64,000 nucleotides of DNA from an uncultured Acidobacteriota bacterium (GTDB lineage Bacteria > Acidobacteriota > Blastocatellia > Pyrinomonadales > Pyrinomonadaceae), in assembly GCA_963848875.1 (NCBI GenBank), contig CAWKFJ010000005.1, positions 2,192,305 through 2,256,304 on the forward strand. The letters run 5' to 3'. A program made the position numbers and the translations under genes. The notes under the pieces are model-generated. The model was not told where the DNA came from. It searched no databases and worked only from the letters and a program-made list of their open reading frames with translations. Positions 1 through 64,000 of this stretch are shown here, piece by piece. Every line of letters begins with the position of its first letter. Positions within the stretch are counted from its first letter, which is position 1.

Positions 1-3000
1 GATGAGGCCGTAGTTGTTCTCCTTCGTCCTCTCCTTATCCTTGCCGTAGAGGACGAAGTCTTTGGTGAAGTCCCAGCGCGTGTGGAACTCGCGGAAAATC
101 CTGCCGTCGAGCACGATGTGACGGGGCAGCCCGCCGTCCAGGTAAATCTTGCCGCCGCCGTCCGGGTTCGGCGCTGGCTTGCCCGGCTCCGACTCGACCC
201 AGCCGAAGTCCATAGGGGGGTGCGGCGGGCGGTGGCCGGCGATACCGGGGATGAAGAAGGGGAAGCCGGGGTTGCGGGTGAAGAAGGGCGACGCGGAGGT
301 CGAGCTCGTCTTGACGACGACCCTGCGGCCGGCCAGCCACTGGTCTGGGATGTGCGCGAGACCGGCGCCCCAGAGCGTTTTGAGCTTAGTCCAGACCTCG
401 TCGGGAATCCGCATGTTGGGGTCGGGGTCGTTCGTCACGGTCAGGCGGACCTTGGCCGGGATGGGGGCCATGCCGAGGGTCGGGAGGGGCACTAGGGCCG
501 GGATGGGCGTGCCGCGGACGATCTCGGCGTCCGGCAGGGCGCGGCTCCAGACCGGCTCCGCGCCGGGAGTCGCGCAGGGGACGGGAGCCCCGTTAGCGTC
601 TAAACATTCTCTGACAGTCATGGGCTGCCCGGCGAAGTTGAGTTTCGTCCCCGCCTCGAAGGCATCGTGAACTCTCCACAGAGACCACATGCCCTGCGCG
701 AAGTGCGGGTAGAAGTGGCAGTGGAAGATCGAGTCGCCGACCGTCTTGTTGCGGTTGCCGCTGCCGTTGTAGACGATCTCCAGCGTGTAGGCCGAGCCGG
801 GGTTAATCATCTGACTGTCGAGGTAGCTGGCGTTGTCGTTGTTGGGCGAGTGAAGCCACTGGTGCGCGTGCAGGTGGTGGACGTGGTTGGCGCCCACGCC
901 CGCGTGGAGGATGCGAAACTTAGTGTGGTCGCCCATGTAGCTGTGGTAGACGTTCGACGGGTCGTCCGGGTAGAGCGCCTTGGTCGCCTTCAGCCCCGGC
1001 GGCGGGTTGGTCGTTATCTGCGGGACGCACTTGCCGTTGGGCGGTAAGGTGTTCGGGTTGCAGGGCGGCGCGGGCGGCGCAGGAGGCGAGTAGTTGGCCG
1101 GGATGTCCACGACCATCGCCGGGTCGCCCACGGCCCACGCGCTCAGGAAAAACTCCTCGAACTTCAGCTCGACCGCGTCGAGGCCGCCCGCCGGGCCGAC
1201 GCCGAGGCGGTTGGAGACGATCTCAGCGCCGATGCCGCCCGTCCCGTAGTTGATGGCGAAGAGGTCGCGCACGGCGCCATAGGCGGTTCTGAGTTGTGCG
1301 TCCGGGCTGGTCGAGGCCCACTGCGTGAACGCTTGGACGGGCACCGAAGGGTTGTGGTAGTGGATGGTGAACTCGCGGTACGGCTGCCGGCGGTCGGGCG
1401 AGGCCGGGTTGTTGCGGAACGTCGGGCTGACGTTGGTGTAGGGGAACCTGTCGGCGTTCGGGCCGGTGATGATGGCCGTCAGGTCTGTGTGGTAGAGGAT
1501 GAAATCTTTCTTCTCGCCTAAGGGTTTATCCTCCGGCCTGATGTAGTCCACGTCGCAGGGGTGTATGGTGTCGACCATCCTGAGGATAGGCTTGCAGCGG
1601 CGGCTGTCGATGGGGTAGTTGGCGGGGTAGAGGGCGTTGTAGTCGATGACGGGGTGCCCGACGAGGTCGGCGGAGCCGCTGGTGGCATTGGTCGGCTCCC
1701 ACACGTACAGGTAATTCTTGATGCCGTTCGACCAGGGCTGGAGGCGTCCGTCCTTCCAAATCTGCATCGTCACGTTGATCGGCACCTTGATGACCGTCGC
1801 GGTCTGCACGGTCTGCTTGAGCTTGTGGACCGTCGTCAGCGTGAACAGATCGTACACCTTCCTCTCCTCGGCCTCCCCCACGGCCCCCTTCTCCTGCTGC
1901 CGCGCCGCGCCGGGCCTGGGGTCAATGAGCTTGGGCTCAAGGAACATGTGGACGCGGTCGTTGTTGGGCAGGTTGTCGTCGGTGAAGGTGGCGAGTTGCA
2001 GGTCGTCGCGCGTGACCTGACTGCGGTAGTACTCGGCCCCCTCCGGCTCGACGTTGACCGCGCCGAACAGCCCCGCCTGGAGTTGCCCGTTCTCGTCTCC
2101 CGCCCCGCTGGAAGCGAGGAAGGCGCCTTCGTCAACGGCGTAATACTTGTAGACGAGCGTCTTGTCGGGGGCGGCGTAGCTGCCGATAGCGCCCGGGCTG
2201 CCGGCGGGCGCGTTCGGGTTGACGCCGACGAAGGATGCGTCGCTATTGATGCCTGGCCCTCCGAGCGGGCCGGTCGAGGAGACGAGCTGCAACCCCTGTA
2301 GGTGAAGACCGGCGTTACGCGTCTTGACGGTCGAAGTGGCAGTGGGGGCGGGGGCCAGAAGATTCTTAAAGGTGATTTCGAGGCAGTCATGGGCGTTCAG
2401 GCGCAGCACCATCGGGCGCGCGCGCTTACCGCTCCTGAGGCGCACCTTGCCCGCATCCAGGCACGAGAGGTCACCCGGCCTGGCGAGACAGCCGGCCTTA
2501 TTTACGTCCTCCACCTTGTCGTTGCCGTTCTCGTCTAGGCCGACCGACGTGGGGACTACGTCGCGCTTGAGGGCGAAGACCATCCCCTGCGGCTGCGCCG
2601 CGCCCAGCCGGTTCCACATGAACGGCTGGTCGAGGGCGACGACATCGGCCTTGATAGTCTGCCGGCAATCCGTAGGCGCGACATCCTGGGGAACCGTCGG
2701 GTCGGCGGGAGGGTCGGACGCCGCCGGGGTTTCGCTGGGAGTCGGCGCACCAGAGCTACTCTCTTCCGGTGCGGCCACGGCCTGACGCGCTGGCGCTTCG
2801 GATACCGTCCGAGACGGGTCGGTACTCGACGTGGTCACCGCCTCCCTCGCGGGAGCCTCCTCAGGGGCCGCGGGCGTCGGCGACGTGCTCGCCCCTAATG
2901 ACGCCTCGCTCTGGGCGAGGCGAGTTGCCGACTGAGCTTGCGCCGCCATGGACAGGGAAATGAGTGCAAGCACGAGCGTCAGGTGACAGGTAAACGGGGT

Positions 3001-3024
3001 GGGGCGCGGGAACTTGTGGCTCAT
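1..3024 (-). CDS. Secreted multicopper-oxidase-like (cupredoxin) protein; 3' end cut by the window edge
   Basis: Absent from the ORF track because it runs off the window. My own minus-strand translation from ATG 3024-3022 (GGAGGG about 7 nt upstream) is stop-free for 1008 codons down to base 1. The N-terminus MSHKFPRPTPFTCHLTLVLALISLSMAAQA looks like a signal peptide. HVHHLHAHQW (HxxHxH) and FHCHFYPHFAQGMW (HCHxxxHxxxxM) match multicopper-oxidase copper-ligand motifs. Confidence 0.6.
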   Translation of the reverse strand, partial: MSHKFPRPTPFTCHLTLVLALISLSMAAQAQSATRLAQSEASLGASTSPTPAAPEEAPAREAVTTSSTDPSRTVSEAPARQAVAAPEESSSGAPTPSETPAASDPPADPTVPQDVAPTDCRQTIKADVVALDQPFMWNRLGAAQPQGMVFALKRDVVPTSVGLDENGNDKVEDVNKAGCLARPGDLSCLDAGKVRLRSGKRARPMVLRLNAHDCLEITFKNLLAPAPTATSTVKTRNAGLHLQGLQLVSSTGPLGGPGINSDASFVGVNPNAPAGSPGAIGSYAAPDKTLVYKYYAVDEGAFLASSGAGDENGQLQAGLFGAVNVEPEGAEYYRSQVTRDDLQLATFTDDNLPNNDRVHMFLEPKLIDPRPGAARQQEKGAVGEAEERKVYDLFTLTTVHKLKQTVQTATVIKVPINVTMQIWKDGRLQPWSNGIKNYLYVWEPTNATSGSADLVGHPVIDYNALYPANYPIDSRRCKPILRMVDTIHPCDVDYIRPEDKPLGEKKDFILYHTDLTAIITGPNADRFPYTNVSPTFRNNPASPDRRQPYREFTIHYHNPSVPVQAFTQWASTSPDAQLRTAYGAVRDLFAINYGTGGIGAEIVSNRLGVGPAGGLDAVELKFEEFFLSAWAVGDPAMVVDIPANYSPPAPPAPPCNPNTLPPNGKCVPQITTNPPPGLKATKALYPDDPSNVYHSYMGDHTKFRILHAGVGANHVHHLHAHQWLHSPNNDNASYLDSQMINPGSAYTLEIVYNGSGNRNKTVGDSIFHCHFYPHFAQGMWSLWRVHDAFEAGTKLNFAGQPMTVRECLDANGAPVPCATPGAEPVWSRALPDAEIVRGTPIPALVPLPTLGMAPIPAKVRLTVTNDPDPNMRIPDEVWTKLKTLWGAGLAHIPDQWLAGRRVVVKTSSTSASPFFTRNPGFPFFIPGIAGHRPPHPPMDFGWVESEPGKPAPNPDGGGKIYLDGGLPRHIVLDGRIFREFHTRWDFTKDFVLYGKDKERTKENNYGLI

Positions 3025-3450
3025 TGTCCCTCCGTGAGCGGGTAAGGTTAGTATGAAGTCACCGGACACCCCTCGGTGAGGTAACTTCATTCCTGGAAAA
3101 GCCGGTTGAGTAGTAGATACAGGTTGTCGAGATTGAGCGCCAAAAGAGACTGGCGTCGACGTGGTAATGAGCACTCCGGGTAACTTAAGACATCGGGAGC
3201 GTAATCCCATCCCTCTTACGTGTCAACACAATTTTCTTGATCGTTGGGAGACGAGCAAATATATTGAGGTGAAGTCCGATTGGTAAGCACTACCTATTGC
3301 AGCACAAAATTTTTTTGCAACACAACCCAAGAGAGTGTTATTACAATTCTCGCAAATCGCTGGGTTGTTCTCTTTTAGGGTTTTGTACGCGGCGCGATAA
3401 ACAATCCTCAAGCGCTGCACCCTCTCACTTCAAACCCACGGGGGCATTCG

Positions 3451-4494
3451 ATGGGAGCCAATGATTACGCCATCGTAGTCGGAATCAGCAAATACTATTA
3501 CGACGACTTGCGCTCCCTGGACGGGGCCGTGGAAGACGCCAAAAAGTTTACCGCCTGGCTGGCCTCGTCCGATGGCGGCAACGTCCCGCCCGCGCACATC
3601 AAACAGATTCTCTCCACAGACTATGAAAAACCGCAGGACTTCCTCTTCGCCCAGCCGGTTAAGAACGACATAGACAACGCGCTCATCACGTTCGGGATGA
3701 ATCAGACGGTTCGCTCGAAAGACCGACTCTACTTCTATTTCACGGGCCACGGGCTGGGGGTGGAATTCGACGACGCCGCGCTCCTGCTGGCTAACGCCTC
3801 CCGCCAATCGCCTTACGACAACCTCGGCTTCAGGAAATACCGTACGCACTTACGTAACGCCTCGTCCTTTAACCACATCATCTACTTTTTAGACTGCTGC
3901 CGGAGTCTGGACATCAGCGTGGACTGCTACGGGCCGAAGAAAGGGAAGGGGCCGATTACGGGTGACGCCCTCGGCGTGGACGATTATGTTTTTTTCGCCA
4001 CGAGGCACGGGAGAGAGGCGTTCGAGCCCCCCTACCCCGGCACCCTCAAAAAGCGCGGGCTGTTTACACAGGCGCTGTTAGAAGCCCTGGATGAGAAGAA
4101 GGCGGCGGACTCGCAGATGCGCGTGACTGCGGGCATGCTGGAAAGGTACCTGTCGAGCCGCGTCCCGGAGCTGTCTAGACAAGCGAAAGTCCCGATCGTG
4201 CAGACACCGGAATGCGACACGCGCGCGGGGAGCGACTTTCTACTCGTTCGCGCCGAGAGCCTCCCTAACGTGCGTATCCGGGTTATCGCCGAACCTGGGC
4301 TCGGCGGTACCTTCGTGCTCTGTAACGGGTTATATAATGAAATATCCCGATTCGACGCGGCCCAAACGCCCTGGGATCGTGAGCTGCCGGTCCCAGGTCT
4401 CTTCCCCCTGCTGCATTATCCCAGTGGGAGGGAAGAGATCATCAACACGAGGGAGATAAAGGATAACCCGCATGTCTACCATTTCGGGCGGTAA
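3451..4494 (+). CDS. Caspase-fold cysteine peptidase (peptidase C14 / orthocaspase-like)
   Basis: 347-aa ORF. The catalytic dyad contexts are YFYFTGHG (His) and IIYFLDCCRS (Cys). No signal peptide. Beta-rich C-terminal extension. Preceded by a 426-bp AT-rich spacer. Confidence 0.8.
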   Translation: MGANDYAIVVGISKYYYDDLRSLDGAVEDAKKFTAWLASSDGGNVPPAHIKQILSTDYEKPQDFLFAQPVKNDIDNALITFGMNQTVRSKDRLYFYFTGHGLGVEFDDAALLLANASRQSPYDNLGFRKYRTHLRNASSFNHIIYFLDCCRSLDISVDCYGPKKGKGPITGDALGVDDYVFFATRHGREAFEPPYPGTLKKRGLFTQALLEALDEKKAADSQMRVTAGMLERYLSSRVPELSRQAKVPIVQTPECDTRAGSDFLLVRAESLPNVRIRVIAEPGLGGTFVLCNGLYNEISRFDAAQTPWDRELPVPGLFPLLHYPSGREEIINTREIKDNPHVYHFGR

Positions 4495-6838
4495 CGCCTT
4501 TAACTGCTTCCTGGGAATTCAAGCCCCACATTGGATGTCGCTGATTCGCGTCTACAATCACCTTTTCGAGAAGGTGGCGCAATCGAGGGGCCGGCTGGAC
4601 TTGCGGCTCCCGCCAGGGGTCTACGAGGTGGAGGCGACGCTCGGCTTAGAGAAGGAGAGGCAGTTGGTGGCGGTCAGGCCCGACCGGCAGGCTTTTATCG
4701 ACGCGGACTCATGGACGCTGCGGTACCGCTCGGCGGCCCCACTGCGCGGTTCATCCACCACGCTCCCGGCCCAAGAGGAGGGCGCCCGGCGTTGGAGCCG
4801 AGAAGCCACTCTGGAAAGACACTCCGACGGGGAAAGCCGCCTCTTCGTCTTCGTCCGCGCCATAGATACTGAAAGCCGTCTGCCGGAGGACGTGGGGCTG
4901 CGGCTGCTAGACCATTCGGGCGCAGTCCTCACGGACTTTACGGACGGCGTCAGGGCTGACCCGGAGAACAATTACATGGCCCTGACGTGGAACCTGCCGC
5001 CGGGTCCTTACATGCTCCAAACGAAAGCGCCGCCCCGCTACCAGCCCCTCTGGCTCAGCCCCGGCTATGAGACACACGCCTTCGTCCCGTTCGCGGCGGC
5101 CCCGAACCTGGGCGCGATGTCCCTCTCCATGACACGCAAGGGCGAGGGCTTTGACCCAGACAACGACGACCTCGTCGCCGCGGAACTAACCTGGCAGCTC
5201 TTGCAGCGAAAACAAGAACTGGCGGGGGCAACCTATTTTTACCGGGACGACTTGGTCCAGGCCGCGGGCCGCAATCCCTGGCTATCCATTTTGGCGGCGC
5301 ATGCGGCGCGGACGCTGGAGCATCCCTCAAGGGACGTGTTGTTGACCTACCTCTTAGTCAGGCTCCTGGAGGCGCATCCCCGGCTAAGCGACCACCCGGA
5401 CGTGAGCGCGTTGACACTGAACGATGAGGCGGCCGCCGTTAGACGTTTCGATTTCCCCCCGATGCTCTGGAGGAGTCTGTCACTGGCGCAAAGTCACGCC
5501 GCCCTACACGCCGAGACAATCCCGCTAGGCAGCCAGACCGACCGCGTGCTCGACTCGCTGGTGCTGGATGGTCCCTGGAGCGCGTGGCGCGATATTGATT
5601 ACGAGCCGTCTTACGTGCGGGACGAGGCGAGCTTCAGGAGGGTGCTGGCAGAAGCCGAGGAAAATCCCGACGAAGTCCCGCTCTACTCGTCAAGACTGCG
5701 GGCGCACGAGGACCGCGCGCTCATGCGGCTGGCGCAGAGTCTGTCTTTCGCCGAGCAGTTGCCGGAGTTTCTGGCCCTGCCGGAAAACAATCTGCTTAAG
5801 ACGCTGACAGACGTAGAGCCCCGCGAGGTCAGCCGCGAGTGCGGCATCACGGTCGGGCGCGCCGAAGAGGCGATCAACTTTTTACGCAGGCGCCCGTCCG
5901 CGATCATGCAACCCGAAATCCTCTCGCCCTCGACGCAGGCGGCCGCTGCCTACATCTGGGAGACTCATGTCAGCGCTGAGGAGTCGCCGGACGAGCATGC
6001 GTCCGTAGATTTTTCGCTCGAGGAAGCCGGCCGCAGGCTGCGGCTGGCGTCGGCCGAGTTCGCGCGGCAGTCCGCGATGAGTGACAAACTGGCTGCCGGC
6101 TTCCCGCTGGATTTCGAGACGGTCGAATTCTTCCTGTCCACACTCGCCAGGCTCCTACTCAAAGAGGACACGGCTGATGATTTCGGCGACTTGGCGTGGC
6201 GATTAAGGGAACTGAGAGCGCGGGGCGAGACGGCTGGGGAGGACGACCTCACGACCAGATTGTTGGGCCTCCTGATTGCCGAATGGAGTTCCAGGTTAGC
6301 TGACGCTGCCGACCGAACGGCTGAGTTCGACACCGCCATCCTGATTACCGACGAAGAGGGTCGGGTTCGTTCTTACAACTCGGCGCTGAGATACATTTTG
6401 GGCCTGGGAACCGACAAGGTAGATGACGACTACTTCCGGGGGCTCGTCAACTTGCTGAGCTATACTCCGAAGGACGGGCGGAGACTATCGATCTATGAGT
6501 TTTACCCCGGTTCCCCTGCCTACCATGATCAGGTGCTAAGTCTTCCGAGAGTCGGTGTCAGGCGTAGGGGCTGGATAGTGGCCTACCTTTATCTCCTCCA
6601 CACTGATTCTCACCGTGCCCTGGACGCGCAAACCCTGCGGCTGTTCGACCACTTGACCTCCAGTGTCGCGCTGCACCAGACCTTGCTCGAATACGGCGCG
6701 CCGGAGCAGCGCCCCGCATACGTCCGGGCCCTTGGGCGAGACATCGGACAGATCCTCTTCTTATTGGACGGCCCTGAGACCGCCAGCAGTCCGGCGGTCG
6801 AAGCGCCGACTTCAGGAAGGGGCGGCCTCGCCAGATAA
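4472..6838 (+). CDS. Large multidomain hypothetical protein coupled to the caspase gene
   Basis: 788-aa ORF overlapping the caspase gene by 23 nt (alternative ATG at 4535). It has two repeated Ig-like segments (LPPGVYEVEA..., LPPGPYMLQT...), a helical middle, an HTH-like stretch VSRECGITVGRAEEAINFL and a PAS/GAF-like C-terminus (ILITDEEGRVRSYNSALRYILG). I recognise no family. Confidence 0.6.
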   Translation: MSTISGGNAFNCFLGIQAPHWMSLIRVYNHLFEKVAQSRGRLDLRLPPGVYEVEATLGLEKERQLVAVRPDRQAFIDADSWTLRYRSAAPLRGSSTTLPAQEEGARRWSREATLERHSDGESRLFVFVRAIDTESRLPEDVGLRLLDHSGAVLTDFTDGVRADPENNYMALTWNLPPGPYMLQTKAPPRYQPLWLSPGYETHAFVPFAAAPNLGAMSLSMTRKGEGFDPDNDDLVAAELTWQLLQRKQELAGATYFYRDDLVQAAGRNPWLSILAAHAARTLEHPSRDVLLTYLLVRLLEAHPRLSDHPDVSALTLNDEAAAVRRFDFPPMLWRSLSLAQSHAALHAETIPLGSQTDRVLDSLVLDGPWSAWRDIDYEPSYVRDEASFRRVLAEAEENPDEVPLYSSRLRAHEDRALMRLAQSLSFAEQLPEFLALPENNLLKTLTDVEPREVSRECGITVGRAEEAINFLRRRPSAIMQPEILSPSTQAAAAYIWETHVSAEESPDEHASVDFSLEEAGRRLRLASAEFARQSAMSDKLAAGFPLDFETVEFFLSTLARLLLKEDTADDFGDLAWRLRELRARGETAGEDDLTTRLLGLLIAEWSSRLADAADRTAEFDTAILITDEEGRVRSYNSALRYILGLGTDKVDDDYFRGLVNLLSYTPKDGRRLSIYEFYPGSPAYHDQVLSLPRVGVRRRGWIVAYLYLLHTDSHRALDAQTLRLFDHLTSSVALHQTLLEYGAPEQRPAYVRALGRDIGQILFLLDGPETASSPAVEAPTSGRGGLAR

Positions 6839-6839
6839 T

Positions 6840-7079
6840 TTACGCCGCGGTCCTTCCGCCTTTTTGCCCCTCGCCAGACGCGGTGATGTCGCCGGTAATC
6901 ACAAACTCGACGGGGACCCCCTGGAAGACTGGCGGGAGTTCCTCTCGGACCTCCGCGTTAAGTATGTAGATGCGTAGCGAATTCTCGCCCAGTCCGAAAC
7001 CCTGAACGCCTTCGATGTGACCGAACAGGCTCTTGGCGGCGGATTTGATCGCGCGCAGGTCCGGGTTGATTTGATTCAT
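6840..7079 (-). CDS. Small cytoplasmic protein resembling the N-terminal domain of the adjacent S1 protease
   Basis: Track ORF 6840..7100 trimmed to ATG 7079 (GAGGGGGA about 8 nt upstream). 79 aa with no signal peptide. VQGFGLGENSLRIYILN...VPVEFVITGDI parallels VVGIGYGAKV...LAVRVYVRA...STDVITVGDI in the protease encoded 67 nt upstream on the same strand. Confidence 0.5.
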   Translation of the reverse strand: MNQINPDLRAIKSAAKSLFGHIEGVQGFGLGENSLRIYILNAEVREELPPVFQGVPVEFVITGDITASGEGQKGGRTAA

Positions 7080-7166
7080 CTCTAAATCCCCCTCGCCCAT
7101 GTTACCACACGCGCGCGCGCAGCCGAGAGCCTACGCGGTCGGCCCCGGGAGGCGCCCGGCCCGGTA

Positions 7167-8159
7167 CTACACTATGTCGACGCCGAAGCGGTCCAGGACC
7201 GGGATGATCGGGTTGGCGAAGGTGGTGCCTAAGCCTCCGGCGAAGAGCAGCGCGACGGGGTGGCGCAGCACCGCGTCAACGATGCAGGAGCCCGAATCGC
7301 CCCCGTCACTGAAGGCCCCGCCGACGCCGGAGATGGCGATCTGGTCTTCGAAGGCGGCGAGCCTCGTCCCGTAGCGGACGTTAACGTCTGCCGCCAAGTC
7401 CATAATCACCCCGATGGTGTGCCGGGTCGTGCGCCCGTGTTTCCGCACAGACTCGTAGAGCGCCGCAGGGGCCGGGGGCTGGGCGACGCGGCCGATATTT
7501 CCGAGGATTTCCGGGTTCACGTCGCCGACGTTCAAGACCCTGGCGATGGCCGCGTCCATGCTGTTCGCCCCGAAAAAATCTAGCGGCTCGAAATCCGTCA
7601 GTTCGGCGATGGGGTCTGTCGGGTTTCCGCCGTCGGTCGGCCCGGGCTCTAGGATGGCGTCACCGGCGGAGGCCACGTTCGTGTTGGCGAGCACGTGATT
7701 GTTAGAGAGTATGAAGTGATCGTTGATGCCCGGGGCACGCCGCCGAACGAGGCAGCCGAGCGTGCCCGCGGTGATGGCGAAGTGGCCGACGGAGACGCCG
7801 CAGTCAGTCGGCCGGGCGAACGGGGTGATGTCGCCGACCGTAATCACGTCCGTTGACTTACCATTGACGGTTTTCGGAACCTTCTCCGAAGCGGGCAGTG
7901 AACTCTCGGCCACTTTGGCCCGCACGTAGACGCGGACGGCCAGTTCACCCTCGACGCCGGCCCCCGATGTGACTTTCGCCCCGTACCCTATGCCGACCAC
8001 GTTGCTCCCCCGCGGCAGGACGCCGAGAGCGAGCGCCCCCTTCGTGCCTTTCCCCGAGGCGGCCGCCAGGGCGGAGATTCCGAACAGTCTTTCCAGGAGC
8101 TCGGCTTTGTAGCTGCGGGCCTCCGACACGAGGGCCGCGTCTCTGATTTCGTTGGGCAT
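7167..8159 (-). CDS. Chymotrypsin/S1-fold serine protease, apparently cytoplasmic
   Basis: 330 aa. The His-Asp-Ser triad is in canonical order: LSNNHVLA, NSMDAAIARV, GDSGSCIV. GGAGG lies 6 nt upstream of ATG 8159. No signal peptide. Confidence 0.8.
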   Translation of the reverse strand: MPNEIRDAALVSEARSYKAELLERLFGISALAAASGKGTKGALALGVLPRGSNVVGIGYGAKVTSGAGVEGELAVRVYVRAKVAESSLPASEKVPKTVNGKSTDVITVGDITPFARPTDCGVSVGHFAITAGTLGCLVRRRAPGINDHFILSNNHVLANTNVASAGDAILEPGPTDGGNPTDPIAELTDFEPLDFFGANSMDAAIARVLNVGDVNPEILGNIGRVAQPPAPAALYESVRKHGRTTRHTIGVIMDLAADVNVRYGTRLAAFEDQIAISGVGGAFSDGGDSGSCIVDAVLRHPVALLFAGGLGTTFANPIIPVLDRFGVDIV

Positions 8160-8231
8160 TTGGTTCCTCCAGAAAAAAGTGAGACAGGTTGTGGCCCGCG
8201 CCGCGCAAGGCCGGCGGCGCGGGCCTGAGGT

Positions 8232-9938
8232 TCAATACCTATAGGTCTTCGCTTTGATTCCACTCAGTTCAATGTCGCTTAAATCGGGCGGCCCAGCCGC
8301 CTCCGCCGAGGCAGTAGCGACCGCGACCCCCGCGGGCTCTGCGACCTGCCCGAGGCTTCCGGGTGCGACGACTTCAAGCATCCCCGGCGCGGCCGGCCCG
8401 TGCGTGCCGTCGGAGTTGGTTAACAACAGCGAGCGGTCCCCGAGGGCGGCGTCCTGTGCGACCGCGATTGACAGCAAGTAAAGGCGGGCGTTGGCCGAAA
8501 TCTGCCGCGAGGCCGTCACCCCGACCGTCACGCCCTCGCCGCTAAATTCAATCTGCGCACCTGCGTCTGCGAAAGAGGCGATGAGCGCGACGTTCTCCGT
8601 CGTCTTTCCCTGCTCCGCTTTCGTGACCGCGTTGGAGGTGGTGCGTGCCCTTAACAGATTCAGGTCCTGTAGTTTCTGCGGCGCAGGCAGCGGGTTCGGG
8701 TTCTCATCGACGCAGGGCTGGTGCGGCTCCGGCGGGAAGGCCGGCGACGTAAGCGCCAGGCCGCGCAGCGCTATCTGGAAAGTCTGCGCGATTTGGGCGG
8801 CGAACTGGATGGGGTTCCCTTCGATGGTGATGTCGCTGACGGCGAAGGAGACGCCGGCGTCGATCCAGGACTGCGGCAGCGCGAATCTGGCGTGGAGAAT
8901 GAAGTTCCCGGCGAAGCCCTGGATGGATTCCACGCCGCGGATAACCTGCCAGCAATCCGACGGCTGTGCGCCGGCGGGCAGGTTCGGGTCGGGCGGCAGT
9001 TCGTAAGTACTGAAGTCGGGCGTCTGAATATAGAGGCCGACCGGGTTTTGCAGCGTGGCCTTAGCCTGCCCGCCGAGGATGACGTTATTAACGCTGGCCC
9101 CTATGTGAGGGTCGCTGTTACGGCCGGGCGTTCCGTACCTACTGCACTCAATCAAGGCGCCGGGGTCCGTGACCGGCGAGCCCGGCGGGTCGTCCCGCAA
9201 GAGCGTCGCGGCCGCCGCGAGATAAATCTCGGCCCCGAGCGTGTTCGGCGGGCTGACCAAGTGGACGGCCCCCGTGGTCGCGCCGGCCGAAGGCTGGTTG
9301 TTCCATTTGTTGGTCGGGTCATACGCGGGCAGGCCCGTCGCCCTGTCGATGACCGGGGCGTTATTAGCGTCTAGCAGAAATAGGTCTTCCAACTGCACGG
9401 CCGGGTCCACCAGTTCCCTGTAGAGGGAGAGGACCGTTTCGGGGCTGACGCGCCAGAGCGTGAACCAGTATTCCGGGTTCTCGCAGGTGAAATCGACGCT
9501 GGTAATCCGGCCCGCCGAGTCCAGCGTCGAAATCCACTCGCAGTACTCGTCCTGCCAGCCGCGCGGCCCCTCGGGGCCGTAGGGCTCGCCGTCGACCGGC
9601 GGCGGCGGGCCGAACGTCCCGTCCAGGTGTCGCCCTTCGGCGAACCCCATCTGCTCCAGGAAGGAAGAGTTGTTGAAGTTGCGGAGGATGCGGTTGGGGA
9701 AGGCGACCCAGGAGATGAGCGCGGACGAGGTCGCGGCGGGCGCGTCCGTCTCCAGCGGGTTGAAATAATAGACACGGTCCTGATCGTTCAGAGAGGTCCA
9801 CGGGTCGCCGAGAATGGCCGTCTCGGTCCAGCGGTTAACGCTCTTGCTCCACTCGGCGCGTAGCGCCCGCTCTTTGTCCGGCTCCGCGGGGAGGTCGTTC
9901 TGGTTCGCGGGGGGATCGAATTGACTGAGGATAGGCAT
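8232..9938 (-). CDS. Hypothetical 568-aa protein (no family recognised)
   Basis: Track ORF 8232..10019 trimmed to ATG 9938 (AAGGAG about 7 nt upstream; the upstream gene stops at 9967). No signal peptide. The C-terminal segment is Ig-like (GDRSLLLTNSDGTHGPAAPGMLEVV). Codon usage matches the neighbouring genes. Confidence 0.7.
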   Translation of the reverse strand: MPILSQFDPPANQNDLPAEPDKERALRAEWSKSVNRWTETAILGDPWTSLNDQDRVYYFNPLETDAPAATSSALISWVAFPNRILRNFNNSSFLEQMGFAEGRHLDGTFGPPPPVDGEPYGPEGPRGWQDEYCEWISTLDSAGRITSVDFTCENPEYWFTLWRVSPETVLSLYRELVDPAVQLEDLFLLDANNAPVIDRATGLPAYDPTNKWNNQPSAGATTGAVHLVSPPNTLGAEIYLAAAATLLRDDPPGSPVTDPGALIECSRYGTPGRNSDPHIGASVNNVILGGQAKATLQNPVGLYIQTPDFSTYELPPDPNLPAGAQPSDCWQVIRGVESIQGFAGNFILHARFALPQSWIDAGVSFAVSDITIEGNPIQFAAQIAQTFQIALRGLALTSPAFPPEPHQPCVDENPNPLPAPQKLQDLNLLRARTTSNAVTKAEQGKTTENVALIASFADAGAQIEFSGEGVTVGVTASRQISANARLYLLSIAVAQDAALGDRSLLLTNSDGTHGPAAPGMLEVVAPGSLGQVAEPAGVAVATASAEAAGPPDLSDIELSGIKAKTYRY

Positions 9939-9966
9939 GTCGTGCTCCTTGTGTGCGGCCGTGCCG

Positions 9967-12063
9967 CTACTGGTTAGAGAAGGATTGATAAAGTTGACTC
10001 TTACAGGGCGCGGGGCCAAAGGGCGCCGGGCACCTGTACGCCGGCTGCGGCCTGAGCGTGCCGTCTGCGTTCATCTGGACGAAGACATTCCCGAGCGAGG
10101 TGCAGGGGAGCTGCAAATCGAATTCGCGCAGGTTGCAGACGAGTGGGTAGTTGGCGTACTGCGTCCGGCGCGAGACGGCGAGCGTCATATAGTCGTCGAC
10201 GCCTTGCGCGCCCGTGAGGCGCGAGCCGACGCTTTGCAAGTAGCTGTTAATTTGGGCCGTGCTTCTGGCGCGCCAGTCGCTCTGGTAGTAGAAGAGGAAC
10301 TGCTGCTCCGCCGTGCAGTTGAAGACTTGGCTGGTGTCGCAAGGGGGCTGATTGCTCGCGGCCTCGCCGACCAGCGCGGCGAATTGGGTCGGCGCGTCTG
10401 CCGGGTCCGGCGCTGTTTTGGCCGCGCCGATGCGCTCAGCGTACTGCATCAAGCTGGCGCGGGTCGGTGAAAATACGGGGTTCTGAAAATCAACCATTAG
10501 GACGGCGGCCACGAACTGCTGGCTCACTACCCTCTGCTGAATCAACTGCTGGATGGTCTTCGTGTCCTCGAAGGCGGGGACCGGCACGTAGAAGGCGAAG
10601 AAGGTGTCGCCGGGCTGTAGGTAATCGGGCTCGCCGTTGCCGGCCGTGTTGACCAGCGCGAAGTGGTTGCTTCTGACGAAAGCGTCGTACTCCGCCCGCG
10701 GGATGTTAAGCGGCGGGACGGCGTAGTTAAGCGCCAGCACGCCGTTGAGGGCGCTGTCGTACAGGAAGAAGTCTTTCGGCAGGGCCGTGACGTCGCCCGC
10801 CGCCTGGGTGCGCGTTTGGCTCGCGGCGAAGTTGACCGTCGTCGTCAGGATTAACCGCCGGAGCAACTCGGGCGCGCCCGACACGTCGCCGCCGCTGACG
10901 GACTTGCTCACCCAGTTGCGCGAGAAGTTGAACTGCGCCCCCTGGAAGAGCACCTGGAACTTATCTGCCCCCTGTAGGCCCGTGAAAAGCGGGTCCTGTG
11001 CGACCGCCTGCGGGACGTTGGCCGAACTGATCGCGCCTTGCGGCGAGTGCCAATTGTTCCAGGGCGGCGTCAGCTCCTTCATGTTTAGAGAGCCGTTGAG
11101 GTGACAGCCGAAACAGCCCTCCCCGGTGGTCTGCTGCCCGCGCGCGTGGGTTGAATCGCCTGCCCAACTCCAGGTCTTCACGTCGTCGCTGGAAGGGGCG
11201 TCGGAGACCTGAGAGTTGTTGACGTACTGGTAGTAGTTGAAAACCTTTTTTTGCGGGTCGAATGAGATGACCTGCAAGAACGGGGCGGGCGTCCCCGCCG
11301 GCTGAACTCCTTCCGGCGCGGCGCTCAAGAAGATGACGGGCGTTTGCCCCGCGGGTCCCCAAGCGATGACGTAACGTAAATCGCGGTTGCCGTCGCGCGG
11401 GGCGATGGAGGCGGGTACCTGGCTCCCTTCCCCTATCATGTAGCTGTTCTGTTGATAGCTGAGGTTCTGGCCCTGGGCGGCGGCGTTAATGGCATTTACT
11501 ATCTCGGTCACGCTGGCCGGCCAGACACCGGAGCCCCCCGCGTTCCGCCGTAAGACGAGCGTCGCCCACGGGTCGTTAAGCTCCGTGCCGATTTCGGCGG
11601 CCGGCATCTGCGTCATGCACCGGTCTATGCCGCGGACGAATCGGTAAATCTGGTCGGCGTTGACCGCCGGGCAAGGCTCTTCCTCTTCATCCTCCGGGCG
11701 CGCGTTGGCACTCACCGCGCGCGGGACGACCCTGCTCCTGCGGCTATATCTGTTATAGCGGACGCTGCTCACACGCAAAGCGTCCCCCCTGTAGGTGTAA
11801 AGCAGGGCGGCCACGGCCGCGAGTTCGACCAGGACCAGGGCCAGCCCTATTTTGTGTTTCGCGGTGAGTCGGGGGTAGCGTTTCGGGTGAGTCTCGTTGA
11901 CGTACCCGTTGTAGCGCCGTGCGGGTTCCGGGGTCTCATCCGTATAGATGTCGGGGAAGACCGGGAGCGGTCTCTCCTCGTCGGCCGCCCCGTCGTCCCA
12001 AAGATTCCGGGCGCGCGAGAAGTCTTTATTTTCACCTCGCTCATCGAATTGCGTGGGTTTCAT
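9967..12063 (-). CDS. Membrane-anchored hypothetical protein with a single CxxCH (haem-c type) motif
   Basis: Track ORF trimmed to ATG 12063 (GGGAGCAGG upstream). 698 aa. One TM helix (IGLALVLVELAAVAALLY) follows an N-terminal tail of about 75 aa. The large C-terminal domain contains GEGCFGCHLNG. Confidence 0.7.
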   Translation of the reverse strand: MKPTQFDERGENKDFSRARNLWDDGAADEERPLPVFPDIYTDETPEPARRYNGYVNETHPKRYPRLTAKHKIGLALVLVELAAVAALLYTYRGDALRVSSVRYNRYSRRSRVVPRAVSANARPEDEEEEPCPAVNADQIYRFVRGIDRCMTQMPAAEIGTELNDPWATLVLRRNAGGSGVWPASVTEIVNAINAAAQGQNLSYQQNSYMIGEGSQVPASIAPRDGNRDLRYVIAWGPAGQTPVIFLSAAPEGVQPAGTPAPFLQVISFDPQKKVFNYYQYVNNSQVSDAPSSDDVKTWSWAGDSTHARGQQTTGEGCFGCHLNGSLNMKELTPPWNNWHSPQGAISSANVPQAVAQDPLFTGLQGADKFQVLFQGAQFNFSRNWVSKSVSGGDVSGAPELLRRLILTTTVNFAASQTRTQAAGDVTALPKDFFLYDSALNGVLALNYAVPPLNIPRAEYDAFVRSNHFALVNTAGNGEPDYLQPGDTFFAFYVPVPAFEDTKTIQQLIQQRVVSQQFVAAVLMVDFQNPVFSPTRASLMQYAERIGAAKTAPDPADAPTQFAALVGEAASNQPPCDTSQVFNCTAEQQFLFYYQSDWRARSTAQINSYLQSVGSRLTGAQGVDDYMTLAVSRRTQYANYPLVCNLREFDLQLPCTSLGNVFVQMNADGTLRPQPAYRCPAPFGPAPCKSQLYQSFSNQ

Positions 12064-12444
12064 AATCCTGCTCCCTAGCGTCTGCTTTCGCCCGCACATC
12101 ACGCCCCGCGGCGGCGAATTTATCAACACTCACAAGAAGACCTCTGCATTGATGCGGAGGATGAATTGTGTCCACCGCGCAAATGCTTTCAAATTTGCGC
12201 CTCAACTTGTGTTATCCTCACTCTCAAATACGACAGGTTTTGTCTGATGAGTTGCAAAGACTGTCAGAGTCACCTGTGCGGCTCTTTGAAACTCTAGCTA
12301 GGCGGTTGTTCAGGGGAGTCCTGAACGTAAAAGTTAGAACACTTAAGTAGAGAACCAAATAAGATAGTGCAGTTTGGTTGTGGATGAGCAACCATTGGTG
12401 AAAATCCATAGAAGCTCCTTTCTTTAGAAAGGGGAGTCATCACT

Positions 12445-13617
12445 CTAAGAGAATCTAGAACGAGAAGCCGCCGACATTCCGGGGGCCGCCCCTTCTGAAA
12501 GGGCCATGTTGCGCCGCCGCCAAAAGGGTGACTCCGGCCAGCGAATCTCTTGCGCGTAATAGCCCGCGCGTAGTGCCACGTACTGAGAGAACGTTTCTCT
12601 GGTCTCTGCGAAGAACCTCTGAAGGGCCGACTGGTCTCCGCCCGCAAACTGCTCGTAGGCGTCGGCCAAATCAAGACCGCTTTCCAGGGCCTTGCAAACC
12701 CCCTGGGACGAAAGCGGGTCCCACGCCATCGCGGCGTCCCCGACGGCGGCCCAGCAGTTGCCCCCGAGTTCCCCGGAAATAAAACTCGAAGCGGAGGCGA
12801 CTCTCAACACGCCGGCCGGGAAATTATTCGCCGCCCTCTTCACTCTCTCGGCGGTCGCCGCGGCACTGTCGAGCGCGTCGCGCCAGACGGCTACAGCCGA
12901 AACGCCCGTGACGAAATCCGCGTCCGTCATAAAGATTGCGACGAGCCCGCCCCGAGGCATGGGGGCCGAGTACCACCAGCCCAGCTCCGTGGCCTCTATG
13001 AGCGTCCTCAGGTTGGAGGCGTCGCCGGCCTGCCCGACGTTACAGGCCAACCCCACGAGGCGGTCAAGGACGAGACCGCGGGCGCGGGAGAGGGCGCGGC
13101 GCACGGCCCCGGCGCGCCCCGTGGCATCAATGATGAAGCTTGCGCAGAGTGTCCCGGCCCCGGCGGCCAACCGCACCCGCACCTCGCCAGTGTCTTCCTC
13201 GGCGCAGGACTGCATCCGCGCCCCGCGCAGAATGCGTACGCCCCGCCGCTCCGCTTCGGCGAGGAGAGAGGCGTCGAACCGCTCGCGGTCCAGGCTCCAG
13301 CCGCACCCGTGCGGGTTAAAAAGAAAATCATTCTCATTGGCAGCCCGCGACCCCCAGTAAGAGGTAATCCCTGTCGAGGGCAGATGCCGGCCGGCGGTGA
13401 ACGCCTCCCACACGCCGAGGCGCTGGAGGACGCGGCGGCCATGCGGCGGCAAGGTCTCTCCTAATTTGACGCGCGGCGCGTTCCTGGCGGGCCGGTCCAA
13501 GAGGACGACCGCGAAGCCTTTGTCCGCGAGACGAATTGCGGCGGCGGACCCGGCCGGGCCGCCCCCGACGACGACCACATCACATCTGCCCGTGACGGGC
13601 TCACCGGTGTCGAGCAT
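12445..13617 (-). CDS. FAD-dependent oxidoreductase, LodB/GoxB-like partner of the LodA-family oxidase
   Basis: Trimmed to ATG 13617, 1 nt after the upstream stop at 13619-13621. The N-terminal Rossmann motif is DVVVVGGGPAGSAAAIRLADKGFAVVLLDR. Sitting immediately downstream of a LodA-like gene is the classical lodAB arrangement. Confidence 0.75.
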   Translation of the reverse strand: MLDTGEPVTGRCDVVVVGGGPAGSAAAIRLADKGFAVVLLDRPARNAPRVKLGETLPPHGRRVLQRLGVWEAFTAGRHLPSTGITSYWGSRAANENDFLFNPHGCGWSLDRERFDASLLAEAERRGVRILRGARMQSCAEEDTGEVRVRLAAGAGTLCASFIIDATGRAGAVRRALSRARGLVLDRLVGLACNVGQAGDASNLRTLIEATELGWWYSAPMPRGGLVAIFMTDADFVTGVSAVAVWRDALDSAAATAERVKRAANNFPAGVLRVASASSFISGELGGNCWAAVGDAAMAWDPLSSQGVCKALESGLDLADAYEQFAGGDQSALQRFFAETRETFSQYVALRAGYYAQEIRWPESPFWRRRNMALSEGAAPGMSAASRSRFS

Positions 13618-13618
13618 C

Positions 13619-15122
13619 TTAATGGGGAGGGAGCTTCCGCTCGCGTTCGACGAAGACGGTCGCCCCGGCCTGATTCGTCTCCTGGACGACGACCCCGAGC
13701 TTCCCATAATTTTTGATGAGGCCGCTGTTGCCGCTCGCCCCTGTGATCGGCTCCACCCACCGCTTCATTTGCGGCTCACTACCGACTTTGTTCGGGTCGG
13801 TGAAGACTTTGTCCGGGCGTTGGGCGGGCCACCAAGCGAGCGAGGTGTCAGTTTTGCACGCCATGAAATCGGCCTGCCACGGCACCGCGTTCCCCTCCGT
13901 GAGAATCCCCGGCTTGAGCGCCGACGCGTCTAAGCGAAAAGGTTCGGCGTAGGACTGGGGCGCGGCGATGATAAGCCCGGCCTCTATCCCCGGGAAGAAC
14001 GCGCCGCCGACGCACGCCTGTAGGGAGACGCGGTCGAGCGCTTCGGGGAGCAGCTCCGCGGGGCGCCGGCCCCTGACTGTCGAAATCACCATCGGCCCAC
14101 TGCTGGATGAAACGGTACTGAACGGGCGTCAGCGACAAAGTATCCCCGTCGTTGAAGTCGTCGTTGAGGCGCGGCAGGTGTCCGGCCACGATATCCGGGG
14201 GCGAGCCGGGCCGGCGCAGGGCGGAGAAGAACTTTTGGCGCGTCTGCGCCTCTTGCGCCGGGTCGCCCAGCGCGTCCATCTTGCTGGCGAAGTCGTTCGC
14301 GGAGCCCGGCCCGAACTGTTTGAGGAAAATCTGGTTCGTCCACTGCATCTGCACGAAGCGTTCGAGGATGGGCCGGATGTGGCGCGTGAAGGACGGGCGC
14401 GCGGGGGCGGCGAGGAAACCTCTATCCACGGCCGCCTGAAACGCCACGTCGTACCACGTGACGATGTTCTGAATCCCCGGCGCGTAATCCGGCGGCGCGG
14501 TGACGACCCAGGCGGGCTTCGCCTTATGCACGATCCCGCCCAGGGTCACGCTGGCCTCAACTATTCCGTCCGCGATGTCGTCAAACCAGTCGGGGTTATC
14601 GGCGAAGTTGACTATGCCCGCCGGCGGCTTTGAGGCGGCGTGCCCACGCGCCGGTATGAAGACGAGTCGGCCGTCATTCCCCATTGTGATCTCCCCAAGG
14701 GGCACGGTCTCGCCCCTGAACTTCCCGTCGTTGAAGGCGGCTCGGGCCGCCGGGGTGTTCAAGGTGCGGGGGCTGGGCTTGATGGCTAGGTTGGGATCGT
14801 CGTCCGAGAGCGCGCCGTTGCGCCGCCCGTTGCCGACGAGCATCGGGCCGCACGCCTTGCGGTTGGCGACCGTGACGCGCCACTCGATCGAGGCGCCGCC
14901 GGGCGTCAACTCCTGTGCGTCGGTCAGCTTGTTGTTGGCGTCTCGTTCGCACTGGAAGACCCGGAAGCGGGCCGCCTGTTTCAGGAGATTCCCGTTCTGG
15001 TCTCGGTAGGAAGCCGGCGGGGCCGCGCCCGGCTCGGGCGCAAGGAAGAAGCCGTCTGCCAACTGGCTGTCGCCCACGCGGGCGATGCCAATTGAAGGGT
15101 GAATTTCAAAGGTGGTCGGCAT
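13619..15122 (-). pseudogene. LodA/GoxA-family CTQ quinoprotein amino-acid oxidase, split by a 1-nt frameshift
   Basis: Two overlapping ORFs (13848..15122 and 13619..14092) lie in different frames, and the span of 1504 nt is not divisible by 3. The N-terminus TFEIHPSIGIARVGDS and the segment QYRFIQQWADGDF are in the first frame. ACVGGAFFPGIEAG, VPWQADFMAC and AWWPAQRPD are in the second. All of these are LodA hallmarks as I recall the Marinomonas protein. The tail of the first frame is Arg/Pro-rich nonsense. Confidence 0.75.
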
Positions 15123-15201
15123 GCAGGGTGTCCTTTCTTCGATGAATAATGGGGCGCGCCGGATTTGGAGCGAGCGGCGCGGGCGGCCGCGAGAGACGAT
15201 G

Positions 15202-16665
15202 TCAGCCGCCCTGCAACTCGTCGCCGATGATTTGACGGCGCTCGTCCACGTCAGCCGTTACACTGTCAAGGATTCCGCCGCCGTCCGAGAAATCCGGCTG
15301 CGCCCTCATCCTTTCGATCAGCCTGTCGCTGGCGTTAAGCAACTCCGAGTAGAGCCGCCAGCGATCCACTTCGCGGTCGGGCAGGGCCAGCGTATACGGA
15401 AGCTCAAAGGGGGCTCCGGCCGCAGCTATCGAGCCGGCGACCCCCTTCTTCAGGGGCAGCGAGGTGAGCTTCGACATCAGGAGAGCGATGTTCGACATCT
15501 CGTTGAAGCACCACTCGACCAGGATGCCGCGCCGGGTCGAGAAGTCCGCCTTCAGGCTCAGGGAGTGCGAAAGACTGACGAGCAGCAGGCGATACCGCAC
15601 GTTACATAATTGAGCCCAGAGCCGCGTGGTCGGGTCGGTGATTCGGCCCGACTCGCGCACCCTCTCCTCGGCCAGCTCCTCCGTCGTGAGCCCCCCTTCG
15701 GGCTCAAGCGTGGTGTTCGGATTTAGGGGGACGGGGCGCGAGGGCCGCCAAGCGACGGGCTGCCCGGCCGCCGGCGAGTCGTCCGGGAACTGCTCGTAGA
15801 TTTCGACGAAGCGGTCGAAGTGGGACGGGGCCGGGCCGCCCTCGTTGGCCAGACCTTCGCCCTGCGCCGCGATGCGCGACAGGGCGTCCACGGCGCCCGG
15901 CTGGTCTGTGATCGGCAGAATGAGGAGGTTGCCGGTGTCCCCTCCCCACTCCTCAGCCGTCCCCTGCCGGTCGTCCGTGTCGGTGTGGAAGGCCGCAGGG
16001 TCGAGCGAGCCCACGAGTGATTCCAACTGTTCGTAAACCAGCCCGACTCGATTCACCATCACATCTTCAGACTTGAGACGCCGCAAGGCGTCGGCCACGA
16101 CCTGCTCTTTGCCGGCCGGGATTTGTTCGGGCATTTCGGCGGCGACGTACTTGGCCAAAGAGGTTTTTGTCAGCGGCTCAAGGATGAAGTGGAACGGGTA
16201 GAGGTCTGAGCGGAACGGGAAATCCTCGCGCTCGAAGTTCAGAGGGCCGCCGAGAATCCGCAGGAGGTTCTGGATGGTCAGCAGGTGCGCCATCTCCTCT
16301 TTAGCTATCTGGAATATCTTCCCGAACCACGCGAGCGTCAGTTGGCCTGCGTCGGCGGGGATGTTGGTTCCGGTGAGCTTGGAGGCGACCAGTTCGAGGG
16401 AGAAAGCCGTGTAAAGGTACTGAACCATCAGGGCGTGCTCTATTTCGGCGGCCGACTGTAGCAGGAAGACGGCCTGGTCCAGAGCGGTCAGCTCGCCCGC
16501 CTCCTCGGCGGCTCCCAGGGCGGCGGCCGAGGCCACTTCCGTCATGGGCTTGAACGACGAGCGCCGCTTCGTGAACGAGGGGAGATCGAGAGTTTCGAGC
16601 GGCAGCGTGACGAAACGGCTGGACTGTGTGCGGCGCCCGATTGTTTGAAGGAGTCGTCTGTTCAT
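15202..16665 (-). CDS. Ferritin-like (di-iron four-helix-bundle) domain protein
   Basis: 487 aa. LLQSAAEIEHALMVQYLYTAFSL and IAKEEMAHLLTIQNLL give paired ExxH motifs typical of the Ferritin-like family. Shine-Dalgarno-like GGTGAGAGG precedes the ATG. Confidence 0.7.
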   Translation of the reverse strand: MNRRLLQTIGRRTQSSRFVTLPLETLDLPSFTKRRSSFKPMTEVASAAALGAAEEAGELTALDQAVFLLQSAAEIEHALMVQYLYTAFSLELVASKLTGTNIPADAGQLTLAWFGKIFQIAKEEMAHLLTIQNLLRILGGPLNFEREDFPFRSDLYPFHFILEPLTKTSLAKYVAAEMPEQIPAGKEQVVADALRRLKSEDVMVNRVGLVYEQLESLVGSLDPAAFHTDTDDRQGTAEEWGGDTGNLLILPITDQPGAVDALSRIAAQGEGLANEGGPAPSHFDRFVEIYEQFPDDSPAAGQPVAWRPSRPVPLNPNTTLEPEGGLTTEELAEERVRESGRITDPTTRLWAQLCNVRYRLLLVSLSHSLSLKADFSTRRGILVEWCFNEMSNIALLMSKLTSLPLKKGVAGSIAAAGAPFELPYTLALPDREVDRWRLYSELLNASDRLIERMRAQPDFSDGGGILDSVTADVDERRQIIGDELQGG

Positions 16666-16723
16666 AACCTCTCACCTGAAGCTTGTCATTAGCGAGCTGG
16701 CCGGGGCCCGGCCGGCTCCCGGC

Positions 16724-17830
16724 CTAACCTTCGACGTGCCCGTGTTCATGCCCATCGCCTTCGTGCTCGTGCCCGTGGGCTCCGTGCTCGTGGTCGTCCT
16801 GCTGCTTGTGCGTCACGAACATGTAAGCCAGTATCCCGAACAGCATCGGCCAGGAAAACTTCAGCGGCTCCAGCAGAGGGATAAATCTGGCCGCCAGCCA
16901 GGTCAGCCCCGTCAAGATGAAGAGAAAGGCCATGATGGCGTGCTGGCGGTTGATCAAGCCGCTCGTGCCGTGGTGATGCCCGTAGAAGATGATGCCGGCG
17001 GCGATTAACCCCGCGGGCGGCGGCGCCGCTTCCTGACGACGTTCCTCCAGGCGGACCCCCGTGACCTTATTATCCTTGATTACGGCGCTCTGTAGCGCCG
17101 TCGATAAAGAAAACCTTGCGCCCTGCCGCTCGATCTTCGCGGCTATCGGCTCGAAGATCACTTCGGCGGGCAGTCCCTTCGGCCAGCGGGAGATGATCGA
17201 GTGCTGGTCGCGCAAGACGTAGAACTGTAGGCCGCTCAGGCCGCAGGCGGCCGACACCCTGTCGGGCGTAGTGAAGTCGAAAGAGAGGATGAAAGGTTCG
17301 AGCAGCAGCTTCTGGATTTTAGGCGAGACCCCGGTGGCATCCATCAGTTGCTGGAACGAGAACCCATCGTAGCGTTGGTAATCGTAGTCGGGGTTGAAAG
17401 CCATGGCGTGAATGCCGAAGCGTATCGTCCTGACGAGGTCGCCAAAAGAGAGAAAGCTCGAACGCAAAATCTGGAGGACGAAAAATAGCGGGCTCGGCAA
17501 ATCCCAGGAGAGGGTCTGCAACGGCTGGCGCTTACCGTCTGGCGTCAACAACACAGAACCCTCGGCCTGCTTGAAGACGTTGGCAGACATCACGTCGGAC
17601 CAGCGCAGCAGCCTGTCAAAGTTGAGATAGTTCATCCACCAGCCGTGGACGCCGTGCTCAAGACTCCGCCCGCTCTCTTTGTGGCTGTTGACCTTCCCCC
17701 CTAGCAGTCCCGAGCGCTCAACGACACGGACGGGAACCCCGCTGCGGGTCAATGCCATCGCGGCCGCTAGGCCTGCCGGGCCGGTCCCGACGACGACCAC
17801 CGGGGATGAAGTACCTGTTGGGTCTGCCAT
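16724..17830 (-). CDS. NAD(P)/FAD-binding oxidoreductase N-half fused to a 3-TM segment and a His-rich tail
   Basis: 368 aa. VVVVGTGPAGLAAAMALTRSGVPVRVVERSGLLGGKV is an amine-oxidase/desaturase-type dinucleotide fold. The C-terminus has hydrophobic helices (IIFYGHHHG..., AIMAFLFILTGLTWLAARF, MLFGILAYMFV) followed by HEHGAHGHEHEGDGHEHGHVEG. Confidence 0.7.
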   Translation of the reverse strand: MADPTGTSSPVVVVGTGPAGLAAAMALTRSGVPVRVVERSGLLGGKVNSHKESGRSLEHGVHGWWMNYLNFDRLLRWSDVMSANVFKQAEGSVLLTPDGKRQPLQTLSWDLPSPLFFVLQILRSSFLSFGDLVRTIRFGIHAMAFNPDYDYQRYDGFSFQQLMDATGVSPKIQKLLLEPFILSFDFTTPDRVSAACGLSGLQFYVLRDQHSIISRWPKGLPAEVIFEPIAAKIERQGARFSLSTALQSAVIKDNKVTGVRLEERRQEAAPPPAGLIAAGIIFYGHHHGTSGLINRQHAIMAFLFILTGLTWLAARFIPLLEPLKFSWPMLFGILAYMFVTHKQQDDHEHGAHGHEHEGDGHEHGHVEG

Positions 17831-17912
17831 CTATCCTAATAATTTTCCTCTTCCGTGGAACAGCGTCATGTTGACGGCCGCTCGGCGCGGCCGGGCGCTT
17901 ACCCTCAGCCTC

Positions 17913-19490
17913 CTAGAGGACTTTGGCGAACCTCAGTAAGTCCTCGATGGTGAACTTGTTCTTCTTCCTGCCGGGGAGGGTCGGCTTCCAGTTCTTCGTG
18001 CGCAGGATGGAGTCCTCGCTGCGCCGGATGAGGCCGATGAGCACTTCGGCGACTACGGTGCTGCCGACGGGTCCCAGGCGCTTGCCCTTCCCGTGGTGCG
18101 CCGCCTCGGCCAGGACGTAGTACCAGAGCGGCGTGCGCCTCGAAAAGCCCGAGTCGCGCAGGACGTTTAGCTGGCTCTCGGCGCCGGCCGGCGCGGCGAC
18201 CTTGGCCGCGACCGCTTCGAGCTGCGCAGCCGTCATCGGCGTGAGGCCCAGGGCCCTGGCGACGGCCTGCCCCGTGGGCATCCGCAGCAGGTAGCCGCGC
18301 AGCAAATTCCTCACGGCCAGCATCGCCCCCAGTCCTTCCTCCAACTCCCCCTTGAGAGTTTTCAGCTTGAAGAGCGGATTGGCTAACTGCGTGTCGAAGC
18401 GGCGGGCGCGGTTGCGCATCTTGTCGCCGAAGAAGTTCTCCCATTGGATTATCCAGTTCTCCGGCAGCGTGTCGAAGTCGCCGAGCTGGCCGCTGAGCGC
18501 CGTGAAGACGAAGAGGAGGTCTACGGTGGCCGGCACGGTGTTCGGCTTCCCGCTCGTGTTGAAGTTGAGGTTGAAGTCGTAATCCAGCCGCACCATCGTG
18601 TGGCCGAAGCGGTAGGCCGCCACGGCGAACTCCAGGGGCATGAAGAAGGGCTCAGCCAGCCCGTCGAAGAACTTGTTCTCCTTGAGGATGCCCCTCACGA
18701 TCTTCTTGTCCGCGATGGCCGGCAGGAAGTCATTGAGGACGATGTGCTGGTAGTGCTGCCTGAGCGTCCGGCGCGCCTCGGTGAAGGAGAGCCCGCGGTC
18801 GACCAGCGCGTTGTGCGCCAGCAGGAAGGCCAGGTGAAGCTGCGCGACGATGGTGTTCTCGTCGTTGCGCGGGTCGCCGATGCGCGCGGCGCGGTCTGTC
18901 CTCTCGTCGTTGCTGCGCGGGTCGCGCGAGAGGTCGTTCAGGTCGCCCTTCTTTGGCGGCCGCTTGAAGGGAACCTGGGTGTTGTTGGGGAGGGTTGTGA
19001 CCGCCCCTACCTGCATCTTGTCGCCGACGCGGGGGGCCGGCAGGTCGTAGACGCTGTCCAGGTCCAGGGTCGCCGTGCGCGCGTTCTTCAGCTTCTGGCG
19101 GATGTCGTCGAGCGGGAGCGGGGCGAGCGCCGGGTCGAGCAGCGTCTTCAAATCCGCCGAGGTCATTTCGAGCGTGATGTCATGATCCAGGAACTGCCCG
19201 AAGTAGGTGAAGACCGCGGAGATGTCGGAGTCGCCCTCATCGTCGTTGCCCGCGGCGTCGATCATCGTCTTGCCGAGGCGGGCGAGGTCGGCCACGGTCT
19301 TGCTCGACTCGGGCAGCAGGTTGATCGGGTTGTCTTGCAGCTTGGGGAACAGGAAATCGAAGTCCTTCAAGTCCACGGGCTGTGACGCGGCGAATGCCAG
19401 CGGCACGTTGGCGATGCTCGCGGCCACGCTCTCGCGCGCCTCCTGAAACTGCTGAATGGTGATTGTTTCTCCGTGACGTAAACGTGCCAT
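17913..19490 (-). CDS. Animal-type haem peroxidase family protein
   Basis: 525 aa. The hallmark distal-His motif is FTYFGQFLDHDITLE, with a later AYRFGHTMV (proximal His region). GGAGG lies 9 nt upstream of ATG 19490. No signal peptide. Confidence 0.85.
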   Translation of the reverse strand: MARLRHGETITIQQFQEARESVAASIANVPLAFAASQPVDLKDFDFLFPKLQDNPINLLPESSKTVADLARLGKTMIDAAGNDDEGDSDISAVFTYFGQFLDHDITLEMTSADLKTLLDPALAPLPLDDIRQKLKNARTATLDLDSVYDLPAPRVGDKMQVGAVTTLPNNTQVPFKRPPKKGDLNDLSRDPRSNDERTDRAARIGDPRNDENTIVAQLHLAFLLAHNALVDRGLSFTEARRTLRQHYQHIVLNDFLPAIADKKIVRGILKENKFFDGLAEPFFMPLEFAVAAYRFGHTMVRLDYDFNLNFNTSGKPNTVPATVDLLFVFTALSGQLGDFDTLPENWIIQWENFFGDKMRNRARRFDTQLANPLFKLKTLKGELEEGLGAMLAVRNLLRGYLLRMPTGQAVARALGLTPMTAAQLEAVAAKVAAPAGAESQLNVLRDSGFSRRTPLWYYVLAEAAHHGKGKRLGPVGSTVVAEVLIGLIRRSEDSILRTKNWKPTLPGRKKNKFTIEDLLRFAKVL

Positions 19491-19546
19491 TTAAATTTAC
19501 CTCCGATAAAAAATCCACGTCGCAGCAGTCCGTTACGAAAAGCGGC

Positions 19547-19573
19547 CGAGTCAGGCCGATCCGGCCTGACTCG
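19547..19573 (-). terminator. GC-rich hairpin, possible intrinsic terminator insulating the peroxidase cluster
   Basis: CGAGTCAGGCCG / CGGCCTGACTCG form a 12-bp stem with a 3-nt loop. On the minus strand it is followed by CTTTTCG. Confidence 0.4.
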
Positions 19574-20084
19574 CCGCCTCTTTGACTATTTCAACCAACA
19601 ATCCTACGTTCTGCTCGCTAGCACTCGACCGTATCGGTTTTGCTCAGGAATTTTTTTGAAAGATTAAGAGCACTCCCTCTTGAGAGAAACGCCTGCGTCT
19701 GGCCGAAGCTGCTTCGGATGATATAAGCACGCGGGAGACGGTCAGTCCGCACGGGTTTATATTCCTGGAAACTGACCAGTAGCTTGCGCCAAGCACGCCG
19801 AGAGATTCATTGGCTGCCCTGCTCTGCAAACGTTATATGTGGTTGTGTAAGAGCGTGAGGCCAGCCCGAGGAGTTCCAGCTGGCTCAAATGCGAGAATCA
19901 AACCGAAGAAAACGCGCCGCACTTTATGCCGAACTGTTTATCAAGTCAAGCCATTTCTTCCTACAGGCAGGCCACTTTATAAATTTTGATCTGGCATCCT
20001 TCCAACTTAATACTCTTGGTGACGCAACTACTCTTCTAAAATATATGTCGCGAGAGGGTAAAACGTTTCAAGCATCCCGCGTCC

Positions 20085-20216
20085 GGTCGTGTCTCACAAG
20101 AGATGTTTGACATGGCTCTGGTACGCCTTCGAGCCACGCTCTCGTCAGATCGTCGCCTGGCTTATTGGCGAGCGGACGGACCAAAGTTGTCGGCAAAGAC
20201 ATAGAGTAGGAACTTA
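20085..20216 (+). mobile_element. IS1-family transposase (InsB-like) fragment, a remnant
   Basis: My translation SHKRCLTWLWYAFEPRSRQIVAWLIGERTDQSC matches the InsB pattern [28 protein letters not shown]. It is flanked by stops with no full-length ORF, and it sits in an AT-rich 0.8-kb spacer. Confidence 0.5.
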
Positions 20217-20291
20217 GAAATTCCATCACGGTTAACCATCTTAATCAAACCTTTAGAGAATGAGTTTGTCTATAACGTCGGTAGCGTACTT

Positions 20292-23200
20292 CTAGGGCTG
20301 TTGTAATTTTCGCTCGATTTCTCCCAGCATCTCTCGCGACTTTTGAATCTCTTCAGCCGCTCGGTCGCCGAAAGTCTCAAAGTTGCTCAGGCCGGCAGAG
20401 GCGTATGCCTGAGCGTCGGCGAGGCGGCCGTGTTTCGTGAGGATGCCGGCAATGAACAGGCGGGTTACGGCAGCGCCATGAATATCGTCCTCCATCTCGG
20501 CGTAGCGGATTGAGTACCGAAAGTGAGCCAGCGAGAGGTTGTCTTGACCCATGAAATAGTAAATGGTGCCAAGTTGGTGGTGGATCAACCCCAATGGCGC
20601 AACCTCACCTGTCGGCGTGGTGAGTCTGAGCGCGGACTGGTAAAACTTTAGAGCGGAGCTGAGGTCAGCCAGTCGTTCATCCGCGCGCCCTTCGGCGTAC
20701 GCCTCCATATAGCGTTCGTAGGCCACGCGGCCTAAGAGTGTAAAAAGTTGAGCCCGTCCTCTGGCATCCTCTTCGTCGTGAAGCCCCACACTGCGGCGCA
20801 GCCAGAGTTCCGCTTTCGCCAGATCGCGCAAGCTTGGAATCTTCAAGTGCGCGGCGCCGATGTTCGTAGCGGCGACGGCAGCCATGAAACGCTCGCCGAA
20901 CCGTTCTGCCAACGTGAATGCTTCCTCGCACACCGTCAAACTCTCCGGCTCACGACGCTCAATTTGAATCTTACCTAAAAGGTTCAGGGAGTTTATTAAC
21001 GTGCGGATGGACTCACGCTGCGTATCATCTAGCGCATCGGGCGCTACGGCGAGAGCCGCGGCCGCCTGTCGGCGTGCCAAGTCTATGCCGATGTGTTGAA
21101 GGCGCTCGGCCTCGTCTAACCGGCGAGCTTCTCTTGCAAAGCCCACGCGACTGTCATTAATAAAGAACCAGCCTCTCTCCCGGCCGGGAAGAGGGGCGTC
21201 GGTTTTTGGCTTCACAAAGTCGGCCGCGACCTCGTTCAAAAGGGCAGACCATTCGGCGCGCCGCCCCGTATGCTCATACAGGACGTCAAGTGCCTGCATG
21301 GTACCAATGATTCCGGGCTCCCAGCCGTTCTCACGCGCTAGCTGAAGGGCGTTGAGAATGTTGAATTGATCGTGGCTGAGGTAGGTGATAACGTCGCTCT
21401 TGCCGGCGGTGTAGGATTGCGCGCTCAGGCTTCCCGCTCTCCAGACCGTTTCGACAAACGCCTGGGTTGCCCTTCTTGCATCCGGGTAATACTGGTCAAA
21501 GAGCCTCTTGAAAAACCAAGGGAGCGCGGGGTGAATCGAATAGAACCCTGCACCGTGAGCGGTCAGCAACCCGACTTCGGCAGCACGGTCGAGGAGCGCA
21601 GAGCTCTCATCACTGGTCAAGCCTCGGAGCTCAGCCAGGCCCCATTCGGATTCAGGTTCACCCATCACAGCCAACGCGGCTGCGTCCACGAAGCCCTGAA
21701 AGAAATAAAGGAGGGCGAGCCGTCTGCGTTGGTCTTCGCTGAACGCGTTGTCGAAGCCGTAGCTCAATGACGCGCCCAAAGACTTCGACCGGCCTTCGCT
21801 CGCCTCGTCGTTGAATTTCGCCTCCCCGGTGCGCAGCCTGTCTACGAACTCTTCGACCTGCTCCCTCGTTTTCAGGCCGTCGAGTAAACACTGTCCGACC
21901 AGGACCGTGATCGCCAGCGGGTTCCCGACCGTGAAGCGCAGGAGCGGCAGCCAGTCCTCGACTTCGGTCAAACGCCTCCCGTGCTTCTCGGCAAGTGCCC
22001 GCGTTAGTTGTACCCGCTCCTGCATCGGCATCGGCGGCATCGTTATCCGCGCGGGCAAGTCGCCCAACCAGCCGCGCTCATCCCGTCGCGAGAGCAGCAG
22101 AATTTTCGCCTTCGTGTGCTGCGCGGCGCGCAGGAAATCAGCCAGCTCGCCCTGCTGGGCGTCGCTCCACGCCGACCGCGTGCCGGAAGGGAAGCCTGCA
22201 ACCAGTTCAACGTTATCCCAAATCCATAAGAGCGGGTTGCGGGCCATGAGGCGTAGCGCCTCGTCGCCTCGCTCCTTGTTGGTCAGCGCGTGCCATTGAA
22301 TGCCCGATCGCTCAAGCTCGTTGCCGAATGCCGGATCGATGGCGTCGTTCAACGCGGACGCCAGCGGCTTGAACCGCTCGAACGAAGTGAATAGTGCCGG
22401 GCCATTGATGCCGCCGGTAGATTGATACCAGCGAGCGAACTCGGCCGCCGTCGAGGTCTTACCGCTGCCGGCATAGGCGTGGAGGAGTACGACGTTTTTG
22501 ATGTCGAAGGCGCGGTCAATCGCGAGCAGCGTCTCGTCGCGTCCGAAGAAACCGGCGTCGGGCCGCTTCTTCAATTCGGGAGTGGGCGCGCCAGTCCCTG
22601 AAAGCGCCCTGCCGGCACTTAGATAAACTGTAGATTGTGCTTTCTCTGCCGTTCTGGGGAACAGCACGACTGGCTCGGCCTCGTATACGGCCGGCACTAT
22701 CCAGTCCTGTAGCGGCCGCGGCCGGTACGCGATCTCTCGCAACGGCTGTTCCCTGAGTTGTCTGCGGCCCAGTGTCACTGCTTCGCTTAGTGCGTGCCCT
22801 CTAGCCAGCGCCTCGTAAAGGTTGGCGACGAACTGCGCGGCGGTGATGACATAGACGTTGTACCGCATCGCCACCACGCCGGGCACGCCGGCGTCAACTA
22901 CCTCCTGCGCCAAAGAGCCAAACGCCCGCACGCGGACGTGCGCGTCCTGACTCACCGCGTCGCGCGGCGCCGTGGAGGGCGAGCCGGAACGATCAGCGCC
23001 CGTGGTCGCCGTCGCGGTCGGTTCCGGGGGCGCTTCCGCGTGCGCCGACCGGCAGGCGTTGAGTACCAGGATGGGTACCTCAGTCTTGGCGAGCAGACTG
23101 CCGAGGAAGGTCCCGTGTATGAGTTCGACGTTGTTTTGGAGCGCGGGATTCTCAAAGGTAAGGTAGCCCCGCATCTTTACAGGCGGCCGACCCGCGCCTG

Positions 23201-23924
23201 CGGCGTACAGGTCAGTGTAAATACCGTGTCCGTCGAAGTGGACGATGTGATAGGGGGCGCCGGCATTTTTGGCGGCCCGCAGAACTTGCCCCAGCCGCTC
23301 AAAGGTCGGCGGCCGAAGCACGTCGAGGTGGAAAGCGGCGCGGGCGTTCCCGTCCAGACCCTTGATAAGGCGGCTCGCCACCGACCGAAACGGCACGTCG
23401 GCGCGGCCGCCCGGACGGCAGATCACAAGCAGGATGCGAATAGGTCCGGCAACGACTTTGACCGGACGCGCATTCAGGGCAGCTCGTTGCGTAGTTCGCA
23501 CGAAGGCGCGCGCGCCGACGGCGAGGAACGTCTTGGTCTGTGGGTCGTACAAAAGTTCCCAGGGGAGCGGCGCTGCGTTGCGCACGCCAGTGACGATTTC
23601 TATCCGCGTATCGCTCATGTGGTCGTGCAGCCCGGCCCAGATGTCCCGGACGTCATCGTTGCTTTGGAAGAGCGCACGGAAAAGGCCGCCCCCCAGTTCA
23701 AAGATGCGTCGTTCGATGCGGGCCGCGATCTTCGGCGCGGGGTCTGAAACGTGTTGCAGGTAGTCCTCAAGATACCAGCGGAGGTCTTCCCGCTCCTGAG
23801 GTGTAACGGCGAAATCTGACTCCGTGGCTGCTGTCCGGCGCAGCAGTCCGGCGCCTTCGAGAGTAACTTCCACCCGATATATACTAGAAGTGACGGACGA
23901 CTGTGTGAGACGGAGCGTTTGCAT
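20292..23924 (-). CDS. CHAT protease - STAND (NB-ARC-like) NTPase - TPR protein (paralog 1)
   Basis: 1210 aa. The CHAT dyad is YHIVHFDGHG (His) and ILVLNACRSAH (Cys). The Walker A is LLHAYAGSGKTSTAAEFARWY and the Walker B-like motif is LLWIWDNVE. The C-terminal third is TPR-like helical repeats. Confidence 0.85.
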   Translation of the reverse strand: MQTLRLTQSSVTSSIYRVEVTLEGAGLLRRTAATESDFAVTPQEREDLRWYLEDYLQHVSDPAPKIAARIERRIFELGGGLFRALFQSNDDVRDIWAGLHDHMSDTRIEIVTGVRNAAPLPWELLYDPQTKTFLAVGARAFVRTTQRAALNARPVKVVAGPIRILLVICRPGGRADVPFRSVASRLIKGLDGNARAAFHLDVLRPPTFERLGQVLRAAKNAGAPYHIVHFDGHGIYTDLYAAGAGRPPVKMRGYLTFENPALQNNVELIHGTFLGSLLAKTEVPILVLNACRSAHAEAPPEPTATATTGADRSGSPSTAPRDAVSQDAHVRVRAFGSLAQEVVDAGVPGVVAMRYNVYVITAAQFVANLYEALARGHALSEAVTLGRRQLREQPLREIAYRPRPLQDWIVPAVYEAEPVVLFPRTAEKAQSTVYLSAGRALSGTGAPTPELKKRPDAGFFGRDETLLAIDRAFDIKNVVLLHAYAGSGKTSTAAEFARWYQSTGGINGPALFTSFERFKPLASALNDAIDPAFGNELERSGIQWHALTNKERGDEALRLMARNPLLWIWDNVELVAGFPSGTRSAWSDAQQGELADFLRAAQHTKAKILLLSRRDERGWLGDLPARITMPPMPMQERVQLTRALAEKHGRRLTEVEDWLPLLRFTVGNPLAITVLVGQCLLDGLKTREQVEEFVDRLRTGEAKFNDEASEGRSKSLGASLSYGFDNAFSEDQRRRLALLYFFQGFVDAAALAVMGEPESEWGLAELRGLTSDESSALLDRAAEVGLLTAHGAGFYSIHPALPWFFKRLFDQYYPDARRATQAFVETVWRAGSLSAQSYTAGKSDVITYLSHDQFNILNALQLARENGWEPGIIGTMQALDVLYEHTGRRAEWSALLNEVAADFVKPKTDAPLPGRERGWFFINDSRVGFAREARRLDEAERLQHIGIDLARRQAAAALAVAPDALDDTQRESIRTLINSLNLLGKIQIERREPESLTVCEEAFTLAERFGERFMAAVAATNIGAAHLKIPSLRDLAKAELWLRRSVGLHDEEDARGRAQLFTLLGRVAYERYMEAYAEGRADERLADLSSALKFYQSALRLTTPTGEVAPLGLIHHQLGTIYYFMGQDNLSLAHFRYSIRYAEMEDDIHGAAVTRLFIAGILTKHGRLADAQAYASAGLSNFETFGDRAAEEIQKSREMLGEIERKLQQP

Positions 23925-24260
23925 AGGATGACCTCAGTGTAGGAATGGCGAAACGGAGACCGGCCGTTAATATTATATACGGGCGAGCAAGCTCCCATCT
24001 CAAAATACTTGCCGCAACACAGCCCTCGCTCCATAGACACGCGCGGTCGGACAAAGTATGGCGAATTCCTCCGGCATCAACGGCGGAGAAGAGCATTGAC
24101 ACCGGCAAGGCGTAGCTATAACGTACCGCCGCTGTAATGATTGACAGGTTGCCCTGGCGCCTGCCTGTTGCTTCACGGCTGTCCACCTATCATTGGCGAA
24201 AGCAGTGGCATGAGATAACACGCCAGTTTGTCGTACTGCATTACTGCTTGAGTAATCTGT

Positions 24261-27200
24261 ATGCCGACGTTACGGCTTAATCAAACCTCCGAAGGAGGCG
24301 GCGCTTATCTCATCGAGGTGAGCCTCGAAGGTGACAACTTACACCGCTCGTACAGCGTGTCGGGCTGTAGCTTTACTCTGCCTGAACAAGACCATGAAGA
24401 CTTGCGCTGGTATCTTGAAGACTACTTGGAGCATCCCTTCGACCCGGCCCCCATCATCGCCAACCGAATAGAGCGCCGCATAACTGAGATAGGAGGGGAG
24501 CTCTTCGATTCAATATTCCGGGCTAACGAAGATGCGCGCGAAGTGTGGAAAGAAGTGGCCGGCCGCTTGGACGCGACCCGCGTCGAAGTAGTCACACCAA
24601 TCGGAGAAACCACCACCGTCCCTTGGGAATTGCTCTTTGACCCCGAGGCGGGCACGCATTTAGCCTTGCAATGCCAGTCCTTCGTGCGCGTCGCTTCCAA
24701 CGTCAACGGCCGCGCGGAAGGCGAGCAACTACCCGCGAATAACAAACGAAGCGCGCCCGACGTCATGCCGTCGCCTGCTAATGCAGGGGGATGCTTCAGT
24801 CTAAGTGAAAGCACTTCGGCTCCTGTTCGGATTCTGCTAATCATCAGCCGCCCGATCGACTCGGGCGAAGTGCCGTTCCGCTCCGTCGCCAGTCGCCTCC
24901 TGAAGAGTTTGCACGGACGCCCCGGCTTCGAGCTTGATGTGCTCCGCCCCCCAACCTTCGCTCGGTTGAACGACCGGCTACGCGAGTCGCAGGCAGAAGG
25001 CCGCCCCTACCACGTAGTTCACTTCGATGGGCACGGGGTCTACGAGGATTTACAAGCCTCGCTCTTAAAGCGGCCACCCAAAAAGAGGCGCGGTTACCTG
25101 CTGTTCGAGAACGTCGAGGATCATAAAGGCGAGCCGATCCACGGGACGTTGCTCGGCCGTAGCCTCGCACAGGCGGGGGCTCCATTGTTGCTGCTCAACG
25201 CCTGCCGCTCGGCGCAGGCGGAGGCGTCGGCGGAACCGGGAAAGGGCGTGACCGAGAACCACCCGCGCGCCTTCGGCTCGCTGGCCCAGGAGGTAGTGGA
25301 GGCGGGCGTGCCCGGCGTGGTGGCTATGCGTTACAACGTGTATGTGGTTACCGCCGCGAGGTTCGTGGCCGACCTGTATACGGCGCTCGCGCGGGGGCTG
25401 ACGCTGGGCGAGGCTGTGACGCAAGGGCGCAAAGAATTATACCGCCACGCGGAGCGCGAGCTCGTTTACGTCTCGCGCGAGTTGCAAGATTGGTCGGTGC
25501 CGGTTGTCTTTGAAACCAAGCCCGTCGCGATCTTAGCGAACGCCGCGGCCGAGGGCGAGGAATCGCGTGATGATTCGCCCCCTGCGACGGTGACCGCCGC
25601 CCCGCGCGGCGAAGTCCCGGCCCCCTCGGACACAGGCTTCATCGGCAGGGACGAGACACTGCTCGACCTTGAGCGCGCCTTCAACACGGAACAGATCACT
25701 CTCCTACACGCCTACGCCGGCAGCGGTAAGACCACCGCCGCCGCGGAGTTCGCACGCTGGTACGAACTGACGGGCGGAGTTGATGGACCGATCCTCTTAA
25801 CCTCGTTCGAACGATACACGCCTTTAGTAAGAGTGCTGGACGCCGTCGAACGTGCGTTCAGCGAAAGGTTGAAGCGGGAGGGAGTGGACTGGCTGGCGTT
25901 GGATGACGCCTCGCGCCGGGACAAGGCGCTGCAAGTGCTTGGCGAGGTCTCGACCCTGTGGGTGTGGGATAACGTCGAATCAATCGCCGGCTTTCCCTCA
26001 GGCGTGCCCTCCGAGTGGAGCGCGGCGGAACAGCGGGAACTGGCAGAGTTCCTGCGAGAGGCGCGGCACACAAAGGCCAAGTTCCTGCTGACCTCGCGCC
26101 GCGATGACCACGAATGGCTGCACGGTTTGGCGGTGTGGCATATCCTCCTGCCGCCGATGCCGATGCTAGAGCGTGTGCAGATGTTACGCTCGCTCGCCGA
26201 GAAACACGGGCGGCCGCCCGTCAACATCCTCGACTGGCTACCGCTGCTCGAATACACACAGGGCAACCCGCTGACGATCATCGTGGTAGTCGGTCAGGCG
26301 CTGCGCGACCGACTCGACACTAAGGAGCAACTGGATGCTTTCGTCGCCCGCCTGCGCGCTGGGGAGGCGGCCTTTGATGATGAGCAGAGCGAGGGCCGTT
26401 CGAAATCACTCGGTGCTTCCCTCAGTTATGGGTTCGCGCACGCGTTCAACGCAGACGAGCTTAGAATTCTCGCCCTGCTCGCGCTCTTCCAGAGTTACGT
26501 GGACGTGACCGATCTCTACTGGATGGGCCACCCCGAAATCGGTGACTTGCCCCAACTCCGCGACCTGTCGCGCGAGGCGCGCATCTCACTGCTCAACCGC
26601 GCTGCGAACGTGGGCTTGCTCACGGCCTGCGTGGGTTCGGTCGAGGGCGTGGTTTACGCCATCCACCCTGCGCTGCCATGGTTCTTCAGAAAACTGTTCG
26701 ATGAACACTACCCGGCGGGCGTAGACGGCGAGGGTGAAGATTTGAGACTGCGGGCCATGCGCGCCTATGCTGCCGCGATAGGCGCGACGGGTGTTTACTA
26801 CCATAAGCTGTACTACGATGAAGGCCAGGTGGACGTTATCGACCCCCTGGCAGCGGCGGAGGCCAACCTTCACCACGCCTGGAAGTTGTCCCGCGCCAAC
26901 GGCTGGTGGACGACCGTCATCAGCACAATGCAAGGTCTGGACACTCTCTACTCCCACACCGGGCGGCGCGCGGAGTGGGAGCGCATGGTCAAAGAAGTCG
27001 TCCCCGACTTCATCGAACCGTCCACCAACAGACCGCTCCCGGGACGCGAGGCGGAGTGGAACAAGGTCATCGAATATCAGGTTGACTCGGCGATGAGGGC
27101 GCGGCGGTGGGCGGAGGCCGAGGGCTTGCAACTCGTTCGCGTCAAGTGGGAGCGCGAACGCGTCGCGCCTTTGCTCGGCGTGCCGCCGGGCAAGTTGGAT

Positions 27201-27977
27201 AAATTCCAGCGGAGGGCCGTCCAATCGCTCGCCGTGTCGTTGAGCTGGCTGGGAGATATAGAGCTGAGGCTCGGCAAGACGGAATGCGTCTCGTTGTATC
27301 AGGAAGCCGTCGAGCTGTACCGGCGGCTCGGCGAAACGCGCAACGAGGCGAGCGCCGCTTCCAAATTGGGTGACGTCTACAAAGAGCTTCCCGCGCTTCG
27401 CGACCTGGAGCAGGCCGAACACTGGTATCAATATGGCTTGCAACTTCTCGACAGGCGCGATCACTTGGGGCGCAGCAGACGCTTGGCCGATTTGGGGCTG
27501 CTGGCCTACGAGCGTTTCAACGAGGCGCTGAAGGCAGACCGCGCGGAGGAGGAGATGCGGCCCCATTTGGAGGCCGCGGCGCAACACTACGAGAAGGCGC
27601 TGCACGAACTGGGGCTGCTGCCGACCGAAGCCGTCGGTGATCTGGCTGCGGCACATAACCAACTCGGCGTCATTTATGACACGCTGGCCGGCCTCGGCGA
27701 CTTCGCCCGCGCCTTATCGCACTACCAGGAGGCTATACGTTTCTTGGAGCAGCAGGGTAACCTTTACGACGCCGCCTCCGCGCGCTTCAACGTCGCCATC
27801 GCTCTCCACGGAGAAGGGCAGTACGCAAAGGCACTGCTGTACGCGCAGGCAGCGCTGAAAAATTATCAGGCTGACGGGGAGCAAGCGGCCGCCGAGATCG
27901 AACGGACGCGCCAGGCGATTAACCGGATTGAGCAAGACCTGAAAGCGGAAGGAGACAAGACGTATGAGCACGTCTGA
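24261..27977 (+). CDS. CHAT protease - STAND (NB-ARC-like) NTPase - TPR protein (paralog 2)
   Basis: 1238 aa with the same architecture: YHVVHFDGHG, LLLLNACRSAQ, LLHAYAGSGKTTAAAEFARWY, LWVWDNVE and C-terminal TPRs. It is roughly half identical to paralog 1 by eye and carries an extra ~40-aa insertion before the CHAT core. Confidence 0.85.
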   Translation: MPTLRLNQTSEGGGAYLIEVSLEGDNLHRSYSVSGCSFTLPEQDHEDLRWYLEDYLEHPFDPAPIIANRIERRITEIGGELFDSIFRANEDAREVWKEVAGRLDATRVEVVTPIGETTTVPWELLFDPEAGTHLALQCQSFVRVASNVNGRAEGEQLPANNKRSAPDVMPSPANAGGCFSLSESTSAPVRILLIISRPIDSGEVPFRSVASRLLKSLHGRPGFELDVLRPPTFARLNDRLRESQAEGRPYHVVHFDGHGVYEDLQASLLKRPPKKRRGYLLFENVEDHKGEPIHGTLLGRSLAQAGAPLLLLNACRSAQAEASAEPGKGVTENHPRAFGSLAQEVVEAGVPGVVAMRYNVYVVTAARFVADLYTALARGLTLGEAVTQGRKELYRHAERELVYVSRELQDWSVPVVFETKPVAILANAAAEGEESRDDSPPATVTAAPRGEVPAPSDTGFIGRDETLLDLERAFNTEQITLLHAYAGSGKTTAAAEFARWYELTGGVDGPILLTSFERYTPLVRVLDAVERAFSERLKREGVDWLALDDASRRDKALQVLGEVSTLWVWDNVESIAGFPSGVPSEWSAAEQRELAEFLREARHTKAKFLLTSRRDDHEWLHGLAVWHILLPPMPMLERVQMLRSLAEKHGRPPVNILDWLPLLEYTQGNPLTIIVVVGQALRDRLDTKEQLDAFVARLRAGEAAFDDEQSEGRSKSLGASLSYGFAHAFNADELRILALLALFQSYVDVTDLYWMGHPEIGDLPQLRDLSREARISLLNRAANVGLLTACVGSVEGVVYAIHPALPWFFRKLFDEHYPAGVDGEGEDLRLRAMRAYAAAIGATGVYYHKLYYDEGQVDVIDPLAAAEANLHHAWKLSRANGWWTTVISTMQGLDTLYSHTGRRAEWERMVKEVVPDFIEPSTNRPLPGREAEWNKVIEYQVDSAMRARRWAEAEGLQLVRVKWERERVAPLLGVPPGKLDKFQRRAVQSLAVSLSWLGDIELRLGKTECVSLYQEAVELYRRLGETRNEASAASKLGDVYKELPALRDLEQAEHWYQYGLQLLDRRDHLGRSRRLADLGLLAYERFNEALKADRAEEEMRPHLEAAAQHYEKALHELGLLPTEAVGDLAAAHNQLGVIYDTLAGLGDFARALSHYQEAIRFLEQQGNLYDAASARFNVAIALHGEGQYAKALLYAQAALKNYQADGEQAAAEIERTRQAINRIEQDLKAEGDKTYEHV

Positions 27978-28896
27978 CTGGTTTGATGATCTGCCCGTGA
28001 TCGGCCAACTGTCGCCGGTGGAGGCGGCGGCGAAGCTGCGACAACTGGGCGAGGACGAAACCGCCGACTCGATCGAGGCGGCGCAGCGCGATATGCAGGC
28101 GTCGGCACACAGCTTCGGCCTGAGCGAACTGTTGGGGTTCGGTGAAAGGCCTTGGCAGCACACTGCGCACGCCTTCGGCTACTTGGCCCCAGCCAAGCCC
28201 GGTAACGACCTGCTGCCCATCCGGCACGCGGGCAACATCGACGGCGACGCTAGCCTCAAAAACTCGCGGGTGAAGATTGCGCTCAATCGGCTGCGCGTGG
28301 CGGATTATCCCGGCGGGGGGATGCACCATGTGCTCTTTGATTTCTACGCGCAGAACCAACTCCCGGGAGAGGTGGAGCACCTGCACTTCAACGCCGCCTT
28401 CCGCGTGCTCGAAGGCCAACAGGCGGCCATCATCAACTACCCGATATTCGTCGGGCTGAACGTCGGCGGCGAAGGCGTGGCCTTCAAGTGTCTCGTGGTC
28501 AACGTGAAGAATGAACAGGACGAGGCGTTCCTCGGTTTCCTGGAGTCCGAAGTGTTTCAGTCGGGATTAAAACTGGCGATGACCGCGCAGCCCGCGATCG
28601 CGCCCCTCTCGCAGATGGCGCTTGGGCTGACTAAATCCATCGCCAAGCGTAACCGAAATGTGCCAGTACAGGAGTTCTCAATGGGACTCGACTTTACGTC
28701 AAACGCCTTAGGCGCCCGACTCGCCGAGGGTGACTACATAGCCGTTCAGATTCCAATGAAGATGCGAACCATTTGGGATTGGGACGAGTGGGTCTACAAC
28801 CCGAAAAGCGGCGAGATCGTGAACATTGACGACCATAGCCAGCTAATTCCATACAATTACCTTGTCTTTAGCATTAACCGCTACGAGGGGGCGTAG
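27964..28896 (+). CDS. Hypothetical 310-aa protein translationally coupled to CHAT-STAND paralog 2
   Basis: Its ATG lies inside the last codons of the upstream gene (14-nt overlap, tATGAGCACGTCTGA). No TM helix, signal peptide or catalytic motif that I recognise. Acidic helical N-terminus followed by a beta-rich body. Confidence 0.65.
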   Translation: MSTSDWFDDLPVIGQLSPVEAAAKLRQLGEDETADSIEAAQRDMQASAHSFGLSELLGFGERPWQHTAHAFGYLAPAKPGNDLLPIRHAGNIDGDASLKNSRVKIALNRLRVADYPGGGMHHVLFDFYAQNQLPGEVEHLHFNAAFRVLEGQQAAIINYPIFVGLNVGGEGVAFKCLVVNVKNEQDEAFLGFLESEVFQSGLKLAMTAQPAIAPLSQMALGLTKSIAKRNRNVPVQEFSMGLDFTSNALGARLAEGDYIAVQIPMKMRTIWDWDEWVYNPKSGEIVNIDDHSQLIPYNYLVFSINRYEGA

Positions 28897-29088
28897 TCGT
28901 TGGCTAAAGGTCGTGCTGACACTGAGGGGCGGCGGGCTCACGGATAGAGAGGCCGCCGCGCACGCTCGCTGCTAGGTACTTGCATCTTCCGGCGGGAGCC
29001 CGTCGAAGCGGGAGCCAAGGCCGGGAGTGCTCCGACCCGCCTTAATGAAAAATGCTCATTACAGAGGTAAGTGCGTAGGCACAGAAAT

Positions 29089-29123
29089 GCCTGTAAACCG
29101 AGATTAAGTATCAGTTTACAGGC
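29089..29123 (-). terminator. Hairpin downstream of pilC
   Basis: GCCTGTAAAC / GTTTACAGGC form a 10-bp stem with a 15-nt loop, 68 nt after the pilC stop. On the minus strand it is followed by ATTTCTGT. Confidence 0.35.
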
Positions 29124-29190
29124 ATCGGAAATTATGGTTGCCCCAAATTGCCAATTACAGTTGTCCCGTAGGAACATCCCTCCAAGGACA

Positions 29191-30420
29191 TTAGTGGCCC
29201 TGTGACAGCTTGCCGATGAGGGTGAAGAGGGGGAGGTACATGGCGATGACGATGGAGCCGATGGTGACGCCGAGGAAGCCGATGAGGATGGGCTCGATCA
29301 GTGTAAGCAGGTTGGCGATGGCCGAGTCAACTTCCTGCTCGTAGAAGTCCGCGATCTTGGAGAGCATCGCGTCGAGCGCGCCGGTCTGTTCGCCGATGCC
29401 GACCATCTGCGCGACCATGTGTGGGAAGACTTCGGTGGCCTGGAGCGGATCGACGAAGTTCTCGCCGCGCTCGACGCCGGCGCGCACCTTCAGGATCGCC
29501 TGCTCGACAATGACGTTGCCGGCCGTGCGCGCTGTGATGTCCAGCGATTGCAGAATTGGCACACCCGACGAGAGCAGCGTCGAGAGCGTGCGCGAGAAGC
29601 GGGCCACCGCGATCTTGCGCAGGATGCTGCCGAAGATCGGGAGCTTCAGCATGATGCCGTCTATCTTCATGCGCCCGCCCGGCGTCTTGTAGTAGTAGCG
29701 GATGAGCAGCACGGCCCCGACGATGCCGCCGAGGATGGCGAGGCCGCCCCAGCCGGCGAGGAACTCGCTAATGCCGACGACGACGCGGGTCGGGTAGGGC
29801 AGCTTCTCGCCCGGGCCGAGCAGGCCCGCGAAGATGGCCTGGAACTGCGGGATGACGACCACCATGATGACAGCTATCGCGCCGATGGCCATCAGCACGA
29901 CCGCCGACGGGTAGATCATCGCCGAGATGATGTCCTTTTTGAGCTTGACGATCTTCTCGATGAAGGTCGAGAGGCGCTGGAGAATCAGGTCCAGAATACC
30001 GCCCGTCTCGCCCGCCTCGACCATGTTCGTGTAGAGCTGGTCGAAGACCTTCGGGTGGCGCGCCATCGCCGCCGCCAAGGTGGAGCCCTCCTCCACGTCC
30101 TGCCGCACCTGCTGCAAGGTCTGCTGGAAGAATTTGTTCTCCTGCTGCTGTGCCAGAATGTCCAGGCACTGCACCAGGGGCAGACCGGCGTCGATCATCA
30201 CCGAGAACTGGCGCGTGAAGATGGCCAGCTCTTTGGCCTTGACCTTCTTCCTCCCGCCGATTTTGGGGACGCTGATCTCGCGCCCCTTCTCCTTGACGGA
30301 CGTGAGCGTGACCTGCTCGCGGCGCAAGATTTGGCGCAGCGCCTCGCGGTTCTCCGCGACGCGTTCGCCGACGACGATCTCGTTGAGCCGGTTGCGGCCT
30401 TTGAAGACGTAAGTGGGCAT
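29191..30420 (-). CDS. pilC: Type IV pilus assembly platform protein PilC (GspF family)
   Basis: 409 aa. It has the duplicated T2SF domain pattern (LAIFTRQFSVMIDAGLPLVQCL... and FSRTLSTLLSSGVPILQSL...) and three hydrophobic segments. It is clustered with pilB and pilT. Confidence 0.9.
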   Translation of the reverse strand: MPTYVFKGRNRLNEIVVGERVAENREALRQILRREQVTLTSVKEKGREISVPKIGGRKKVKAKELAIFTRQFSVMIDAGLPLVQCLDILAQQQENKFFQQTLQQVRQDVEEGSTLAAAMARHPKVFDQLYTNMVEAGETGGILDLILQRLSTFIEKIVKLKKDIISAMIYPSAVVLMAIGAIAVIMVVVIPQFQAIFAGLLGPGEKLPYPTRVVVGISEFLAGWGGLAILGGIVGAVLLIRYYYKTPGGRMKIDGIMLKLPIFGSILRKIAVARFSRTLSTLLSSGVPILQSLDITARTAGNVIVEQAILKVRAGVERGENFVDPLQATEVFPHMVAQMVGIGEQTGALDAMLSKIADFYEQEVDSAIANLLTLIEPILIGFLGVTIGSIVIAMYLPLFTLIGKLSQGH

Positions 30421-30462
30421 GGTCCGTGAAAACTCCTGTTCCGAAGATGATCGCGCTCGCGC

Positions 30463-31215
30463 TTAGGAGCGCGCGGCCGAAGAGGCTAGTGAATTGGTGA
30501 TGACTTCGAACTCGCGCAGGTACGCGTCGAAGGTCTCTACGGGGGCGCGGCAGACGACGACGAAGAGCCGCCCGTCCCGCTCCGAGACGCTGATGGAGGC
30601 GCGCACGGTCACCCGGCGCGCGATTGCTTGGTCGGCCACAATCCGCAACTGCCCCGAGCGCGAACCCGTTGAGACGGGCGCGACCGAGACGAGCGTGGCG
30701 TTGCTGCTCAGGAAAAGCGCGGACAGCGCCGCGGCGAAATCGCGCTGGCCCTCCAAGCTCAGGCTCGACGGGTCAACGACGGGGAGGCCCGAGCGCTCCG
30801 TCAGCACGTAGACATTGGCGGTCGCGGAGGCGAAGCCCTCGGCCTCTATCCGCCGGAAGGTGCGCTGGTGGTAAAGACTGCCGGAGCTGCCCGCCTTCGT
30901 GTTGACCCGCCAGGCCCCGTTCGGAAAACTGACTGTGAAAGCCCCCGACGGGTCGCGGTAGCGCGTCGCGCCCGCAATTGGCACAGCGTGCGACGAAACG
31001 ACGGGCGAACTCGCGGCCGGCTGGGGGATGTAAACCGCAGGGCGGTTGAGCAGGTCTTCGCTCGTGAGCGAGCGGGCCGAACGCTGCCCGGCCTCCTGCG
31101 CGAAAGAGGAGGGGACGAAAGCGCACGCGAGCAGAACGAGCATGAAAGCGAGGCTCAAGGAGCTTCGCCCGCGGCTCGCCGTTTCAGCTTGTCGTGTCGT
31201 TTGTCGTCTCAACAT
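30463..31215 (-). CDS. Hypothetical secreted protein
   Basis: 250 aa with the signal-like N-terminus SLSLAFMLVLLACAFVPSSFAQE. Located between pilT and pilC. Confidence 0.55.
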   Translation of the reverse strand: MLRRQTTRQAETASRGRSSLSLAFMLVLLACAFVPSSFAQEAGQRSARSLTSEDLLNRPAVYIPQPAASSPVVSSHAVPIAGATRYRDPSGAFTVSFPNGAWRVNTKAGSSGSLYHQRTFRRIEAEGFASATANVYVLTERSGLPVVDPSSLSLEGQRDFAAALSALFLSSNATLVSVAPVSTGSRSGQLRIVADQAIARRVTVRASISVSERDGRLFVVVCRAPVETFDAYLREFEVITNSLASSAARS

Positions 31216-31239
31216 AAAAGTGTCGTAGCTGCTGTTCGT

Positions 31240-32439
31240 CTACCGCGTGCCGGGGCGGACGCCGACGGGCCGCGCCTGCGCGTAGGGACTCGGGTGCGCG
31301 CCGGGGCGCGGCATGGACCCGCCGCCGCCGTTGCCTGTGTTGATGCCGGAGCCGCGCTCGATCAGCTCGCGCAGCTCGTCCGTGTTCGAGGAGCGCTGCA
31401 TCGCCACGTCGAGCGAAATCTGGCGCTTGTGGTAGAGCGTGGCGAGCGCCTGGTTGAAGGTCTGCATCCCGTACTTGTCCTGGCCGGTCTGCATCATGGA
31501 GTAAATCTGGTGGACCTTGTCCTCGCGGATCAGGTTGCGGATGGCCGCGTTGGGGACGAGGATTTCGAGCGCCATCGCGCGGCCGATCCCCTCGGCCCTC
31601 GGTAAGAGCGCCTGGCACAAAATTCCTTCAAGGACGAGCGAGAGCTGTGCGCGCACCTGCGACTGCTGCTCGGAAGGGAAGACATCTATGATGCGGTTGA
31701 TGGTCGAGGCCGCGGAGTTGGTGTGCAGCGTGGCGAAGGTCAAGTGGCCCGTCTCGGCGATGCGGAGCGCGGACTCTATCGTTTCGAGGTCGCGCATTTC
31801 GCCGACGAGCACCACGTCAGGGTCCTGGCGCAGCGCGGTCCTCAGCGCTTCCGCGAAGCCGCGCGTATCGGCGTTGACTTCGCGCTGGTTGACGAGACAG
31901 TTCTTGTGGTTGTGCAGGAACTCGATGGGGTCTTCGATGGTCAGGATGTGGTCGTGGCGGTCGTTGTTGATCTTGTCGATCATCGCCGCGAGCGTCGTGG
32001 ATTTGCCGGAGCCGGTCGGGCCTGTGACGAGGATCAGACCGCGCGGCTTGTCGCAGAGCTGCTTGACGACGGGCGGCAGGCCGAGCGCCTCGAACGGCTT
32101 AATCTCGTAGGGAATCGCGCGGAAGACCGCGCCGACCGCGCCGCGTTGGTTGAAGATGTTCGCGCGGAAGCGCGAGAGGCCCTTGACGCCGAAGGAGAAG
32201 TCCAGTTCAAGGTTCTCCTCGAAGCGGTGCTTCTGCGCGTCGGTCAGGACGGAGTAGGCGAGCTGTTTAGTGTCGGCGGAGGAGAGCACCTTGTAGCCGT
32301 CGAGCGGGCGCAGGTGGCCGTCCACGCGAATCTGCGGGGGCGTGTTGGTCGTGATGTGAAGGTCCGAGCCGCCAAACTCGGCGAGCTTTTTCAGTAGCTC
32401 GGAGAGTGTGATCTGCGGGACGGTTTCGTTCAAGGCCAT
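31240..32439 (-). CDS. pilT: Twitching-motility retraction ATPase PilT
   Basis: 399 aa. The N-terminus GGSDLHITTNTPPQIRVDGHL, the Walker A GPTGSGKSTTLAAMI and the HLTFATLHTNSA box are PilT-typical. The Gly-rich C-terminal extension is unusual. Confidence 0.9.
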   Translation of the reverse strand: MALNETVPQITLSELLKKLAEFGGSDLHITTNTPPQIRVDGHLRPLDGYKVLSSADTKQLAYSVLTDAQKHRFEENLELDFSFGVKGLSRFRANIFNQRGAVGAVFRAIPYEIKPFEALGLPPVVKQLCDKPRGLILVTGPTGSGKSTTLAAMIDKINNDRHDHILTIEDPIEFLHNHKNCLVNQREVNADTRGFAEALRTALRQDPDVVLVGEMRDLETIESALRIAETGHLTFATLHTNSAASTINRIIDVFPSEQQSQVRAQLSLVLEGILCQALLPRAEGIGRAMALEILVPNAAIRNLIREDKVHQIYSMMQTGQDKYGMQTFNQALATLYHKRQISLDVAMQRSSNTDELRELIERGSGINTGNGGGGSMPRPGAHPSPYAQARPVGVRPGTR

Positions 32440-32489
32440 AAAATTAAAGTTCTCCTGTGGATTTTATGAGGCTCGCCGGGGCGCGAGCG

Positions 32490-32681
32490 TCACGCCCTCT
32501 TGCCGGAGCATTTGATAAGGACGTACAAGCCAATAGCGAAGAGGGCGACGCCAGTTATCAGGTTGTTGTATTCGGGAGCGACCCCGCCCCCGCCGACGGG
32601 CCGTTGGTCGCCGCCGAGGAAATGGCCGAGCGTGAGGAAACAGCCGAACAAAAAGAAGAGTATTCCTGCGATGCGGTACAT
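32490..32681 (-). CDS. Small two-TM membrane protein (hypothetical)
   Basis: 63 aa with two hydrophobic helices (IAGILFFLFGCFLTLGHFL, ITGVALFAIGLYVLI). Same strand as the pil genes. Confidence 0.4.
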   Translation of the reverse strand: MYRIAGILFFLFGCFLTLGHFLGGDQRPVGGGGVAPEYNNLITGVALFAIGLYVLIKCSGKRA

Positions 32682-32732
32682 GGTCGAGTCTCCATCAAAA
32701 GGCGCGTCGGCAAGGCGCGGGGCTGCGCCCTG

Positions 32733-33497
32733 CTAACGCTGTGAACCAGTTTGGAAGGAGGCCATCAGTTGCGCCGACTCGTCCGCCAGGCGCGAGGCGA
32801 ACTCGGCCGGCGAGCTGGCGGCGAGGCTGTAGATGCGGCCCTCGACTTCGGTGAAGTAGAAGACCCAGGACTGTTCGCCCGTGCGCGCGATGACGACGAA
32901 GACGGTGCGGCCGCCGATCTCGCGCGGCATGTCGTTGACGACCCAGCCGTCCGCGGCGACCATCTTGTCAATCACCGTGCGGCGCAGGTCTGAGAAGGGG
33001 ACGCCGGCGAGCATCTTGCGCTGGGCCTTAGCCGTCAGCGCGGGTTCGCCAGTGGCCTGGACGTTGACGGGCGCGAACGTGGCCTCCGCGATGCCACGCC
33101 CATCGGAGTTCAGAATGAACCTCGTCCCGCCGCCGGCCGAGGCGCGCCGCGCCCAACCGTTCGGAAGGACGGGAGGCTTTGTGCTCGACGCTTCCGGTTG
33201 GACGTTGACGGTCGAAATCTTTTGGGAGAGCGCGGACTTGTTGTGGCTCGCGGCCGCCGTGTTCAGGTTCTGGCCGCGACGCATTTGCAGGAGGGCCTGT
33301 CTACGCCTGAGCGCGGCGCGATGGCGGCGCAGGCGCGCGCGGTAGCGACGCCACCAGGCGCGCGAGTGGCGGCGGCCCATGTTGCTGCGGCGACTCACGG
33401 CCGCGCGGCCCGTGTGGTGCGCGGAGGAGTCGCCGGCCGGCAGCATGACGACCACAGAAGCGAGGATTAACAGAGTTAGAGCGGCTGCGCGTAACAT
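32733..33497 (-). CDS. Hypothetical secreted protein with an Arg-rich segment
   Basis: 254 aa. Signal-like N-terminus MLRAAALTLLILASVVVML. Located 17 nt downstream of the pilB stop. Confidence 0.55.
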   Translation of the reverse strand: MLRAAALTLLILASVVVMLPAGDSSAHHTGRAAVSRRSNMGRRHSRAWWRRYRARLRRHRAALRRRQALLQMRRGQNLNTAAASHNKSALSQKISTVNVQPEASSTKPPVLPNGWARRASAGGGTRFILNSDGRGIAEATFAPVNVQATGEPALTAKAQRKMLAGVPFSDLRRTVIDKMVAADGWVVNDMPREIGGRTVFVVIARTGEQSWVFYFTEVEGRIYSLAASSPAEFASRLADESAQLMASFQTGSQR

Positions 33498-33513
33498 TTA
33501 TTCTTTCACCTCG

Positions 33514-35319
33514 TCAGGCCACCGTCTCCCGCACGACTTCTTCGATGGTGGTGATTCCGTTGCGTATCTTGTGGAGGCCGGACTCGCGCAGCGTGATCAT
33601 GCCGTCGTCAATCGCCTTCTTGCGCAGCTCCAGCGCAGAGGCCCCGATCAGGATCAGCTCGCGCATCTCGTCCGTCACTTCCATCACTTCGTAGAGACCG
33701 ACGCGGCCCTTGTAGCCAGTGTTGTTGCAGGTCTGGCAGCCGCGCCCCTTGTAGGTCTTCATGTTCTTGGATTCCTCGACCGTGAAACCGATTTCCAGCA
33801 TGGCTTCGGGCGGCATGGGGCTCTCCGTCTTGCAGTCTTTACAAATGCGGCGGATGAGGCGCTGCGCCTGGATGAGGTTGACGGAGGTCGCAACCAGGAA
33901 GGGCTCGATGCCCATGTTCATCAGGCGCGAGATGGTCGAGGGGGCGTCGTTGGTGTGGAGCGTCGAGAGCACTAGGTGGCCCGTCAGAGCGGCCTTGATG
34001 GCGATCTCGGCGGTCTCGAAATCGCGGATTTCGCCGACCAGGATGATGTTCGGGTCCTGGCGCAGGAAGCTGCGGAGCGCGGCCGCAAAGTTCAGTCCGA
34101 TCTGCTCCTTCATCTGCACCTGATTGATCCCCATGAGGTTGAACTCGACGGGGTCCTCGGCCGTCATGATGTTGGTCTCGGAGGTGTTCAGCGACTGGAG
34201 CGCGGAGTAGAGCGTGTTGGTCTTGCCGGAGCCTGTGGGGCCCGTGACGAGCACCATGCCGTAGGGGCGCGAGATGTTGCGCTGGAACTTGACGAGCGAC
34301 TCAGGCTCGAAACCGAGCTTCGTCATGTCGAGCATCAGGTTCTCTTTATCAAGGAGACGAAGCACGACCTTTTCGCCGAAGAGCGTCGGCAGCGTCGAGA
34401 CGCGGAAGTCCAACTCGCGCGAGCGCGCGTCAACCTTGACCTTGATCTTGATGCGGCCGTCCTGCGGCAGGCGCTTCTCCGAGATATCGAGCTTCGACAT
34501 GATCTTGAGGCGCGAGATCATGGCGTCGCGCATCTTGAGCGGCGGGTGCATCACGTCGTAGAGCACGCCGTCTATGCGGAAGCGGATTCTGAGTTCCTTC
34601 TCGTAAGGCTCGATGTGTATGTCGGAGGCCCCGCGGCGCAGGGCGTCAACCATCAGGACGTTGACGAGCCGCACGACGGGGGCGTCCTCGCTCATGCGCG
34701 AGAGCGTCGAGAGGTCTATCTCCTCGTTGTCTTCTATGACTTCGAGACCTTCGGCGGCCTCCGTGTCGAAGTCCAGGCTGTCGAGCGAGACGAGGTCTTC
34801 GTGCCGGATGGTGTTGTGATGCCCGTTGCCGTTGCGGCCCACACCGCTGACTTCGACTTCGGGCTCGCCCATCGTTGACAACTCGATCTCGCGCGTGGAG
34901 CCGTAGTACTTCGCAATGGCCTCCTGGACGCTCGCTTCGGAGACGACCACAGGTTCGATGTTGAGGCCCGTCATGAACTTGATGTCGTCCATGGCGAAGA
35001 CGTTGGTGGGGTCAACCATCGCCAGCGTGAGGCTCGCGCCGACGCGCGACAGCGGCAGAACAGAATATTTCTGTGCCACTTCCTGCGGGATGAGACGGAT
35101 GACGGAGGGCTCTATGTCGAACAGTTCGAGATTGACGGAAGGGACACCGTACTGGCGCGAGAGCACGGCCGTGATCATGTCGTCGGAAACCAGTCCCATC
35201 TTGACTAGGTTGTATCCGAGACGGCCGCCGTGGCTGCGCTGGTAGTCGAGCGCTTCGCGCAATTGCTGCGCACTGAGGAGATTTTCGCGGACAAGGATTT
35301 CGCCTAGTTTGGCTGACAT
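33514..35319 (-). CDS. pilB: Type IV pilus assembly ATPase PilB (GspE family)
   Basis: 601 aa. It has an N-terminal T2SSE_N-like repeat (LLSAQQLREALDYQ...), the Walker A GPTGSGKTNTLYSAL and the tetra-Cys motif CKDCK...CQTCNNTGYKGR. Confidence 0.9.
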   Translation of the reverse strand: MSAKLGEILVRENLLSAQQLREALDYQRSHGGRLGYNLVKMGLVSDDMITAVLSRQYGVPSVNLELFDIEPSVIRLIPQEVAQKYSVLPLSRVGASLTLAMVDPTNVFAMDDIKFMTGLNIEPVVVSEASVQEAIAKYYGSTREIELSTMGEPEVEVSGVGRNGNGHHNTIRHEDLVSLDSLDFDTEAAEGLEVIEDNEEIDLSTLSRMSEDAPVVRLVNVLMVDALRRGASDIHIEPYEKELRIRFRIDGVLYDVMHPPLKMRDAMISRLKIMSKLDISEKRLPQDGRIKIKVKVDARSRELDFRVSTLPTLFGEKVVLRLLDKENLMLDMTKLGFEPESLVKFQRNISRPYGMVLVTGPTGSGKTNTLYSALQSLNTSETNIMTAEDPVEFNLMGINQVQMKEQIGLNFAAALRSFLRQDPNIILVGEIRDFETAEIAIKAALTGHLVLSTLHTNDAPSTISRLMNMGIEPFLVATSVNLIQAQRLIRRICKDCKTESPMPPEAMLEIGFTVEESKNMKTYKGRGCQTCNNTGYKGRVGLYEVMEVTDEMRELILIGASALELRKKAIDDGMITLRESGLHKIRNGITTIEEVVRETVA

Positions 35320-35512
35320 CTTTAGAAGTTCCAGTAGAGAAACGCTTCAAAAGGGGTAGGACGCAAAGGGTTCGACCGCGGACGGATTCGCGAACAGGAG
35401 TTGTCCGGCATAACCACAAAGCATAGGCAACGATGCTAAACATCGTTGCACAAGGCATATTACAGTTTAACCCGCAAGGGTGTCAAGATGATAATTCAGC
35501 GGTCAGATTGAC

Positions 35513-35547
35513 ATAAAAAGGCCGCGCAGGGTGAGCCTTGCGCGGCC
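35513..35547 (-). terminator. Rho-independent terminator after the TPR gene
   Basis: GGCCGCGCA / TGCGCGGCC form a 9-bp GC stem. On the minus strand it is followed by TTTTTAT. It begins 26 nt after the stop at 35573. Confidence 0.65.
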
Positions 35548-35572
35548 TGGATTGAAAGGGGCGATGAAGCTT

Positions 35573-36877
35573 TTAGCCGCGGCGGCGGCCGCCGGTCGTG
35601 GTCGTAGTCTTCTGCGGCTTGACGTTCTCCGCACTCTTCAAGTAGTCGAGCGCCTCTTTCGCAGAGGCTTTCAGCTTATGCGTTTCCGGGGCTTTGTCCA
35701 CGAAATTCTGTAGGTAATTGGCCGCATCCTGGAATTTGGTCTTGTCGCCGGACTGAAAGAGAGCCAGCCCGGCCCCGAGCATCGCGTCAATGTTCCCGGC
35801 GTCGTCGGCAAGAATTTTTTGAAACTCTACAAATGCCTTATCCGACGACCCGGAATCCAGCAGCATCTGCGCGACGTCAACCCGCGCTTTCATCTTCTTA
35901 GCAGGATCGGTCTCAACCGCTATGTACTCCTCAAAAGCCGTCAGTCCGGCGTCGGCCTGCGTCGGGTCGGCCTTGGTGACGAGCAGCCGCATAGCCTCGG
36001 CGCGGGCCGCGAGAGCGTAATATTTATTAGTTTCGAAGCTCTTCAAGGCGGCGGGGTCTGTCGGCTTCTCCATCGTCTTGTACAGCTCAAGCGCTTTGGT
36101 GGCCGAATCGACCGCGTCACGGAAGTCCTTTTTCGCCGTCTCCAGCCCGGCCGTTTTCGCGGCCTCGTCATTGTTCGTCACGGCGGCGTTGTAACGATCC
36201 ACGCCGCGCGCGCGGTACGCGACAGACCTGTTTGTCAACAGCGAAGGCGCGCCAGGGTGGGTCGGGTCGGCCTCGATGCCCGTGGTGTACTCTGTGATCG
36301 CCAGGTCGTAGTTCTTGGCGTTGAGCGCCTCGTTGCCGGACTTGAAGGTGCGTGTGACGGTGGCGTTGGCCTCCTCGATCTTCTTGTTGCCCGCCGCAAT
36401 TTCGGCGTTCTTGGCTTCGAGTTCGAGCCGCTTCTTGCGGTCCTCTTCGCTCTCGCCACCGCCGCCGCCCGTGGCGGCCGCCGTCCGATTGGCGAGGGCT
36501 TTGACTTCAGCCTCTGTCGGGCGTTTGCCGTCGCCCGGCGTCAGCGCGAGCTTGAAACTGATATCGCGCCCGGCCTTGACGTCGCCGATCACGTCGGGCT
36601 TGGCGTTAGGCGCGCTGGCCGCAATCGCGTACGTCCCGATGTACGGGAGGCCAGCGAAGACGAACTTGCCGTTCTTATCCGTCTTGGTCTGGTATTTGCC
36701 GCCGACGTCCAGGCGGATCACGTCGATCTGCGCGCCGGCGGCGGGCGCGGTCGTGCCGTCGGCCTGCTGCATCGTCACTTCGCCGAACAACTGCCCGGTC
36801 TGCGCGGAGGCAGAGAAGTTACAAAGGAGCAGCATGGCGGCTGCCACGAGAGAGATGAAAAGGCTATTGCGGCGCAT
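35573..36877 (-). CDS. Secreted CarboxypepD_reg-like domain plus TPR repeat protein
   Basis: Trimmed to ATG 36877 (GGAGG upstream). It has a signal peptide, then GQLFGEVT...TDKNGKFVFAGLP (carboxypeptidase-regulatory-like beta-sandwich), then TPR-like repeats. Confidence 0.7.
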   Translation of the reverse strand: MRRNSLFISLVAAAMLLLCNFSASAQTGQLFGEVTMQQADGTTAPAAGAQIDVIRLDVGGKYQTKTDKNGKFVFAGLPYIGTYAIAASAPNAKPDVIGDVKAGRDISFKLALTPGDGKRPTEAEVKALANRTAAATGGGGGESEEDRKKRLELEAKNAEIAAGNKKIEEANATVTRTFKSGNEALNAKNYDLAITEYTTGIEADPTHPGAPSLLTNRSVAYRARGVDRYNAAVTNNDEAAKTAGLETAKKDFRDAVDSATKALELYKTMEKPTDPAALKSFETNKYYALAARAEAMRLLVTKADPTQADAGLTAFEEYIAVETDPAKKMKARVDVAQMLLDSGSSDKAFVEFQKILADDAGNIDAMLGAGLALFQSGDKTKFQDAANYLQNFVDKAPETHKLKASAKEALDYLKSAENVKPQKTTTTTGGRRRG

Positions 36878-37146
36878 AATAAAAAATCCTCCAGAGAATA
36901 TCCCACCCTTCGCCGAAGGGCGCGGATAGGATGCTGTGTACGGAGAACGGGTTGTCATTTCAAATACTTGAGAAGCGGCGCTTTGTCAACAGCTAAGTTG
37001 GGGGAGGAGCTTTTCAGCCTCAAAATTTATCGCAACGTGCGCGGGCTGTCAAAGCAAGCGCGGCCGCCTCTTCCGTCCGCCCTCCGAAGCTTTGCTAGTT
37101 CGTGTTAGCATAGGCGGGTCAAGCGCGTCTCTTAACTGAAGCCCCC

Positions 37147-38103
<957 letters not shown>

Positions 38104-38192
38104 GTTTGATGAAAAGCGCGCTCGATGGGGCCGTGGCTGCAAGGGAGAGTGACCCGGAGCGTTCTGTAGTCGGCCGTGCTGACGGCCCTTGA

Positions 38193-39503
38193 GTGCGAGA
38201 GCTTTTGAATCCGATGAAGCGTCCTGACAACACGGAAATGGACCGTCTCCTGAGACGCCACGCGCGGCTCGGCGGCGGAGCCGTGCGCGGCGCGGCTGAC
38301 GACGGCGGCGCGCACATGGACGCGGACGAAATGAACGCCTACGCGGAGGGCGCTTTGCCGGCGGCCGCGCGCTCGCGCTACTTCACGCACCTGGCGGACT
38401 GCGACTCGTGCCGCAAGCTCGTCACGGAACTAACGCTCGCGGCCGTCAAGGACGCCGAAGGGAGGGAGCGCGCCGCGACCGCCACTGCGGCTGCGCCCTC
38501 AAAGTCCTGGCGCGAGCGGCTGGCGGCGATTCTTTCTCCGCAGGTGTTGCGTTACGCAGCCCCTGCGCTCGCGCTCTTTGCCGTCGTCATCGTTGCCATT
38601 GTCGCCCTGCGCGCGAATAGGGACTCGTCCTCTGTCGCCCGCAACAATCAGACTACGACCATGCCCGCCCCTTCCAGCGGGACGACGGCCGCGAATTCGG
38701 CCGTACAGCAAACGCCGGACGAAACCGCAGAGAATCACGTCAACGGCAACGCGGGCGAGCCTCTGATGGAGGAGAACAAGCAGGCAGGGGAGCAGCCGGC
38801 GGGCTCCATCGTCCCTGACGCCCCCGCGACGGGACAGAAAGCGCCCGCGGATATGGACCGCGTCCCGGCCCCGCAGGCGTCGCCGGCCCCTGCGGAAGTG
38901 TTTAAATCTGAGGACGACAAAGCTCCCAAGAGTGAAACAGACCAGCCCACGGGAGGCAGGCGCGCGCAGCAGGAGCAGGCGCAAACCGCCTCGGTCCCGC
39001 CCCCGCCCCCCAGCCCGGCCCGCGAGCCAGTGCTTGCGGCCCCGAGCACGGCGGGCGAGACGAGCATGAGGGACGAGGAGGAGCAGCAGAGAAAGCAGAA
39101 AGAGGCGGGGAAGGACGACGGCACGTATACTACCGACGGCACTGCCTCGAAGACATCGGATTCGAATAGGGAGCGCCGCGACGCGGGTAAGAACGAAGGC
39201 GCGGGCGCAGCCTCGACGCGCGCCGGAGCCCCTATGGCGACCAAGCGCGCTCCCGGCGGCGTGGTCGCTCAGGACGAGGCTCCTTCCGACACGCGCATAG
39301 TCGACGGCCGCAGCTTCCAGCGCAAGGGCGGCGCTTGGGTGGACACGGCCTACAACCCTTCACGCCCGACGATCAACGTCCACCGCGGATCAGAGCAATA
39401 CCGCACGCTCGTCGCGGATGAGCCCGGCCTGCGCTCCATCACGGACCAACTCGCCGGCAAAGTCATCGTCGTCTGGAAGACCCACGCCTACCGCTTCTAT
39501 TAA
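38193..39503 (+). CDS. Putative zinc-finger (zf-HC2) anti-sigma factor with a TM helix and long low-complexity tail
   Basis: The HLADCDSCRKLV motif is followed by a TM helix (YAAPALALFAVVIVAIVAL) and a Pro/Ala/Glu-rich region. An alternative ATG lies at 38214. It directly follows the sigma factor gene. Confidence 0.65.
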   Translation: MRELLNPMKRPDNTEMDRLLRRHARLGGGAVRGAADDGGAHMDADEMNAYAEGALPAAARSRYFTHLADCDSCRKLVTELTLAAVKDAEGRERAATATAAAPSKSWRERLAAILSPQVLRYAAPALALFAVVIVAIVALRANRDSSSVARNNQTTTMPAPSSGTTAANSAVQQTPDETAENHVNGNAGEPLMEENKQAGEQPAGSIVPDAPATGQKAPADMDRVPAPQASPAPAEVFKSEDDKAPKSETDQPTGGRRAQQEQAQTASVPPPPPSPAREPVLAAPSTAGETSMRDEEEQQRKQKEAGKDDGTYTTDGTASKTSDSNRERRDAGKNEGAGAASTRAGAPMATKRAPGGVVAQDEAPSDTRIVDGRSFQRKGGAWVDTAYNPSRPTINVHRGSEQYRTLVADEPGLRSITDQLAGKVIVVWKTHAYRFY

Positions 39504-39583
39504 TCGCGACCGAAGTCCCAAAATTAAAAGCTCGTCCACTCCCGTTGCTTCGGCGTTCAACTTCGCGTTAACTTAATGGCGCG

Positions 39584-40993
39584 ATGAAGAACAGTGAAGA
39601 CAGCCGCGCCCGCCGCGCGTTTCCAGGCTCATTCATCTTGTTGGCTCTTCTCTGCGCGCACGCGCCCGTCTCGCACGCGCAGCGCAAGACTACGCCCGCC
39701 GCGCGCCGCAACCCGACCATCGCGCGCATCGTCTCGGAGGTCAGCGCGCGCAACGTCGAGAACACAATTCGCAAGCTCGTCTCCTTCGGCACGCGTAACA
39801 CGCTCTCGGCGCAGGACGACCCCGCGCGCGGCATCGGCGCGGCGCGCGACTGGCTCTACGGCGAGTTTCAGAAAATCAGCGCGACCTCCGGCGGGCGCAT
39901 GACGGTCGAGAAACAGAGCTTCGAGCAGCAGCCCGGCAAGTACCAGCGCATCGCGCGCCCGACCGTCGTCACCAACGTCGTCGCGACCCTGCGCGGCACG
40001 CAAGGCCCGTCGGCCAACCGCCTCTACGTCGTCAGCGGCCACTACGACTCGATGTGTACGAGCCCGACCGACGCGGAGTGCGACGCGCCTGGTGCGAACG
40101 ACGACGCCTCTGGCACGGCCGCCGTGCTGGAGATGGCGCGCGTCATGGCGAAGTACGAGTTCGACGCGACCATCATCTTCATGGCCGTCGCAGGCGAGGA
40201 GCAGGGGCTCGTCGGCTCAGGCTATTTCGCGGAGCAGGCGCGCGAGAAGAAGCTCGACATCGAAGCGATGTTCACCAACGACATCGTCGGCAACACGCTC
40301 GGCGGGAACGGCGTGCGCGACCGCGCGACGGTGCGCGTCTTCTCCGAAGGTGTGCCGTCGAGCGAGACGGACGAAGAGGCTGGTGTGCGGCGCGGCGTCG
40401 GCGGCGAAAACGATTCGGCCTCGCGCCAGCTCGCGCGCTTCGTCAAGGAGACGGGCGAGCGCTACGTCGCCGGCATGCGCGTGATGATGGTCTACAGGCG
40501 CGACCGCTACCTGCGCGGCGGCGACCACATCCCATTCCTCGAACGCGGCTACGCGGCCTTGCGCTTCACGGAGCCGAACGAGGAGTACAAACACCAGCAC
40601 CAGAACGTGAGGGTCGAGAGCGGCGTGCAGTACGGCGACCTGCCGGAGTTCGTGGACTTCGGCTACGTCGCACAGGTCGCGCGCGTCAACGCGGCCAACC
40701 TGGCGGCGCTCGCGCTCGCCCCGGCGCGGCCCAAAAATGTCGGCACCCTGACGACACGGCTGACCAACGACACGGACCTGAAGTGGGACGCGAACGCCGA
40801 AGCCGACCTCGCGGGCTACGAGATCGTCTGGCGCGACACCACCTCACCCGTCTGGACGAACTCGCGCGCCGTCGGCCCCGTGACGAGCTACACCATGAAA
40901 GGCATGTCCAAGGACAACTATTTCTTCGGCGTCCGCGCCGTGGACAAACAGGGAAATAGAAGCCCTGTCAGCTTCCCGAAACCCGTCAGGTGA
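39584..40993 (+). CDS. M28 family metallopeptidase with C-terminal FN3-like domain
   Basis: 469 aa with a signal peptide. VVSGHYDS and GANDDASGTAAVLEMARV are M28 zinc-ligand motifs. The C-terminal LAGYEIVWRDTTSP...YFFGVRAVD is FN3-like. Confidence 0.85.
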   Translation: MKNSEDSRARRAFPGSFILLALLCAHAPVSHAQRKTTPAARRNPTIARIVSEVSARNVENTIRKLVSFGTRNTLSAQDDPARGIGAARDWLYGEFQKISATSGGRMTVEKQSFEQQPGKYQRIARPTVVTNVVATLRGTQGPSANRLYVVSGHYDSMCTSPTDAECDAPGANDDASGTAAVLEMARVMAKYEFDATIIFMAVAGEEQGLVGSGYFAEQAREKKLDIEAMFTNDIVGNTLGGNGVRDRATVRVFSEGVPSSETDEEAGVRRGVGGENDSASRQLARFVKETGERYVAGMRVMMVYRRDRYLRGGDHIPFLERGYAALRFTEPNEEYKHQHQNVRVESGVQYGDLPEFVDFGYVAQVARVNAANLAALALAPARPKNVGTLTTRLTNDTDLKWDANAEADLAGYEIVWRDTTSPVWTNSRAVGPVTSYTMKGMSKDNYFFGVRAVDKQGNRSPVSFPKPVR

Positions 40994-41016
40994 TTTGAGA
41001 TTTCAAATCTTTTTTC
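40992..41016 (+). terminator. Weak AT-rich hairpin plus T-run after the M28 gene
   Basis: GATTTGA / TCAAATC form a 7-bp stem with a 4-nt loop, followed by TTTTTT. Confidence 0.4.
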
Positions 41017-41106
41017 GTCCCTCCGCCCTTCCCGCGCGTCTAACCTTACATCGGCGGTGATGGGTCTCTTCCATCAAACATTAATTTTGAGCCAAAATCG
41101 AATGTT

Positions 41107-43059
41107 ATGAGAATTTTTAGTAGCTCGCGAACTAGATTCACAGGCGTTGCGCGGCGCGCGGCGGCGCTGCTTTGCATCGGGACGCTCTTAACAAGCGCGC
41201 TGGCTTTCGAGCCGCGGGAGGCGCAACGGCTGACAGAGGAGCAGCGCATTCTGCACGCGCTCAACCGTCTGGGCTTCGGGGCGCGGCCCGGCGACGTAGA
41301 GCGCGTGCGCGCGATGGGAATCGAGCGCTACGTGGAGCAGCAGCTTCACCCGGAAAGAATTGATGACTCGGTGGCCGAGGCGAAGGTGAAGGATTTGACG
41401 GCGCTTCAGCTTTCCACGTCCGAGCTTTTCGCCAAGTACCCGCGGCCGGGCGCGCTGCTGCGCAGGCTTGAGCGCAGCGGCGAGGTTCCGCCGGAACTCG
41501 CGGCGGCCGTCGAGGCGCGAAAGCGCGCGCAGGAGGCGGCCACGACCGAGGAGAAGGGGACGAAGCCGGAGGGCACGGAGCCGGACGCGCGGAAGCGCAA
41601 CGCGGAGGCGCGTCGCGCGCTGCGCGATTACTTGCGGAAGAACGACATGAGGCCGCCGCAGCAGTTGACCGCCGAGTTGCAGGCTTCGCGCATCCTGCGC
41701 GCAGTCTACAGCGAGCGGCAGTTGCAGGAGGCGCTCGTCGATTTCTGGACGAACCACTTCAACGTCTTCGCGGGCAAGGGCGCAGACCGCTGGTTCCTCA
41801 TCTCTTACGACCGCGACACGATTCGCCCGCACACGCTCGGCAAGTTCTACGACCTCTTGAAGGCGACGGCCGAAAGCCCCGCGATGCTTTTCTACCTAGA
41901 CAACTTCCAGAGCGTCAGCCCAGACGCCGGGGCTGGACGCCTCGCGCGGCAGCGCAAGAACCTCGGCGGCGAGCAAGAGAATGCGATGGCGCGACCTGAG
42001 CAACAACAGCAGCGTCGGCGGCGCGGCATCAATGAGAACTACGCGCGCGAGCTGATGGAGCTGCACACGCTCGGCGTAGACGGCGGCTACACGCAGAAGG
42101 ACGTGCAGGAGGTCGCGCGCTGCTTCACGGGCTGGACGATCAACGCGCCGCGCGGCTACCGCAACGCGGCGCTCGGTGAAACGGACGACCGCGCGGGCCA
42201 GTTCCGCTTCAACCCGCGCCTGCACGACGACGGCGAGAAGGTCGTGCTCGGCCACAAGATTCCGGCCGGCGGTGGGGTCCGCGACGGCCTGATGGTCCTG
42301 GAGATTCTGGCCCGGCATCCCTCGACGGCGAAGTTCATCGCGACGAAGCTCGCGCGCCGCTTCGTCGTGGACGACCCGAGTCCTGCGCTCGTCAACCGCG
42401 CCGCCGCGGCCTTTACCAAAAGCGGTGGCGACATACGCGAGACCCTGCGCGCGCTGCTGACTTCGCCCGAGTTCAACTCGGCGGAAAGTTATCGTGCCAA
42501 AATCAAGACGCCGTTCGAGCTGGCCGTCAGCTCCATCCGCGCGCTCGGCGGCGAGACGAACGGCGGCCCCGGCCTGCACCAGTGGATCGCGCGGATGGGC
42601 GAGCCGCTCTACTTGTATCAGGCCCCGACCGGCTACCCGGACGCGGCCGCCAACTGGGTCAACACGGGCGCGCTTCTCGAACGCCTGAACTTCGGCCTCG
42701 CGCTCGCCAGCAACCGCATCCCTGGGACGCGCGTTGACCTCGCGCGCTTCGCAGGCGACGCGAAAGTCTCCGACGCGAATCTTGAGCGTGTGACGGCTCG
42801 CTTCCTGGAAGTGCTCGTGCATGGCGACGTTTCTCCGAAGACGAAAGCGACGCTGCTTAAGCAACTGAGCGAACCGCTCCCGGCGGCGACGACTGAGACA
42901 CAGCCGGCCAACGCGACAGAGGACGAGATGCTGGCCACGGGCAGACGGCGCAGGCAGCAAACGCGCGCCGCATCCGTAGACCTCTCCAGGGTCAGCAACC
43001 CGGAACTCGTCAAAGTCGTCGGCCTGATTCTGGGCTCGCCCGAATTTCAAAGGCAGTGA
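41107..43059 (+). CDS. DUF1800 family protein
   Basis: 650 aa. ILHALNRLGFGARPGD, FWTNHFNVF and ARELMELHTLGVDGGYTQ are typical DUF1800 signatures. It is paired with a DUF1501 gene 10 nt downstream. Confidence 0.8.
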   Translation: MRIFSSSRTRFTGVARRAAALLCIGTLLTSALAFEPREAQRLTEEQRILHALNRLGFGARPGDVERVRAMGIERYVEQQLHPERIDDSVAEAKVKDLTALQLSTSELFAKYPRPGALLRRLERSGEVPPELAAAVEARKRAQEAATTEEKGTKPEGTEPDARKRNAEARRALRDYLRKNDMRPPQQLTAELQASRILRAVYSERQLQEALVDFWTNHFNVFAGKGADRWFLISYDRDTIRPHTLGKFYDLLKATAESPAMLFYLDNFQSVSPDAGAGRLARQRKNLGGEQENAMARPEQQQQRRRRGINENYARELMELHTLGVDGGYTQKDVQEVARCFTGWTINAPRGYRNAALGETDDRAGQFRFNPRLHDDGEKVVLGHKIPAGGGVRDGLMVLEILARHPSTAKFIATKLARRFVVDDPSPALVNRAAAAFTKSGGDIRETLRALLTSPEFNSAESYRAKIKTPFELAVSSIRALGGETNGGPGLHQWIARMGEPLYLYQAPTGYPDAAANWVNTGALLERLNFGLALASNRIPGTRVDLARFAGDAKVSDANLERVTARFLEVLVHGDVSPKTKATLLKQLSEPLPAATTETQPANATEDEMLATGRRRRQQTRAASVDLSRVSNPELVKVVGLILGSPEFQRQ

Positions 43060-43069
43060 GAGACAGAAA

Positions 43070-44341
43070 ATGAATAGAAGATTTTTTCTCAAATCGGGCG
43101 GCGTGGCGCTGGCGAGTGTGGGCGCGGCGCAGGCTGTCCCGTCGTTTCTGCGGCGCGCGGTATTGGCACAAGGAATCCAGGGGAGCGGCGGCCGTCGCAA
43201 GGTCTTAATCGCTATCTTCCAGCGGGGCGCGGTGGACGGGCTGAACGTGGTCGTGCCGCACGGCGAGAGTAGTTATTACAGTCTGCGCCCGACGCTGCGG
43301 ATTGGACCGCCGAAGGGCGCAGGTTCGTCCGCAGGCGAGTCGGCCGTTGACCTGGACGGCTTCTTCGGCCTGCACCCATCGCTCGCGTCGTTGAAGCCGC
43401 TGTGGGACGCGAAGCGACTGGCCGTCGTCCACGCAGCGGGGTCGCCGGATTCGACGCGCTCGCACTTCGACGCGCAGGACTACATGGAGTCCGCCACGCC
43501 CGGCCGCAAGGGGACGCCGGACGGGTGGCTCAACCGTCACCTGCAAACCAAACGCGAAGAGAAGTCCTCGCCGTTCCGCGCCGTCTCGATGACGCAGAAC
43601 ATGCCGCGCGCTCTTTATGGGACAGCGCCTGCGGTCGCCGTCTCGAACCTCGCGGACTTCTCCATCCGCGCGGGCGCTTACTCAGGCAACGTGCAGGGAG
43701 GGTTTGAAGCCATCTACGACGAGAGCGTCAACGATGTGCTCGGCGGGACGGGGCGCGAGACTTTCGAGGCGGTCAATTTTTTGAAGCGAGTCAACCCGGC
43801 GCAGTACCGGCCGGAGAACGGCGCGCAGTACCCGCAGACGCCTTTCGGCCGGAGCCTCTTGCAAATCGCGCAGATGATTAAGGCAGGCGTCGGACTCGAA
43901 GTCGCCTTCGCGGACGTGGGCGGCTGGGACACGCACTCGAACCAGGGCGGCGCGCGTGGGCAGTTGGCGAACCTCCTGCGCTCATTCGGCGCGGGGCTCA
44001 CTGCTCTGGCGACGGACCTCGGCGCGCGGATGGACGACGTAGTCATCCTGACGATGTCCGAGTTCGGCCGCACGGCGCGCGAGAACGGCACTCGCGGCAC
44101 AGACCACGGCCACGCCAACGCGATGTTCGTCATCGGCGGTGGCGTGCGCGGCGGTCGCGTCTACGGCGACTGGCCGGGGCTCAAGGCGTCCGACCTGCAC
44201 GAGGGACGCGACCTCGCGCTGACCACGGACTTCCGCGATGTCTTCGGAGAACTGGCACAGAAACACCTCGGCAATACCAACCTCAAATCGCTCTTCCCCG
44301 GCTACGACGCGAGCGCCTCCAAGTTCCGCGGCCTGATCTGA
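43070..44341 (+). CDS. DUF1501 family protein (sulfatase-fold, Tat signal)
   Basis: 423 aa. The N-terminus is twin-arginine-like (MNRRFFLKSGGVALASVGAAQA). SEFGRTARENGTRGTDHGH is typical of DUF1501. Confidence 0.85.
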   Translation: MNRRFFLKSGGVALASVGAAQAVPSFLRRAVLAQGIQGSGGRRKVLIAIFQRGAVDGLNVVVPHGESSYYSLRPTLRIGPPKGAGSSAGESAVDLDGFFGLHPSLASLKPLWDAKRLAVVHAAGSPDSTRSHFDAQDYMESATPGRKGTPDGWLNRHLQTKREEKSSPFRAVSMTQNMPRALYGTAPAVAVSNLADFSIRAGAYSGNVQGGFEAIYDESVNDVLGGTGRETFEAVNFLKRVNPAQYRPENGAQYPQTPFGRSLLQIAQMIKAGVGLEVAFADVGGWDTHSNQGGARGQLANLLRSFGAGLTALATDLGARMDDVVILTMSEFGRTARENGTRGTDHGHANAMFVIGGGVRGGRVYGDWPGLKASDLHEGRDLALTTDFRDVFGELAQKHLGNTNLKSLFPGYDASASKFRGLI

Positions 44342-44361
44342 AGAATTAAAAATTCAAAATG

Positions 44362-44417
44362 AAAAATGCAAAATGGAGGACAAAGAACGAGGCCCTCATC
44401 TTCCATTTTGCATTTTT
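44362..44417. terminator. Bidirectional terminator hairpin between convergent genes
   Basis: AAAAATGCAAAATGGA / TCCATTTTGCATTTTT form a perfect 16-bp stem (about 19 bp with extension). It is flanked by an A-tract and a T-tract, between the stops at 44341 (+) and 44423 (-). Confidence 0.6.
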
Positions 44418-44422
44418 AATTT

Positions 44423-44941
44423 CTAATTTTTAATTTCCAGCGGGTCGCCCGTCTCGTGTTCCTTGATTTGAAAGCGGAGGAAGTCGTGGACGGCCGTGAG
44501 GGCCTCCCTGTTGCTCGTCTTGATGCGGACGCGCGCGCCGCGCTCCGTCTGCTCGAACTCGTACTTGATTTCCGCCTTCAGCCGTTTCATGTCGGGCACG
44601 CCGGGCGGCGTCTGGTCGTGTATGAACATCGGCGCGTCGAAGTCTCCCTCGGCGAACATCTGAGAGATGTGTTTGAGGTGCATGCGGATTTGCGCGCGGC
44701 TGGCCGTGTCCTGAGGGTCGTTGGCTTCGACTTCGATTGCGCCGCCCTCGGGCGTCAGCCGGAAGTGATGGGTCGCGGCCTTCTGGGAGAAGCCCATCGC
44801 TTTATCGCCGCGCTCGTGGACGCCCGCGGAGTGCTTCTCGTGCGTGCTCGATTCCTGCTGAGAGGGGACGCTGCCGCTGCCCGTCGCCGCACAGGCCGCC
44901 GTCAGAAGCGTGATTGCCAGAAGAATTGTCTTAAGCTTCAT
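44423..44941 (-). CDS. Hypothetical lipoprotein downstream of the MerR regulator
   Basis: 172 aa. Lipobox-like LLTAAC. The mature N-terminus is His-rich. It overlaps the merR-family gene by 11 nt. Confidence 0.55.
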   Translation of the reverse strand: MKLKTILLAITLLTAACAATGSGSVPSQQESSTHEKHSAGVHERGDKAMGFSQKAATHHFRLTPEGGAIEVEANDPQDTASRAQIRMHLKHISQMFAEGDFDAPMFIHDQTPPGVPDMKRLKAEIKYEFEQTERGARVRIKTSNREALTAVHDFLRFQIKEHETGDPLEIKN

Positions 44942-45422
44942 CGTTTCTCCTTTTCTTTTTTCGAGTCCATGCGAGAGTCGCCTTCGGCTTTCGCGGCCCG
45001 CCGTCGGTCGCCAGCGCTTCGAGTAGGCGCGCCGGCGTGCCCGCCCGCGCGTGAGCGAGCCTCTTGTCCCAGTCTTTCAGCGTCGCGCGCAGCTCGTCGC
45101 GCACGGCCTTCATCTCGCCGAGGCGCTCTTCGATCTCCGCGAGTTTCGCGGCCGCCAGCTCGCGCACCGTCCGACACGGCGCGCGGCCCGTCTCGCGCTC
45201 CTTCAGGATGCGCGCCAGCTCGTCCAGCGTGAACCCGACCGCCAGCGCGCGCCGCACCAGCCGCACGCGCTCGACGGCTTCCGGCCCGTACGCGCGATAG
45301 CCGTTCGCGCCGCGTCGCGGCCTGGCCAGCACGCCCTTGCGCTCGTAATGGCGCAACGTGTCCGTGCTCACGCCCGCGAGCCGCGCCAACTCGCCCGACC
45401 GAAGATTCTCTTTCGTAGCCAT
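44931..45422 (-). CDS. MerR family transcriptional regulator
   Basis: 163 aa. The N-terminal HTH is SGELARLAGVSTDTLRHYERKGVL, followed by GYRAY and a coiled-coil dimerisation helix. Confidence 0.85.
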   Translation of the reverse strand: MATKENLRSGELARLAGVSTDTLRHYERKGVLARPRRGANGYRAYGPEAVERVRLVRRALAVGFTLDELARILKERETGRAPCRTVRELAAAKLAEIEERLGEMKAVRDELRATLKDWDKRLAHARAGTPARLLEALATDGGPRKPKATLAWTRKKKRRNDEA

Positions 45423-45470
45423 ACCAGAGGCATTGTAAAGCCCGGAATCAATTCCAGGGTCAAGAGAAAA

Positions 45471-45559
45471 CAGTGGTCAGTGGTCAGTGGTCAGTGGTCA
45501 GTTAAAGGCAAAGACGTTTTTCTGTTAACTGACCACTGACCACTGACCACTGACTACTG
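45471..45559. repeat. Long perfect hairpin built from tandem CAGTGGT heptamers (terminator-like element after modB)
   Basis: Positions 45478-45505 pair perfectly (28 bp) with 45525-45552. A fifth heptamer extends the stem to 35 bp with one mismatch, and that extension contains the modB stop codon (CAGTAGT). The loop is 19 nt. On the minus strand the stem is followed by TTTTCTCTT. Confidence 0.7.
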
Positions 45560-46219
45560 ATTACTGCTCAGGCGGTTGATGAAGTAGAGGGTGGCGGCGG
45601 CGATGAGGGAGACGATGACGGCGAGGGTGAGGGCTTCGTTGTCGCGGCCGGCCTGGACGGCGTCGTAGATGGCGACGGAGGCCGTCTGCGTCTTGCCGGG
45701 GATGTTGCCGGCGATCATGATCGTGATGCCGAAGTCGCCGAGGGCGCGCGCGAACGCCAGCGCCGTCGCCGCCAGCACGCCGCGCGCCGAGAGCGGCAGC
45801 GTCACGCGGAAGAAGATGCGCCGCCCATTAAGGCCGAGTGTGCGCGCCGCGGCTTCAAGCTGCGGGTCAACGCCCTCGAACGCCGCGCGCAGACTTTTAG
45901 TCACGAGCGGCAGCGCGTGAATCGTCGCGGCGATGACGGCCGCCGTCACCGTGAAGGTCAGACGGATGCCGAAGTTCCTGTAGAGGAAGCCGCCCAGGGA
46001 TGAGCGCGTGCCGAGCAGGACGAGCAGGTAGTAGCCGAGCACGGTCGGCGGCAGCACGAGCGGCAGCGTGATGACGGCGTCGAGCAGGTCGCGCCCAGGG
46101 AAGCGCTTGCGCGCCAGCAGCCACGCGAGAAGCCCGCCCGCCGCGAGCGAAATCAGCGTCGCCGCGCCGGCCACCGCGAACGAGAGCTTGATGGGGAACC
46201 AGTCAATCTCGCCACTCAT
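45554..46219 (-). CDS. modB: Molybdate ABC transporter permease ModB
   Basis: 221 aa. LDAVITLPLVLPPTVLGYYLL, AARTLG...FFRVTLPL and ALAFARALGDFG closely parallel E. coli ModB as I recall it. Confidence 0.8.
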   Translation of the reverse strand: MSGEIDWFPIKLSFAVAGAATLISLAAGGLLAWLLARKRFPGRDLLDAVITLPLVLPPTVLGYYLLVLLGTRSSLGGFLYRNFGIRLTFTVTAAVIAATIHALPLVTKSLRAAFEGVDPQLEAAARTLGLNGRRIFFRVTLPLSARGVLAATALAFARALGDFGITIMIAGNIPGKTQTASVAIYDAVQAGRDNEALTLAVIVSLIAAATLYFINRLSSNQ

Positions 46220-47022
46220 CGCTTCTCTTTCACAATGGCGATGGCACGCAGCGGCCCGCCGCTCCCGCCCTTAATCTTCATCGGCAGCGCCACGACCGTG
46301 AAATTTTTTGTCGGCAACTGATCCAGGTTGTCCAGGTTCTCGAAGGCCGGGACGTTCTTGTCGAAGAGAACGCGGTGGCTCTCGAAGAGCGTTGACTGGC
46401 CGTAGTCTATGCTCGGCGTGTCGAGGCCGATGGCTTTGATGGAGCGGTTGGTGGTGAGCCAGCGCGCGGCCTCCGGGTGCAGTCCCGGAAAGTGGAGTTT
46501 TGGCACAGCGTCGGCCCCGCGCTCGTCCGTGCCCATGTACCGCTTGCGGTCGGGCCAGAATTTTGCGTAGCCGGTTCGGAGGATGACAATCGCGCCCTTT
46601 GGAATTTGGCCGTTCGCCTTCTCCCACTTCAGAAAATCGTCGGCCGTCACCTGATAGTCGCGGTTGCCTTCCGCTTGCTTCACGACATCGACGACGATGG
46701 CTTCGCCCATGAGCTGTTCGAGCGGAATTTCGTCAACAGTGTGGCGGCCTTTGGCGAAGTGAACGGGGGCGTCTATGTGCGTGCCGCCGTGTTCGGCGGT
46801 CGAGAATTTGTTGGCGGCGTAGTAGTAGCCCTTCTCGGTCACGCCCTCGAAATCCTTGTCGAGCTTAAAGCCCTCGGCCGTGGGCCAGTAGACTGTGTCT
46901 GCGTCGAAGGGGTGCGAGAGGTCTACGATCTTCCCCGCAGGGAAGTCCGGCGGGGCCGTGCCGGCGTTGTTCAGGGAGAGGACGAGCAGCGTGGAGAGAA
47001 ACAGCAGGCCGAAGTTTTTCAT
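46216..47022 (-). CDS. Secreted cyclase-family protein (kynurenine formamidase-like fold)
   Basis: Trimmed to ATG 47022 (GGAGG upstream). It has a signal peptide. DLSHPFDADTVYWP and EHGGTHIDAPVHF are putative-cyclase family motifs. Its stop overlaps the modB start (ATGA). Confidence 0.8.
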   Translation of the reverse strand: MKNFGLLFLSTLLVLSLNNAGTAPPDFPAGKIVDLSHPFDADTVYWPTAEGFKLDKDFEGVTEKGYYYAANKFSTAEHGGTHIDAPVHFAKGRHTVDEIPLEQLMGEAIVVDVVKQAEGNRDYQVTADDFLKWEKANGQIPKGAIVILRTGYAKFWPDRKRYMGTDERGADAVPKLHFPGLHPEAARWLTTNRSIKAIGLDTPSIDYGQSTLFESHRVLFDKNVPAFENLDNLDQLPTKNFTVVALPMKIKGGSGGPLRAIAIVKEKR

Positions 47023-47108
47023 GACAAAAATCCTCCCGTGCGATCTCGGTTTCAAAGCCGCTTGACGGTGAGAAGCTATCGTACTAGGTTGATTCCCGCA
47101 AGAAGATA

Positions 47109-47861
47109 ATGAAGCCACTCATCCTCAGGTTTGATTCGCTGCCCTCTACGAACACGGAGGCGGCGCGGCAGGCCGCGGCGGGCGCGCCAGAGGGGTTGTG
47201 CGTCGTCGCGCGCGAGCAGACGAGCGGGCGCGGGCGGCGCGAGCGCGCCTGGGTCTCGCAAAGGGACGCGGGCCTCTATCTCAGCATCGTCCTCAGGCCC
47301 GCACGGCTCGCGCCCCAAGCCTGGCCGCTCATCACGCTCGCGGCGGCGCTCGCCGTCCGCGACGCGCTCATAGAAGCGTGTACGCTCGAAGCGGACATCA
47401 AGTGGCCGAACGACATCGTGGCTCATGGGCGTAAGCTCTGCGGGATTTTGGCCGAGACGGTCGAGACGCAAACGGGCCGCGCCGTCATCCTGGGCATCGG
47501 TGTCAACCTGGACGATCAAGCCTTCCCGCCCGAGCTGAAAGAGACGGCCACCTCCGTCGCGTCGCTCACGGGAAAGGCGCACGACGCGGAGACGCTGCTG
47601 CAATCGCTCCTCGGCGCAGTCTTCCGCCGCTACGCCGCGCTACAGGCCGCAGGCGGCGCGCAGGAAATCGTCAGCGAGTGGTCGCGCCACTCTTCCTACG
47701 CGCGAGGGCGACGGGTCCGCGTCGCCCTCGCGGCGGAAACTTTCGACGGCCTGACGCGCGGCCTTGAACCCGACGGCGCTTTACGTGTAGAAACAGACCA
47801 GGGAAAAATCAGAATCGTGCGCGCGGGCGACATCACATCTTTGCGAGGAAATGATGAGTGA
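47109..47861 (+). CDS. birA: Biotin--[acetyl-CoA-carboxylase] ligase (group I, no HTH)
   Basis: 250 aa. The motifs are QTSGRGRRERAWVS (GRGRxGRxW-type) and KWPNDI. Confidence 0.85.
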   Translation: MKPLILRFDSLPSTNTEAARQAAAGAPEGLCVVAREQTSGRGRRERAWVSQRDAGLYLSIVLRPARLAPQAWPLITLAAALAVRDALIEACTLEADIKWPNDIVAHGRKLCGILAETVETQTGRAVILGIGVNLDDQAFPPELKETATSVASLTGKAHDAETLLQSLLGAVFRRYAALQAAGGAQEIVSEWSRHSSYARGRRVRVALAAETFDGLTRGLEPDGALRVETDQGKIRIVRAGDITSLRGNDE

Positions 47862-47918
47862 TGAATGATGAATAAAAGAGAGAAGGTTTTACTCATTATT
47901 CATCGTTCATCATTTTTT
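47859..47918 (+). terminator. Low-complexity hairpin plus T-run between birA and coaX
   Basis: TGATGAATGATGAATAA (47859-47875, includes the TGATGA double stop) pairs with TTATTCATCGTTCATCA (47896-47912) with one mismatch. TTTTTT follows, and the coaX ATG is at 47922. Confidence 0.5.
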
Positions 47919-47921
47919 AAT

Positions 47922-48698
47922 ATGCTTCTAGTTATTGACACAGGCAATACGAACACGACGCTCGGGGTGTTCGAGGGCGAACGGCTGGTGACGCACTGGC
48001 GGTTGACGACGGCGCGGGTGCGCACGGTGGACGAGTATGGCGTCTACGCGCGCAACCTTTTCCAGCTCGCCGGCATTGACGCGGCGGAGATCAAGGCCAT
48101 CGCGATGGCATCGGTCGTGCCGCCGCTCAACTACACCCTGAAGCGAATGGCGGAGGTCTACTTCAACGTGACGCCGCTGATGATCGATCACGCGACGCCG
48201 ATGGGGCTGGAGATTCTTTACAGCCCGCCGTCGGATGTCGGAGCCGACAGGCTGGTTGACGCGGTCGCGGCCATACACAAGTACGGAGCGCCCTGCATCG
48301 TCGTGGACTTCGGGACGGCGACGACCTTCAACGCCATCGACGCGCAAGGCAGATATCTGGGCGGCGTCATCACGCCCGGCATCAGCATCTCGTCGGAGGC
48401 GCTCTTTCAGCGGGCCGCGCGCCTGCCGCCCGTCGAGATCAAGCGGCCCGAAAAGGTGATAGGCGCCTCGACTGTCGGCTCTATGCAGTCGGGCCTTTAC
48501 TACGGCTTCGTTGGTTTGGTTGACGGCATCCTGAAAAGGATGCTCGCGGAGCTTGGCCCGGAGACGCGCGTCGTCGCCACGGGCGGCCTCGCCTCCCTCA
48601 TCAGCACCGGCTCGGAATTAATTGGCACAGTTGACAGCACGCTGACGCTCGAAGGGCTCAGGCTGATTTACGAAAGAAATAGTGGTCAGTTGACTTGA
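47922..48698 (+). CDS. coaX: Type III pantothenate kinase
   Basis: Trimmed to ATG 47922. MLLVIDTGNTNTTLGVF is the canonical CoaX N-terminus, and VVDFGTATTF follows later. The track's upstream extension simply translates the hairpin. Confidence 0.85.
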   Translation: MLLVIDTGNTNTTLGVFEGERLVTHWRLTTARVRTVDEYGVYARNLFQLAGIDAAEIKAIAMASVVPPLNYTLKRMAEVYFNVTPLMIDHATPMGLEILYSPPSDVGADRLVDAVAAIHKYGAPCIVVDFGTATTFNAIDAQGRYLGGVITPGISISSEALFQRAARLPPVEIKRPEKVIGASTVGSMQSGLYYGFVGLVDGILKRMLAELGPETRVVATGGLASLISTGSELIGTVDSTLTLEGLRLIYERNSGQLT

Positions 48699-49417
48699 AC
48701 TACTTCAACTACTTCACAGAAATCGAAGACACCTTCATCCGGCGGCGGGGCAAGCACCTGCTGCTGAGCCCTATGGACTGGGCTTTGATAGAGAGTTGGA
48801 AGGAGATGGGCGTGCCGCTGCACGTCGCGCTGCGCGGCATCGAGCGCTCGTTCGACTCGTTCGAGGCGAAGCCGCGGCGGCGCACAGTCAAGTCGCTGCT
48901 CTACTGCCAGGAGGAGGTCGAGGCGCAGTTCGCGGAGTGGCAAGAGGCGCAGGTCGGGGCCGCGGCCGGGAACGGGAACGGCGACAACGCCGCGGCGGAC
49001 GACGCGCTGCCTTTCTCGCGCGCAGCCATCCTCGAACACCTGGAGCGCGCGCGCCAGTCGCTACAGAAGATTTGCGACGAGCGGAAGAGATCGCGCAAGG
49101 ACGATCTCTGCGACGCGCTCCAGCGAGCCGCCGCACGCCTCGGTGAGCTGAAGGAGGACTTCTCGCGCGCGGCACGCGCCGACGCGGAGAAGTTGGAGGA
49201 GTCTCTGACGAGTTTGGAGAAGCTGCTCGACGCGGCGCTTGAGGCGAACCTTCCGGCGCGCGAGTTGGTGAAAGTCCGCGCCGAGGCCGCAGAGCAGTTG
49301 CAGCCCTATCGCGGCCGCATGGAGCAATCCGTCTACGAGCAGACGCTCAACAATCTGGTCTTCAAGCGCCTGCGCGAGGCGCACGGCCTGCCGCGTTTAA
49401 GTCTGTTCTACCTCTGA
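48695..49417 (+). CDS. Conserved-looking hypothetical protein
   Basis: 240 aa with a TTG start overlapping the coaX stop. Globular N-terminus (FTEIEDTFIRRRGKHLLLSPMDWALIESW) and helical C-terminus. Its stop overlaps the next ATG (TGATG). Confidence 0.55.
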   Translation: MNYFNYFTEIEDTFIRRRGKHLLLSPMDWALIESWKEMGVPLHVALRGIERSFDSFEAKPRRRTVKSLLYCQEEVEAQFAEWQEAQVGAAAGNGNGDNAAADDALPFSRAAILEHLERARQSLQKICDERKRSRKDDLCDALQRAAARLGELKEDFSRAARADAEKLEESLTSLEKLLDAALEANLPARELVKVRAEAAEQLQPYRGRMEQSVYEQTLNNLVFKRLREAHGLPRLSLFYL

Positions 49418-50664
49418 TGCGAAAGCGGAAGCGACCAATAAGCAAAGGCAAGCCGAGAGAGCAGCGGCAGCCGTCGGGCGCGCTTCTCGAAGTCACCATC
49501 GAGCGCATCCTGCCGGGCGGCGCGGGGCTCGCGCACGCCGCCGGCCAAACCCTGCTCGTCGCCCTTGCTGCGCCGGGCGACCGCGTCCTCGCGCGCGTCG
49601 AGCGCACGCAGGGGCGCGTGAGCTTCGCTTCCATTGTGGAAGTCGTCGAGCCCTCGCCCGCGCGCGTCGAGCCGCCCTGCCCCTACTTCGGCCGGTGCGG
49701 CGGCTGCGACTTTCAGCAATTGAGCTACGCCGCCCAACTCGACGCCAAAGTCGAAATCATACGCGACTGCCTGCGCCGCATCGCGCGCGTGGACTTTGCG
49801 GGAGAGATTCCGATCACGCCTTCGCCTTTTGTCTGGAACTACCGCTCGCGCGCGCAGTGGCAGCGCGACTCTTTGCGCCAACGGCTGGGCTACTTCGAGC
49901 GCGCCTCCCACCGCGTCTGCGACGTGGCCGCGTGCCCTGTCCTCGTCCCGGAGTTGGAAGCGACGCTCGAAGCGTTGCGCGGGCGCATGAGGGAAGGGGA
50001 GTTGCCGGAGGAGCTGACGGAGTTTCAGGCGGTCGCGGGCGACGAGGGCGCGTCGCTCGCGCCGCCCGCGCCGGGGCTGCCGACGCGCGAGGTCAGCCGC
50101 GTGATAGGCGGCCACCGCTACAGCTTCAGCGCCGAAGGTTTCTTCCAGATCAACCACGCGCTCCTGGAGCCGCTCGTGGCCCACGCCACGGGCGACGCGC
50201 GCGGCGACACCGCGGTTGACCTCTACTGCGGCGCTGGCCTCTTCACGCTCCCCCTGGCCCAAAACTTCGCGCGCGTCCACGGCGTCGAGGCCAGCGCCGC
50301 GGCCGCGGGCTTCGCCCACCGCAACCTGGCCGACGCCGCGCTCGACAACGTGACCTTCGAGATCGGCAAAGTCGCTGACTGGCTGAGGGAGTCGGCCGCC
50401 GCAGTCGCCCCCGTGGACTTCGTCCTCTTAGACCCGCCGCGCGCCGGGGCCGAAGAGGGGGCCGTCGAAGGAATCCTCGCGCTCGCCCCGCGCCGCATCG
50501 TTTACGTCTCTTGCGACCCCGCCACCCTCGCCCGCGACCTCAAAGCCCTCACGGCCGGTGGCTACCACCTCGAATCGGTCGCCGCCTTCGACATGTTCCC
50601 GCAGACACACCACGTCGAGACGGTCGTCCACCTCAAAGGCGGCCATCTGAAAACACAAAAGTAA
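49417..50664 (+). CDS. RumA/RlmD-family 23S rRNA (uracil-C5)-methyltransferase
   Basis: 415 aa. TRAM-like N-terminus, the Fe-S cysteine cluster CPYFGRCGGCDFQQL...C, the SAM motifs DLYCGAGLFTLPLA and DPPRAG, and the catalytic VYVSCDPATLARD. Confidence 0.85.
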   Translation: MRKRKRPISKGKPREQRQPSGALLEVTIERILPGGAGLAHAAGQTLLVALAAPGDRVLARVERTQGRVSFASIVEVVEPSPARVEPPCPYFGRCGGCDFQQLSYAAQLDAKVEIIRDCLRRIARVDFAGEIPITPSPFVWNYRSRAQWQRDSLRQRLGYFERASHRVCDVAACPVLVPELEATLEALRGRMREGELPEELTEFQAVAGDEGASLAPPAPGLPTREVSRVIGGHRYSFSAEGFFQINHALLEPLVAHATGDARGDTAVDLYCGAGLFTLPLAQNFARVHGVEASAAAAGFAHRNLADAALDNVTFEIGKVADWLRESAAAVAPVDFVLLDPPRAGAEEGAVEGILALAPRRIVYVSCDPATLARDLKALTAGGYHLESVAAFDMFPQTHHVETVVHLKGGHLKTQK

Positions 50665-50714
50665 ATGCGACTACACAAAAGAGGATGCGACTATTACAAG
50701 AGTAGATGCGACTA
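50665..50714 (+). repeat. Three direct copies of ATGCGACTA at 20-21 bp spacing
   Basis: Copies lie at 50665-50673, 50685-50693 and 50706-50714, directly after the methyltransferase stop. This is where composition turns AT-rich. Confidence 0.5.
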
Positions 50715-50747
50715 ATGACCAACGACAGTCTGCGGAGATTATTTCTT

Positions 50748-50936
50748 TCAGGGAGATGGGATTTTAGCAATCTCTATTCGGACCCGCGCCTGCTTGCTCT
50801 TGAAGTAATTGGGAGTCGTGCTGAACTCAACGTACTCCTCCCCCGTGGCCCGGTCGAAGTAATATTCACCGCGCATTGATTCCAGCCCCCGCCAGTAGTA
50901 GGGGTTCGATTCAATCGGTGAGAACGGCCACCCCAA
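50748..50936 (-). CDS. Small hypothetical protein (possibly the 3' part of a frameshifted small secreted-protein gene)
   Basis: 62 aa with a TTG start. An ATG at 50988 opens a 25-codon signal-like peptide (MSTSKIFPRAAACLLFIVGVAVLTD) in another frame that ends where this ORF begins. Confidence 0.3.
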   Translation of the reverse strand: MGWPFSPIESNPYYWRGLESMRGEYYFDRATGEEYVEFSTTPNYFKSKQARVRIEIAKIPSP

Positions 50937-51164
50937 CTATGAAAAGAAGGCACGCCGCAGCTCGCGGAAAAATCTTGCTTGTGCTCATGCAGTACTTAGC
51001 CCCCACAAAAGTCGTTGCGCCAGTCCGACGAGCAACTCGCTATGTGAGGAATTGAACGGTTTTCGTGGCGTGAGGTTCGGCAGAGTTTGGTAGGCATAAT
51101 TTCATTAACTCTACGGGGCTGGACAGCGACTGCCATCAGACTTCACCATATTGTGTTCTTGCAA

Positions 51165-51410
51165 TTACCCATTTCTGGCTTTATTTATTACCCAACCGAG
51201 AAGTCCAACGACAGAGCCTCCGAGCAACATGATGACAATGTAAGTTATTGCCATTTCCGCACCCCAAGGTCTATGCCAGACAAAATGATCTAGTAAAAAC
51301 CTGACCATCAACATTACGCCGCCCCACCATAGAACGCCGTACAGCAGCACAAAGCGCCAGATGCCTCTGACCTTAGTCATTTCCCACCTAGCTTTGTTCA
51401 TTTTATGCAT
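51165..51410 (-). CDS. Two-TM small membrane protein, candidate immunity protein for the RHS toxin tip
   Basis: 81 aa. Hydrophobic helices (IWRFVLLYGVLWWGGVMLMV, ITYIVIMLLGGSVVGLLGWVI). It starts 62 nt after the RHS stop on the same strand and has lower GC than the core genes. Confidence 0.5.
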   Translation of the reverse strand: MHKMNKARWEMTKVRGIWRFVLLYGVLWWGGVMLMVRFLLDHFVWHRPWGAEMAITYIVIMLLGGSVVGLLGWVINKARNG

Positions 51411-51472
51411 CGCACTGCTTTCAGAGTAAATCGCCCCTGCTGGTTGCGGTGTTTGCCCGGAACGAACATGGC

Positions 51473-54400
51473 TTAGCGTCGCCCCTCAACTTCAGATTGG
51501 ATCGGGTCCATCGGGTTCGGGCCGCGCCATTCAAAAACACGCTCCCCAAACAAAGTATAGCCGTGGAGTACCCTATAGCGGTGGAGCGAGAAAGTCCCGA
51601 ACTGCCTGGTTTGGACAATGATATTAGGCGGGCGCGCACTCACAGCGCCTGCTTTAGCTCCAGCGTTCGCTCTCCTCTCCCTCTCACGAATTTTATCGCA
51701 TTCGGCAGCGGCCTTATAAAACGTATTAACCGGCCCGCGTTCAAGTCTTTCTTCTGCCTTCGTCGATGTATATATACTTACGGCAGCGCCTACTACTGCG
51801 CCTGCGATTCCACCTGTTGCATAGCCAGCCGCGGCTTGCACAAGGGCATCCTCCACTTTGTCTCCGGTGGTCGGGAAATCATTAGCCTTACCCTGTAGTT
51901 CGGCTCCAAGTGCGTGTAGCGCTTTGGAGCGGCATTCCTCATAATCTTCCTGTTTTGGGGGGGCAGTCCCACCACCCTCGCGGGGCTTCTCGTTGTCATA
52001 CCCGTAAAATGGAATGCTGGCGCCAAAGCAAACGTATCGATATGTCAAGGGGTCGGCGGGCTCAGCGCCCGGAAATCCCCAGAGCCCACATATCTGCTTC
52101 ATTAGCCCGCTCGGGTCTATGAAATTAACAGGGTCATTCTGCGTGTACGAGTAGCGGTTAAAACTCTGCGGGTCCGAGAGGACGTAGCTGCCGTCGTAGG
52201 GGTCGGGCTGCGCGAACCTCGACGCCTTACTCTCGTAGCGCCTGAACATCGCGTCGTCGCCGCCGTCCGAGTCCCGCTCGTAGGTGGTGTAGCGGCGCGG
52301 CTGCTGGCTCTGGAATTCACTCCTGCCGGTCTCCCCGCCCCACGGGTCCAGGTCAACCGTGCTGACCACCGCGCCCGTGCTGTCGGTCAGCCGCTGGCTC
52401 TTCGTCACAGGGTCCTGATGCACCCAGAGGACGCGGTCGGGCTTGCTGGCGTCCTCGCGCCCCTCCTGCACGGCCAGCAACTGCTCGCCCAGGTAGACGT
52501 ACCCCCGCGTCATCTCCCCGGCGTAAGGCGAACTGCCGCCGATCTCGGCGACGACCTTGCCGCCCAGGACGCTGCTCCGCAGGTAGAAGGTCGTCGTCAA
52601 CCCGTCCTCCGTCTTCTTGACCCGCAGCCCGTCGCCGTCATAAGCCTGCGCCAGGTCAGTCCCGCCAGCAGTGATCTGCTGCCCGGTCGCGTCGTAGGTA
52701 TAGGTGATTGCGCCGTCACTCAGGAGGTTTCCGGCCGCGTCGTAGGACATGGCCGAACCTGTCGCCGGGTTGACGGCAGGGCGGTTGTTGGCCCCGTAGG
52801 GTGGGTGGGTGACGTACTGCGCGCCGGGCACTCCCCAGCCGTCGCGATCCGTCATGTTGCCAAACTTGTCGTAAGTATAGGTCGCCGAATAGGGGCCGTC
52901 AAGAGTCCCCCAGGAGGCTCCGTTGCCGGCGTGCGCGTTGGCCTCCGTGCCCGTGTGCGCCTTAATCAGCCGGCCCACGTGGTCGTACTCGTATGAGCGG
53001 TCGAGGGTCGCGTCGTACAGGTTGTCGGCGAAGGCCACCTTCCCGGTCTTCTCCTGGAGCCCAGGCGTAGAGTATTTGTAATCCCACCCGAAGGCCGCGC
53101 CCGCCACGTCCCACTTCGTCAGCCGCAGGTCCGCGTCATATTCCAAAGCCAGCGAGTTGCCCGTCGAGTAGTTGATCTGCTTGGGCGCGCCGAAGGCCCT
53201 GTACGTGATACCCGTGACATAGCTCGTCACCCCGGCGTAGCCAGAGCCGGTCACGGAGGTGGGCTTGCCCGTCTTATCCCGGACGTAGGTGACCTGCACG
53301 CTGGAGCCGAAGGAGGCGACTGGCCCAGAAGCCGTCACCCTGGTCACGCCTCCAGACTTGTTGTAGAGATAAGCGAGTTTGTAGTCACCCGTCAGCCCCG
53401 TGAAGGTGCGCGACTCCCAGTCCATCTGTGACACGGAGTTGTAATGATAATTGGCCGTGCCCTGCCCGTCCGTCATGGCGGTGCGGTTGCCGGCCGAGTC
53501 GTAGGTGTAGGTGACGTTCGGCGTGGCTTCCAGGCCCACCACGTTTGCCGGCACACCGTAGGTCACGCTCGTCGGCTGGCGTCGATAGTTGTAGGCGAAG
53601 GTGATAGTCGCCCCGCGCGCGTCCGTCACCTTCTGCACCGTGTCGTCCTTGTTGTAGGCGTAGGTTGAAGCCCCTTGCTCAGGCGTCGTGCGCGTCAGCA
53701 GCCGCCCGTGCCCGTCGTAGCTAAAGGTCCTCATCTGCCCTGCCTGATTGACCCCGACGAGATGATCCAGCGCATCGTAGGTGTAGGCGGTCGTCGAGTA
53801 GACCGCCCCGCCGAAGGTGTACTCCTCGACCGTCTTGAGCCTGCCGAGAGAGTCTTTCTTGAAGACCTTCTTGCGCCCGCGTTCATCCGTACTGGTCAGT
53901 TGCTCGCCGCCGGCGCACCCGCACCCGCCGTAAGAGTTCGTCCGGGTCGTGCCGTCCACGTGGGTCGTCACCAGCGGGCGGCCCTGCCAGTCGTAACTCT
54001 GAAGCGTATACTTCCAGCCCGCCGCCGCGTCGTCCCCGGCCGCGGCCCACGCGCTTGTCATCTCGGTCTGATTCGACCGCTTCACGGCCCTGCCCATTGC
54101 ATCGTAGACGACGTACTGCCCGCTGTAGAGGCCGGCGCTGCCAGGGTGCTCGGCCGAGGCCCCGCGCACGCGCCCCGCCCCGTCCAGCAGTTCGGTTGTA
54201 TAGACTTCGGCCGTGCTGTGGACGGTCTGGTACTGCTGGACCAGCGTGTTACTGGTCGGGTAGACCCAGCGCGTGTAGGCACCGTTGGCGGCGTTAGTCG
54301 CCCTCACGAGTCTACTGGCCGTGTCGTACAGATAGTTCACGTCCGCGAAGGTGACCAAGTCACCTGTCGTGCCGCCCGTATTGTTGACCGGGCGGGTCGT

Positions 54401-57400
54401 CTTCATCACCACGCCGGTGTCGTAGTTGTACTGCGTGGTCGTGGCGAAGTCGTCGTCATTCGCCTGCTCGGCTGTCGTCAGCGGGGGCGTGACTTTGGTC
54501 GGGTAGGCGCGCGTGGTGACGCCGACGGTTGTGGAGAAAGAGTCGGCGAAGTCAACATTAGTCGTGTGGCCGAGCGGGTCCCTGGACAGGACGACGGACC
54601 CGGCGCTGTCGTAGCCGATATTGGACTCGACCAGCTTGGCGCTGTTGGCGGAGTCGCTAGCATCCCAGCGCCTGACGCTCGTCAGGTTGCCGCGGCCGCC
54701 GTAGGTCGTCTGCCCGTCGAAGGCCGTGTCGTGGTTCGTGAGCGCCACCCCCGCATCCTTGAACCACCCGGCCTCGTCGTACTGGTAGTCCACCTTCGAG
54801 ACGATCTTGGCCGGGTCGGTTGTCACGTCGCTGTAGACGAACCTGGAGAGGACGAGCCCGATGATGCGGGCGTTCCTGTAGGGGGTCGTGAGGTTGTAGG
54901 TAGCGTGCGTGCGCCGCTTGGGAGTCTCGGTCGTCCCCACGACCTCGTACTCGTCCACGTCCGTCACCAGGCTGAAGGCGCTCACCCCCGTGTAAGTGTA
55001 CTTTTCGCGCCGCCCGTTGCCCGCCGAGTCAAAGACGGTGTGCATCGTGGGGCGCGGGTTCTTCTGGTAAGTAAGAGTCGTCGAGTCCTGCGTCCACTCG
55101 GTCTCTGTCCACTTCACCTTCACCTTGGTGTTGTCTGAGTCGAGCGGGTTGGGGTCGTCCCACACTTCCGTCGCGGTCGTCAGCCCTTTCATCCAGGTGG
55201 CGGACGTGTCGAAGAACTCTTTGTAGATCGTGCCGTCGGGGGTGGTGACATGGCTCCACGCAGGCTGCTCGCCGCCCGCGCTGTTCGGGTCCACGCTGTA
55301 GGTGGTGACGGCCTCCTCGGCCGCCGTGGGCGTGCCGTCCGTGTCCCCGTTCCAGTTCTGCGCCCACTCGCGGTGCTCGGTAAAACGCGGGCAGTCGGTC
55401 TGCGGGGCCGAGGCCGTGAGCGGCAGGTTGTAGGAGATGTAGGAGAGCAGATGATTGTCCTGCGCGTGGCGGCGGATCTTCCAGACCTGGCCCCAGGAGG
55501 TGTAGTCGAAGTTGTAGCGCGTCCCGTCGCCGAGGCCGATCTGCGTCAGGACGGGGATCGAGCCCTGCGGCCCCAGGTAGCTCAGGCCAGACCACCATGT
55601 GTTGATCGCCAGGTTGCCGTAGCCGAACGTGGCCCAGGTGTAGACTGTCCCGCCCCGGTTCTGTGTGATGGAGCTGAGCCGTCCGTCCACTGGGTCGTAG
55701 TTGAAGTTGACGGTGCGCGCGAGCGCGTCAACCATCTGGCTGACTTTCCCGTTCGCGTAGTTGATGGAGATGTAGTTGCCGTTGCGGTCCTGCACCCGCG
55801 TGCAGTTCAGCCCGTAGCCCCCGACCGTGAAGCCGAACTGGTACTGCGTGCCGTCCGGGGTCCTGACGACGTGGGTCGTTGCCGCACTATAAGTCACGAC
55901 CAACTGGACGTAGGAACCGTCCTGCGACTCGTAGGTGGCGCCCGTGGCGGTCGCGCTGATCTTCTTGAGGTCAACGCGCCGCCCCGAAGGCAGCACGAGC
56001 AGGTAGGAGCCGATGGCGTCGTCCTCGTTGACGTACTCGGCCTCCAAGGTGGGCAGGCCGAGGCGGAAGCCGGGTGTGGGGTTCCCGCGGTCGGCGTTGA
56101 ACATCATGGCTGTGCCCTGCTTCGTCCAGACCAGCGAGTTGTAAGAGATGCCGATGTTGAGGTCCATGCCGGCGCGACCCGGAAGGCTGACCAATGTCAG
56201 GCCCCAGCCGAAGTTGCGCGAGCCCAGGTCAACGCCACGCTCGCCCGTCTCGTTCTGCGGACGGGTGCGAGCCGTGGCGAAGTAGGGGTCGGAGCCGGAG
56301 GCCGGGGGCGGGTCGCCCTCGTTCGGGTCACAATCCGGGCAGAGGTCGGCGCGGATGGCCGCTGGGGCCACAGGGTCCGTAGACTCTATGTTACGCGCCG
56401 CATCTAAGTCGGGCAGGTTAGGGCCTGGGGTGCCCTCAGACGTGCCGGAAGTCCCGCCGCCCGGCGTCGGCGTCGGCGTCGGTGTCGGCTCAGGCTCAGG
56501 GTCAAGCATAGCTGCCAGTGCGCCCGCCGCATTGACCACACCGCCCGCAGCAATCTTGCCGTTGAGTTCCGCCACAGGGCGCGCGCCGGCCACGACCGCG
56601 GCCCGCGTCCCGGAGGCAGAAAGCCACCACCGCTGTGTCTTAATCAGTCCCACCACGCCCGTCACCATCGGCGTCGAAGCAGAGGTGCCGCTGACGGTCG
56701 TGTAGCCGCCGCCCATCGTCGTCGTCAGAATGTCCACGCCCGGCGCGGCGACGGTGACGTGCGTCGCGCCGTAGTTCGACCACGAGGCGAGATGGTCGGA
56801 GCTGTCGGTCGCGGCGACGGAGAGCTGATTGGAGAGACCGAAGGAAGAGGGGTAATAGGGAGTAGCATCTATGTCCCTCCCGCTGTTGCCGGCAGAAGAG
56901 ACGACCACCACGCCCCTCGTCCCCGCGCGCTGGATGGCGTCCTTCAACGCCAGAGAGTCCTCGTCCGTGCCCCAGGAGCAGTTAATGACCTGCGCGCCGT
57001 GATCCACGGCGTAGTCGATGGCCTCGACGGCGTCCGCCACGCTCCCCGTCCCTGTGTTGTCGAGCACCCGCAGACTCATCAAAGCTGCCCGCCACATCAC
57101 GCCGGTTGTCCCGACTCCGTTGTTGCCCTGCGCGGCGATGATGCCGGCGACGATGGTCCCGTGCCCCTGCTCGTCAATGATATTCCCGCCGCCGGTTATC
57201 CAGTCCCAGCCATGCAAGTCATCTACAAGGCCGTTGTTGTCGTTGTCGCCGCCGTCAGCATTTTCCGCCGCGTTCGTCCACTGGTTGTTCTGTAGGTCCG
57301 GGTGCGTGAAATCGACGCCGCTGTCGATGACGGCGACGACGGTCGTCGGCGCTCCGGTGGTGGTCTCCCAGGCTTGTGCGACGCTTATGTCAGAGTTAGA

Positions 57401-57886
57401 GAGCCCCCCGCTCTGCCCGATGTTTCGGAGAGCCCACTGCTCCGAAAATTGTGGATCATTGGGGAGAAGCTCGTCGCGTGAGATCAGATAGTTCGGCTCG
57501 GCCAATTCGACGGCGGGGAGAGAGCGAAGCTGTGCCGCTAGTGCTTCCGGCTCTTGTCCGGCCGACAGTTCCCACTTTTCGATGCGTGAACGGCCCCGTA
57601 GAGTTTTCTTGCGGCGCGCCCCTCTCGCGCCGCGAATCGCGTTCTTGTCGCGTTCGGAGACGCCTTCCCGGAACCGAAGGATAAGTTCACCCGCGCGGCT
57701 GCGGCGGCGGCTGCTGCTCTGTGCAATTTTCTTCATAGGCACATGAGCCAGAGGTCTCTTCTCAGAATCAGGAGCGGCTTCCTCCTTGCCGAGTGCTGCG
57801 GGGGCGCACAGGGAGATGATCAGCGCGTAAGAGAGGAAGCAACAAAGAACATTGCCAAGCCGAGCGTGAGGACGAGTGGCGAACAT
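51473..57886 (-). CDS. Secreted subtilisin (S8) - RHS/YD-repeat polymorphic toxin
   Basis: 2137 aa. It has a signal peptide and an I9-like propeptide. The S8 triad is VAVIDSGVDFTHPDL, GHGTIVAGIIAA and SGTSASTPMVTG. A PEPEPTPTPTPTP linker follows, then many YD repeats (YTYDALDHL, FSYDGHGRL, YTYDSAGNR). The RHS core end motif is PVNFIDPSGLM. Confidence 0.9.
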   Translation of the reverse strand: MFATRPHARLGNVLCCFLSYALIISLCAPAALGKEEAAPDSEKRPLAHVPMKKIAQSSSRRRSRAGELILRFREGVSERDKNAIRGARGARRKKTLRGRSRIEKWELSAGQEPEALAAQLRSLPAVELAEPNYLISRDELLPNDPQFSEQWALRNIGQSGGLSNSDISVAQAWETTTGAPTTVVAVIDSGVDFTHPDLQNNQWTNAAENADGGDNDNNGLVDDLHGWDWITGGGNIIDEQGHGTIVAGIIAAQGNNGVGTTGVMWRAALMSLRVLDNTGTGSVADAVEAIDYAVDHGAQVINCSWGTDEDSLALKDAIQRAGTRGVVVVSSAGNSGRDIDATPYYPSSFGLSNQLSVAATDSSDHLASWSNYGATHVTVAAPGVDILTTTMGGGYTTVSGTSASTPMVTGVVGLIKTQRWWLSASGTRAAVVAGARPVAELNGKIAAGGVVNAAGALAAMLDPEPEPTPTPTPTPGGGTSGTSEGTPGPNLPDLDAARNIESTDPVAPAAIRADLCPDCDPNEGDPPPASGSDPYFATARTRPQNETGERGVDLGSRNFGWGLTLVSLPGRAGMDLNIGISYNSLVWTKQGTAMMFNADRGNPTPGFRLGLPTLEAEYVNEDDAIGSYLLVLPSGRRVDLKKISATATGATYESQDGSYVQLVVTYSAATTHVVRTPDGTQYQFGFTVGGYGLNCTRVQDRNGNYISINYANGKVSQMVDALARTVNFNYDPVDGRLSSITQNRGGTVYTWATFGYGNLAINTWWSGLSYLGPQGSIPVLTQIGLGDGTRYNFDYTSWGQVWKIRRHAQDNHLLSYISYNLPLTASAPQTDCPRFTEHREWAQNWNGDTDGTPTAAEEAVTTYSVDPNSAGGEQPAWSHVTTPDGTIYKEFFDTSATWMKGLTTATEVWDDPNPLDSDNTKVKVKWTETEWTQDSTTLTYQKNPRPTMHTVFDSAGNGRREKYTYTGVSAFSLVTDVDEYEVVGTTETPKRRTHATYNLTTPYRNARIIGLVLSRFVYSDVTTDPAKIVSKVDYQYDEAGWFKDAGVALTNHDTAFDGQTTYGGRGNLTSVRRWDASDSANSAKLVESNIGYDSAGSVVLSRDPLGHTTNVDFADSFSTTVGVTTRAYPTKVTPPLTTAEQANDDDFATTTQYNYDTGVVMKTTRPVNNTGGTTGDLVTFADVNYLYDTASRLVRATNAANGAYTRWVYPTSNTLVQQYQTVHSTAEVYTTELLDGAGRVRGASAEHPGSAGLYSGQYVVYDAMGRAVKRSNQTEMTSAWAAAGDDAAAGWKYTLQSYDWQGRPLVTTHVDGTTRTNSYGGCGCAGGEQLTSTDERGRKKVFKKDSLGRLKTVEEYTFGGAVYSTTAYTYDALDHLVGVNQAGQMRTFSYDGHGRLLTRTTPEQGASTYAYNKDDTVQKVTDARGATITFAYNYRRQPTSVTYGVPANVVGLEATPNVTYTYDSAGNRTAMTDGQGTANYHYNSVSQMDWESRTFTGLTGDYKLAYLYNKSGGVTRVTASGPVASFGSSVQVTYVRDKTGKPTSVTGSGYAGVTSYVTGITYRAFGAPKQINYSTGNSLALEYDADLRLTKWDVAGAAFGWDYKYSTPGLQEKTGKVAFADNLYDATLDRSYEYDHVGRLIKAHTGTEANAHAGNGASWGTLDGPYSATYTYDKFGNMTDRDGWGVPGAQYVTHPPYGANNRPAVNPATGSAMSYDAAGNLLSDGAITYTYDATGQQITAGGTDLAQAYDGDGLRVKKTEDGLTTTFYLRSSVLGGKVVAEIGGSSPYAGEMTRGYVYLGEQLLAVQEGREDASKPDRVLWVHQDPVTKSQRLTDSTGAVVSTVDLDPWGGETGRSEFQSQQPRRYTTYERDSDGGDDAMFRRYESKASRFAQPDPYDGSYVLSDPQSFNRYSYTQNDPVNFIDPSGLMKQICGLWGFPGAEPADPLTYRYVCFGASIPFYGYDNEKPREGGGTAPPKQEDYEECRSKALHALGAELQGKANDFPTTGDKVEDALVQAAAGYATGGIAGAVVGAAVSIYTSTKAEERLERGPVNTFYKAAAECDKIRERERRANAGAKAGAVSARPPNIIVQTRQFGTFSLHRYRVLHGYTLFGERVFEWRGPNPMDPIQSEVEGRR
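51476..52099 (-). other. Variable C-terminal toxin domain (208 aa) after the DPSGLM RHS core boundary
   Basis: Begins right after ...NFIDPSGLM. It contains the glycine-zipper-like hydrophobic stretch AAGYATGGIAGAVVGAAVSIY. It is visibly more AT-rich than the RHS shell. Confidence 0.7.
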
Positions 57887-57997
57887 AGCGGCATAACTCC
57901 TGTGGGAGAAGTTGAGTTCACGCCGCCCTCTACGCTAGAATGTACGTTGCCGAGGCGGTGCATTCTCTGCGCGCAAGTGCGGAGGCTGTATTGCTTC

Positions 57998-58037
57998 AAA
58001 AGCCCTGCGGTCACGTGCCAGTGACCGCAGGGCTTTT
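57998..58037. terminator. Canonical bidirectional intrinsic-terminator hairpin with no gene to terminate
   Basis: AAAAGCCCTGCGGTCAC / GTGACCGCAGGGCTTTT form a perfect 17-bp stem with a 6-nt loop. It lies 112 nt upstream of the RHS ATG, in a divergent intergenic region. Confidence 0.5.
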
Positions 58038-58337
58038 CAGTTCGTCAAGACAGACCAGGAAGCGAACGAAGCTTCCCCGGCCGCCCGTGCATACCTGTAA
58101 CAGCAAAGCGCCAGCTAGGCTTTTTCGTTACGAGGAATATGGCAGCGAGAGTGGGGTGCTGCATCTATTGTCCTGCTTGAGTGAGTTTTCTAACGCGAGG
58201 CTGAGAATAATAAATCCATAAGGCTATAGGCGGTTAGAGGGTAATCCCGAAAGAGGCTGCTGTCAATAATAAATTTCATTGATGTTGGGAGACGGAACAA
58301 AGATGGTATCTCCCTGCCGAGGCCCAGGCGCGGCCCC

Positions 58338-58366
58338 TTGACATCGGACCGGGCGACAAATAAATT
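58338..58366 (+). promoter_or_regulatory. Sigma-70-like promoter candidate for the 373-aa gene
   Basis: TTGACA (58338-58343), a 17-nt spacer, then TAAATT (58361-58366). It lies about 90 nt upstream of ATG 58457. Confidence 0.35.
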
Positions 58367-58456
58367 CATCTGGCAGACGAACTCTCCTCATCACTCGCGC
58401 GTCGTCGGGTTGGGACTGAGACGACCAGGGCTTCTCTTAAGACGAAAGGGACACCT

Positions 58457-59578
58457 ATGCTTCGTAAGCCGTTTGCCGTTGCCGCGCTCCTTATTTTCCT
58501 GGCGTTGCCAGCCGCGGCCCAGGAGTCATGCTTCACGCAGGAGGCGCGTGCGGTCGCCGAGCGGACGGCGAAGGTCTGGCAGGAGCCGGACCCGGACTAC
58601 GATCCTGTCCTCGGCTACAGCACCAGCAAAGGTCCGCGCAAAGGCGCGCCCGAGGTGAACGAAAGTGGGCTAGGCAAGCCCCTCAGGTGCATGGCGAACA
58701 AAGACCCAGACAAGGGCGCTGGCACCACACCGAAATTCCACTGCTCTGTCTCGGGCGTCATGGACGACGACGGCGAGCTGATCCGTTACAAGGTGAAGCC
58801 ACACTTCAAGGGGCAGTCGCGCGATAAGAGGAACGGCGAGATTTACGGCGAGTTCCTCTCGTCGCGCTTCTCGAAGGCGCTCGGCTTCTTCGCGGACGAC
58901 GAGTGGGTCGCGGACGTGACCTGCCCGGACTGCGAGAAGAGTCTGACGAGCGGCTTCCAGGGCGCGCCGTTCTCGCCCTTCCAGCCGGCCGCGGGCATAG
59001 AGCTTCCGCTCGGCAAGGGCATCGACGTGAAGTGCAGCAACAAGGATGGCGCTTCCATCTCCGATGCGCTCTCTGGTCTCTCGCAGGGCGGCGCGCGCCG
59101 CGCCGAGATTGACGCCTTCAAGCTGTGGCTCGCCTTCATAGACCACGGCGACACCAAGACGGACAACCAGAAGTTCTCCTGCCTGGACTCGCAGAAGCTT
59201 CCCGGCGGCACGCGCATCTGCAAGGAGGGCCAGGCCGTCTTCTACGTCAGCGACATGGGCTCGACCTTCGGCTACTCCAGCTCCAGCGAGAGTAAAGCGC
59301 GGCTCGAAAGGTGGAGGGGCAAAGACCCGATCAAGGTGAGCGGCGGCCGCTGCACGACGACGGCCAAGAGCGTCGGTGACACGGGCATCAGCGAGGAGGG
59401 CCGCCAGCTCCTCGCCACAGGGCTTCAGCGGCTCCTCGACGCGGAGAAGAGCAACAGCCTCATCACGCGCGTCTTCCGCGCCTCGCGCAACCAGGAGCGC
59501 GACGAGCCGGCCGAAGCCTGGGCCGCCGAGTTCGTCCGCAAGGCCCGCACGATCATAGACGCACGCTGCTCGAACTAA
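58457..59578 (+). CDS. Secreted hypothetical protein with protein-kinase-like catalytic motifs
   Basis: 373 aa with a signal peptide (AVAALLIFLALPAAAQE). LIRYKVKP (beta3 Lys-like), NGEIYGEFLSSRFSKALGF (alphaC Glu-like), FIDHGDTKTDNQ (HxDxxxxN catalytic loop) and VSDMGSTFG (DFG-like) occur in kinase-like order and spacing. Confidence 0.6.
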   Translation: MLRKPFAVAALLIFLALPAAAQESCFTQEARAVAERTAKVWQEPDPDYDPVLGYSTSKGPRKGAPEVNESGLGKPLRCMANKDPDKGAGTTPKFHCSVSGVMDDDGELIRYKVKPHFKGQSRDKRNGEIYGEFLSSRFSKALGFFADDEWVADVTCPDCEKSLTSGFQGAPFSPFQPAAGIELPLGKGIDVKCSNKDGASISDALSGLSQGGARRAEIDAFKLWLAFIDHGDTKTDNQKFSCLDSQKLPGGTRICKEGQAVFYVSDMGSTFGYSSSSESKARLERWRGKDPIKVSGGRCTTTAKSVGDTGISEEGRQLLATGLQRLLDAEKSNSLITRVFRASRNQERDEPAEAWAAEFVRKARTIIDARCSN

Positions 59579-59601
59579 GGACCTGGCCTTCACGCCACGG
59601 C

Positions 59602-59646
59602 AAGACCACGCGGGCCGCACAGGGACCGCGTGGTCTTCTCATTTTC
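59602..59646 (+). terminator. Rho-independent terminator
   Basis: AAGACCACGCGG / CCGCGTGGTCTT form a 12-bp stem, followed by CTCATTTTC. It begins 24 nt after the stop at 59578. Confidence 0.7.
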
Positions 59647-59657
59647 AGACTCGCGTA

Positions 59658-59686
59658 TTGACAAGCGATGGCCCTGGGTTTATAAG
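59658..59686 (+). promoter_or_regulatory. Sigma-70-like promoter candidate for the TIR operon
   Basis: TTGACA (59658-59663), a 17-nt spacer, then TATAAG (59681-59686). It lies about 200 nt upstream of ATG 59890. Confidence 0.5.
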
Positions 59687-59889
59687 CCGTGTTGCTCCCT
59701 GAGCTTGCTTGGGCCGGCTGCCCGTCGAAAGGCGCCTAGCACTTTTCCAGTAGGCCGCCCTGGCCCATTGGCCTCTCGCGATCATATCTTCCAATCCTGC
59801 TGATTGGGCCGGCTCCTTCTAGCGAGTAACTGCTTGACCTCAAAACCTTCTCGCCGGGGATCGGTTTGCCAACCTAACGAGGTGAGTAT

Positions 59890-61455
59890 ATGGAGACTTC
59901 CACTCCATCGGCCGACGGGGAATCCGGCGGGGCGCGCATCTTTATCAGCTACAAGCGTAACTCTGACCCGGACGAGGCCGTGGCTCGCCAGGTCTTCGAG
60001 GCCCTGCGCTCGCGACACGAGGTCTTCATCGATCAGGTGATGCCCGTGGGCACGGTCTGGGCCGAGCGGATCGAGCAGGAGATTCGCCGCGCCGATTTCT
60101 TCATCGCCTTCCTCTCGGCCCAGTCCGTCCACAGCGAGATGGTCAAAGGCGAGATCGAGAAGGCGCACGAAGTAGCCAAAGAGCAGCAGGGCCGCCCCGC
60201 CCTGCTCCCCGTCCGCCTGGCCTACCGCGAGCCGCTCCCTTACTCGCTGGGGCCGTACCTCAACCACATCAACTGGGCGTCTTGGGACACACAGGCCGAC
60301 ACGCCGCCGCTCATCGAAAACATCATGCGGGCCATCTCAGGCGGGGAACTGGAGCGGAGCGAGGGCGTCGCGGGTGGCGACCAGCCGCCGTCGCCGGCCG
60401 AGGGCGGCGCGAAACTGGCACAGCCGCTGCCCGCCGCGCAGCCCGTGACACTTGAGCTGCCGGAAGGGACGATGGACACGGAGTCGCGTTTCTACGTCGA
60501 GCGCCCGTTCGACGCCGCCGCCCTGGAGACCATCAGGCGCAAGGGCGTGACCATCACCATCAAGGGGCCGCGCCAGATGGGGAAGAGTTCCTTGCTCATC
60601 CGCACTATGCAGGCGGCGGTCGAGGAGGGCAAGCGCGTCGCCTTCCTGGACTTCCAACTCTTCGACAAGGCCGCCCTCAAGGACGCCAACCTCTTCTTCC
60701 GCCAGTTTTGCGTGTGGCTGACGGACGCGCTCGGGATGGAGGACCGCGTCGCGGACTACTGGAAGGAGGGGCTCGGCAACAGCCAGCGTTGCACGCGCTA
60801 CGTCAGCCTTTACATCTTGAAGGAGCTGGACGGCCCGCTGGCCCTGGCGATGGACGAGGTGGACGGCATCTTCGAGGCGGACTTCCGCTCGGACTTCTTC
60901 GGGATGCTGCGAAACTGGCACAACAGCCGCGCCTTCACGCCGCTCTGGAAGCGGCTCGACCTGGCGATTGTCACCTCCACGGAGCCTTACCAGCTTATCG
61001 AAAACCTCAACCAGTCGCCCTTCAACGTCGGCGAGATCATAGACCTGACGGACTTCACGGCCGAACAGGTCTCGGACCTCAACCGCCGCCACGGCTCGCC
61101 GCTCACGCCCGCGGACGAGCAGCAGTTGATGGCCCTGCTCAACGGCCACCCGTATCTCGTGCGCCGCGCGCTGTACCTGATCGCCAGCGGCCGCCTCAGT
61201 TTCACGGAACTGCTCGAACGCGCCACGGACGACCGCGGCCCGTTCGGCGACCACTTGCGTTACCATCTCTTCCGGTTGCACAACAAGACGGAGCTTATAG
61301 AGGCCCTGCGCCAGATCATCCGCCACCAGCGCTGCCAGGACGACCTCATCTTCTTCCGCCTGCGGGGCGCGGGCCTAGTGCGCCGCGAGGGCAAGGTCGA
61401 GTTGATGCGCTGCGCGCTTTACGAAGGCTACTTCAAGGAGCACCTACATGTCTGA
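59890..61455 (+). CDS. TIR domain - P-loop 'AAA-like domain' ATPase
   Basis: 521 aa. The N-terminal TIR has ARIFISYKRNSD..., DFFIAFLSAQSVHSEMVKGEIE (candidate catalytic Glu). It is followed by FYVERPFD...ITIKGPRQMGKSSLLIRT (Walker A) and LALAMDEVD (Walker B). Confidence 0.85.
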   Translation: METSTPSADGESGGARIFISYKRNSDPDEAVARQVFEALRSRHEVFIDQVMPVGTVWAERIEQEIRRADFFIAFLSAQSVHSEMVKGEIEKAHEVAKEQQGRPALLPVRLAYREPLPYSLGPYLNHINWASWDTQADTPPLIENIMRAISGGELERSEGVAGGDQPPSPAEGGAKLAQPLPAAQPVTLELPEGTMDTESRFYVERPFDAAALETIRRKGVTITIKGPRQMGKSSLLIRTMQAAVEEGKRVAFLDFQLFDKAALKDANLFFRQFCVWLTDALGMEDRVADYWKEGLGNSQRCTRYVSLYILKELDGPLALAMDEVDGIFEADFRSDFFGMLRNWHNSRAFTPLWKRLDLAIVTSTEPYQLIENLNQSPFNVGEIIDLTDFTAEQVSDLNRRHGSPLTPADEQQLMALLNGHPYLVRRALYLIASGRLSFTELLERATDDRGPFGDHLRYHLFRLHNKTELIEALRQIIRHQRCQDDLIFFRLRGAGLVRREGKVELMRCALYEGYFKEHLHV

Positions 61456-64000
61456 CCCGAAGCCTCAAACCAACCTCTACACCGTCGGCGGGGCCGTGCA
61501 GGCGGGCGGGGGCCTCTACCTCCCGCGCAGGGCTGACAACGAGCTGTTGGAGCTGTGCCGCGCAGGGGCCTTCAGCTACGTGCTGACCCCGCGCCAACTG
61601 GGCAAGACGAGTCTAATGGTCCGCACGGCCGAGCGGCTGGGCGAGGAGGGCGTCCGCTCCGTCATCATAGACCTCACGCAGATCGGCGTGCAGGTCACGG
61701 TCGAGAACTGGTACCTGGGGCTGCTGGCCGTCATCGAAGACCAGTTGCTGCTTGAGACCAGCGCCGTCGAGTGGTGGAAGGCGCGCGGGGATGAGGGGAT
61801 GACGCAGCGGCTCGTCGAGTTCTTCAAGGACGTGGCGCTCAAAGAGGTCGAGGGCCGCCTGGTGGTCTTCGTAGACGAGATAGACACCACGCTGAGCCTC
61901 CCCTTCACGGACGACTTCTACGCGGCCGTCCGCTACTTCTACAACGCCCGCGCCCACACGCCGGAGTTGAAGCGACTCTCCTTCGTGCTGATCGGCGTGG
62001 CGACGCCGGGCGACCTCGTGCGCGACCCGCAGCGCACGCCCTTCAACATAGGCCACCGCGTGGACCTCACGGACTTCACCTTCGACGAGGCGCTGCCGCT
62101 GGCCGCCGCGCTGGGCTTGCCGTTGGAGGAGTCGCGCCGCGTGCTCGCGTGGGTGTTGGAGTGGACTGGCGGACACCCCTACCTGACGCAGCGGCTCTGC
62201 CGCGCCGTCGCGGAGGAGCGGCGCGAGAACTGGACGCGCGAGGACGTGGAGCGTTTGACAGCGAGCGTCTTCTTCGGCGAGATGAGCGAGAAGGACAACA
62301 ACCTGCAATTCGTCCGCGACATGCTGACCAAGCGCGCGCCGGACCCGGCGGGCGTGCTCTCGACCTACCGCGAGGTCTTGCGCGGCCGCCGCCCCGTCCC
62401 AGACGAGGAGCAGTCAATCGTCAAGTCGCACCTTAAGCTCTCCGGCATCGTCTACCGCAAGCAAGGCACGTTACACGTCCGCAATCCGATCTACGCGAAA
62501 GTCTTCGACAGCCACTGGATCGCCCAGCACCTGCCCGTCAACTGGACGAAGCGCCTGCAACGCATCGCCGCCGCCCTGGCGCTGCTCGTGCTCCTGGGGC
62601 TGATCCCGCTTTCGATCTACGCCTTCAGCCAGGCGAGACAAGCGAACAACGCGCGCGCCGTGGCGGAAAGCCGTAGAGTCGAGGCGGAGAAGAGCAGCGA
62701 AGAAGCGAAGAAGCAGGCGGAGATCGCCGAAGCCCGGCGGCTGGATGCAGAGACGCAGGGCGCGGCCGCCGTCAAGGCGCAGAAGGAAGCCGACAAGCAA
62801 CGTAAGAACGCCGAGGAGGCGGCGGTGAAAGAAAGGGCCGCGAGGGCGGAGGCGGAGAAGCAGAAGCAAATCGCCGAAGAGCAGCGCGCACGCGCCGAGG
62901 GTGAAGCAGAAAAGGCGAGGCAGTCGGCCACTGCCGCTACGGCGAGCGAGCTGAAGGCCATAGCCGCGCGCGATGAGGCCGATGAGGCGCGTAGGGAAGC
63001 GGAGCGTCTGCGCCAGCTCGCCTTCGGCGGCCAGTTGGGTGCGCTCGCCGAGGTCACCAGGAACCAGCAGTCGAACCTCCTACAGCGGAGCGCCATGATC
63101 GCCAGGGCGTCAATCCTCCAGTCGCCTGATGCCCCGCCGCTCATTGGCTATCAAGCACTCACACAGGCGATGTCGCTGCTGCCTCGCCTGGCGGCAGAGT
63201 TGCCGACGCAGCCCGCCGCCAACGTGAGGAACGCGTTCACCGCCGATAACAAGTACCTCTTGAGCGTGAGCGAAGACCCGCAGCAGACGGCGGCCGCGTT
63301 GTCTTACACAGCCCGCGTGCTGGACGTTAACGACGGCTACAGGGAGATTCCCTCGCTCACGCGCCGCGCGCCGGTCAAAGATTCCGCCTTCAGCCCGGAC
63401 CTGACGCATCTGGCGACGAAAAAAGGCGACGGCACGGTCTCCGTAACGAACTTGACGACGGGAAACGAGGAGCCGAGCTTCGCCAGTCCGAGCGGCGTCA
63501 CGCTTTTAACGCTCAGCAGCGGAGGGAGATTCGCCGCCTTCGTCGAGAGCGACGAGAGTACCGTCCACGTTCGTGACCTCAAGGAGAACCGCGATGTTTC
63601 CTGGAAAATGGAAGCGTCCGCTGACGGGAAACAGGAAGCGGTCCAGATATTCCGTCTCAGCTTCAGCCCCACGGGGAAATACTTGCAGGTGGACATGAAC
63701 CTCAGCCCGACCAGGGCCGGGGGACAGTGGACGCAGGCGCTGCGCGAGGTGTCCACGGGCCGCGAAGTCAACCGGAGGGAGGCTTCCAAGTTCACCGTCG
63801 GCACGCCCGACGTGGAAGACAAGTATTACTTCAGCTATGACGATAAAGTCGTAGCCGTGCTAGACGGCGTCGACATAGTGGTCGTGCAGGATGCGGATTT
63901 CAGTACGCCGCGCGCCACCTTCCGACACCCCTCGTTGGTTCGGCGGATCGTCTTCAGCCCGGCGGAATATCCTATCCTGGCTACCATCGAGGCTGACAAC
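61448..64000 (+). CDS. Paralogous P-loop ATPase - TM helix - coiled coil - beta-propeller-like repeats; 3' end cut by the window edge
   Basis: Absent from the ORF track because there is no stop before the window end. My translation from ATG 61448 (8-nt overlap, ATGTCTGA) is open for 851 codons. The Walker A is YVLTPRQLGKTSLMVRT and the Walker B is LVVFVDEID. The TM helix is IAAALALLVLLGLIPLSIYAF. An Ala/Glu/Lys/Arg coiled coil follows, then repeats such as FSPDLTHLATKKGDGTVSV and FSPTGKYLQV. Confidence 0.8.
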   Translation, partial: MSDPKPQTNLYTVGGAVQAGGGLYLPRRADNELLELCRAGAFSYVLTPRQLGKTSLMVRTAERLGEEGVRSVIIDLTQIGVQVTVENWYLGLLAVIEDQLLLETSAVEWWKARGDEGMTQRLVEFFKDVALKEVEGRLVVFVDEIDTTLSLPFTDDFYAAVRYFYNARAHTPELKRLSFVLIGVATPGDLVRDPQRTPFNIGHRVDLTDFTFDEALPLAAALGLPLEESRRVLAWVLEWTGGHPYLTQRLCRAVAEERRENWTREDVERLTASVFFGEMSEKDNNLQFVRDMLTKRAPDPAGVLSTYREVLRGRRPVPDEEQSIVKSHLKLSGIVYRKQGTLHVRNPIYAKVFDSHWIAQHLPVNWTKRLQRIAAALALLVLLGLIPLSIYAFSQARQANNARAVAESRRVEAEKSSEEAKKQAEIAEARRLDAETQGAAAVKAQKEADKQRKNAEEAAVKERAARAEAEKQKQIAEEQRARAEGEAEKARQSATAATASELKAIAARDEADEARREAERLRQLAFGGQLGALAEVTRNQQSNLLQRSAMIARASILQSPDAPPLIGYQALTQAMSLLPRLAAELPTQPAANVRNAFTADNKYLLSVSEDPQQTAAALSYTARVLDVNDGYREIPSLTRRAPVKDSAFSPDLTHLATKKGDGTVSVTNLTTGNEEPSFASPSGVTLLTLSSGGRFAAFVESDESTVHVRDLKENRDVSWKMEASADGKQEAVQIFRLSFSPTGKYLQVDMNLSPTRAGGQWTQALREVSTGREVNRREASKFTVGTPDVEDKYYFSYDDKVVAVLDGVDIVVVQDADFSTPRATFRHPSLVRRIVFSPAEYPILATIEADN

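Follow-up and report, generated by a model that had tools for sequence, protein, structure and literature searches.

The lodAB and goxAB genes of Marinomonas mediterranea encode a lysine epsilon-oxidase and a glycine oxidase, both dependent on cysteine tryptophylquinone (CTQ) and each accompanied by a flavoprotein maturase. LodA-like operons of group ID carry tyrosinase and multicopper oxidase genes, and a PF12902 ferritin-like gene has already been noted near five fungal lodA-like genes (Campillo-Brocal et al., 2015; PMC4417212). Catalase-LodA fusions tie a LodA-family oxidase to an H2O2-handling haem domain (PMC4417212; bioRxiv 10.64898/2026.03.27.714854). We did not find a published description of LodA/LodB grouped with a ferritin-like protein and a peroxidase, and the earlier note on this DNA likewise knew of no described bacterial operon of exactly this composition. 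Such a group lies in the window (the whole stretch of 64,000 nucleotides analysed here), which comes from a soil bacterium. The ferritin-LodA-LodB grouping turns up again in numerous uncultured bacteria, where the type of peroxidase varies. We consider it about an even chance (roughly 0.5) that the PF12902 ferritin-like protein, the short LodA/GoxA-family oxidase and the LodB-type flavoprotein form a conserved oxidative cassette whose H2O2 is used by a partner peroxidase.

Five neighbouring genes are found on the minus strand, separated by 82, 58, 79 and 1 nt (Table 1), the spacing given in that note. The lodB ORF spans 12445-13707, with a likely start at ATG 13617, and the 1-nt gap separates this codon from the second lodA ORF, whose stop is at 13619. 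The lodA-lodB spacing is identical in the orthologous locus L002. Chance does not account for this arrangement: unrelated loci, from metagenomes as well as genomes, keep the genes in the same order. Pfam and NCBIfam support every family originally assigned except the "membrane flavoprotein". The LodB-type protein scores 225.8 bits against the LodB model, 223.1 bits against GoxB and 187 bits against QhpG in NCBIfam, and matches FAD_binding_3 and Trp_halogenase in Pfam. A LodB-like gene comes after LodA in most of 80 genome loci.

Table 1. Features of the cluster and its possible extensions (positions in the window).
Feature	Position	Strand	Basis
Possible extension, DUF8225-like protein	8232..9938	minus	phmmer: L018 (4e-53), L086 (3e-41)
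Possible extension, up to 720 aa, no family	9967..12129	minus	translation
Flavoprotein of LodB/GoxB type (CTQ maturase family), 390 aa counted from ATG 13617	12445..13617	minus	NCBIfam, Pfam
Gene of a short CTQ oxidase of the LodA/GoxA family, read-through length ~501 aa	13619..15122	minus	LodA_N, LodA_C
CTQ active-site codons: Asp 13868-13870, Cys 13856-13858, Trp 13829-13831	13829..13870	minus	alignment to LodA 3weu
Frameshift, 2-nt deletion relative to orthologue L002	~14059..14061	minus	DNA alignment of window, L002 and L001
PF12902 ferritin-like protein, 487 aa	15202..16665	minus	Pfam, E 6e-32
Chimeric ORF, 368 aa	16724..17830	minus	HpnE and Amino_oxidase profiles, N-terminal half only
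Conserved 3' end of chimeric ORF, short transmembrane-like peptide with HEHGH-rich tail	16724..16882	minus	tblastn, DNA alignment
Haem peroxidase, peroxidase-cyclooxygenase ("animal haem peroxidase") superfamily, 525 aa	17913..19490	minus	Pfam PF03098 (An_peroxidase), E 9e-18

Two genes downstream may extend the cluster. The nearer one lies at least 315 nt from lodB, and its product has an N-terminal membrane anchor and a single CFGCH motif of the haem c type (CxxCH at residue 339). It had no match in Pfam, NCBIfam or the PDB, and no homologue in any of the fetched loci. The product of the second shares common motifs with DUF8225 relatives, at 30-37% identity over ~420 aa, and DUF8225+DyP adjoins the ferritin-LodA core in four other loci (L018, L086, L111, L165/166).

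The oxidase gene is split between two frames, in ORFs 13848-15122 (424 aa) and 13619-14092 (157 aa). LodA_N (2e-49) falls on the first ORF and LodA_C is divided across both, with a match of 1.6e-19 on the second. The suspicion that lodA is broken is borne out by the alignment with L002, in which the window reads GCGCCCC-GCGG against GCGCCCCCGGCGG. No public reads or contigs spanning positions 14059-14061 were found, and the nine close homologues of the protein (501-505 aa) are all intact. Because the oxidase gene bears this deletion, the cassette is probably inactive in this genome, unless the deletion is an assembly error. All three CTQ codons are downstream of the frameshift. The Cys and Trp on which the assignment to CTQ enzymes turned are present, together with the Asp: WQADFFNC (Asp512, Cys516) and yWWPPQSP (Trp581) of LodA 3weu align with WQADFMAC and AWWPAQRP in the window, and D419, C423, W431 and W432 are invariant among 34 members of the family. 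The locus resembles lodAB and goxAB in its LodA_N and LodA_C domains, in its CTQ residues and in having the flavoprotein gene directly after the oxidase. It differs in that the oxidase is ~501 aa long, rather than 726 to 816, with a Cys-Trp spacing of 9 residues rather than the 65 of LodA. Furthermore, the gene is frameshifted and preceded by ferritin-like and peroxidase genes, and its product scores far below the equivalog cut-offs (173 bits for the GoxA model, 103 bits for LodA).

The "membrane flavoprotein" does not hold up as a member of the cluster. Residues 1 to ~265 make up the FAD-binding, N-terminal half of a flavoprotein of the phytoene-desaturase/HpnE/amine-oxidase type, and residues ~270 to 368 consist of hydrophobic segments plus a His-rich tail. 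The profile matches cover positions 1-246 of 430 in HpnE and 2-199 of 443 in Amino_oxidase, and in the best PDB match, 5mog (497 aa), only residues 10-251 aligned, to 19-260. The C-terminal half was sought in other frames and not found. The flavoprotein gene is absent from L002, the closest relative. The 3' end does have a counterpart there: residues 317-344 are 86% identical to L002 2493-2576 in tblastn, and the counterpart is a separate 33-aa ORF (2499-2600) reading MFEPLKFSWPMLFGILAYMFITYKQQDGHEHGH. Since the 368-aa ORF is a truncated fragment, fused to a small conserved ORF, and is missing from the closest relative, it is probably a gene remnant and outside the system.

The ferritin-like protein has two ExxH motifs (E74-H77 and E124-H127) that are invariant in an alignment of 45 sequences, as are additional Glu and His residues; its first 56 aa are disordered. 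Structurally, its AlphaFold model (pLDDT 83) is matched best by 3hl1, a ferritin-like protein that is uncharacterised, with Dps and bacterioferritin next. It also matches the VioB model TIGR04492 locally (positions 570-747, E 8e-13). It is probably an enzyme of the di-metal kind and has one part of VioB as a relative; VioB is a protein that acts downstream of an amino-acid oxidase and for which catalase activity has been reported (PMC9705886).

The peroxidase aligns with lactoperoxidase 8s6c over the distal and proximal motifs, and its key residues, Gln99, Asp102, His103 (distal), Arg208, Glu211 and His297 (proximal), are 99-100% conserved among 120 homologues. The alignment and this conservation place an Asp and a Glu at the haem ester-link positions; in halide-oxidising mammalian peroxidases Asp and Glu form these links. 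The orthologue in L002, at the equivalent position, is 90% identical.

The neighbourhood is conserved in relatives: the core of ferritin-like, LodA and LodB genes recurs widely. In the close clade (the window, L001, L002, L085, L086, L087, L171 and L172/173) the ferritin-like gene is immediately upstream of LodA at all eight loci, and in a ferritin-anchored metagenome sample 51 loci reach far enough downstream, of which 28 have a LodA-like gene. A peroxidase stands beside the core in ~20 loci from at least nine ferritin lineages. Close homologues of the peroxidase in the window, at 71-75% identity, are found on their own in other places, not beside LodA. The peroxidases beside the core are of four kinds: vanadium haloperoxidase, DyP accompanied by DUF8225, and two animal-type haem peroxidase subfamilies that are distant from each other. 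Among members of the window's clade, whose ferritin-like proteins are 72-78% identical, the type of partner varies: it is An_peroxidase in the window and L002, DUF8225+DyP in L086 and, in L001, a vanadium bromoperoxidase that matches PDB 1qhb at E 2e-87. In L106, L111, L117/L119 and L121 the ferritin-like gene is immediately preceded by a member of the other An_peroxidase subfamily (~34% identity). DyP is found in L018, L131, L146 and L165/166, and vanadium haloperoxidase in L033, L164 and L170. In L009 an An_peroxidase of the other subfamily lies ~1.2 kb upstream of LodA and the ferritin-like gene is absent.

The peroxidase is an accessory rather than an obligate partner, because ~74 of 80 genome LodA loci and most ferritin+LodA loci have none nearby. 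Where a ferritin+LodA locus extends 2 kb or more upstream, a peroxidase was found in 7 of 23 cases, and enrichment estimates of this kind come from small samples, short contigs and home-made HMMs. Other neighbours of LodA include tyrosinases, multicopper oxidases and galactose-oxidase-like proteins, so the theme common to LodA neighbourhoods may be broader than an H2O2 relay.

The cassette we propose would work as follows, in the cytoplasm by prediction; no N-terminal signal or Tat peptides were seen by eye on any core protein. LodB would turn the oxidase's conserved Cys and Trp into cysteine tryptophylquinone. The oxidase would then act on a primary amine, which may be an amino acid, and release ammonium and H2O2 along with an aldehyde or imine. 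The H2O2 would serve the dedicated, co-encoded peroxidase as oxidant, yielding hypohalous acid or a halogenated or radical-coupled compound. The ferritin-like protein may act on the carbonyl or imine product, or on peroxide. Replacement of the peroxidase by non-homologous types beside one core strengthens the case that H2O2 source and user belong together and supports a functional H2O2 link from oxidase to peroxidase.

The same genes could instead serve self-protection, which we consider unlikely. The LodA-like enzyme would then catabolise amines or amino acids for nitrogen, and the peroxidase and a Dps- or rubrerythrin-like ferritin-like protein would only detoxify, removing toxic cytoplasmic H2O2 and preventing Fenton chemistry. 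Dps and bacterioferritin, to which the ferritin-like model is structurally near, use up H2O2 while oxidising iron. The DyP partners are general peroxidases, the core proteins have no visible signal peptides, and catalase-LodA fusions have been read in the same way (bioRxiv 10.64898/2026.03.27.714854). However, the vanadium haloperoxidases of L001, L033, L164 and L170 yield hypohalous acid, which is more reactive, and this is no detoxification. To our knowledge, these enzymes are known only to oxidise halides with H2O2. The window peroxidase carries the halide-oxidising signature residues, and the transporter, aminotransferase and aldehyde dehydrogenase genes of a catabolic operon are not conserved around the core.

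A role in small-molecule biosynthesis, as in VioA/VioB, RebO/RebD and StaO/StaD, seems to us quite improbable. The oxidase would make a reactive imine or aldehyde, which the PF12902 protein and the peroxidase would couple, cyclise or halogenate to a pigment or secondary metabolite. The ferritin-like protein matches the VioB model over 160 residues, an amino-acid oxidase accompanied by a PF12902 protein is also the pattern of VioA-VioB, the predicted location is the cytoplasm, and LodA genes elsewhere are fused or adjacent to oxidative tailoring-type enzymes (haem-oxygenase-like iron enzymes of PF14518, tyrosinases, multicopper oxidases and vanadium haloperoxidases). The VioB match, though, is only partial, at 47 bits against a cut-off of 1250, and the surroundings of the core hold no further conserved genes for biosynthesis, resistance, regulation or export.

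It is very unlikely that the genes encode a secreted or lysis-released antimicrobial couple, in which amino-acid-derived H2O2 would give hypohalite or hypothiocyanite and kill competitors. Antimicrobial action through H2O2, exerted outside the cell although classical signal peptides are lacking, is established for characterised LodA and its relatives (PMC4417212), and the partners here are of the haloperoxidase type. Against this, signal and Tat peptides were not seen, no secretion or immunity gene is conserved around the core, and nothing in the data is specific to antagonism. Of the oxidase/peroxidase couple in the earlier note, the pairing of H2O2 source and user is thus retained and the antimicrobial role is not. 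Chance adjacency without joint function, with the cluster of this genome as decaying debris, suggested by two lesions within 4 kb (the broken lodA and the truncated flavoprotein gene) and by a peroxidase subfamily usually found alone, is scarcely tenable and largely refuted for the family, since the order peroxidase, ferritin-like, LodA, LodB is kept with intact genes in L002 and in L106, L111 and L119 (ferritin identity 37-42%), and peroxidases of unrelated folds take the identical position.

The proposed H2O2-relaying cassette shares parts with several known systems. Like the loci of Campillo-Brocal et al. (2015), it has a LodA-like/LodB-like pair among other oxidases, and tyrosinase and multicopper oxidase neighbours were seen here too; that paper does not use the word "peroxidase" and describes neither a bacterial ferritin-LodA-LodB core nor exchange of peroxidase type (PMC4417212). 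In catalase-LodA a LodA-family oxidase is likewise physically tied to an H2O2-consuming haem enzyme, but as a fusion that suggests detoxification, whereas the cassette has separate peroxidase genes, including haloperoxidases that oxidise a second substrate. The qhp operon of quinohemoprotein amine dehydrogenase shares the CTQ cofactor and a QhpG/LodB-type flavoprotein. It has the radical-SAM protein QhpD, and the window has no radical SAM enzyme, haem subunit or separate gamma subunit. Among ferritin-linked LodA-like loci, those of one distant branch do encode a radical SAM/SPASM enzyme. VioA/VioB, RebO/RebD and StaO/StaD also set an H2O2-releasing amino-acid oxidase beside a protein with a PF12902-type region, but their oxidases are flavoproteins and the window's is a quinoprotein; VioB is ~1000 aa and binds haem b, and the 487-aa ferritin-like protein matches only part of it. 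With the animal couples DUOX-lactoperoxidase and NADPH oxidase-myeloperoxidase the analogy is functional only: each pairs an enzyme dedicated to making H2O2 with a peroxidase, as proposed here. The peroxidases belong to one superfamily, and that of the window has retained the distal His and Arg as well as the Asp and Glu of the haem links. The enzymes that supply H2O2 are unrelated, and signs of secretion, or of a part in host defence or antimicrobial action, were not found.

The window carries the five minus-strand ORFs that the earlier note had described, with gaps of 82, 58, 79, and 1 nt, and Pfam and NCBIfam profile searches agreed with its families for the peroxidase, ferritin-like, LodA, and LodB proteins. 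Promoter-like sites were slightly above chance in a promoter scan (5 vs. 1.9 ± 1.3 in shuffles), and a terminator scan gave no more terminator-like sites than chance. A search for RNA-seq runs turned up none. An Rfam search of window positions 7000-24500 and of nine related loci found no credible riboswitch as a clue to the substrate.

Features of the cluster, its surroundings, and the genome and metagenome loci compared with it (L-numbers; L002 is the closest relative)
Locus	Feature	Position	Strand	Description
Window	Peroxidase ORF	17913-19490	-	525 aa; An_peroxidase E 9e-18 (Pfam)
Window	"Membrane flavoprotein" ORF	16724-17830	-	368 aa
Window	Small HEHGH-tail ORF	16724-16882	-	Hydrophobic peptide, HEHGH-rich tail
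L002	Small HEHGH-tail ORF	2499-2600		Hydrophobic peptide, HEHGH-rich tail
Window	Ferritin-like ORF	15202-16665	-	487 aa; PF12902 E 6e-32 (Pfam)
Window	lodA-like gene, split	13848-15122 + 13619-14092	-	Two ORFs; 501 aa if read through
Window	lodB-like ORF	12445-13707	-	Probable start codon: ATG at 13617
Window	Two possible extension genes	8232-12129	-	Gap to lodB at least 315 nt
Window	Second extension gene	8232-9938	-	DUF8225-like, 569 aa
Window	Gene after the DUF8225 gene	7167-8159	-	330 aa; weak Nal1_C match
Window	Conflict-type genes	20292-23924; 24261-27977; 3451-4494; 59890-61455; 51473-57886	-; +; +; +; -	See text
L007	Homolog of the 330-aa protein	8542-9915		Acidimicrobiia genome; E 2e-16; DUF5648 domain; directly upstream of LodA
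L003	OLD-family TOPRIM ATPase, UvrD helicase, ferritin-like, start of LodA gene	4676-10180		Resolvase and relaxase nearby
L085	PLD-like (PLDc_2)	157-1845		Directly upstream of ferritin-like
L117	PLD-like (PLDc_2)	5023-6786		Directly upstream of ferritin-like
L119	PLD-like (PLDc_2)	4984-6747		Directly upstream of ferritin-like
L111	DyP and DUF8225 genes, apparently in pieces	11498-13062	-	383, 174, 199 aa; convergent; 64-kb contig
L002	Cassette			An_peroxidase, ferritin, LodA (intact), LodB
L001	Cassette			Vanadium bromoperoxidase (E 2e-87 to PDB 1qhb), ferritin, LodA, LodB
L086	Cassette			DyP + DUF8225 (divergent), ferritin, LodA
L085	Cassette			PLD-like, ferritin, LodA, LodB
L087, L171, L172/173	Cassette			Ferritin, LodA
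L106, L111	Cassette			Peroxidase-ferritin-LodA-LodB
L117, L119	Cassette			Peroxidase-PLD-ferritin-LodA
L165/166	Cassette			DUF8225-DyP-ferritin-LodA-LodB
L131, L146	Cassette			DyP
L164, L170	Cassette			Vanadium haloperoxidase

The membrane flavoprotein, which had been counted as a fifth cluster member, was not borne out. Flavoprotein similarity is confined to the first ~250-265 residues of its ORF, which matches positions 1-246 of 430 in the HpnE model, 2-199 of 443 in Amino_oxidase, and residues 19-260 of 497 in the phytoene desaturase 5mog. This is the N-terminal half only of the two-part flavin amine oxidase/phytoene desaturase/HpnE fold (~430-500 aa), and no C-terminal half was found in other frames; the remainder of the ORF is hydrophobic with a tail rich in HEHGH. 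L002, whose peroxidase is 90% identical, lacks the flavoprotein gene; residues 317-344 alone have a counterpart there, in a 33-aa ORF. None of the other loci compared has the gene. Because half a fold is present and the gene is missing from L002 and the other loci, we conclude that the ORF probably consists of a truncated gene joined in frame to a small ORF and does not belong to the system. The small ORF lies between the peroxidase and ferritin-like genes, free-standing in L002 and, in the window, continuous with the fragment of the flavoprotein. It was not seen in more distant loci, e.g., L106, where the peroxidase-ferritin gap is 4 nt.

Conservation of the neighborhood in relatives had been named as a test, and our survey found a core of PF12902 ferritin-like protein, short LodA/GoxA-type oxidase, and LodB-type flavoprotein recurring with or without a peroxidase. 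Close relatives were found via exact-protein look-ups. In this close clade the ferritin-like gene is directly upstream of LodA in 8/8 loci, and a peroxidase is present in four of the five loci with visible upstream sequence. The peroxidases have three different folds, and the ferritin-like proteins are 72-78% identical. A second survey covered 80 genome loci anchored on LodA. A LodB-like gene adjoins LodA in most of these, a ferritin-like gene occurs in 9 to 10, a tyrosinase in eight, a DyP in three, and an An_peroxidase in two (L009, ~1.2 kb upstream of LodA, and L012, ~7 kb away). A vanadium haloperoxidase directly follows ferritin-LodA-LodB in L033. Pfam families among 65 upstream LodA neighbors included multicopper oxidases (7), galactose-oxidase-like proteins (6), subtilases (4), and cupins (3). 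For the third survey, the ferritin-like protein served as the anchor in 80 metagenome loci. A LodA-like gene was found in 28 of the 51 loci with enough downstream sequence, and a peroxidase in 7/23 loci that have both ferritin and LodA and 2 kb or more of upstream sequence. At ~34% identity to that of the window, the haem peroxidases of these loci represent another subfamily. When the ferritin-like proteins were clustered at 55% identity, the cassettes with a peroxidase were spread over at least nine clusters. Clustering of every ORF in 32 peroxidase/core loci revealed no other conserved partner (transporter, regulator, or immunity gene). Since most LodA loci lack a peroxidase, the peroxidase is accessory. 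In L117 and L119 the PLD-like gene separates the haem peroxidase gene from the ferritin-like one. The apparently fragmented DyP and DUF8225 genes of L111 may reflect decay of a redundant second peroxidase.

The window peroxidase belongs to the peroxidase-cyclooxygenase superfamily (64.5 bits against a Pfam gathering cut-off of 25). His103 (distal), Arg208 (catalytic), and His297 (proximal) are each 100% conserved in 120 homologs. Gln99, Asp102, and Glu211 are also kept, all six key residues being 99-100% conserved, and their positions correspond to the motifs of lactoperoxidase. The haem ester links that go with halide oxidation in mammalian peroxidases are made by the matching Asp and Glu. 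The protein therefore carries the residue signature of the halide-oxidizing, covalent-haem subgroup, the haem bonds and halide oxidation themselves being predictions. Homologs at 60-75% identity are very common, e.g., in Pyrinomonadaceae, cyanobacteria, and Myxococcales, and the top named relatives are Pyrinomonadaceae (68-73%). Neither of two homologs inspected adjoins a LodA gene.

The oxidase gene has LodA_N (PF17990, E 2e-49) on its first ORF and LodA_C (PF18417, E 1.6e-19) on its second, with a fragment of LodA_C also on the first (Pfam). Its reading frame is interrupted, unlike the uninterrupted frame expected of the LodA/GoxA family. Alignment of the window DNA with two orthologous loci placed a 2-nt deletion in GCGCCCC^GCGG, at ~14059-14061. 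The undeleted form of the site would be CCCCCGGCGG, and L002 has GCGCCCCCGGCGG. Nine close homologs (55-86% identical) are all intact at 501-505 aa. The earlier note would have given up its reading had the Cys and Trp of the cysteine tryptophylquinone (CTQ) cofactor been missing; both are present in an alignment with the LodA crystal structure (3weu). LodA Asp512 and Cys516 align to the Asp and Cys of WQADFMAC, and Trp581 to the second Trp of AWWPAQRP. All three are invariant in a 34-sequence subfamily alignment. Their codons (13829-13870) are downstream of the frameshift, and as assembled the first ORF would encode none of the three. The window region is present in one soil-metagenome run at ~2-3x, with no read or contig across 14059-14061. 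Other very long ORFs of the window are intact (2137, 1238, and 1210 aa), which argues against a generally error-ridden assembly; a genuine mutation is for this reason somewhat more likely than an assembly error. Programmed frameshifting is unlikely, as a slippery sequence is absent and every homolog is in one frame. Two-gene LodA-like proteins exist in a distant branch. A natural split was rejected for the window because the break is inside the LodA_C domain, and we read it as a lesion.

The window oxidase scores far below the NCBIfam equivalog cut-offs for glycine oxidase (GoxA, 173 bits vs. 750) and lysine epsilon-oxidase (LodA, 103 bits vs. 600). It belongs to a short LodA-like subfamily (~500-520 aa, >2500 matches) found in Actinomycetota, Acidobacteriota, Planctomycetota, Verrucomicrobiota, cyanobacteria, and others, and its closest genome match is only 47% identical. 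The lodB-like gene begins 1 nt downstream. Its product matches the NCBIfam LodB, GoxB, and QhpG models at 225.8, 223, and 187 bits, the first over positions 1-361 of 361 and against a cut-off of 400, and carries FAD_binding_3 and Trp_halogenase domains. Domains, CTQ residues, and the adjoining lodB-like gene place the oxidase in the LodA/GoxA family, with predicted H2O2-releasing amine oxidase activity.

The ferritin-like protein matches the entire PF12902 profile (1-221 of 221, 111.7 bits), a large family with at least 861 matches. A 45-sequence alignment has two invariant ExxH motifs, E74-H77 and E124-H127, plus other invariant Glu and His residues. The AlphaFold model (pLDDT 83) is helical with the first 56 residues disordered; its closest structural match is 3hl1, an uncharacterized ferritin-like protein, followed by Dps and bacterioferritins. 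A PDB sequence search returned no solved structure. Profile, modeled fold, and candidate metal ligands thus mark it as a PF12902 ferritin-like protein. One branch of the family lies near tyrosinase genes, mostly without LodA (L004, L093-L097, L148, L155), in the order tyrosinase(-HEAT)-SCO1/SenC-ferritin-like in L004 and L148. The oxidase partner thus seems to vary across the family. Fusions of LodA-like proteins to a C-terminal Haem_oxygenas_2 domain (PF14518, iron-containing redox enzyme) occur among L026, L046, L075, and ~15 other Streptomyces/Actinoplanes/Bryobacteraceae loci, L023, L025, and L066. The same set includes LodA with a C-terminal VWA domain and long ORFs in which LodA is combined with multicopper-oxidase and galactose-oxidase-like domains. 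Homology between the ferritin-like protein and the haem-oxygenase-like domain of the actinomycete LodA fusions was rejected (hhalign probability 1.4%).

Two further same-strand genes downstream of lodB may extend the cluster. The product of the first (up to 720 aa) has a membrane anchor and one motif of haem-c type, CFGCH; it has no family match, and a PDB sequence search found nothing. DUF8225 relatives of the second accompany DyP beside ferritin-LodA cores in L018, L086, L111, and L165/166, which suggests that the DUF8225-like gene may be linked to the window cassette. The surroundings of the cluster are rich in conflict-type genes: two divergently oriented paralogs for CHAT-AAA(-TPR) STAND proteins and one gene each for a protein with a caspase domain, a TIR-AAA_35 protein, and a subtilase-RHS protein of 2137 aa. 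In L003 the ferritin-like gene and the start of LodA directly follow the OLD and UvrD genes, a Gabija-like pair. With a resolvase and relaxase also nearby, some core copies may travel on mobile or defence islands.

Peroxidases of unrelated folds repeatedly adjoin the three-gene core, mostly co-directionally, and this is best accounted for by selection for a peroxidase that acts together with the oxidase, linking an H2O2 producer to an H2O2 consumer. Vanadium haloperoxidases use H2O2 only for halide oxidation. This chemistry and the halide-oxidizer residues of the window peroxidase favor productive use of peroxide over simple detoxification. Our boldest reading, to which we give a probability of only about 15%, is that the core and its interchangeable peroxidase form an undescribed, widespread soil-bacterial system. 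A protein-quinone amine oxidase would pass its carbonyl/imine product and H2O2 to a VioB-like di-metal protein and a (halo)peroxidase. The outcome could be a defined halogenated or cross-linked product. It could also be an intracellular oxidative burst, an effector in the conflict-gene islands that house some copies, such as the CHAT/caspase STAND genes of the window and the Gabija-like pair of L003.

An attractive alternative is a role in biosynthesis, as in VioA/VioB. There, the amino-acid oxidase VioA produces an imine that serves as the substrate of VioB, and catalase activity has been reported for VioB (PMC9705886). The ferritin-like protein has a local match to the NCBIfam VioB model (positions 570-747, E 8e-13), at 47 bits against a cut-off of 1250, and falls short of the full-length VioB/StaD/RebD imine-dimer synthases (~1000 aa). 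A protective, detoxifying role is kept alive by catalase-LodA fusions (PMC4417212; bioRxiv 10.64898/2026.03.27.714854) and the Dps-like fold of the ferritin-like protein, against which stand the vanadium haloperoxidases and the peroxidase signature. The pairing of an H2O2 source with a user, as proposed in the earlier note, gains support from recurrent adjacency; the antimicrobial role given to the couple is possible, since LodA acts outside the cell without a classical signal peptide (PMC4417212), but unsupported, because inspection by eye found no hydrophobic or Tat-like N-termini on the core proteins and export and immunity genes are not conserved.

The interest of the cassette is moderate, and is tempered locally by the broken oxidase gene. 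To our knowledge, LodA and GoxA are the sole characterized members of a very large quinoprotein oxidase family, and the short subfamily has thousands of members in soil metagenomes. The pattern of a constant PF12902 partner and a repeatedly swapped H2O2-using partner of three unrelated folds offers a testable handle on what these short enzymes are for. It also gives a functional context to the uncharacterized PF12902 family, which has a region in common with the poorly understood VioB/StaD/RebD enzymes. If the halogenating chemistry is true, the cassette would amount to a self-contained haloperoxidase system of bacteria that generates its own H2O2, needs only amine, oxygen, and halide, and is relevant to biocatalysis.

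Full-text literature searches turned up neither a published LodA-peroxidase or LodA-haloperoxidase cluster nor a published ferritin-LodA-LodB core in bacteria. Published accounts cover lodAB operons, the association with tyrosinase and multicopper oxidase, a ferritin-like neighbor in fungi, and the catalase fusions (PMC4417212; bioRxiv 10.64898/2026.03.27.714854). A second, distant cassette of ferritin-like protein, very divergent LodA-like protein (one of ~730 aa, or split as ~460 + 300 aa), radical SAM/SPASM enzyme, and LodB-like flavoprotein occurs in metagenome loci L106, L113, L115, L119, L123, L133, L143, L146, L156, L159, and L165. Its maturation set resembles that of quinohemoprotein amine dehydrogenase.

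Follow-up and report, generated by a model that had tools for sequence, protein, structure and literature searches.

It has recently become clear that protease-gated effectors acting with NLR-like sensors form a major part of prokaryotic immunity, and about ten effector families have been listed (PMC12642450). Experimental precedents have been described for EACC1 with caspase-Avs12 and for Pepco (also named Trypco) with trypsin-Avs4 (PMC12642450), and for gasdermin with CHAT proteases (bioRxiv 10.1101/2021.06.07.447441). For EACC1 and caspase-Avs12, cleavage by the protease frees EACC1 of an autoinhibitory piece at its N-terminus, and what is left of the protein permeabilises membranes (PMC12642450). 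EACC1 is a protein of ~115 aa with one transmembrane helix, usually encoded by the 5' gene. Pepco, of 117 aa, exists as pre-assembled beta-barrels, and its cleavage takes place at the C-terminal tail (PMC12642450). Avs and other bacterial NLR-like STAND proteins combine an N-terminal effector, a STAND NTPase and a C-terminal TPR-like sensor (Gao et al. 2022; PMC13581612); 589 STAND clades have been published (PMC13581612).

We compared with these systems a locus found in a window of 64,000 nucleotides from an uncultured Acidobacteriota bacterium. Two very large genes are transcribed outward from a common intergenic region. Giant 1 (20292-23924, minus strand) encodes a CHAT-STAND NTPase-helical/TPR protein of 1210 aa, and giant 2 (24261-27977, plus strand) a CHAT-STAND NTPase-TPR protein of 1238 aa. 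The coordinates of these two ORFs and the length of the gap between them (23925-24260; 336 bp) are exactly those of the initial annotation. The same annotation described the gap as AT-rich, which holds in relative terms only because its GC content is 0.533 against 0.633 for the window. The promoters of both giants are presumably located in this gap. The sigma-70-like scan returned four sites for 2.8 expected, with none inside the gap, and the promoter and terminator scans gave nothing above chance. The span initially delimited places the two giants correctly but stops at 27977, and thereby omits the coupled gene (27964-28896, plus strand), which shares its first 14 nt with the end of giant 2. 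This small gene encodes a protein of 310 aa, a putative protease-licensed effector hereafter called the partner. Downstream of giant 1, a non-coding stretch of 773 bp with a GC content of 0.50 contains a fragment of an IS1-family transposase (20062-20214, plus strand; DDE_Tnp_IS1, E 5.8e-6, 27.1 bits for a cut-off of 24.1), which may be the mark of a past rearrangement. No second small gene or remnant of it was found downstream of giant 1 by tblastn or six-frame reading. The search for DNA repeats detected the paralogy of the giants alone, as inverted matches of 70-76%. The flanks of the window carry metabolic and pilus genes, with no defence island.

From their sequences, both giants are putative peptidases of the CHAT caspase fold (clan CD). 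The CHAT module covers aa 120-401 of giant 1 (22722-23567, minus strand) and aa 110-413 of giant 2 (24588-25499, plus strand), with Pfam CHAT scores of 56.2 and 79.4 bits, respectively, for a curated cut-off of 24. The motifs HFDGHG (23223-23240 in giant 1; 25020-25037 in giant 2) and LNACRS (23046-23063; 25194-25211) are present in both giants and invariant in 22 homologues from several phyla. H254, H258 and C315 (giant 2 numbering) are likewise invariant in these 22 homologues, with identity down to 25%. These motifs and scores bear out the intact His/Cys dyad proposed at the outset; as for the suggested check of catalytic residues among orthologues, both the dyad and the P-loop Lys are invariant in the 22 giants. 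An insertion of about 40 aa had also been attributed to the second paralogue. It is indeed present, in giant 2 only, within the stretch 24690-24821 (plus strand), directly ahead of the first CHAT core strand and missing in 21 homologues, but the multiple alignment with these homologues gives it a length of ~27 aa (roughly aa 150-176, ~24.70-24.79 kb).

The NTPase module displays in both giants, in canonical order, Walker A (GSGKT; 22455-22469 on the minus strand for giant 1 and 25719-25733 on the plus strand for giant 2), Walker B (W[IV]WDNVE; 22206-22226 and 25959-25979), sensor-1 (LSRRD at 22080-22094 and TSRRD at 26091-26105) and GxP (GNPL; 21915-21926 and 26262-26273) motifs. The Walker motifs noted earlier are thus found in both proteins, together with two further motifs of the module. 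G489/K490 and G668-N669-P670 are invariant. The scores with the Pfam AAA_16 model (25.2 and 24.1 bits) are under the cut-off of 32.6. When a profile of the NTPase family was compared with the PDB, the best match was PH0952, a STAND protein with a TPR sensor (6mfv, E 4.8e-3), the aligned parts being the Walker A, GxP and winged-helix segments; matches to Apaf-1 and to a plant NLR reached E 0.2-1 only. The C-terminal TPR arrays ascribed to both giants are solid for the sensor of giant 2 (26541-27974, plus strand; TPR_12, E 2.4e-11) and weak for giant 1 (TPR_MalT/TPR_12, E 0.01-0.03). Many TPR models were found on homologues of the giants.

The two giants align over their full length in BLASTP, with 47% identity (E=0). 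Identity reaches 56% in CHAT, 60% in the NTPase, 46% in the middle part and 36% at the C-terminus, in agreement with the initial statement that the protease and NTPase are conserved and the TPR ends diverged. The same gradient of a conserved core and a diverged sensor (71/70/46/32%) was found at L015, an independent locus with two giants and one small gene. The giants, annotated as a duplicated pair, are indeed paralogues (47% identical), but they do not come from a recent duplication. Their identity to homologues in other phyla goes up to 55-57%, as close as or closer than between the two giants (49%), and a neighbour-joining tree does not place them as sisters. A recent tandem duplication was ruled out by these identities and this tree.

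No match to the partner family was obtained in Pfam, NCBIfam, PADLOC, PHROG or the PDB. The AlphaFold2 model of the 310-aa protein, computed from an alignment of 150 sequences, has a pLDDT of 89.8 and a pTM of 0.89; an earlier run on 33 sequences (pLDDT 62.6) was too weak for interpretation. The model predicts an acidic N-terminal helical hairpin (aa 1-46, 27964-28101, plus strand) and, after a variable linker (aa 47-62, 28102-28149), a core folded as a beta-sandwich (aa 63-310) that includes a three-helix insertion (aa 184-228, 28513-28647). The linker carries a [T/S/A]-[F/Y]-G motif (28111-28119) that is semi-conserved. The sole interior stretch of low confidence, near the N-terminus, corresponds to the gap-rich variable linker, flanked by highly conserved parts. 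Foldseek against the PDB gave a weak resemblance to C2-like beta-sandwiches (best E 3.7e-3, TM ~0.3). No transmembrane segment was found in the partner, the peak hydropathy window falling on predicted beta-strands, and its helices are only moderately amphipathic.

The partner family is large, with 649 clusters at 50% identity, and keeps ~65% identity across phyla. It is concentrated in Chloroflexota, filamentous cyanobacteria, Sorangium, actinomycetes and planctomycetes. At about 25 independent loci from many phyla, the small gene and a full-length CHAT-NTPase-TPR giant share a strand and lie -36 to +350 nt apart, the small gene coming directly after the giant or, occasionally, before it. A caspase-fold protease adjoins the small gene in 26 of the 38 loci with at least 4 kb of flank on both sides, and in about one third of the well-flanked loci no protease is adjacent. 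Most loci have a single giant. The neighbouring gene can also encode a TPR-CHAT protein with a C-terminal CHAT (L053 and L055), a Peptidase_C14 caspase (L044), a short CHAT (L046), or an AAA ATPase followed by a subtilase (L064). One protein, P0326, is a fusion of the small domain with CHAT, verified on its contig. Three other fusions associate the small domain with an LCAT-like lipase, next to a CHAT-NACHT gene, with a phosphoesterase of the phospholipase C family, next to an EAD1-trypsin gene, and with LysM and a VgrG3-like muramidase, next to a trypsin gene. Moreover, the small proteins and their adjacent giants co-evolve, as their pairwise identities are correlated (r = 0.80).

As in the EACC1-caspase systems (Kaur et al. 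2020, PMC7159879; Evans et al. 2025, PMC12642450), a small, constant and non-enzymatic partner is thus encoded beside a large and variable caspase-fold-STAND-repeat protein. Unlike EACC1, however, the partner has 310 aa, a predicted beta-sandwich and no transmembrane helix, is usually encoded by the 3' gene and has no Pfam match. Pfam models exist for the EACC1, Pepco and CATASP families. Three divergent members of the partner family had no match in Pfam at E up to 10, and the length of the partner (310 vs. ~115 aa) also separates it from these families. Like Pepco, the partner would be a latent effector gated by proteases and associated with a variety of sensors, in a family common to serine and cysteine proteases (PMC12642450); the Pfam search revealed no sequence relationship between the two. 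The association with proteases of several kinds that characterises the protease-effector class is also found here, as the small gene adjoins CHAT (N- or C-terminal), C14, trypsin and subtilase proteases and is also fused to CHAT.

Bacterial gasdermins are likewise proteins of ~250-300 aa encoded beside interchangeable caspase-like proteases, many of which carry TPR, NACHT or other repeats, and have a protease-accessible loop between a short inhibitory segment and a core (Johnson et al., bioRxiv 10.1101/2021.06.07.447441), to which the linker of our model may correspond. Unlike in gasdermins, the candidate inhibitory piece is N-terminal and not C-terminal, and no sequence, profile or Foldseek search matched a gasdermin. 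Their two hallmarks, the N-terminal palmitoylated Cys and the C-terminal inhibitory peptide, are absent from the partner, whose sole cysteine is C176 and whose C-terminus lies within the well-ordered core. A gasdermin identity was rejected, with no gasdermin in Pfam, in the PDB or among the 50 Foldseek matches.

The giants share with Avs proteins the order of effector, STAND NTPase and repeat sensor, and had been annotated as Avs-type accordingly. The layout is present, but no PADLOC Avs model matches and the NTPase profile finds no solved Avs structure. We therefore use "Avs-type" as a description of the logic and not of family membership. The search of defence HMMs that the initial annotation had called for, run with PADLOC (PADLOC-DB of 2023), matched no Avs or other defence model and returned only weak SAVED_CHAT and TPR matches (E 1e-3 to 2e-5). 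PADLOC, NCBIfam and PHROGs gave no useful assignment of the three proteins to a defence system. The CATRA ternary system, reportedly defined by Burroughs and Aravind in 2020, offers a further comparison. Like our locus, it associates a caspase-TPR protein with conserved partners and has a restricted phyletic distribution (PMC12657218). CATRA is described with three components and variable effector domains (PMC8195603), against two conserved genes here. No third conserved gene was seen at the small-gene loci, and the partner has no counterpart in Pfam. Another arrangement is that of the type III-E Craspase, in which the TPR of the TPR-CHAT protein Csx29 is N-terminal to CHAT, without NTPase, in association with Cas7-11 and Csx30. 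The order in the giants is CHAT-NTPase-TPR instead, and no Cas-like Pfam match was found among the scanned ORFs of the window (~13.8-35.3 kb and selected others).

On balance, we interpret the locus as an NLR/Avs-type two-gene protease-effector module accompanied here by a second sensor, with two sensors for one latent effector. Gene structure, motifs, family conservation, protease association and fusions were computed here, and the fold was predicted; the course of events below is our inference from them. A ligand, such as a protein from a phage or another invader, would bind the TPR array and induce a nucleotide-dependent oligomerisation. This would bring the CHAT domains together and activate them. 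CHAT would then cut the partner in its variable linker (~aa 47-62), where the [T/S/A]-[F/Y]-G motif is a possible site, and separate the acidic hairpin from the beta-sandwich core. The freed core would act on the cell envelope or membrane, and the cell would be stopped or killed. With similar protease and NTPase modules and different sensors, the two giants would feed two recognition specificities into one common effector, which giant 1 would use in trans. By analogy with the described systems, CHAT is probably not the terminal effector, a role that most likely belongs to the conserved 310-aa protein. The idea of sensors diversifying on a fixed effector, put forward initially, can thus be kept for the sensor ends, which diverge on conserved modules, but probably not for CHAT as the effector.

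The fusions of the small domain to lipid and envelope enzymes suggest an envelope or membrane target. Such a target is speculative because the resemblance to C2 domains is weak, a transmembrane segment is absent and the helices are moderately amphipathic. In addition, defence effectors do not usually keep an identity as high as ~65% across phyla, which speaks against the effector reading. Tentatively, the family may even form a previously undescribed class of protease-licensed death effectors, analogous to gasdermin but built on a C2-like beta-sandwich. Proteases of the caspase, trypsin and subtilisin types would employ it in many phyla, and lipases, phospholipases and muramidases would have recruited it for gating or targeting, the two-sensor loci (our window and L015) being a bacterial counterpart of several NLRs acting on one executioner. 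The 310-aa family seems to be a sizeable addition to the effector families of protease-gated immunity. If confirmed, it would provide a new type of executioner, a conserved marker by which protease-based systems could be found, and a natural case in which to test whether one effector can serve several sensors.

The killing could alternatively be due to CHAT itself, by broad cutting of host or phage proteins, with the 310-aa protein as a regulator, i.e. a pseudo-substrate or inhibitor, a substrate-presenting adaptor or a co-sensor. This was the view of the initial annotation, and multi-target caspase-like effectors have been reported, such as PCaspase and that of type IV Thoeris (PMC12642450). 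A regulator fitted to a conserved protease would suit the very high conservation of the small protein, and the fusions of the small domain to enzymes could be protease-gated locks on other toxins without any toxicity of the domain. However, the stand-alone small protein occurs with CHAT, C14, trypsin and subtilase, which is easier to reconcile with a portable effector or substrate than with an inhibitor specific to one protease, and the small constant partners characterised so far for STAND-fused proteases are all latent effectors (PMC12642450). We consider this explanation unlikely. HetF, a cyanobacterial CHAT protease, suggests a comparison with regulated proteolysis, and the module might not be antiviral but act in development, stress or kin-related programmed cell death. 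The taxonomic concentration of the family in Chloroflexota, filamentous cyanobacteria and the other groups mentioned above goes in this direction, as do the flanks of our window and of some other loci (e.g. L068), which are not defence-like. In Sorangium, moreover, the small gene adjoins iSTAND and vWA genes, a class of systems statistically tied to a multicellular habit (PMC7159879). These multicellularity-linked systems are nevertheless interpreted as conflict or immunity systems (PMC7159879), and the patchy distribution of the family across phyla at ~65% identity implies that it was transferred horizontally. In several loci, the small gene has integrase, IS, toxin-antitoxin, restriction and helicase-DUF2290 genes in its vicinity, and a fixed core with diverging sensors is a typical outcome of arms races. 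The comparison of homologue contexts, also proposed initially to separate conflict from other functions, thus gives a mixed picture, with some mobile, toxin-antitoxin or defence neighbours and some non-defence ones. Only ~10-12 of the 140 neighbouring proteins match PADLOC models, a raw count without background control. We infer a defence role for the module, and a purely non-antiviral function seems to us about as doubtful as killing by CHAT.

Finally, giant 1 could be the orphan of a rearrangement, with no functional link to giant 2 or the small gene, the divergent pairing of the giants being incidental. The IS1 fragment and the low-GC non-coding stretch lie precisely where a partner gene would be expected downstream of giant 1, the giants are not sister sequences, and a single giant is the rule at other loci. 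This explanation is nonetheless quite improbable, as the ORF of giant 1 is full-length with all its catalytic and NTPase motifs intact, and two giants accompany a single small gene at L015 as well. Furthermore, at another locus (L070), a divergently transcribed CHAT-NTPase giant is paired with a small-domain gene.

The key to this locus is the small gene coupled to giant 2. It spans 27964-28896 on the (+) strand, overlaps the giant 2 stop codon by 14 nt and encodes a 310-aa protein for which no match was found in Pfam (even with E up to 10), NCBIfam, PADLOC, PHROGs, or PDB sequences or profiles. The small family is large, comprising >1150 clusters at 90% identity (E ≤ 1e-3); at 50% identity it has 649 representatives, of which 309 reach E ≤ 1e-30. 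Sequence identity of 63-70% is retained among members from Chloroflexota, Acidobacteriota, Planctomycetota, Cyanobacteria, Desulfobacterota, Gammaproteobacteria, Bacteroidota, Actinomycetota and Myxococcota.

We examined the neighbourhood of the small gene in 64 genome loci and in metagenome contigs. In about 25 cases, its immediate neighbour is a full-length, co-oriented CHAT-NTPase-TPR giant; the giant usually lies upstream, and the gap measures between -36 and +350 nt. Among the loci with ≥4 kb on both sides, 26 out of 38 have a caspase-fold gene at most about 3 kb away. At loci with no giant close by, the small gene often still adjoins a caspase-fold protease of another build, such as a TPR-CHAT protein with a C-terminal CHAT (L053, L055), a Peptidase_C14 caspase of 380 aa (L044) or a short CHAT protein (L046); NACHT proteins are found at L047, and an AAA ATPase gene then a subtilase gene at L064. 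At this last locus (7047-14568, Desulfomonile tiedjei MAG), the small gene lies between genes for a UvrD-like helicase and DUF2290 and those for the AAA ATPase and the Peptidase_S8 subtilase. Pairwise identities of the small proteins and of their giants are correlated (r = 0.80), and the two are thus jointly inherited. Moreover, the small domain and a CHAT domain share a single verified ORF in P0326. Other fusion genes, which adjoin CHAT-NACHT, EAD1-trypsin or trypsin genes, carry the small domain on the C-terminal side of an LCAT-like lipase, a phospholipase-C-family phosphoesterase or a LysM + VgrG3-like muramidase. These fusions further support the link between the small protein and proteases. 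The muramidase fusion (L071, 1-8671) lies beside a Tc-toxin-like gene (SpvB/TcdB, >2500 aa) and a trypsin-like protease.

The giants themselves, 20292-23924 (-) for giant 1 (1210 aa) and 24261-27977 (+) for giant 2 (1238 aa), are long, divergently transcribed ORFs separated by a 336-bp gap (GC 0.533 vs. 0.633 for the window), with the sizes and divergent layout described in the initial annotation. They share 47% identity over their full length (E=0), and their paralogy is visible in DNA as inverted matches of 70-76% spanning the protease and NTPase parts. Both exceed the Pfam CHAT cut-off and possess the HFDGHG and LNACRS motifs and, in canonical STAND order, Walker A GSGKT, Walker B W[IV]WDNVE, a sensor-1-like [LT]SRRD and GNPL (GxP). 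The His/Cys dyad and Walker motifs initially proposed are thus present in both giants, and none of the His/Cys residues, the P-loop Gly-Lys or GNP varies across 22 aligned homologues, which come from several phyla and include sequences just 25-35% identical. STAND membership leans mainly on this motif set, since the top PDB match of the NTPase-region profile was the archaeal TPR-sensor STAND PH0952 with an E of 4.8e-3, Apaf-1 and a plant NLR matched only weakly, and the Pfam AAA_16 score was below its cut-off. As had been claimed, the protease and NTPase modules are conserved and the C-terminal ends diverge: identity is 56% in the CHAT region, 60% in the NTPase, 46% in the middle and 36% at the C-terminus. 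The reported giant 2-specific insertion exists, with a length of about 27 aa instead of about 40. A 1374-aa homologue of giant 2 (P0406) has an additional TIR_2 domain (PF13676) in the precomputed Pfam list.

In the alignment, each giant shares up to 55-57% identity with homologues in other phyla and 49% with the other giant, and a neighbour-joining tree, built without bootstrap support, does not place the two as sisters. A recent duplication is ruled out by this equal or higher identity to homologues of other phyla and by the non-sister placement. Giant 1 is intact, yet lacks a partner gene. Immediately downstream of it lie 773 bp (19519-20291) of non-coding, low-GC (0.50) sequence. An IS1-family transposase fragment (20062-20214 (+); Pfam DDE_Tnp_IS1, E 5.8e-6) sits in this stretch, at the position expected for a partner of giant 1. 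An independent giant-small-giant arrangement exists in a Phycisphaeraceae (L015), whose giants are 56% identical overall with the same regional gradient (71/70/46/32%), and at L070 a CHAT-NTPase giant is divergently transcribed and paired with the small-CHAT fusion gene. From these two arrangements, it is plausible that two sensors share one effector.

An AlphaFold2 model of the small protein (150 diverse sequences as alignment input; pLDDT 89.8, pTM 0.89) contains an acidic helical hairpin (aa 18-46, net charge -7), a lower-confidence linker (about aa 47-62) and a beta-sandwich core (aa 63-306) with a three-helix insertion (aa 184-228) whose helices are moderately amphipathic. No transmembrane helix was predicted. 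The linker is the most variable and gap-rich portion of the family alignment, yet a [T/S/A]-[F/Y]-G motif persists in it; of the 150 sequences, 104 have the F and 111 the G. Foldseek against the PDB returned nothing at E ≤ 1e-3 and no gasdermin; the top matches were C2 domains of PI3K, PLC-delta and Itch (query TM about 0.3; 0.54 on the Itch C2). Among viral models (BFVD), an uncharacterised giant-virus protein (A0A1V0SF49, Hokovirus HKV1; E 1.7e-6, TM 0.46, 269 columns, 11% identity) gave the sole significant structural match.

The logic of such a protease-effector module is already known. Bacterial gasdermins (bioRxiv 10.1101/2021.06.07.447441) likewise combine a small partner that stays constant, exchangeable proteases that are fused to STAND/repeat sensors, and a flexible linker that joins two conserved parts. 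The pattern also holds for EACC1 and Pepco, latent pore-formers that caspase- or trypsin-fused Avs proteins were recently shown to free (PMC12642450); the first description of the EACC1-caspase two-gene system was computational (PMC7159879). From this common pattern, we infer every functional step of the following chain: the TPR array would sense a ligand, sensing would lead to NTPase-driven assembly and hence to CHAT activation, and the active CHAT would cleave the 310-aa protein within its linker, freeing a core that may act on the envelope. This envelope or membrane target, the weakest step, is suggested by the weak C2 resemblance and the lipase, phospholipase and muramidase fusions.

The context evidence for a defence role is mixed. 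At some small-gene loci there are toxin-antitoxin pairs, a DNA methyltransferase, an integrase, IS elements or a helicase-DUF2290 pair, the latter a described defence system. PADLOC matched roughly 10-12 of the 140 proteins neighbouring small genes, a raw count without background control. In Sorangium, the small gene adjoins iSTAND and vWA genes, a conflict-system class (PMC7159879). At this locus (L056, 9938-18723, Sorangium sp. So ce176), it is followed by iSTAND, a CoxE-like vWA and a 1210-aa SLOG/FGE-sulfatase protein; four loci are similar (L057, L059, L060, L063), and no adjacent CHAT was detected. This arrangement suggests that the small family also plugs into iSTAND-type ternary systems.

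The small effector family itself appears to be new. Burroughs and Aravind (2020) reportedly define the CATRA/CATASP system, whose families presumably have Pfam models; it is set apart from the small protein indirectly, through the lack of any Pfam match of the latter. Ten protease-associated effector families have been enumerated (PMC12642450), and none fits the small protein by size or Pfam match.

In the window, the flanks comprise an oxidase/peroxidase cluster and pilus or type II secretion genes. The oxidative-enzyme run (12445-19490 (-): Trp-halogenase-like flavoprotein, lysine-epsilon-oxidase-like LodA_N, ferritin-like protein, FAD amine oxidase, animal-type haem peroxidase) may be a cofactor or secondary-metabolite cluster. 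Large ORFs at 8232-10019 (-), 9967-12129 (-) and 38193-39503 (+), of 436-720 aa, had no Pfam match at E ≤ 1e-5. A Peptidase_C14 caspase gene (3451-4494 (+), 347 aa) overlaps the start of a 788-aa ORF without Pfam match (4472-6838 (+)), and the pair may be a second, unrelated protease-partner module. A 2137-aa giant (51473-57886 (-)) combines an N-terminal Peptidase_S8 subtilase with RHS repeats. Finally, a 521-aa protein with TIR_2 then AAA_35 (59890-61455 (+); AAA_35 E 3.8e-115) presents another conflict-type NTPase architecture.

Follow-up and report, generated by a model that had tools for sequence, protein, structure and literature searches.

Best read, by analogy with characterized systems, as a new effector family inside an already known protease-licensed logic, the 310-residue protein encoded at positions 27964..28896 (+) of the 64,000-nucleotide window (the whole stretch of DNA analysed here) is co-made with a CHAT-STAND-TPR protein through an overlapping reading frame. 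We refer to this product as p310, and give about an even chance to the view that it acts downstream in an NLR-like (STAND) abortive-infection module built on a protease, as the dedicated substrate and effector of that module.

The p310 gene opens with an ATG and encodes a 34-kDa protein, and the TGA of the 1238-aa upstream ORF (24261..27977) lies at 27975-27977, producing the 14-nt overlap that the first-pass annotation had reported and that we confirmed, together with an AGGAG motif (Table 1). The start codon is backed by an alignment in which homologues begin at the same position, and a homologue 94% identical to p310 (P0001) has the identical 14-nt overlap; in other loci the junction between p310 and the protease gene varies between a 36-nt overlap and a separation of about 150 nt, a 5-nt gap being the commonest arrangement. 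The transcription unit may end at a downstream inverted repeat, which has no T-run and is absent from the output of the terminator scan, and scans for promoters and terminators, like base composition, gave nothing distinctive around p310. Because 1150 homologous clusters exist, p310 is not a chance ORF: the best 120 are 63-94% identical to it and of the same length, and at 50% identity the family comprises 640 clusters from many bacterial phyla and some archaea. A literature search, which spanned part of the relevant surveys, found no description of the family. A phage origin was considered and rejected, as p310 has no PHROG match, a pattern scan of IMG/VR found no relatives, and tblastn gave no match in 50,697 phage records.

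Table 1. Positions of p310, its parts and its neighbouring genes in the window.
Feature	Position	Strand	Basis or remark
CHAT-STAND-TPR paralog 1, 1210 aa, 47% identical to paralog 2	20292..23924	-	Divergent transcription
CHAT-STAND-TPR paralog 2, 1238 aa, coupled upstream partner of p310	24261..27977	+	Pfam and motifs
Shine-Dalgarno-like AGGAG	27950..27954	+	In 3' end of CHAT-STAND gene, 9 nt before p310 ATG; read from sequence
Overlap of p310 start and CHAT-STAND stop, 14 nt	27964..27977	+	Translational-coupling arrangement, read from ORFs
p310 gene (310 aa, unnamed family)	27964..28896	+	ORF and translation, 1150 homologous clusters
N-terminal acidic helical hairpin, residues 8-46	27985..28101	+	AlphaFold2 helices 18-27 and 31-46, pLDDT >90
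Variable linker, residues 47-63, ending in semi-conserved D/E-(K/R/Q)-P-W	28102..28152	+	pLDDT 55-71, indel-rich alignments
Beta body part 1, residues 64-183, long antiparallel strands	28153..28512	+	AlphaFold2, pLDDT >90
Helical insert, residues 184-232	28513..28659	+	AlphaFold2 helices 184-193, 196-199 and 212-227; pLDDT 64-84
Beta body part 2, residues 233-310, ending at conserved ...SRYEG	28660..28893	+	AlphaFold2 strands and alignment
GC-rich inverted repeat, 11-nt arms, 9-nt loop	28929..28959	+	33 nt past p310 stop

No match to p310 at E<=1 was found in Pfam, PADLOC, NCBIfam or PHROGs, nor among PDB sequences by phmmer or by profile, which leaves the protein as unassignable as it had appeared at first pass. 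An initial AlphaFold2 model built from 48 close sequences (pLDDT 66) was replaced by one with a pLDDT of 89, in which the two N-terminal helices and a linker extending to about residue 63 are followed by 11 strands (68-74, 102-112, 120-133, 136-149, 159-166 and 172-181 in the first part of the body; 233-243, 256-263, 276-279, 284-287 and 299-306 in the second); together with the pI of 4.05 of residues 1-46, where 10 D/E stand against 3 K/R, this model bears out the acidic helical N-terminus and beta-rich body that had been proposed. A crude Kyte-Doolittle calculation revealed no N-terminal hydrophobic stretch, and the lone 19-residue window at 1.6 (residues 161-179) is a predicted beta-hairpin; this calculation and the model agree with the earlier statement that p310 has no transmembrane segment or signal peptide, and the idea that the window's p310 is an integral membrane or secreted protein was dropped on the same grounds. 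Near-invariant residues in 148 sequences, down to 33% identity, are mostly glycine, proline, aromatic or aliphatic. Histidines shared within the close clade do not extend to the whole family and the 148 sequences share no catalytic set, so that an enzymatic role was rejected, in line with the earlier remark that no catalytic motif could be recognised.

The structure prediction and Foldseek search that the first-pass annotation had suggested gave a confident model without a close PDB relative: neither of the two models had a significant match in the PDB, and no gasdermin was among the 50 matches listed for each (we take 7N50, 7N51 and 7N52 to be the bacterial gasdermin entries). Similarly, the pLDDT-89 model has no significant match to pore-formers in the PDB. 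The best PDB matches are C2 domains, headed by those of PI3K, CAR4, Dock180 DHR-1, Itch, CC2D1B and AIDA, and are weak (E >= 0.012, probability <= 0.89, TM <= 0.29 over the query). Within the body, the helical insert follows the consensus DEAFLxFLESDVFKxGLKLxxTxQPAIAPxSxxAxGLTKxIAxRxRNVPVQ, and we propose that it forms a functional surface. Its hydrophobic-moment profiles are unremarkable and lean towards ordinary amphipathic helices over refolding into an amphipathic beta-hairpin in the style of MACPF proteins or gasdermins, which may nevertheless occur.

Across genomes, the p310 family depends, although not always, on a protease encoded next to it, which can belong to almost any class. Among the 52 p310 loci with full flanks, 36 have CHAT or Peptidase_C14 within 1 kb and 14, about a quarter, have no caspase-like neighbour; CHAT/C14 proteins account for 37 of 104 immediate neighbours of p310 and, among the remaining ORFs within 7 kb, for 5 of 396 (odds ratio 43, p 6e-23). 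The partners comprise CHAT-STAND proteins, TPR-CHAT proteins (some of them without an NTPase), Peptidase_C14 with EAD10-NACHT (stand-alone Peptidase_C14 partners having NACHT in a separate gene), EAD8/EAD1-trypsin, and IetA with the subtilisin IetS, and the same spread of neighbouring protease classes has been reported for bacterial gasdermins. Flanking genes in related loci encode TA systems, methylases, integrases and transposases. The check suggested at first pass, whether homologues always neighbour CHAT-STAND genes, thus shows a tie with proteases that is not specific to CHAT-STAND, given the TPR-CHAT, stand-alone Peptidase_C14, trypsin-like and IetS partners and the orphan loci. Homologues are common outside CHAT neighbourhoods, which the first-pass annotation had named as an argument against its proposal, only insofar as other protease classes take the place of CHAT, and this replacement strengthens the view of p310 as a substrate.

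The association with proteases could instead mean that p310 regulates them, as a stoichiometric pseudo-substrate or safety catch that behaves like an antitoxin, with killing carried out by CHAT cutting cellular proteins (compare type IV Thoeris and PCaspase). Toxin-antitoxin pairs typically show such translational coupling and overlap of frames, and p310 bears neither a catalytic nor a pore-former signature; however, an inhibitor fitted to one active site is not expected beside four unrelated protease classes, and we judge this regulatory role unlikely.

The coupled partner in the window, paralog 2, combines an effector domain, a P-loop STAND NTPase and a repeat sensor in one protein, as indicated by Pfam matches to CHAT (4e-22), AAA_16 (5.6e-5) and TPR_12 (2.4e-11). 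Its dyad consists of H258 (nt 25032) and C315 (nt 25203), within HFDGHG (254-259) and NACRS (313-317), and its Walker A and B motifs are GSGKT at 487 (nt 25719) and WDNVE at 569; the His/Cys dyad and both Walker motifs are intact in both CHAT-STAND paralogs of the window. This effector(CHAT)-NTPase-TPR layout with intact motifs resembles, in sequence, that of Avs and other NLR-like STAND proteins, whereas PADLOC yielded no Avs model match, just a generic TPR and a weak SAVED_CHAT match. By tblastn there is a single p310 in the window and no copy for paralog 1; the possibility of a second, decayed p310 after paralog 1 was discarded when tblastn at E<=10 came back empty. Two other loci (L018 and L154) have the same layout, with one p310 flanked by two CHAT-STAND genes.

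Of 54 relatives of the CHAT-STAND gene, 10 have p310 beside them. In other relatives the coupled downstream slot is taken by SIR2_2 (1.7e-17), by a small TM protein, by another unassigned family or by nothing, and in another by a protein whose weak Nuc_deoxyrib_tr/TIR-like match falls short of Pfam's threshold. Kinship between p310 and a 219-aa family seen in this slot was rejected (hhalign probability 0.3%). The dependence indicated by these gene neighbourhoods runs one way, p310 depending on the protease and the CHAT-STAND sensor not on p310. That most CHAT-STAND relatives, like paralog 1, lack p310 would allow the protease itself to be the real effector and p310 its regulator, as would the occurrence of another effector, MBL or SIR2, in some p310 loci, for example where SIR2 precedes p310 (L096). 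If restraint were required, however, the 80% of CHAT-STAND relatives without p310 would be self-toxic. That most of these relatives work without p310 also counts against an effector role for it.

The family includes several variants. Signal peptides occur in 19 of 149 cluster representatives and in 0 of the closest 120 relatives, and roughly ten p310 genes are true orphans among housekeeping genes; because such orphans and a secreted clade exist, a protease is not always needed. Whole p310 modules are fused to phospholipase C, to an LCAT-type lipase and to a LysM+VgrG3-like peptidoglycan hydrolase (each fusion a single metagenomic sequence at the 90% cluster level), and each of these enzyme fusions has a protease gene no more than about 2 kb away, which in most cases adjoins it directly; fusions to LRR domains are also present. 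One member (P0124) carries 4-5 tandem copies of the N-terminal hairpin motif, for which, judging from this arrangement, a binding module would be a better fit than a simple plug; in another (P0233) p310 is fused to CHAT itself and the fusion is followed by MBL; and a third (P0175) adjoins a TcdB/SpvB-type toxin gene. The fusions to lipase, PLC and peptidoglycan hydrolase, the signal peptides and the weak C2 matches are hints of the envelope. Orphans, the secreted clade, the tandem hairpins of P0124 and the other effectors (MBL, SIR2) in some loci count against reading p310 as an effector; a regulator, for its part, should not turn up as an orphan, carry a signal peptide or be joined to a lipase, a PLC or a peptidoglycan hydrolase.

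Two further explanations build on these variants. The family could consist of secreted or envelope toxins or lipid-binding modules with an interbacterial or non-immune function, the cytoplasmic copies beside proteases being secondary or incidental, as might be suggested by the signal-peptide clade, the VgrG3-like, LysM, PLC and LRR fusions, the neighbouring TcdB/SpvB-type gene and the orphan loci. We consider this very improbable: none of the closest 120 relatives has a signal peptide, and the enzyme fusions, too, adjoin or neighbour proteases or STAND genes. Alternatively, p310 could be a non-toxic adaptor or targeting subunit, whose C2-like body brings a cargo, either the activated protease or an enzyme domain fused to it, to the membrane or elsewhere in the cell, or presents a signal to the sensor. 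Eukaryotic PLC and cPLA2 carry fused C2 domains, and C2 domains resemble p310 in being fused to lipid-acting enzymes; the weak C2-like fold matches, the fusions to lipid- and wall-degrading enzymes, the tandem hairpins, which suggest a binding motif, and the fusion to CHAT would all suit such a role. However, the C2 matches are not significant and the common two-gene form offers no cargo except the protease, so that an adaptor, too, seems to us an unlikely solution. C2 domains are about half as large as the p310 body, which also contains a 50-residue helical insert.

Divergence of p310 and of its CHAT-STAND partner is correlated (r 0.73, p 0.0005), and p310, with a mean identity of 0.64 against 0.49, evolves more slowly than its partner. 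Co-divergence and adjacency statistics far beyond chance argue against a secreted toxin as the primary form, and immune sensors and adaptors usually vary fast, which is at odds with an adaptor that is the slowest-evolving component. Within p310, and with the grouping of members by partner type confounded with phylogeny, partner type is reflected in divergence of the hairpin and the linker but not of the beta body and insert: identity of the hairpin is 0.50 inside the CHAT-STAND group and 0.21 between CHAT-STAND and C14 groups, that of the linker (47-63), the least conserved region, 0.13 between groups, and that of beta body part 1, the most conserved, 0.52, the helical insert (0.49 between groups) being kept whatever the protease partner. 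Conservation across partner types of the body, and not of the protease-facing N-terminal region, argues against a regulator. Position 61 is D or E in 15 of 20 CHAT-STAND-linked members and D in 10 of 14 C14-linked members. That this candidate P1 acid is not universal, that significant pore-former matches are lacking and that the amphipathicity of the insert is unremarkable count against the effector reading.

Several known systems resemble the arrangement of p310 and its protease. In bacterial gasdermin (bGSDM) systems, a non-enzymatic protein of about 300 aa adjoins, and often overlaps, the gene for a protease (caspase-like, CHAT, trypsin-like or subtilisin-like) to which sensor domains, repeats or NLR-like, are fused (Johnson et al., 2022, 10.1101/2021.06.07.447441), and by analogy p310 would share with bGSDM both dependence on a protease partner and the presumed activation by a single cut. 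p310 differs from gasdermins in having no Pfam match, Gasdermin included, and no gasdermin among the Foldseek PDB matches listed, in lacking an N-terminal cysteine (its sole cysteine is at position 176), in its far higher sequence conservation, and in lacking a C-terminal inhibitory tail: all aligned members stop at most a few residues from the conserved ...SRYEG strand, and the variable, presumably cleavable element is N-terminal. EACC1 (about 13 kDa) and Pepco (117 aa) are protease-activated pore-forming propeptides, EACC1 becoming active once the caspase-like Avs12 protease has cut off an autoinhibitory fragment at its N-terminus (Evans et al., 2025, PMC12642450). Like p310 they are small, lack enzymatic activity, accompany proteases fused to Avs or STAND proteins and stay constant beside variable sensors, but p310, at 310 aa, has another predicted architecture than these proteins (Trypco1/2, about 115 aa), has no Pfam match, and is absent from the ten protease-associated families listed in PMC12642450. 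Craspase likewise pairs a TPR-CHAT protein (Csx29) with a co-encoded protein, Csx30, which it cuts at one site; p310 has no CRISPR context and is unrelated to Csx30, and its trigger would be protein sensing by a STAND NTPase and not an RNA guide.

Identification of p310 as a gasdermin, Csx30, EACC1, Pepco or CATASP was accordingly rejected for want of any Pfam, PADLOC, NCBIfam or fold match, and the original suggestion of a candidate protease substrate or effector that looks like neither gasdermin nor Csx30 is supported by adjacency, co-divergence and the missing gasdermin match. Distant homologues (34% identity) also lie 13 nt after, or overlap, IetS on plasmids of Rhizobium leguminosarum and Undibacterium; the Rhizobium pair matches the PADLOC models for IetA (4e-125) and IetS (1.7e-244), and the Undibacterium call follows the annotation of the record (ATP-binding protein, S8 family peptidase). 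Neither IetA nor IetS is present in the window. IetAS is defined as two genes, to which p310 would add, in a subset of systems, a third that has gone unrecognised.

For p310 as a substrate and effector, we envisage that a trigger perceived by the TPR sensor of either CHAT-STAND paralog would cause the NTPase to oligomerise and the CHAT domain to become active. CHAT would then cut p310 in the linker, at about residues 47-63, between hairpin and beta body, possibly with E61, the semi-conserved acidic residue before R-P-W, as P1. The N-terminal hairpin would act as a pro-domain or protease-docking element, and its removal would free the conserved body. More speculatively, the freed C2-like beta-sandwich with its invariant insert might bind and damage the envelope or membrane, and such damage might kill or arrest the infected cell. 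A wider generalization, which we hold tentatively and think somewhat less probable than its opposite, is that p310 represents a widespread and undescribed family of cell-death effectors that proteases license and whose fold lacks any solved relative, in which caspase-, trypsin- and subtilisin-like proteases would be interchangeable, a three-gene IetAS and cyanobacterial orthocaspase-NACHT would be included, and removal of the N-terminal pro-domain would lead to envelope attack; the family would then be an independent analogue of gasdermins, and its secreted branch an extracellular toxin module.

Death effectors gated by proteases, among them gasdermins, EACC1, Pepco and MBL nucleases, increasingly stand out as a main output of bacterial NLR-like immunity and as parallels to animal pyroptosis. 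The one-way dependence on the protease offers a useful rule for finding further partners, for which the 219-aa family in the slot of p310 is a candidate, and the two-gene CHAT-STAND/p310 operon is compact and directly testable. We know of no mechanism for IetAS, and the substrates of cyanobacterial orthocaspases are, to our knowledge, largely unknown. If our reading is true, p310 could be the effector that is missing from a subset of IetAS systems and from these orthocaspases, and it would add to bacterial immunity a widespread effector that serves four protease classes and has no solved structural relative.

The gene for p310, a protein of 310 aa, starts 14 nt inside the 3′ end of the 1238-aa CHAT-STAND-TPR gene (paralog 2; TGA at 27975–27977), as the first-pass annotation had read the junction; an AGGAG lies 9 nt upstream of its ATG. 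The paralog 2 protein matches CHAT (4e-22), AAA_16 and TPR models of Pfam, and motif inspection found the H/C dyad and Walker A/B intact in both CHAT-STAND paralogs. The annotation's description of p310 itself also held: the first 46 residues are acidic (pI 4.05), and neither a TM segment nor a signal peptide is evident. A search of the whole 64-kb window returned a single p310 copy; the cluster lies between type IV pilus/T2SS genes and an oxidase cluster, and base composition around p310 is not unusual. Downstream of paralog 1, in the place expected for a partner gene, is a stretch of lower G+C (0.54–0.57, against about 0.62) in which no p310 remnant was detected; the neighbouring oxidative enzymes may form a quinone-cofactor oxidase or natural-product cluster.

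Coordinates in the window, in p310 and in loci of other genomes and metagenomes (L-numbers)
Feature	Sequence	Position	Strand	Basis or remark
p310 ORF, 310 aa	window	27964–28896	+	ORF/translation
CHAT-STAND-TPR paralog 2, 1238 aa	window	24261–27977	+	CHAT, AAA_16, TPR domains
CHAT-STAND paralog 1, divergent	window	20292–23924	-	47% identical to paralog 2; sequence comparison, motifs
Stretch without convincing ORF, 800 nt	window	19491–20291
Series of oxidative enzymes	window	12445–19490	-	halogenase-like flavoprotein; LodA_N-type lysine oxidase; ferritin-like protein; amine oxidase-like flavoprotein; animal-haem-peroxidase-like protein
15-nt inverted repeat, 9-nt loop	window	29087–29125		93% complementary; intergenic, between p310 and convergent T2SSF/PilC-like gene
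Very long ORF, 2137 aa	window	51473–57886	-
Helical hairpin	p310	residues 18–27, 31–46		AlphaFold2 model
Flexible linker	p310	to about residue 63		AlphaFold2 model
Body of eleven long strands	p310			AlphaFold2 model
50-residue helical insert interrupting body	p310	residues 184–232		AlphaFold2 model
219–223-aa slot family	L102 (metagenome)	7651–8310		tightly coupled, 3′ of CHAT-STAND
219–223-aa slot family	L115 (metagenome)			as L102
219–223-aa slot family	L119 (metagenome)	5676–6344		as L102
219–223-aa slot family	L161 (metagenome)			as L102
TIR-domain gene just 3′ of p310	L091	2140–4314		locus of 94%-identical homolog P0001
TIR-domain gene just 3′ of p310	L072	8992–9834		cyanobacterial, no caspase
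CHAT-STAND gene (one), SIR2_2, p310	L096	7770–9146
p310-CHAT fusion, 214-aa metallo-beta-lactamase-fold gene	L087	3034–5951
ATPase, S8 peptidase, p310	L092	1418–5796		Rhizobium leguminosarum plasmid NZ_CP018236
Same gene order as L092	L093	3419–7836		Undibacterium pUKW01; record annotation alone

No model in Pfam, NCBIfam, PADLOC or PHROGs matched p310 at E ≤ 1, nor did any PDB sequence, so the protein is as unassignable as first described. Its family is large: 1150 clusters at 90% identity with E ≤ 1e-3, the best 120 of which are all 63–94% identical and 294–330 aa long, and, in an exhaustive HMMER scan, 640 clusters at 50% identity (305 below 1e-30). Scanning one genome per species placed members in Chloroflexota, Acidobacteriota, Planctomycetota, many Cyanobacteria, Bacteroidota, Actinomycetota, Desulfobacterota, Pseudomonadota and archaea. 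The near-invariant residues are mostly glycine, proline and aromatics, with no apparent catalytic centre among them, in line with the earlier failure to recognise a catalytic motif. Given 48 close sequences, AlphaFold2 initially reached a pLDDT of only 66; an alignment of 148 sequences gave a confident model (pLDDT 89.3, pTM 0.89). Foldseek, the check suggested at first pass, found no significant relative in the PDB (best E 0.012, TM at most 0.29): C2 membrane-targeting domains dominate the top of the list at non-significant values (E ≥ 0.012), and no gasdermin is among the listed matches, which agrees with the stated lack of resemblance. The hydrophobic-moment profile of the helical insert is unremarkable. 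When viral models were searched with the weaker model (pLDDT 66), the sole significant match was an uncharacterised protein of a giant virus, close to p310 in length (BFVD A0A1V0SF49, Hokovirus HKV1, 323 aa; E 2e-6, TM 0.40).

Whether homologs always neighbour CHAT-STAND genes had been posed as a question, and the answer is partly affirmative. All four long contigs with close homologs carry an adjoining CHAT-AAA_16-TPR gene, in reversed order in one. Of the 52 non-redundant loci that extend at least 4 kb in each direction, 36 have a CHAT or Peptidase_C14 ORF within 1 kb of p310 and 2 have one at 1–3 kb; in 14 none was seen nearby. Junctions within 1 kb range from overlap to about 150 nt, and p310 and protease share a strand in 45 of all 49 adjacent cases. 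Of 104 immediate neighbours 37 are protease matches, versus 5 of the 396 other ORFs within 7 kb that served as internal control (odds ratio 43, p 6e-23). Other partners are TPR-CHAT without NTPase, EAD8- or EAD1-trypsin, a 320-aa Peptidase_C14 followed by an EAD10-NACHT-HEAT gene (Cyanobacteria), and an ATPase plus S8 peptidase on Rhizobium leguminosarum and Undibacterium plasmids. Some loci lacking a caspase-like neighbour adjoin NACHT, TIR or HEAT genes; others are true orphans amid housekeeping genes. p310 and its adjacent CHAT-STAND protein co-diverge (r 0.73, permutation p 0.0005), with mean identities of 0.64 for p310, the more conserved, and 0.49 for the partner. We consider it very unlikely that p310 is a toxin module whose protease link is secondary.

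In L092 the ATPase and peptidase match PADLOC IetA (4e-125) and IetS (1.7e-244), and a distant p310 homolog, listed in the record just as hypothetical, begins 13 nt after IetS; this points to a three-gene form of IetAS that has gone unrecognised. In L093 the overlap of the peptidase and p310 genes is 4 nt, and p310 is apparently frameshifted.

A metagenome scan anchored on the CHAT-STAND family itself (alignment A3) found p310 in 10 of 54 loci with sufficient downstream sequence, in all ten downstream on the same strand. At other loci this closely coupled position is taken by a SIR2_2 protein (1.7e-17), by a protein with a weak Nuc_deoxyrib_tr/TIR-like match (E 0.0025, which misses Pfam's threshold), by a small TM protein or by a recurring 219-aa family that has no Pfam match, or it is empty. 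The dependence thus runs in one direction: p310 almost always requires a protease, the sensor-protease does not require p310, and paralog 1, with no p310 of its own, fits this. A second reading, p310 as a safety-catch inhibitor of the protease, we regard as unlikely. The 219–223-aa family was rejected as a p310 relative (hhalign probability 0.3%) and may be a second protease-partner family without Pfam match. In two further loci (L018 and L154) a single p310 is flanked by two CHAT-STAND genes, paralleling the two paralogs in the window.

When homologs were sorted by partner type, identity between CHAT-STAND-linked and C14-linked groups was about 0.5 for the beta body plus helical insert, 0.21 for the N-terminal hairpin and 0.13 for the linker, with hairpin and linker conserved at 0.3–0.57 within groups; the comparison is confounded with phylogeny and suggestive only. 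The linker has many indels and low model confidence, and ends in a semi-conserved D/E-(K/R/Q)-P-W (E61-R62-P-W in the window). All aligned members terminate directly after the last strand, which makes a gasdermin- or Pepco-like C-terminal cut unlikely. In one 448-aa homolog, P0124, the hairpin motif (AAxKxRxxGxxxxAxxIE) is repeated 4–5 times in tandem ahead of a normal body; it thus behaves as a unit that can be multiplied, at odds with a simple plug.

Complete p310 modules, hairpin included, follow a phospholipase C domain, an LCAT-type lipase, a LysM plus VgrG3-like peptidoglycan hydrolase or a C25-like peptidase, and in one protein the module precedes a CHAT domain. At the 90% cluster level each fusion is a single sequence (one was found on three contigs), and none is more than about 2 kb from a trypsin, CHAT or STAND gene, most being immediate neighbours of one. 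A signal peptide or lipobox precedes the hairpin in 19 of 149 representatives of 50%-identity clusters (about 13%; P0152, P0170, P0183, P0242, P0261, P0269 and 13 others) and in none of 120 close relatives, pointing to export of one branch of the family. A non-toxic targeting or adaptor role for p310 seems improbable to us. The metallo-beta-lactamase fold is a known class of protease-activated nuclease, and some systems may hold two effectors (p310-CHAT with this fold in L087, SIR2_2 with p310 in L096).

The best supported reading, to which we give about an even chance, makes p310 an effector that a protease licenses within an NLR-like abortive-infection module. The analysis shows signals of co-expression, a protease dependence that spans four protease classes, co-divergence with the partner, a slot that in other loci is filled by SIR2_2, by other candidate effectors or by nothing, and no enzymatic signature in p310. 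Cleavage would fall in the N-terminal linker; more tentatively, p310 might act on the membrane or envelope, as hinted by its fusions to lipase, phospholipase C and peptidoglycan hydrolase, by the secreted clade and by the C2-like resemblance. Counting against an effector are the lack of pore-former resemblance in the predicted fold, the orphan and secreted members, the presence of MBL or SIR2 in some loci already, and the tandem hairpins of P0124. The logic of the proposed system is shared with bGSDM, EACC1, Pepco and Csx30; EACC1, for instance, is activated when caspase-like Avs12 removes an N-terminal fragment (Evans et al. 2025, PMC12642450). None of the ten protease-associated effector families listed there suits p310 in size, sequence or fold, and our literature search found no description of the family, though an earlier one by the Aravind group is possible; we therefore place p310 in a known kind of system, as a new effector family.
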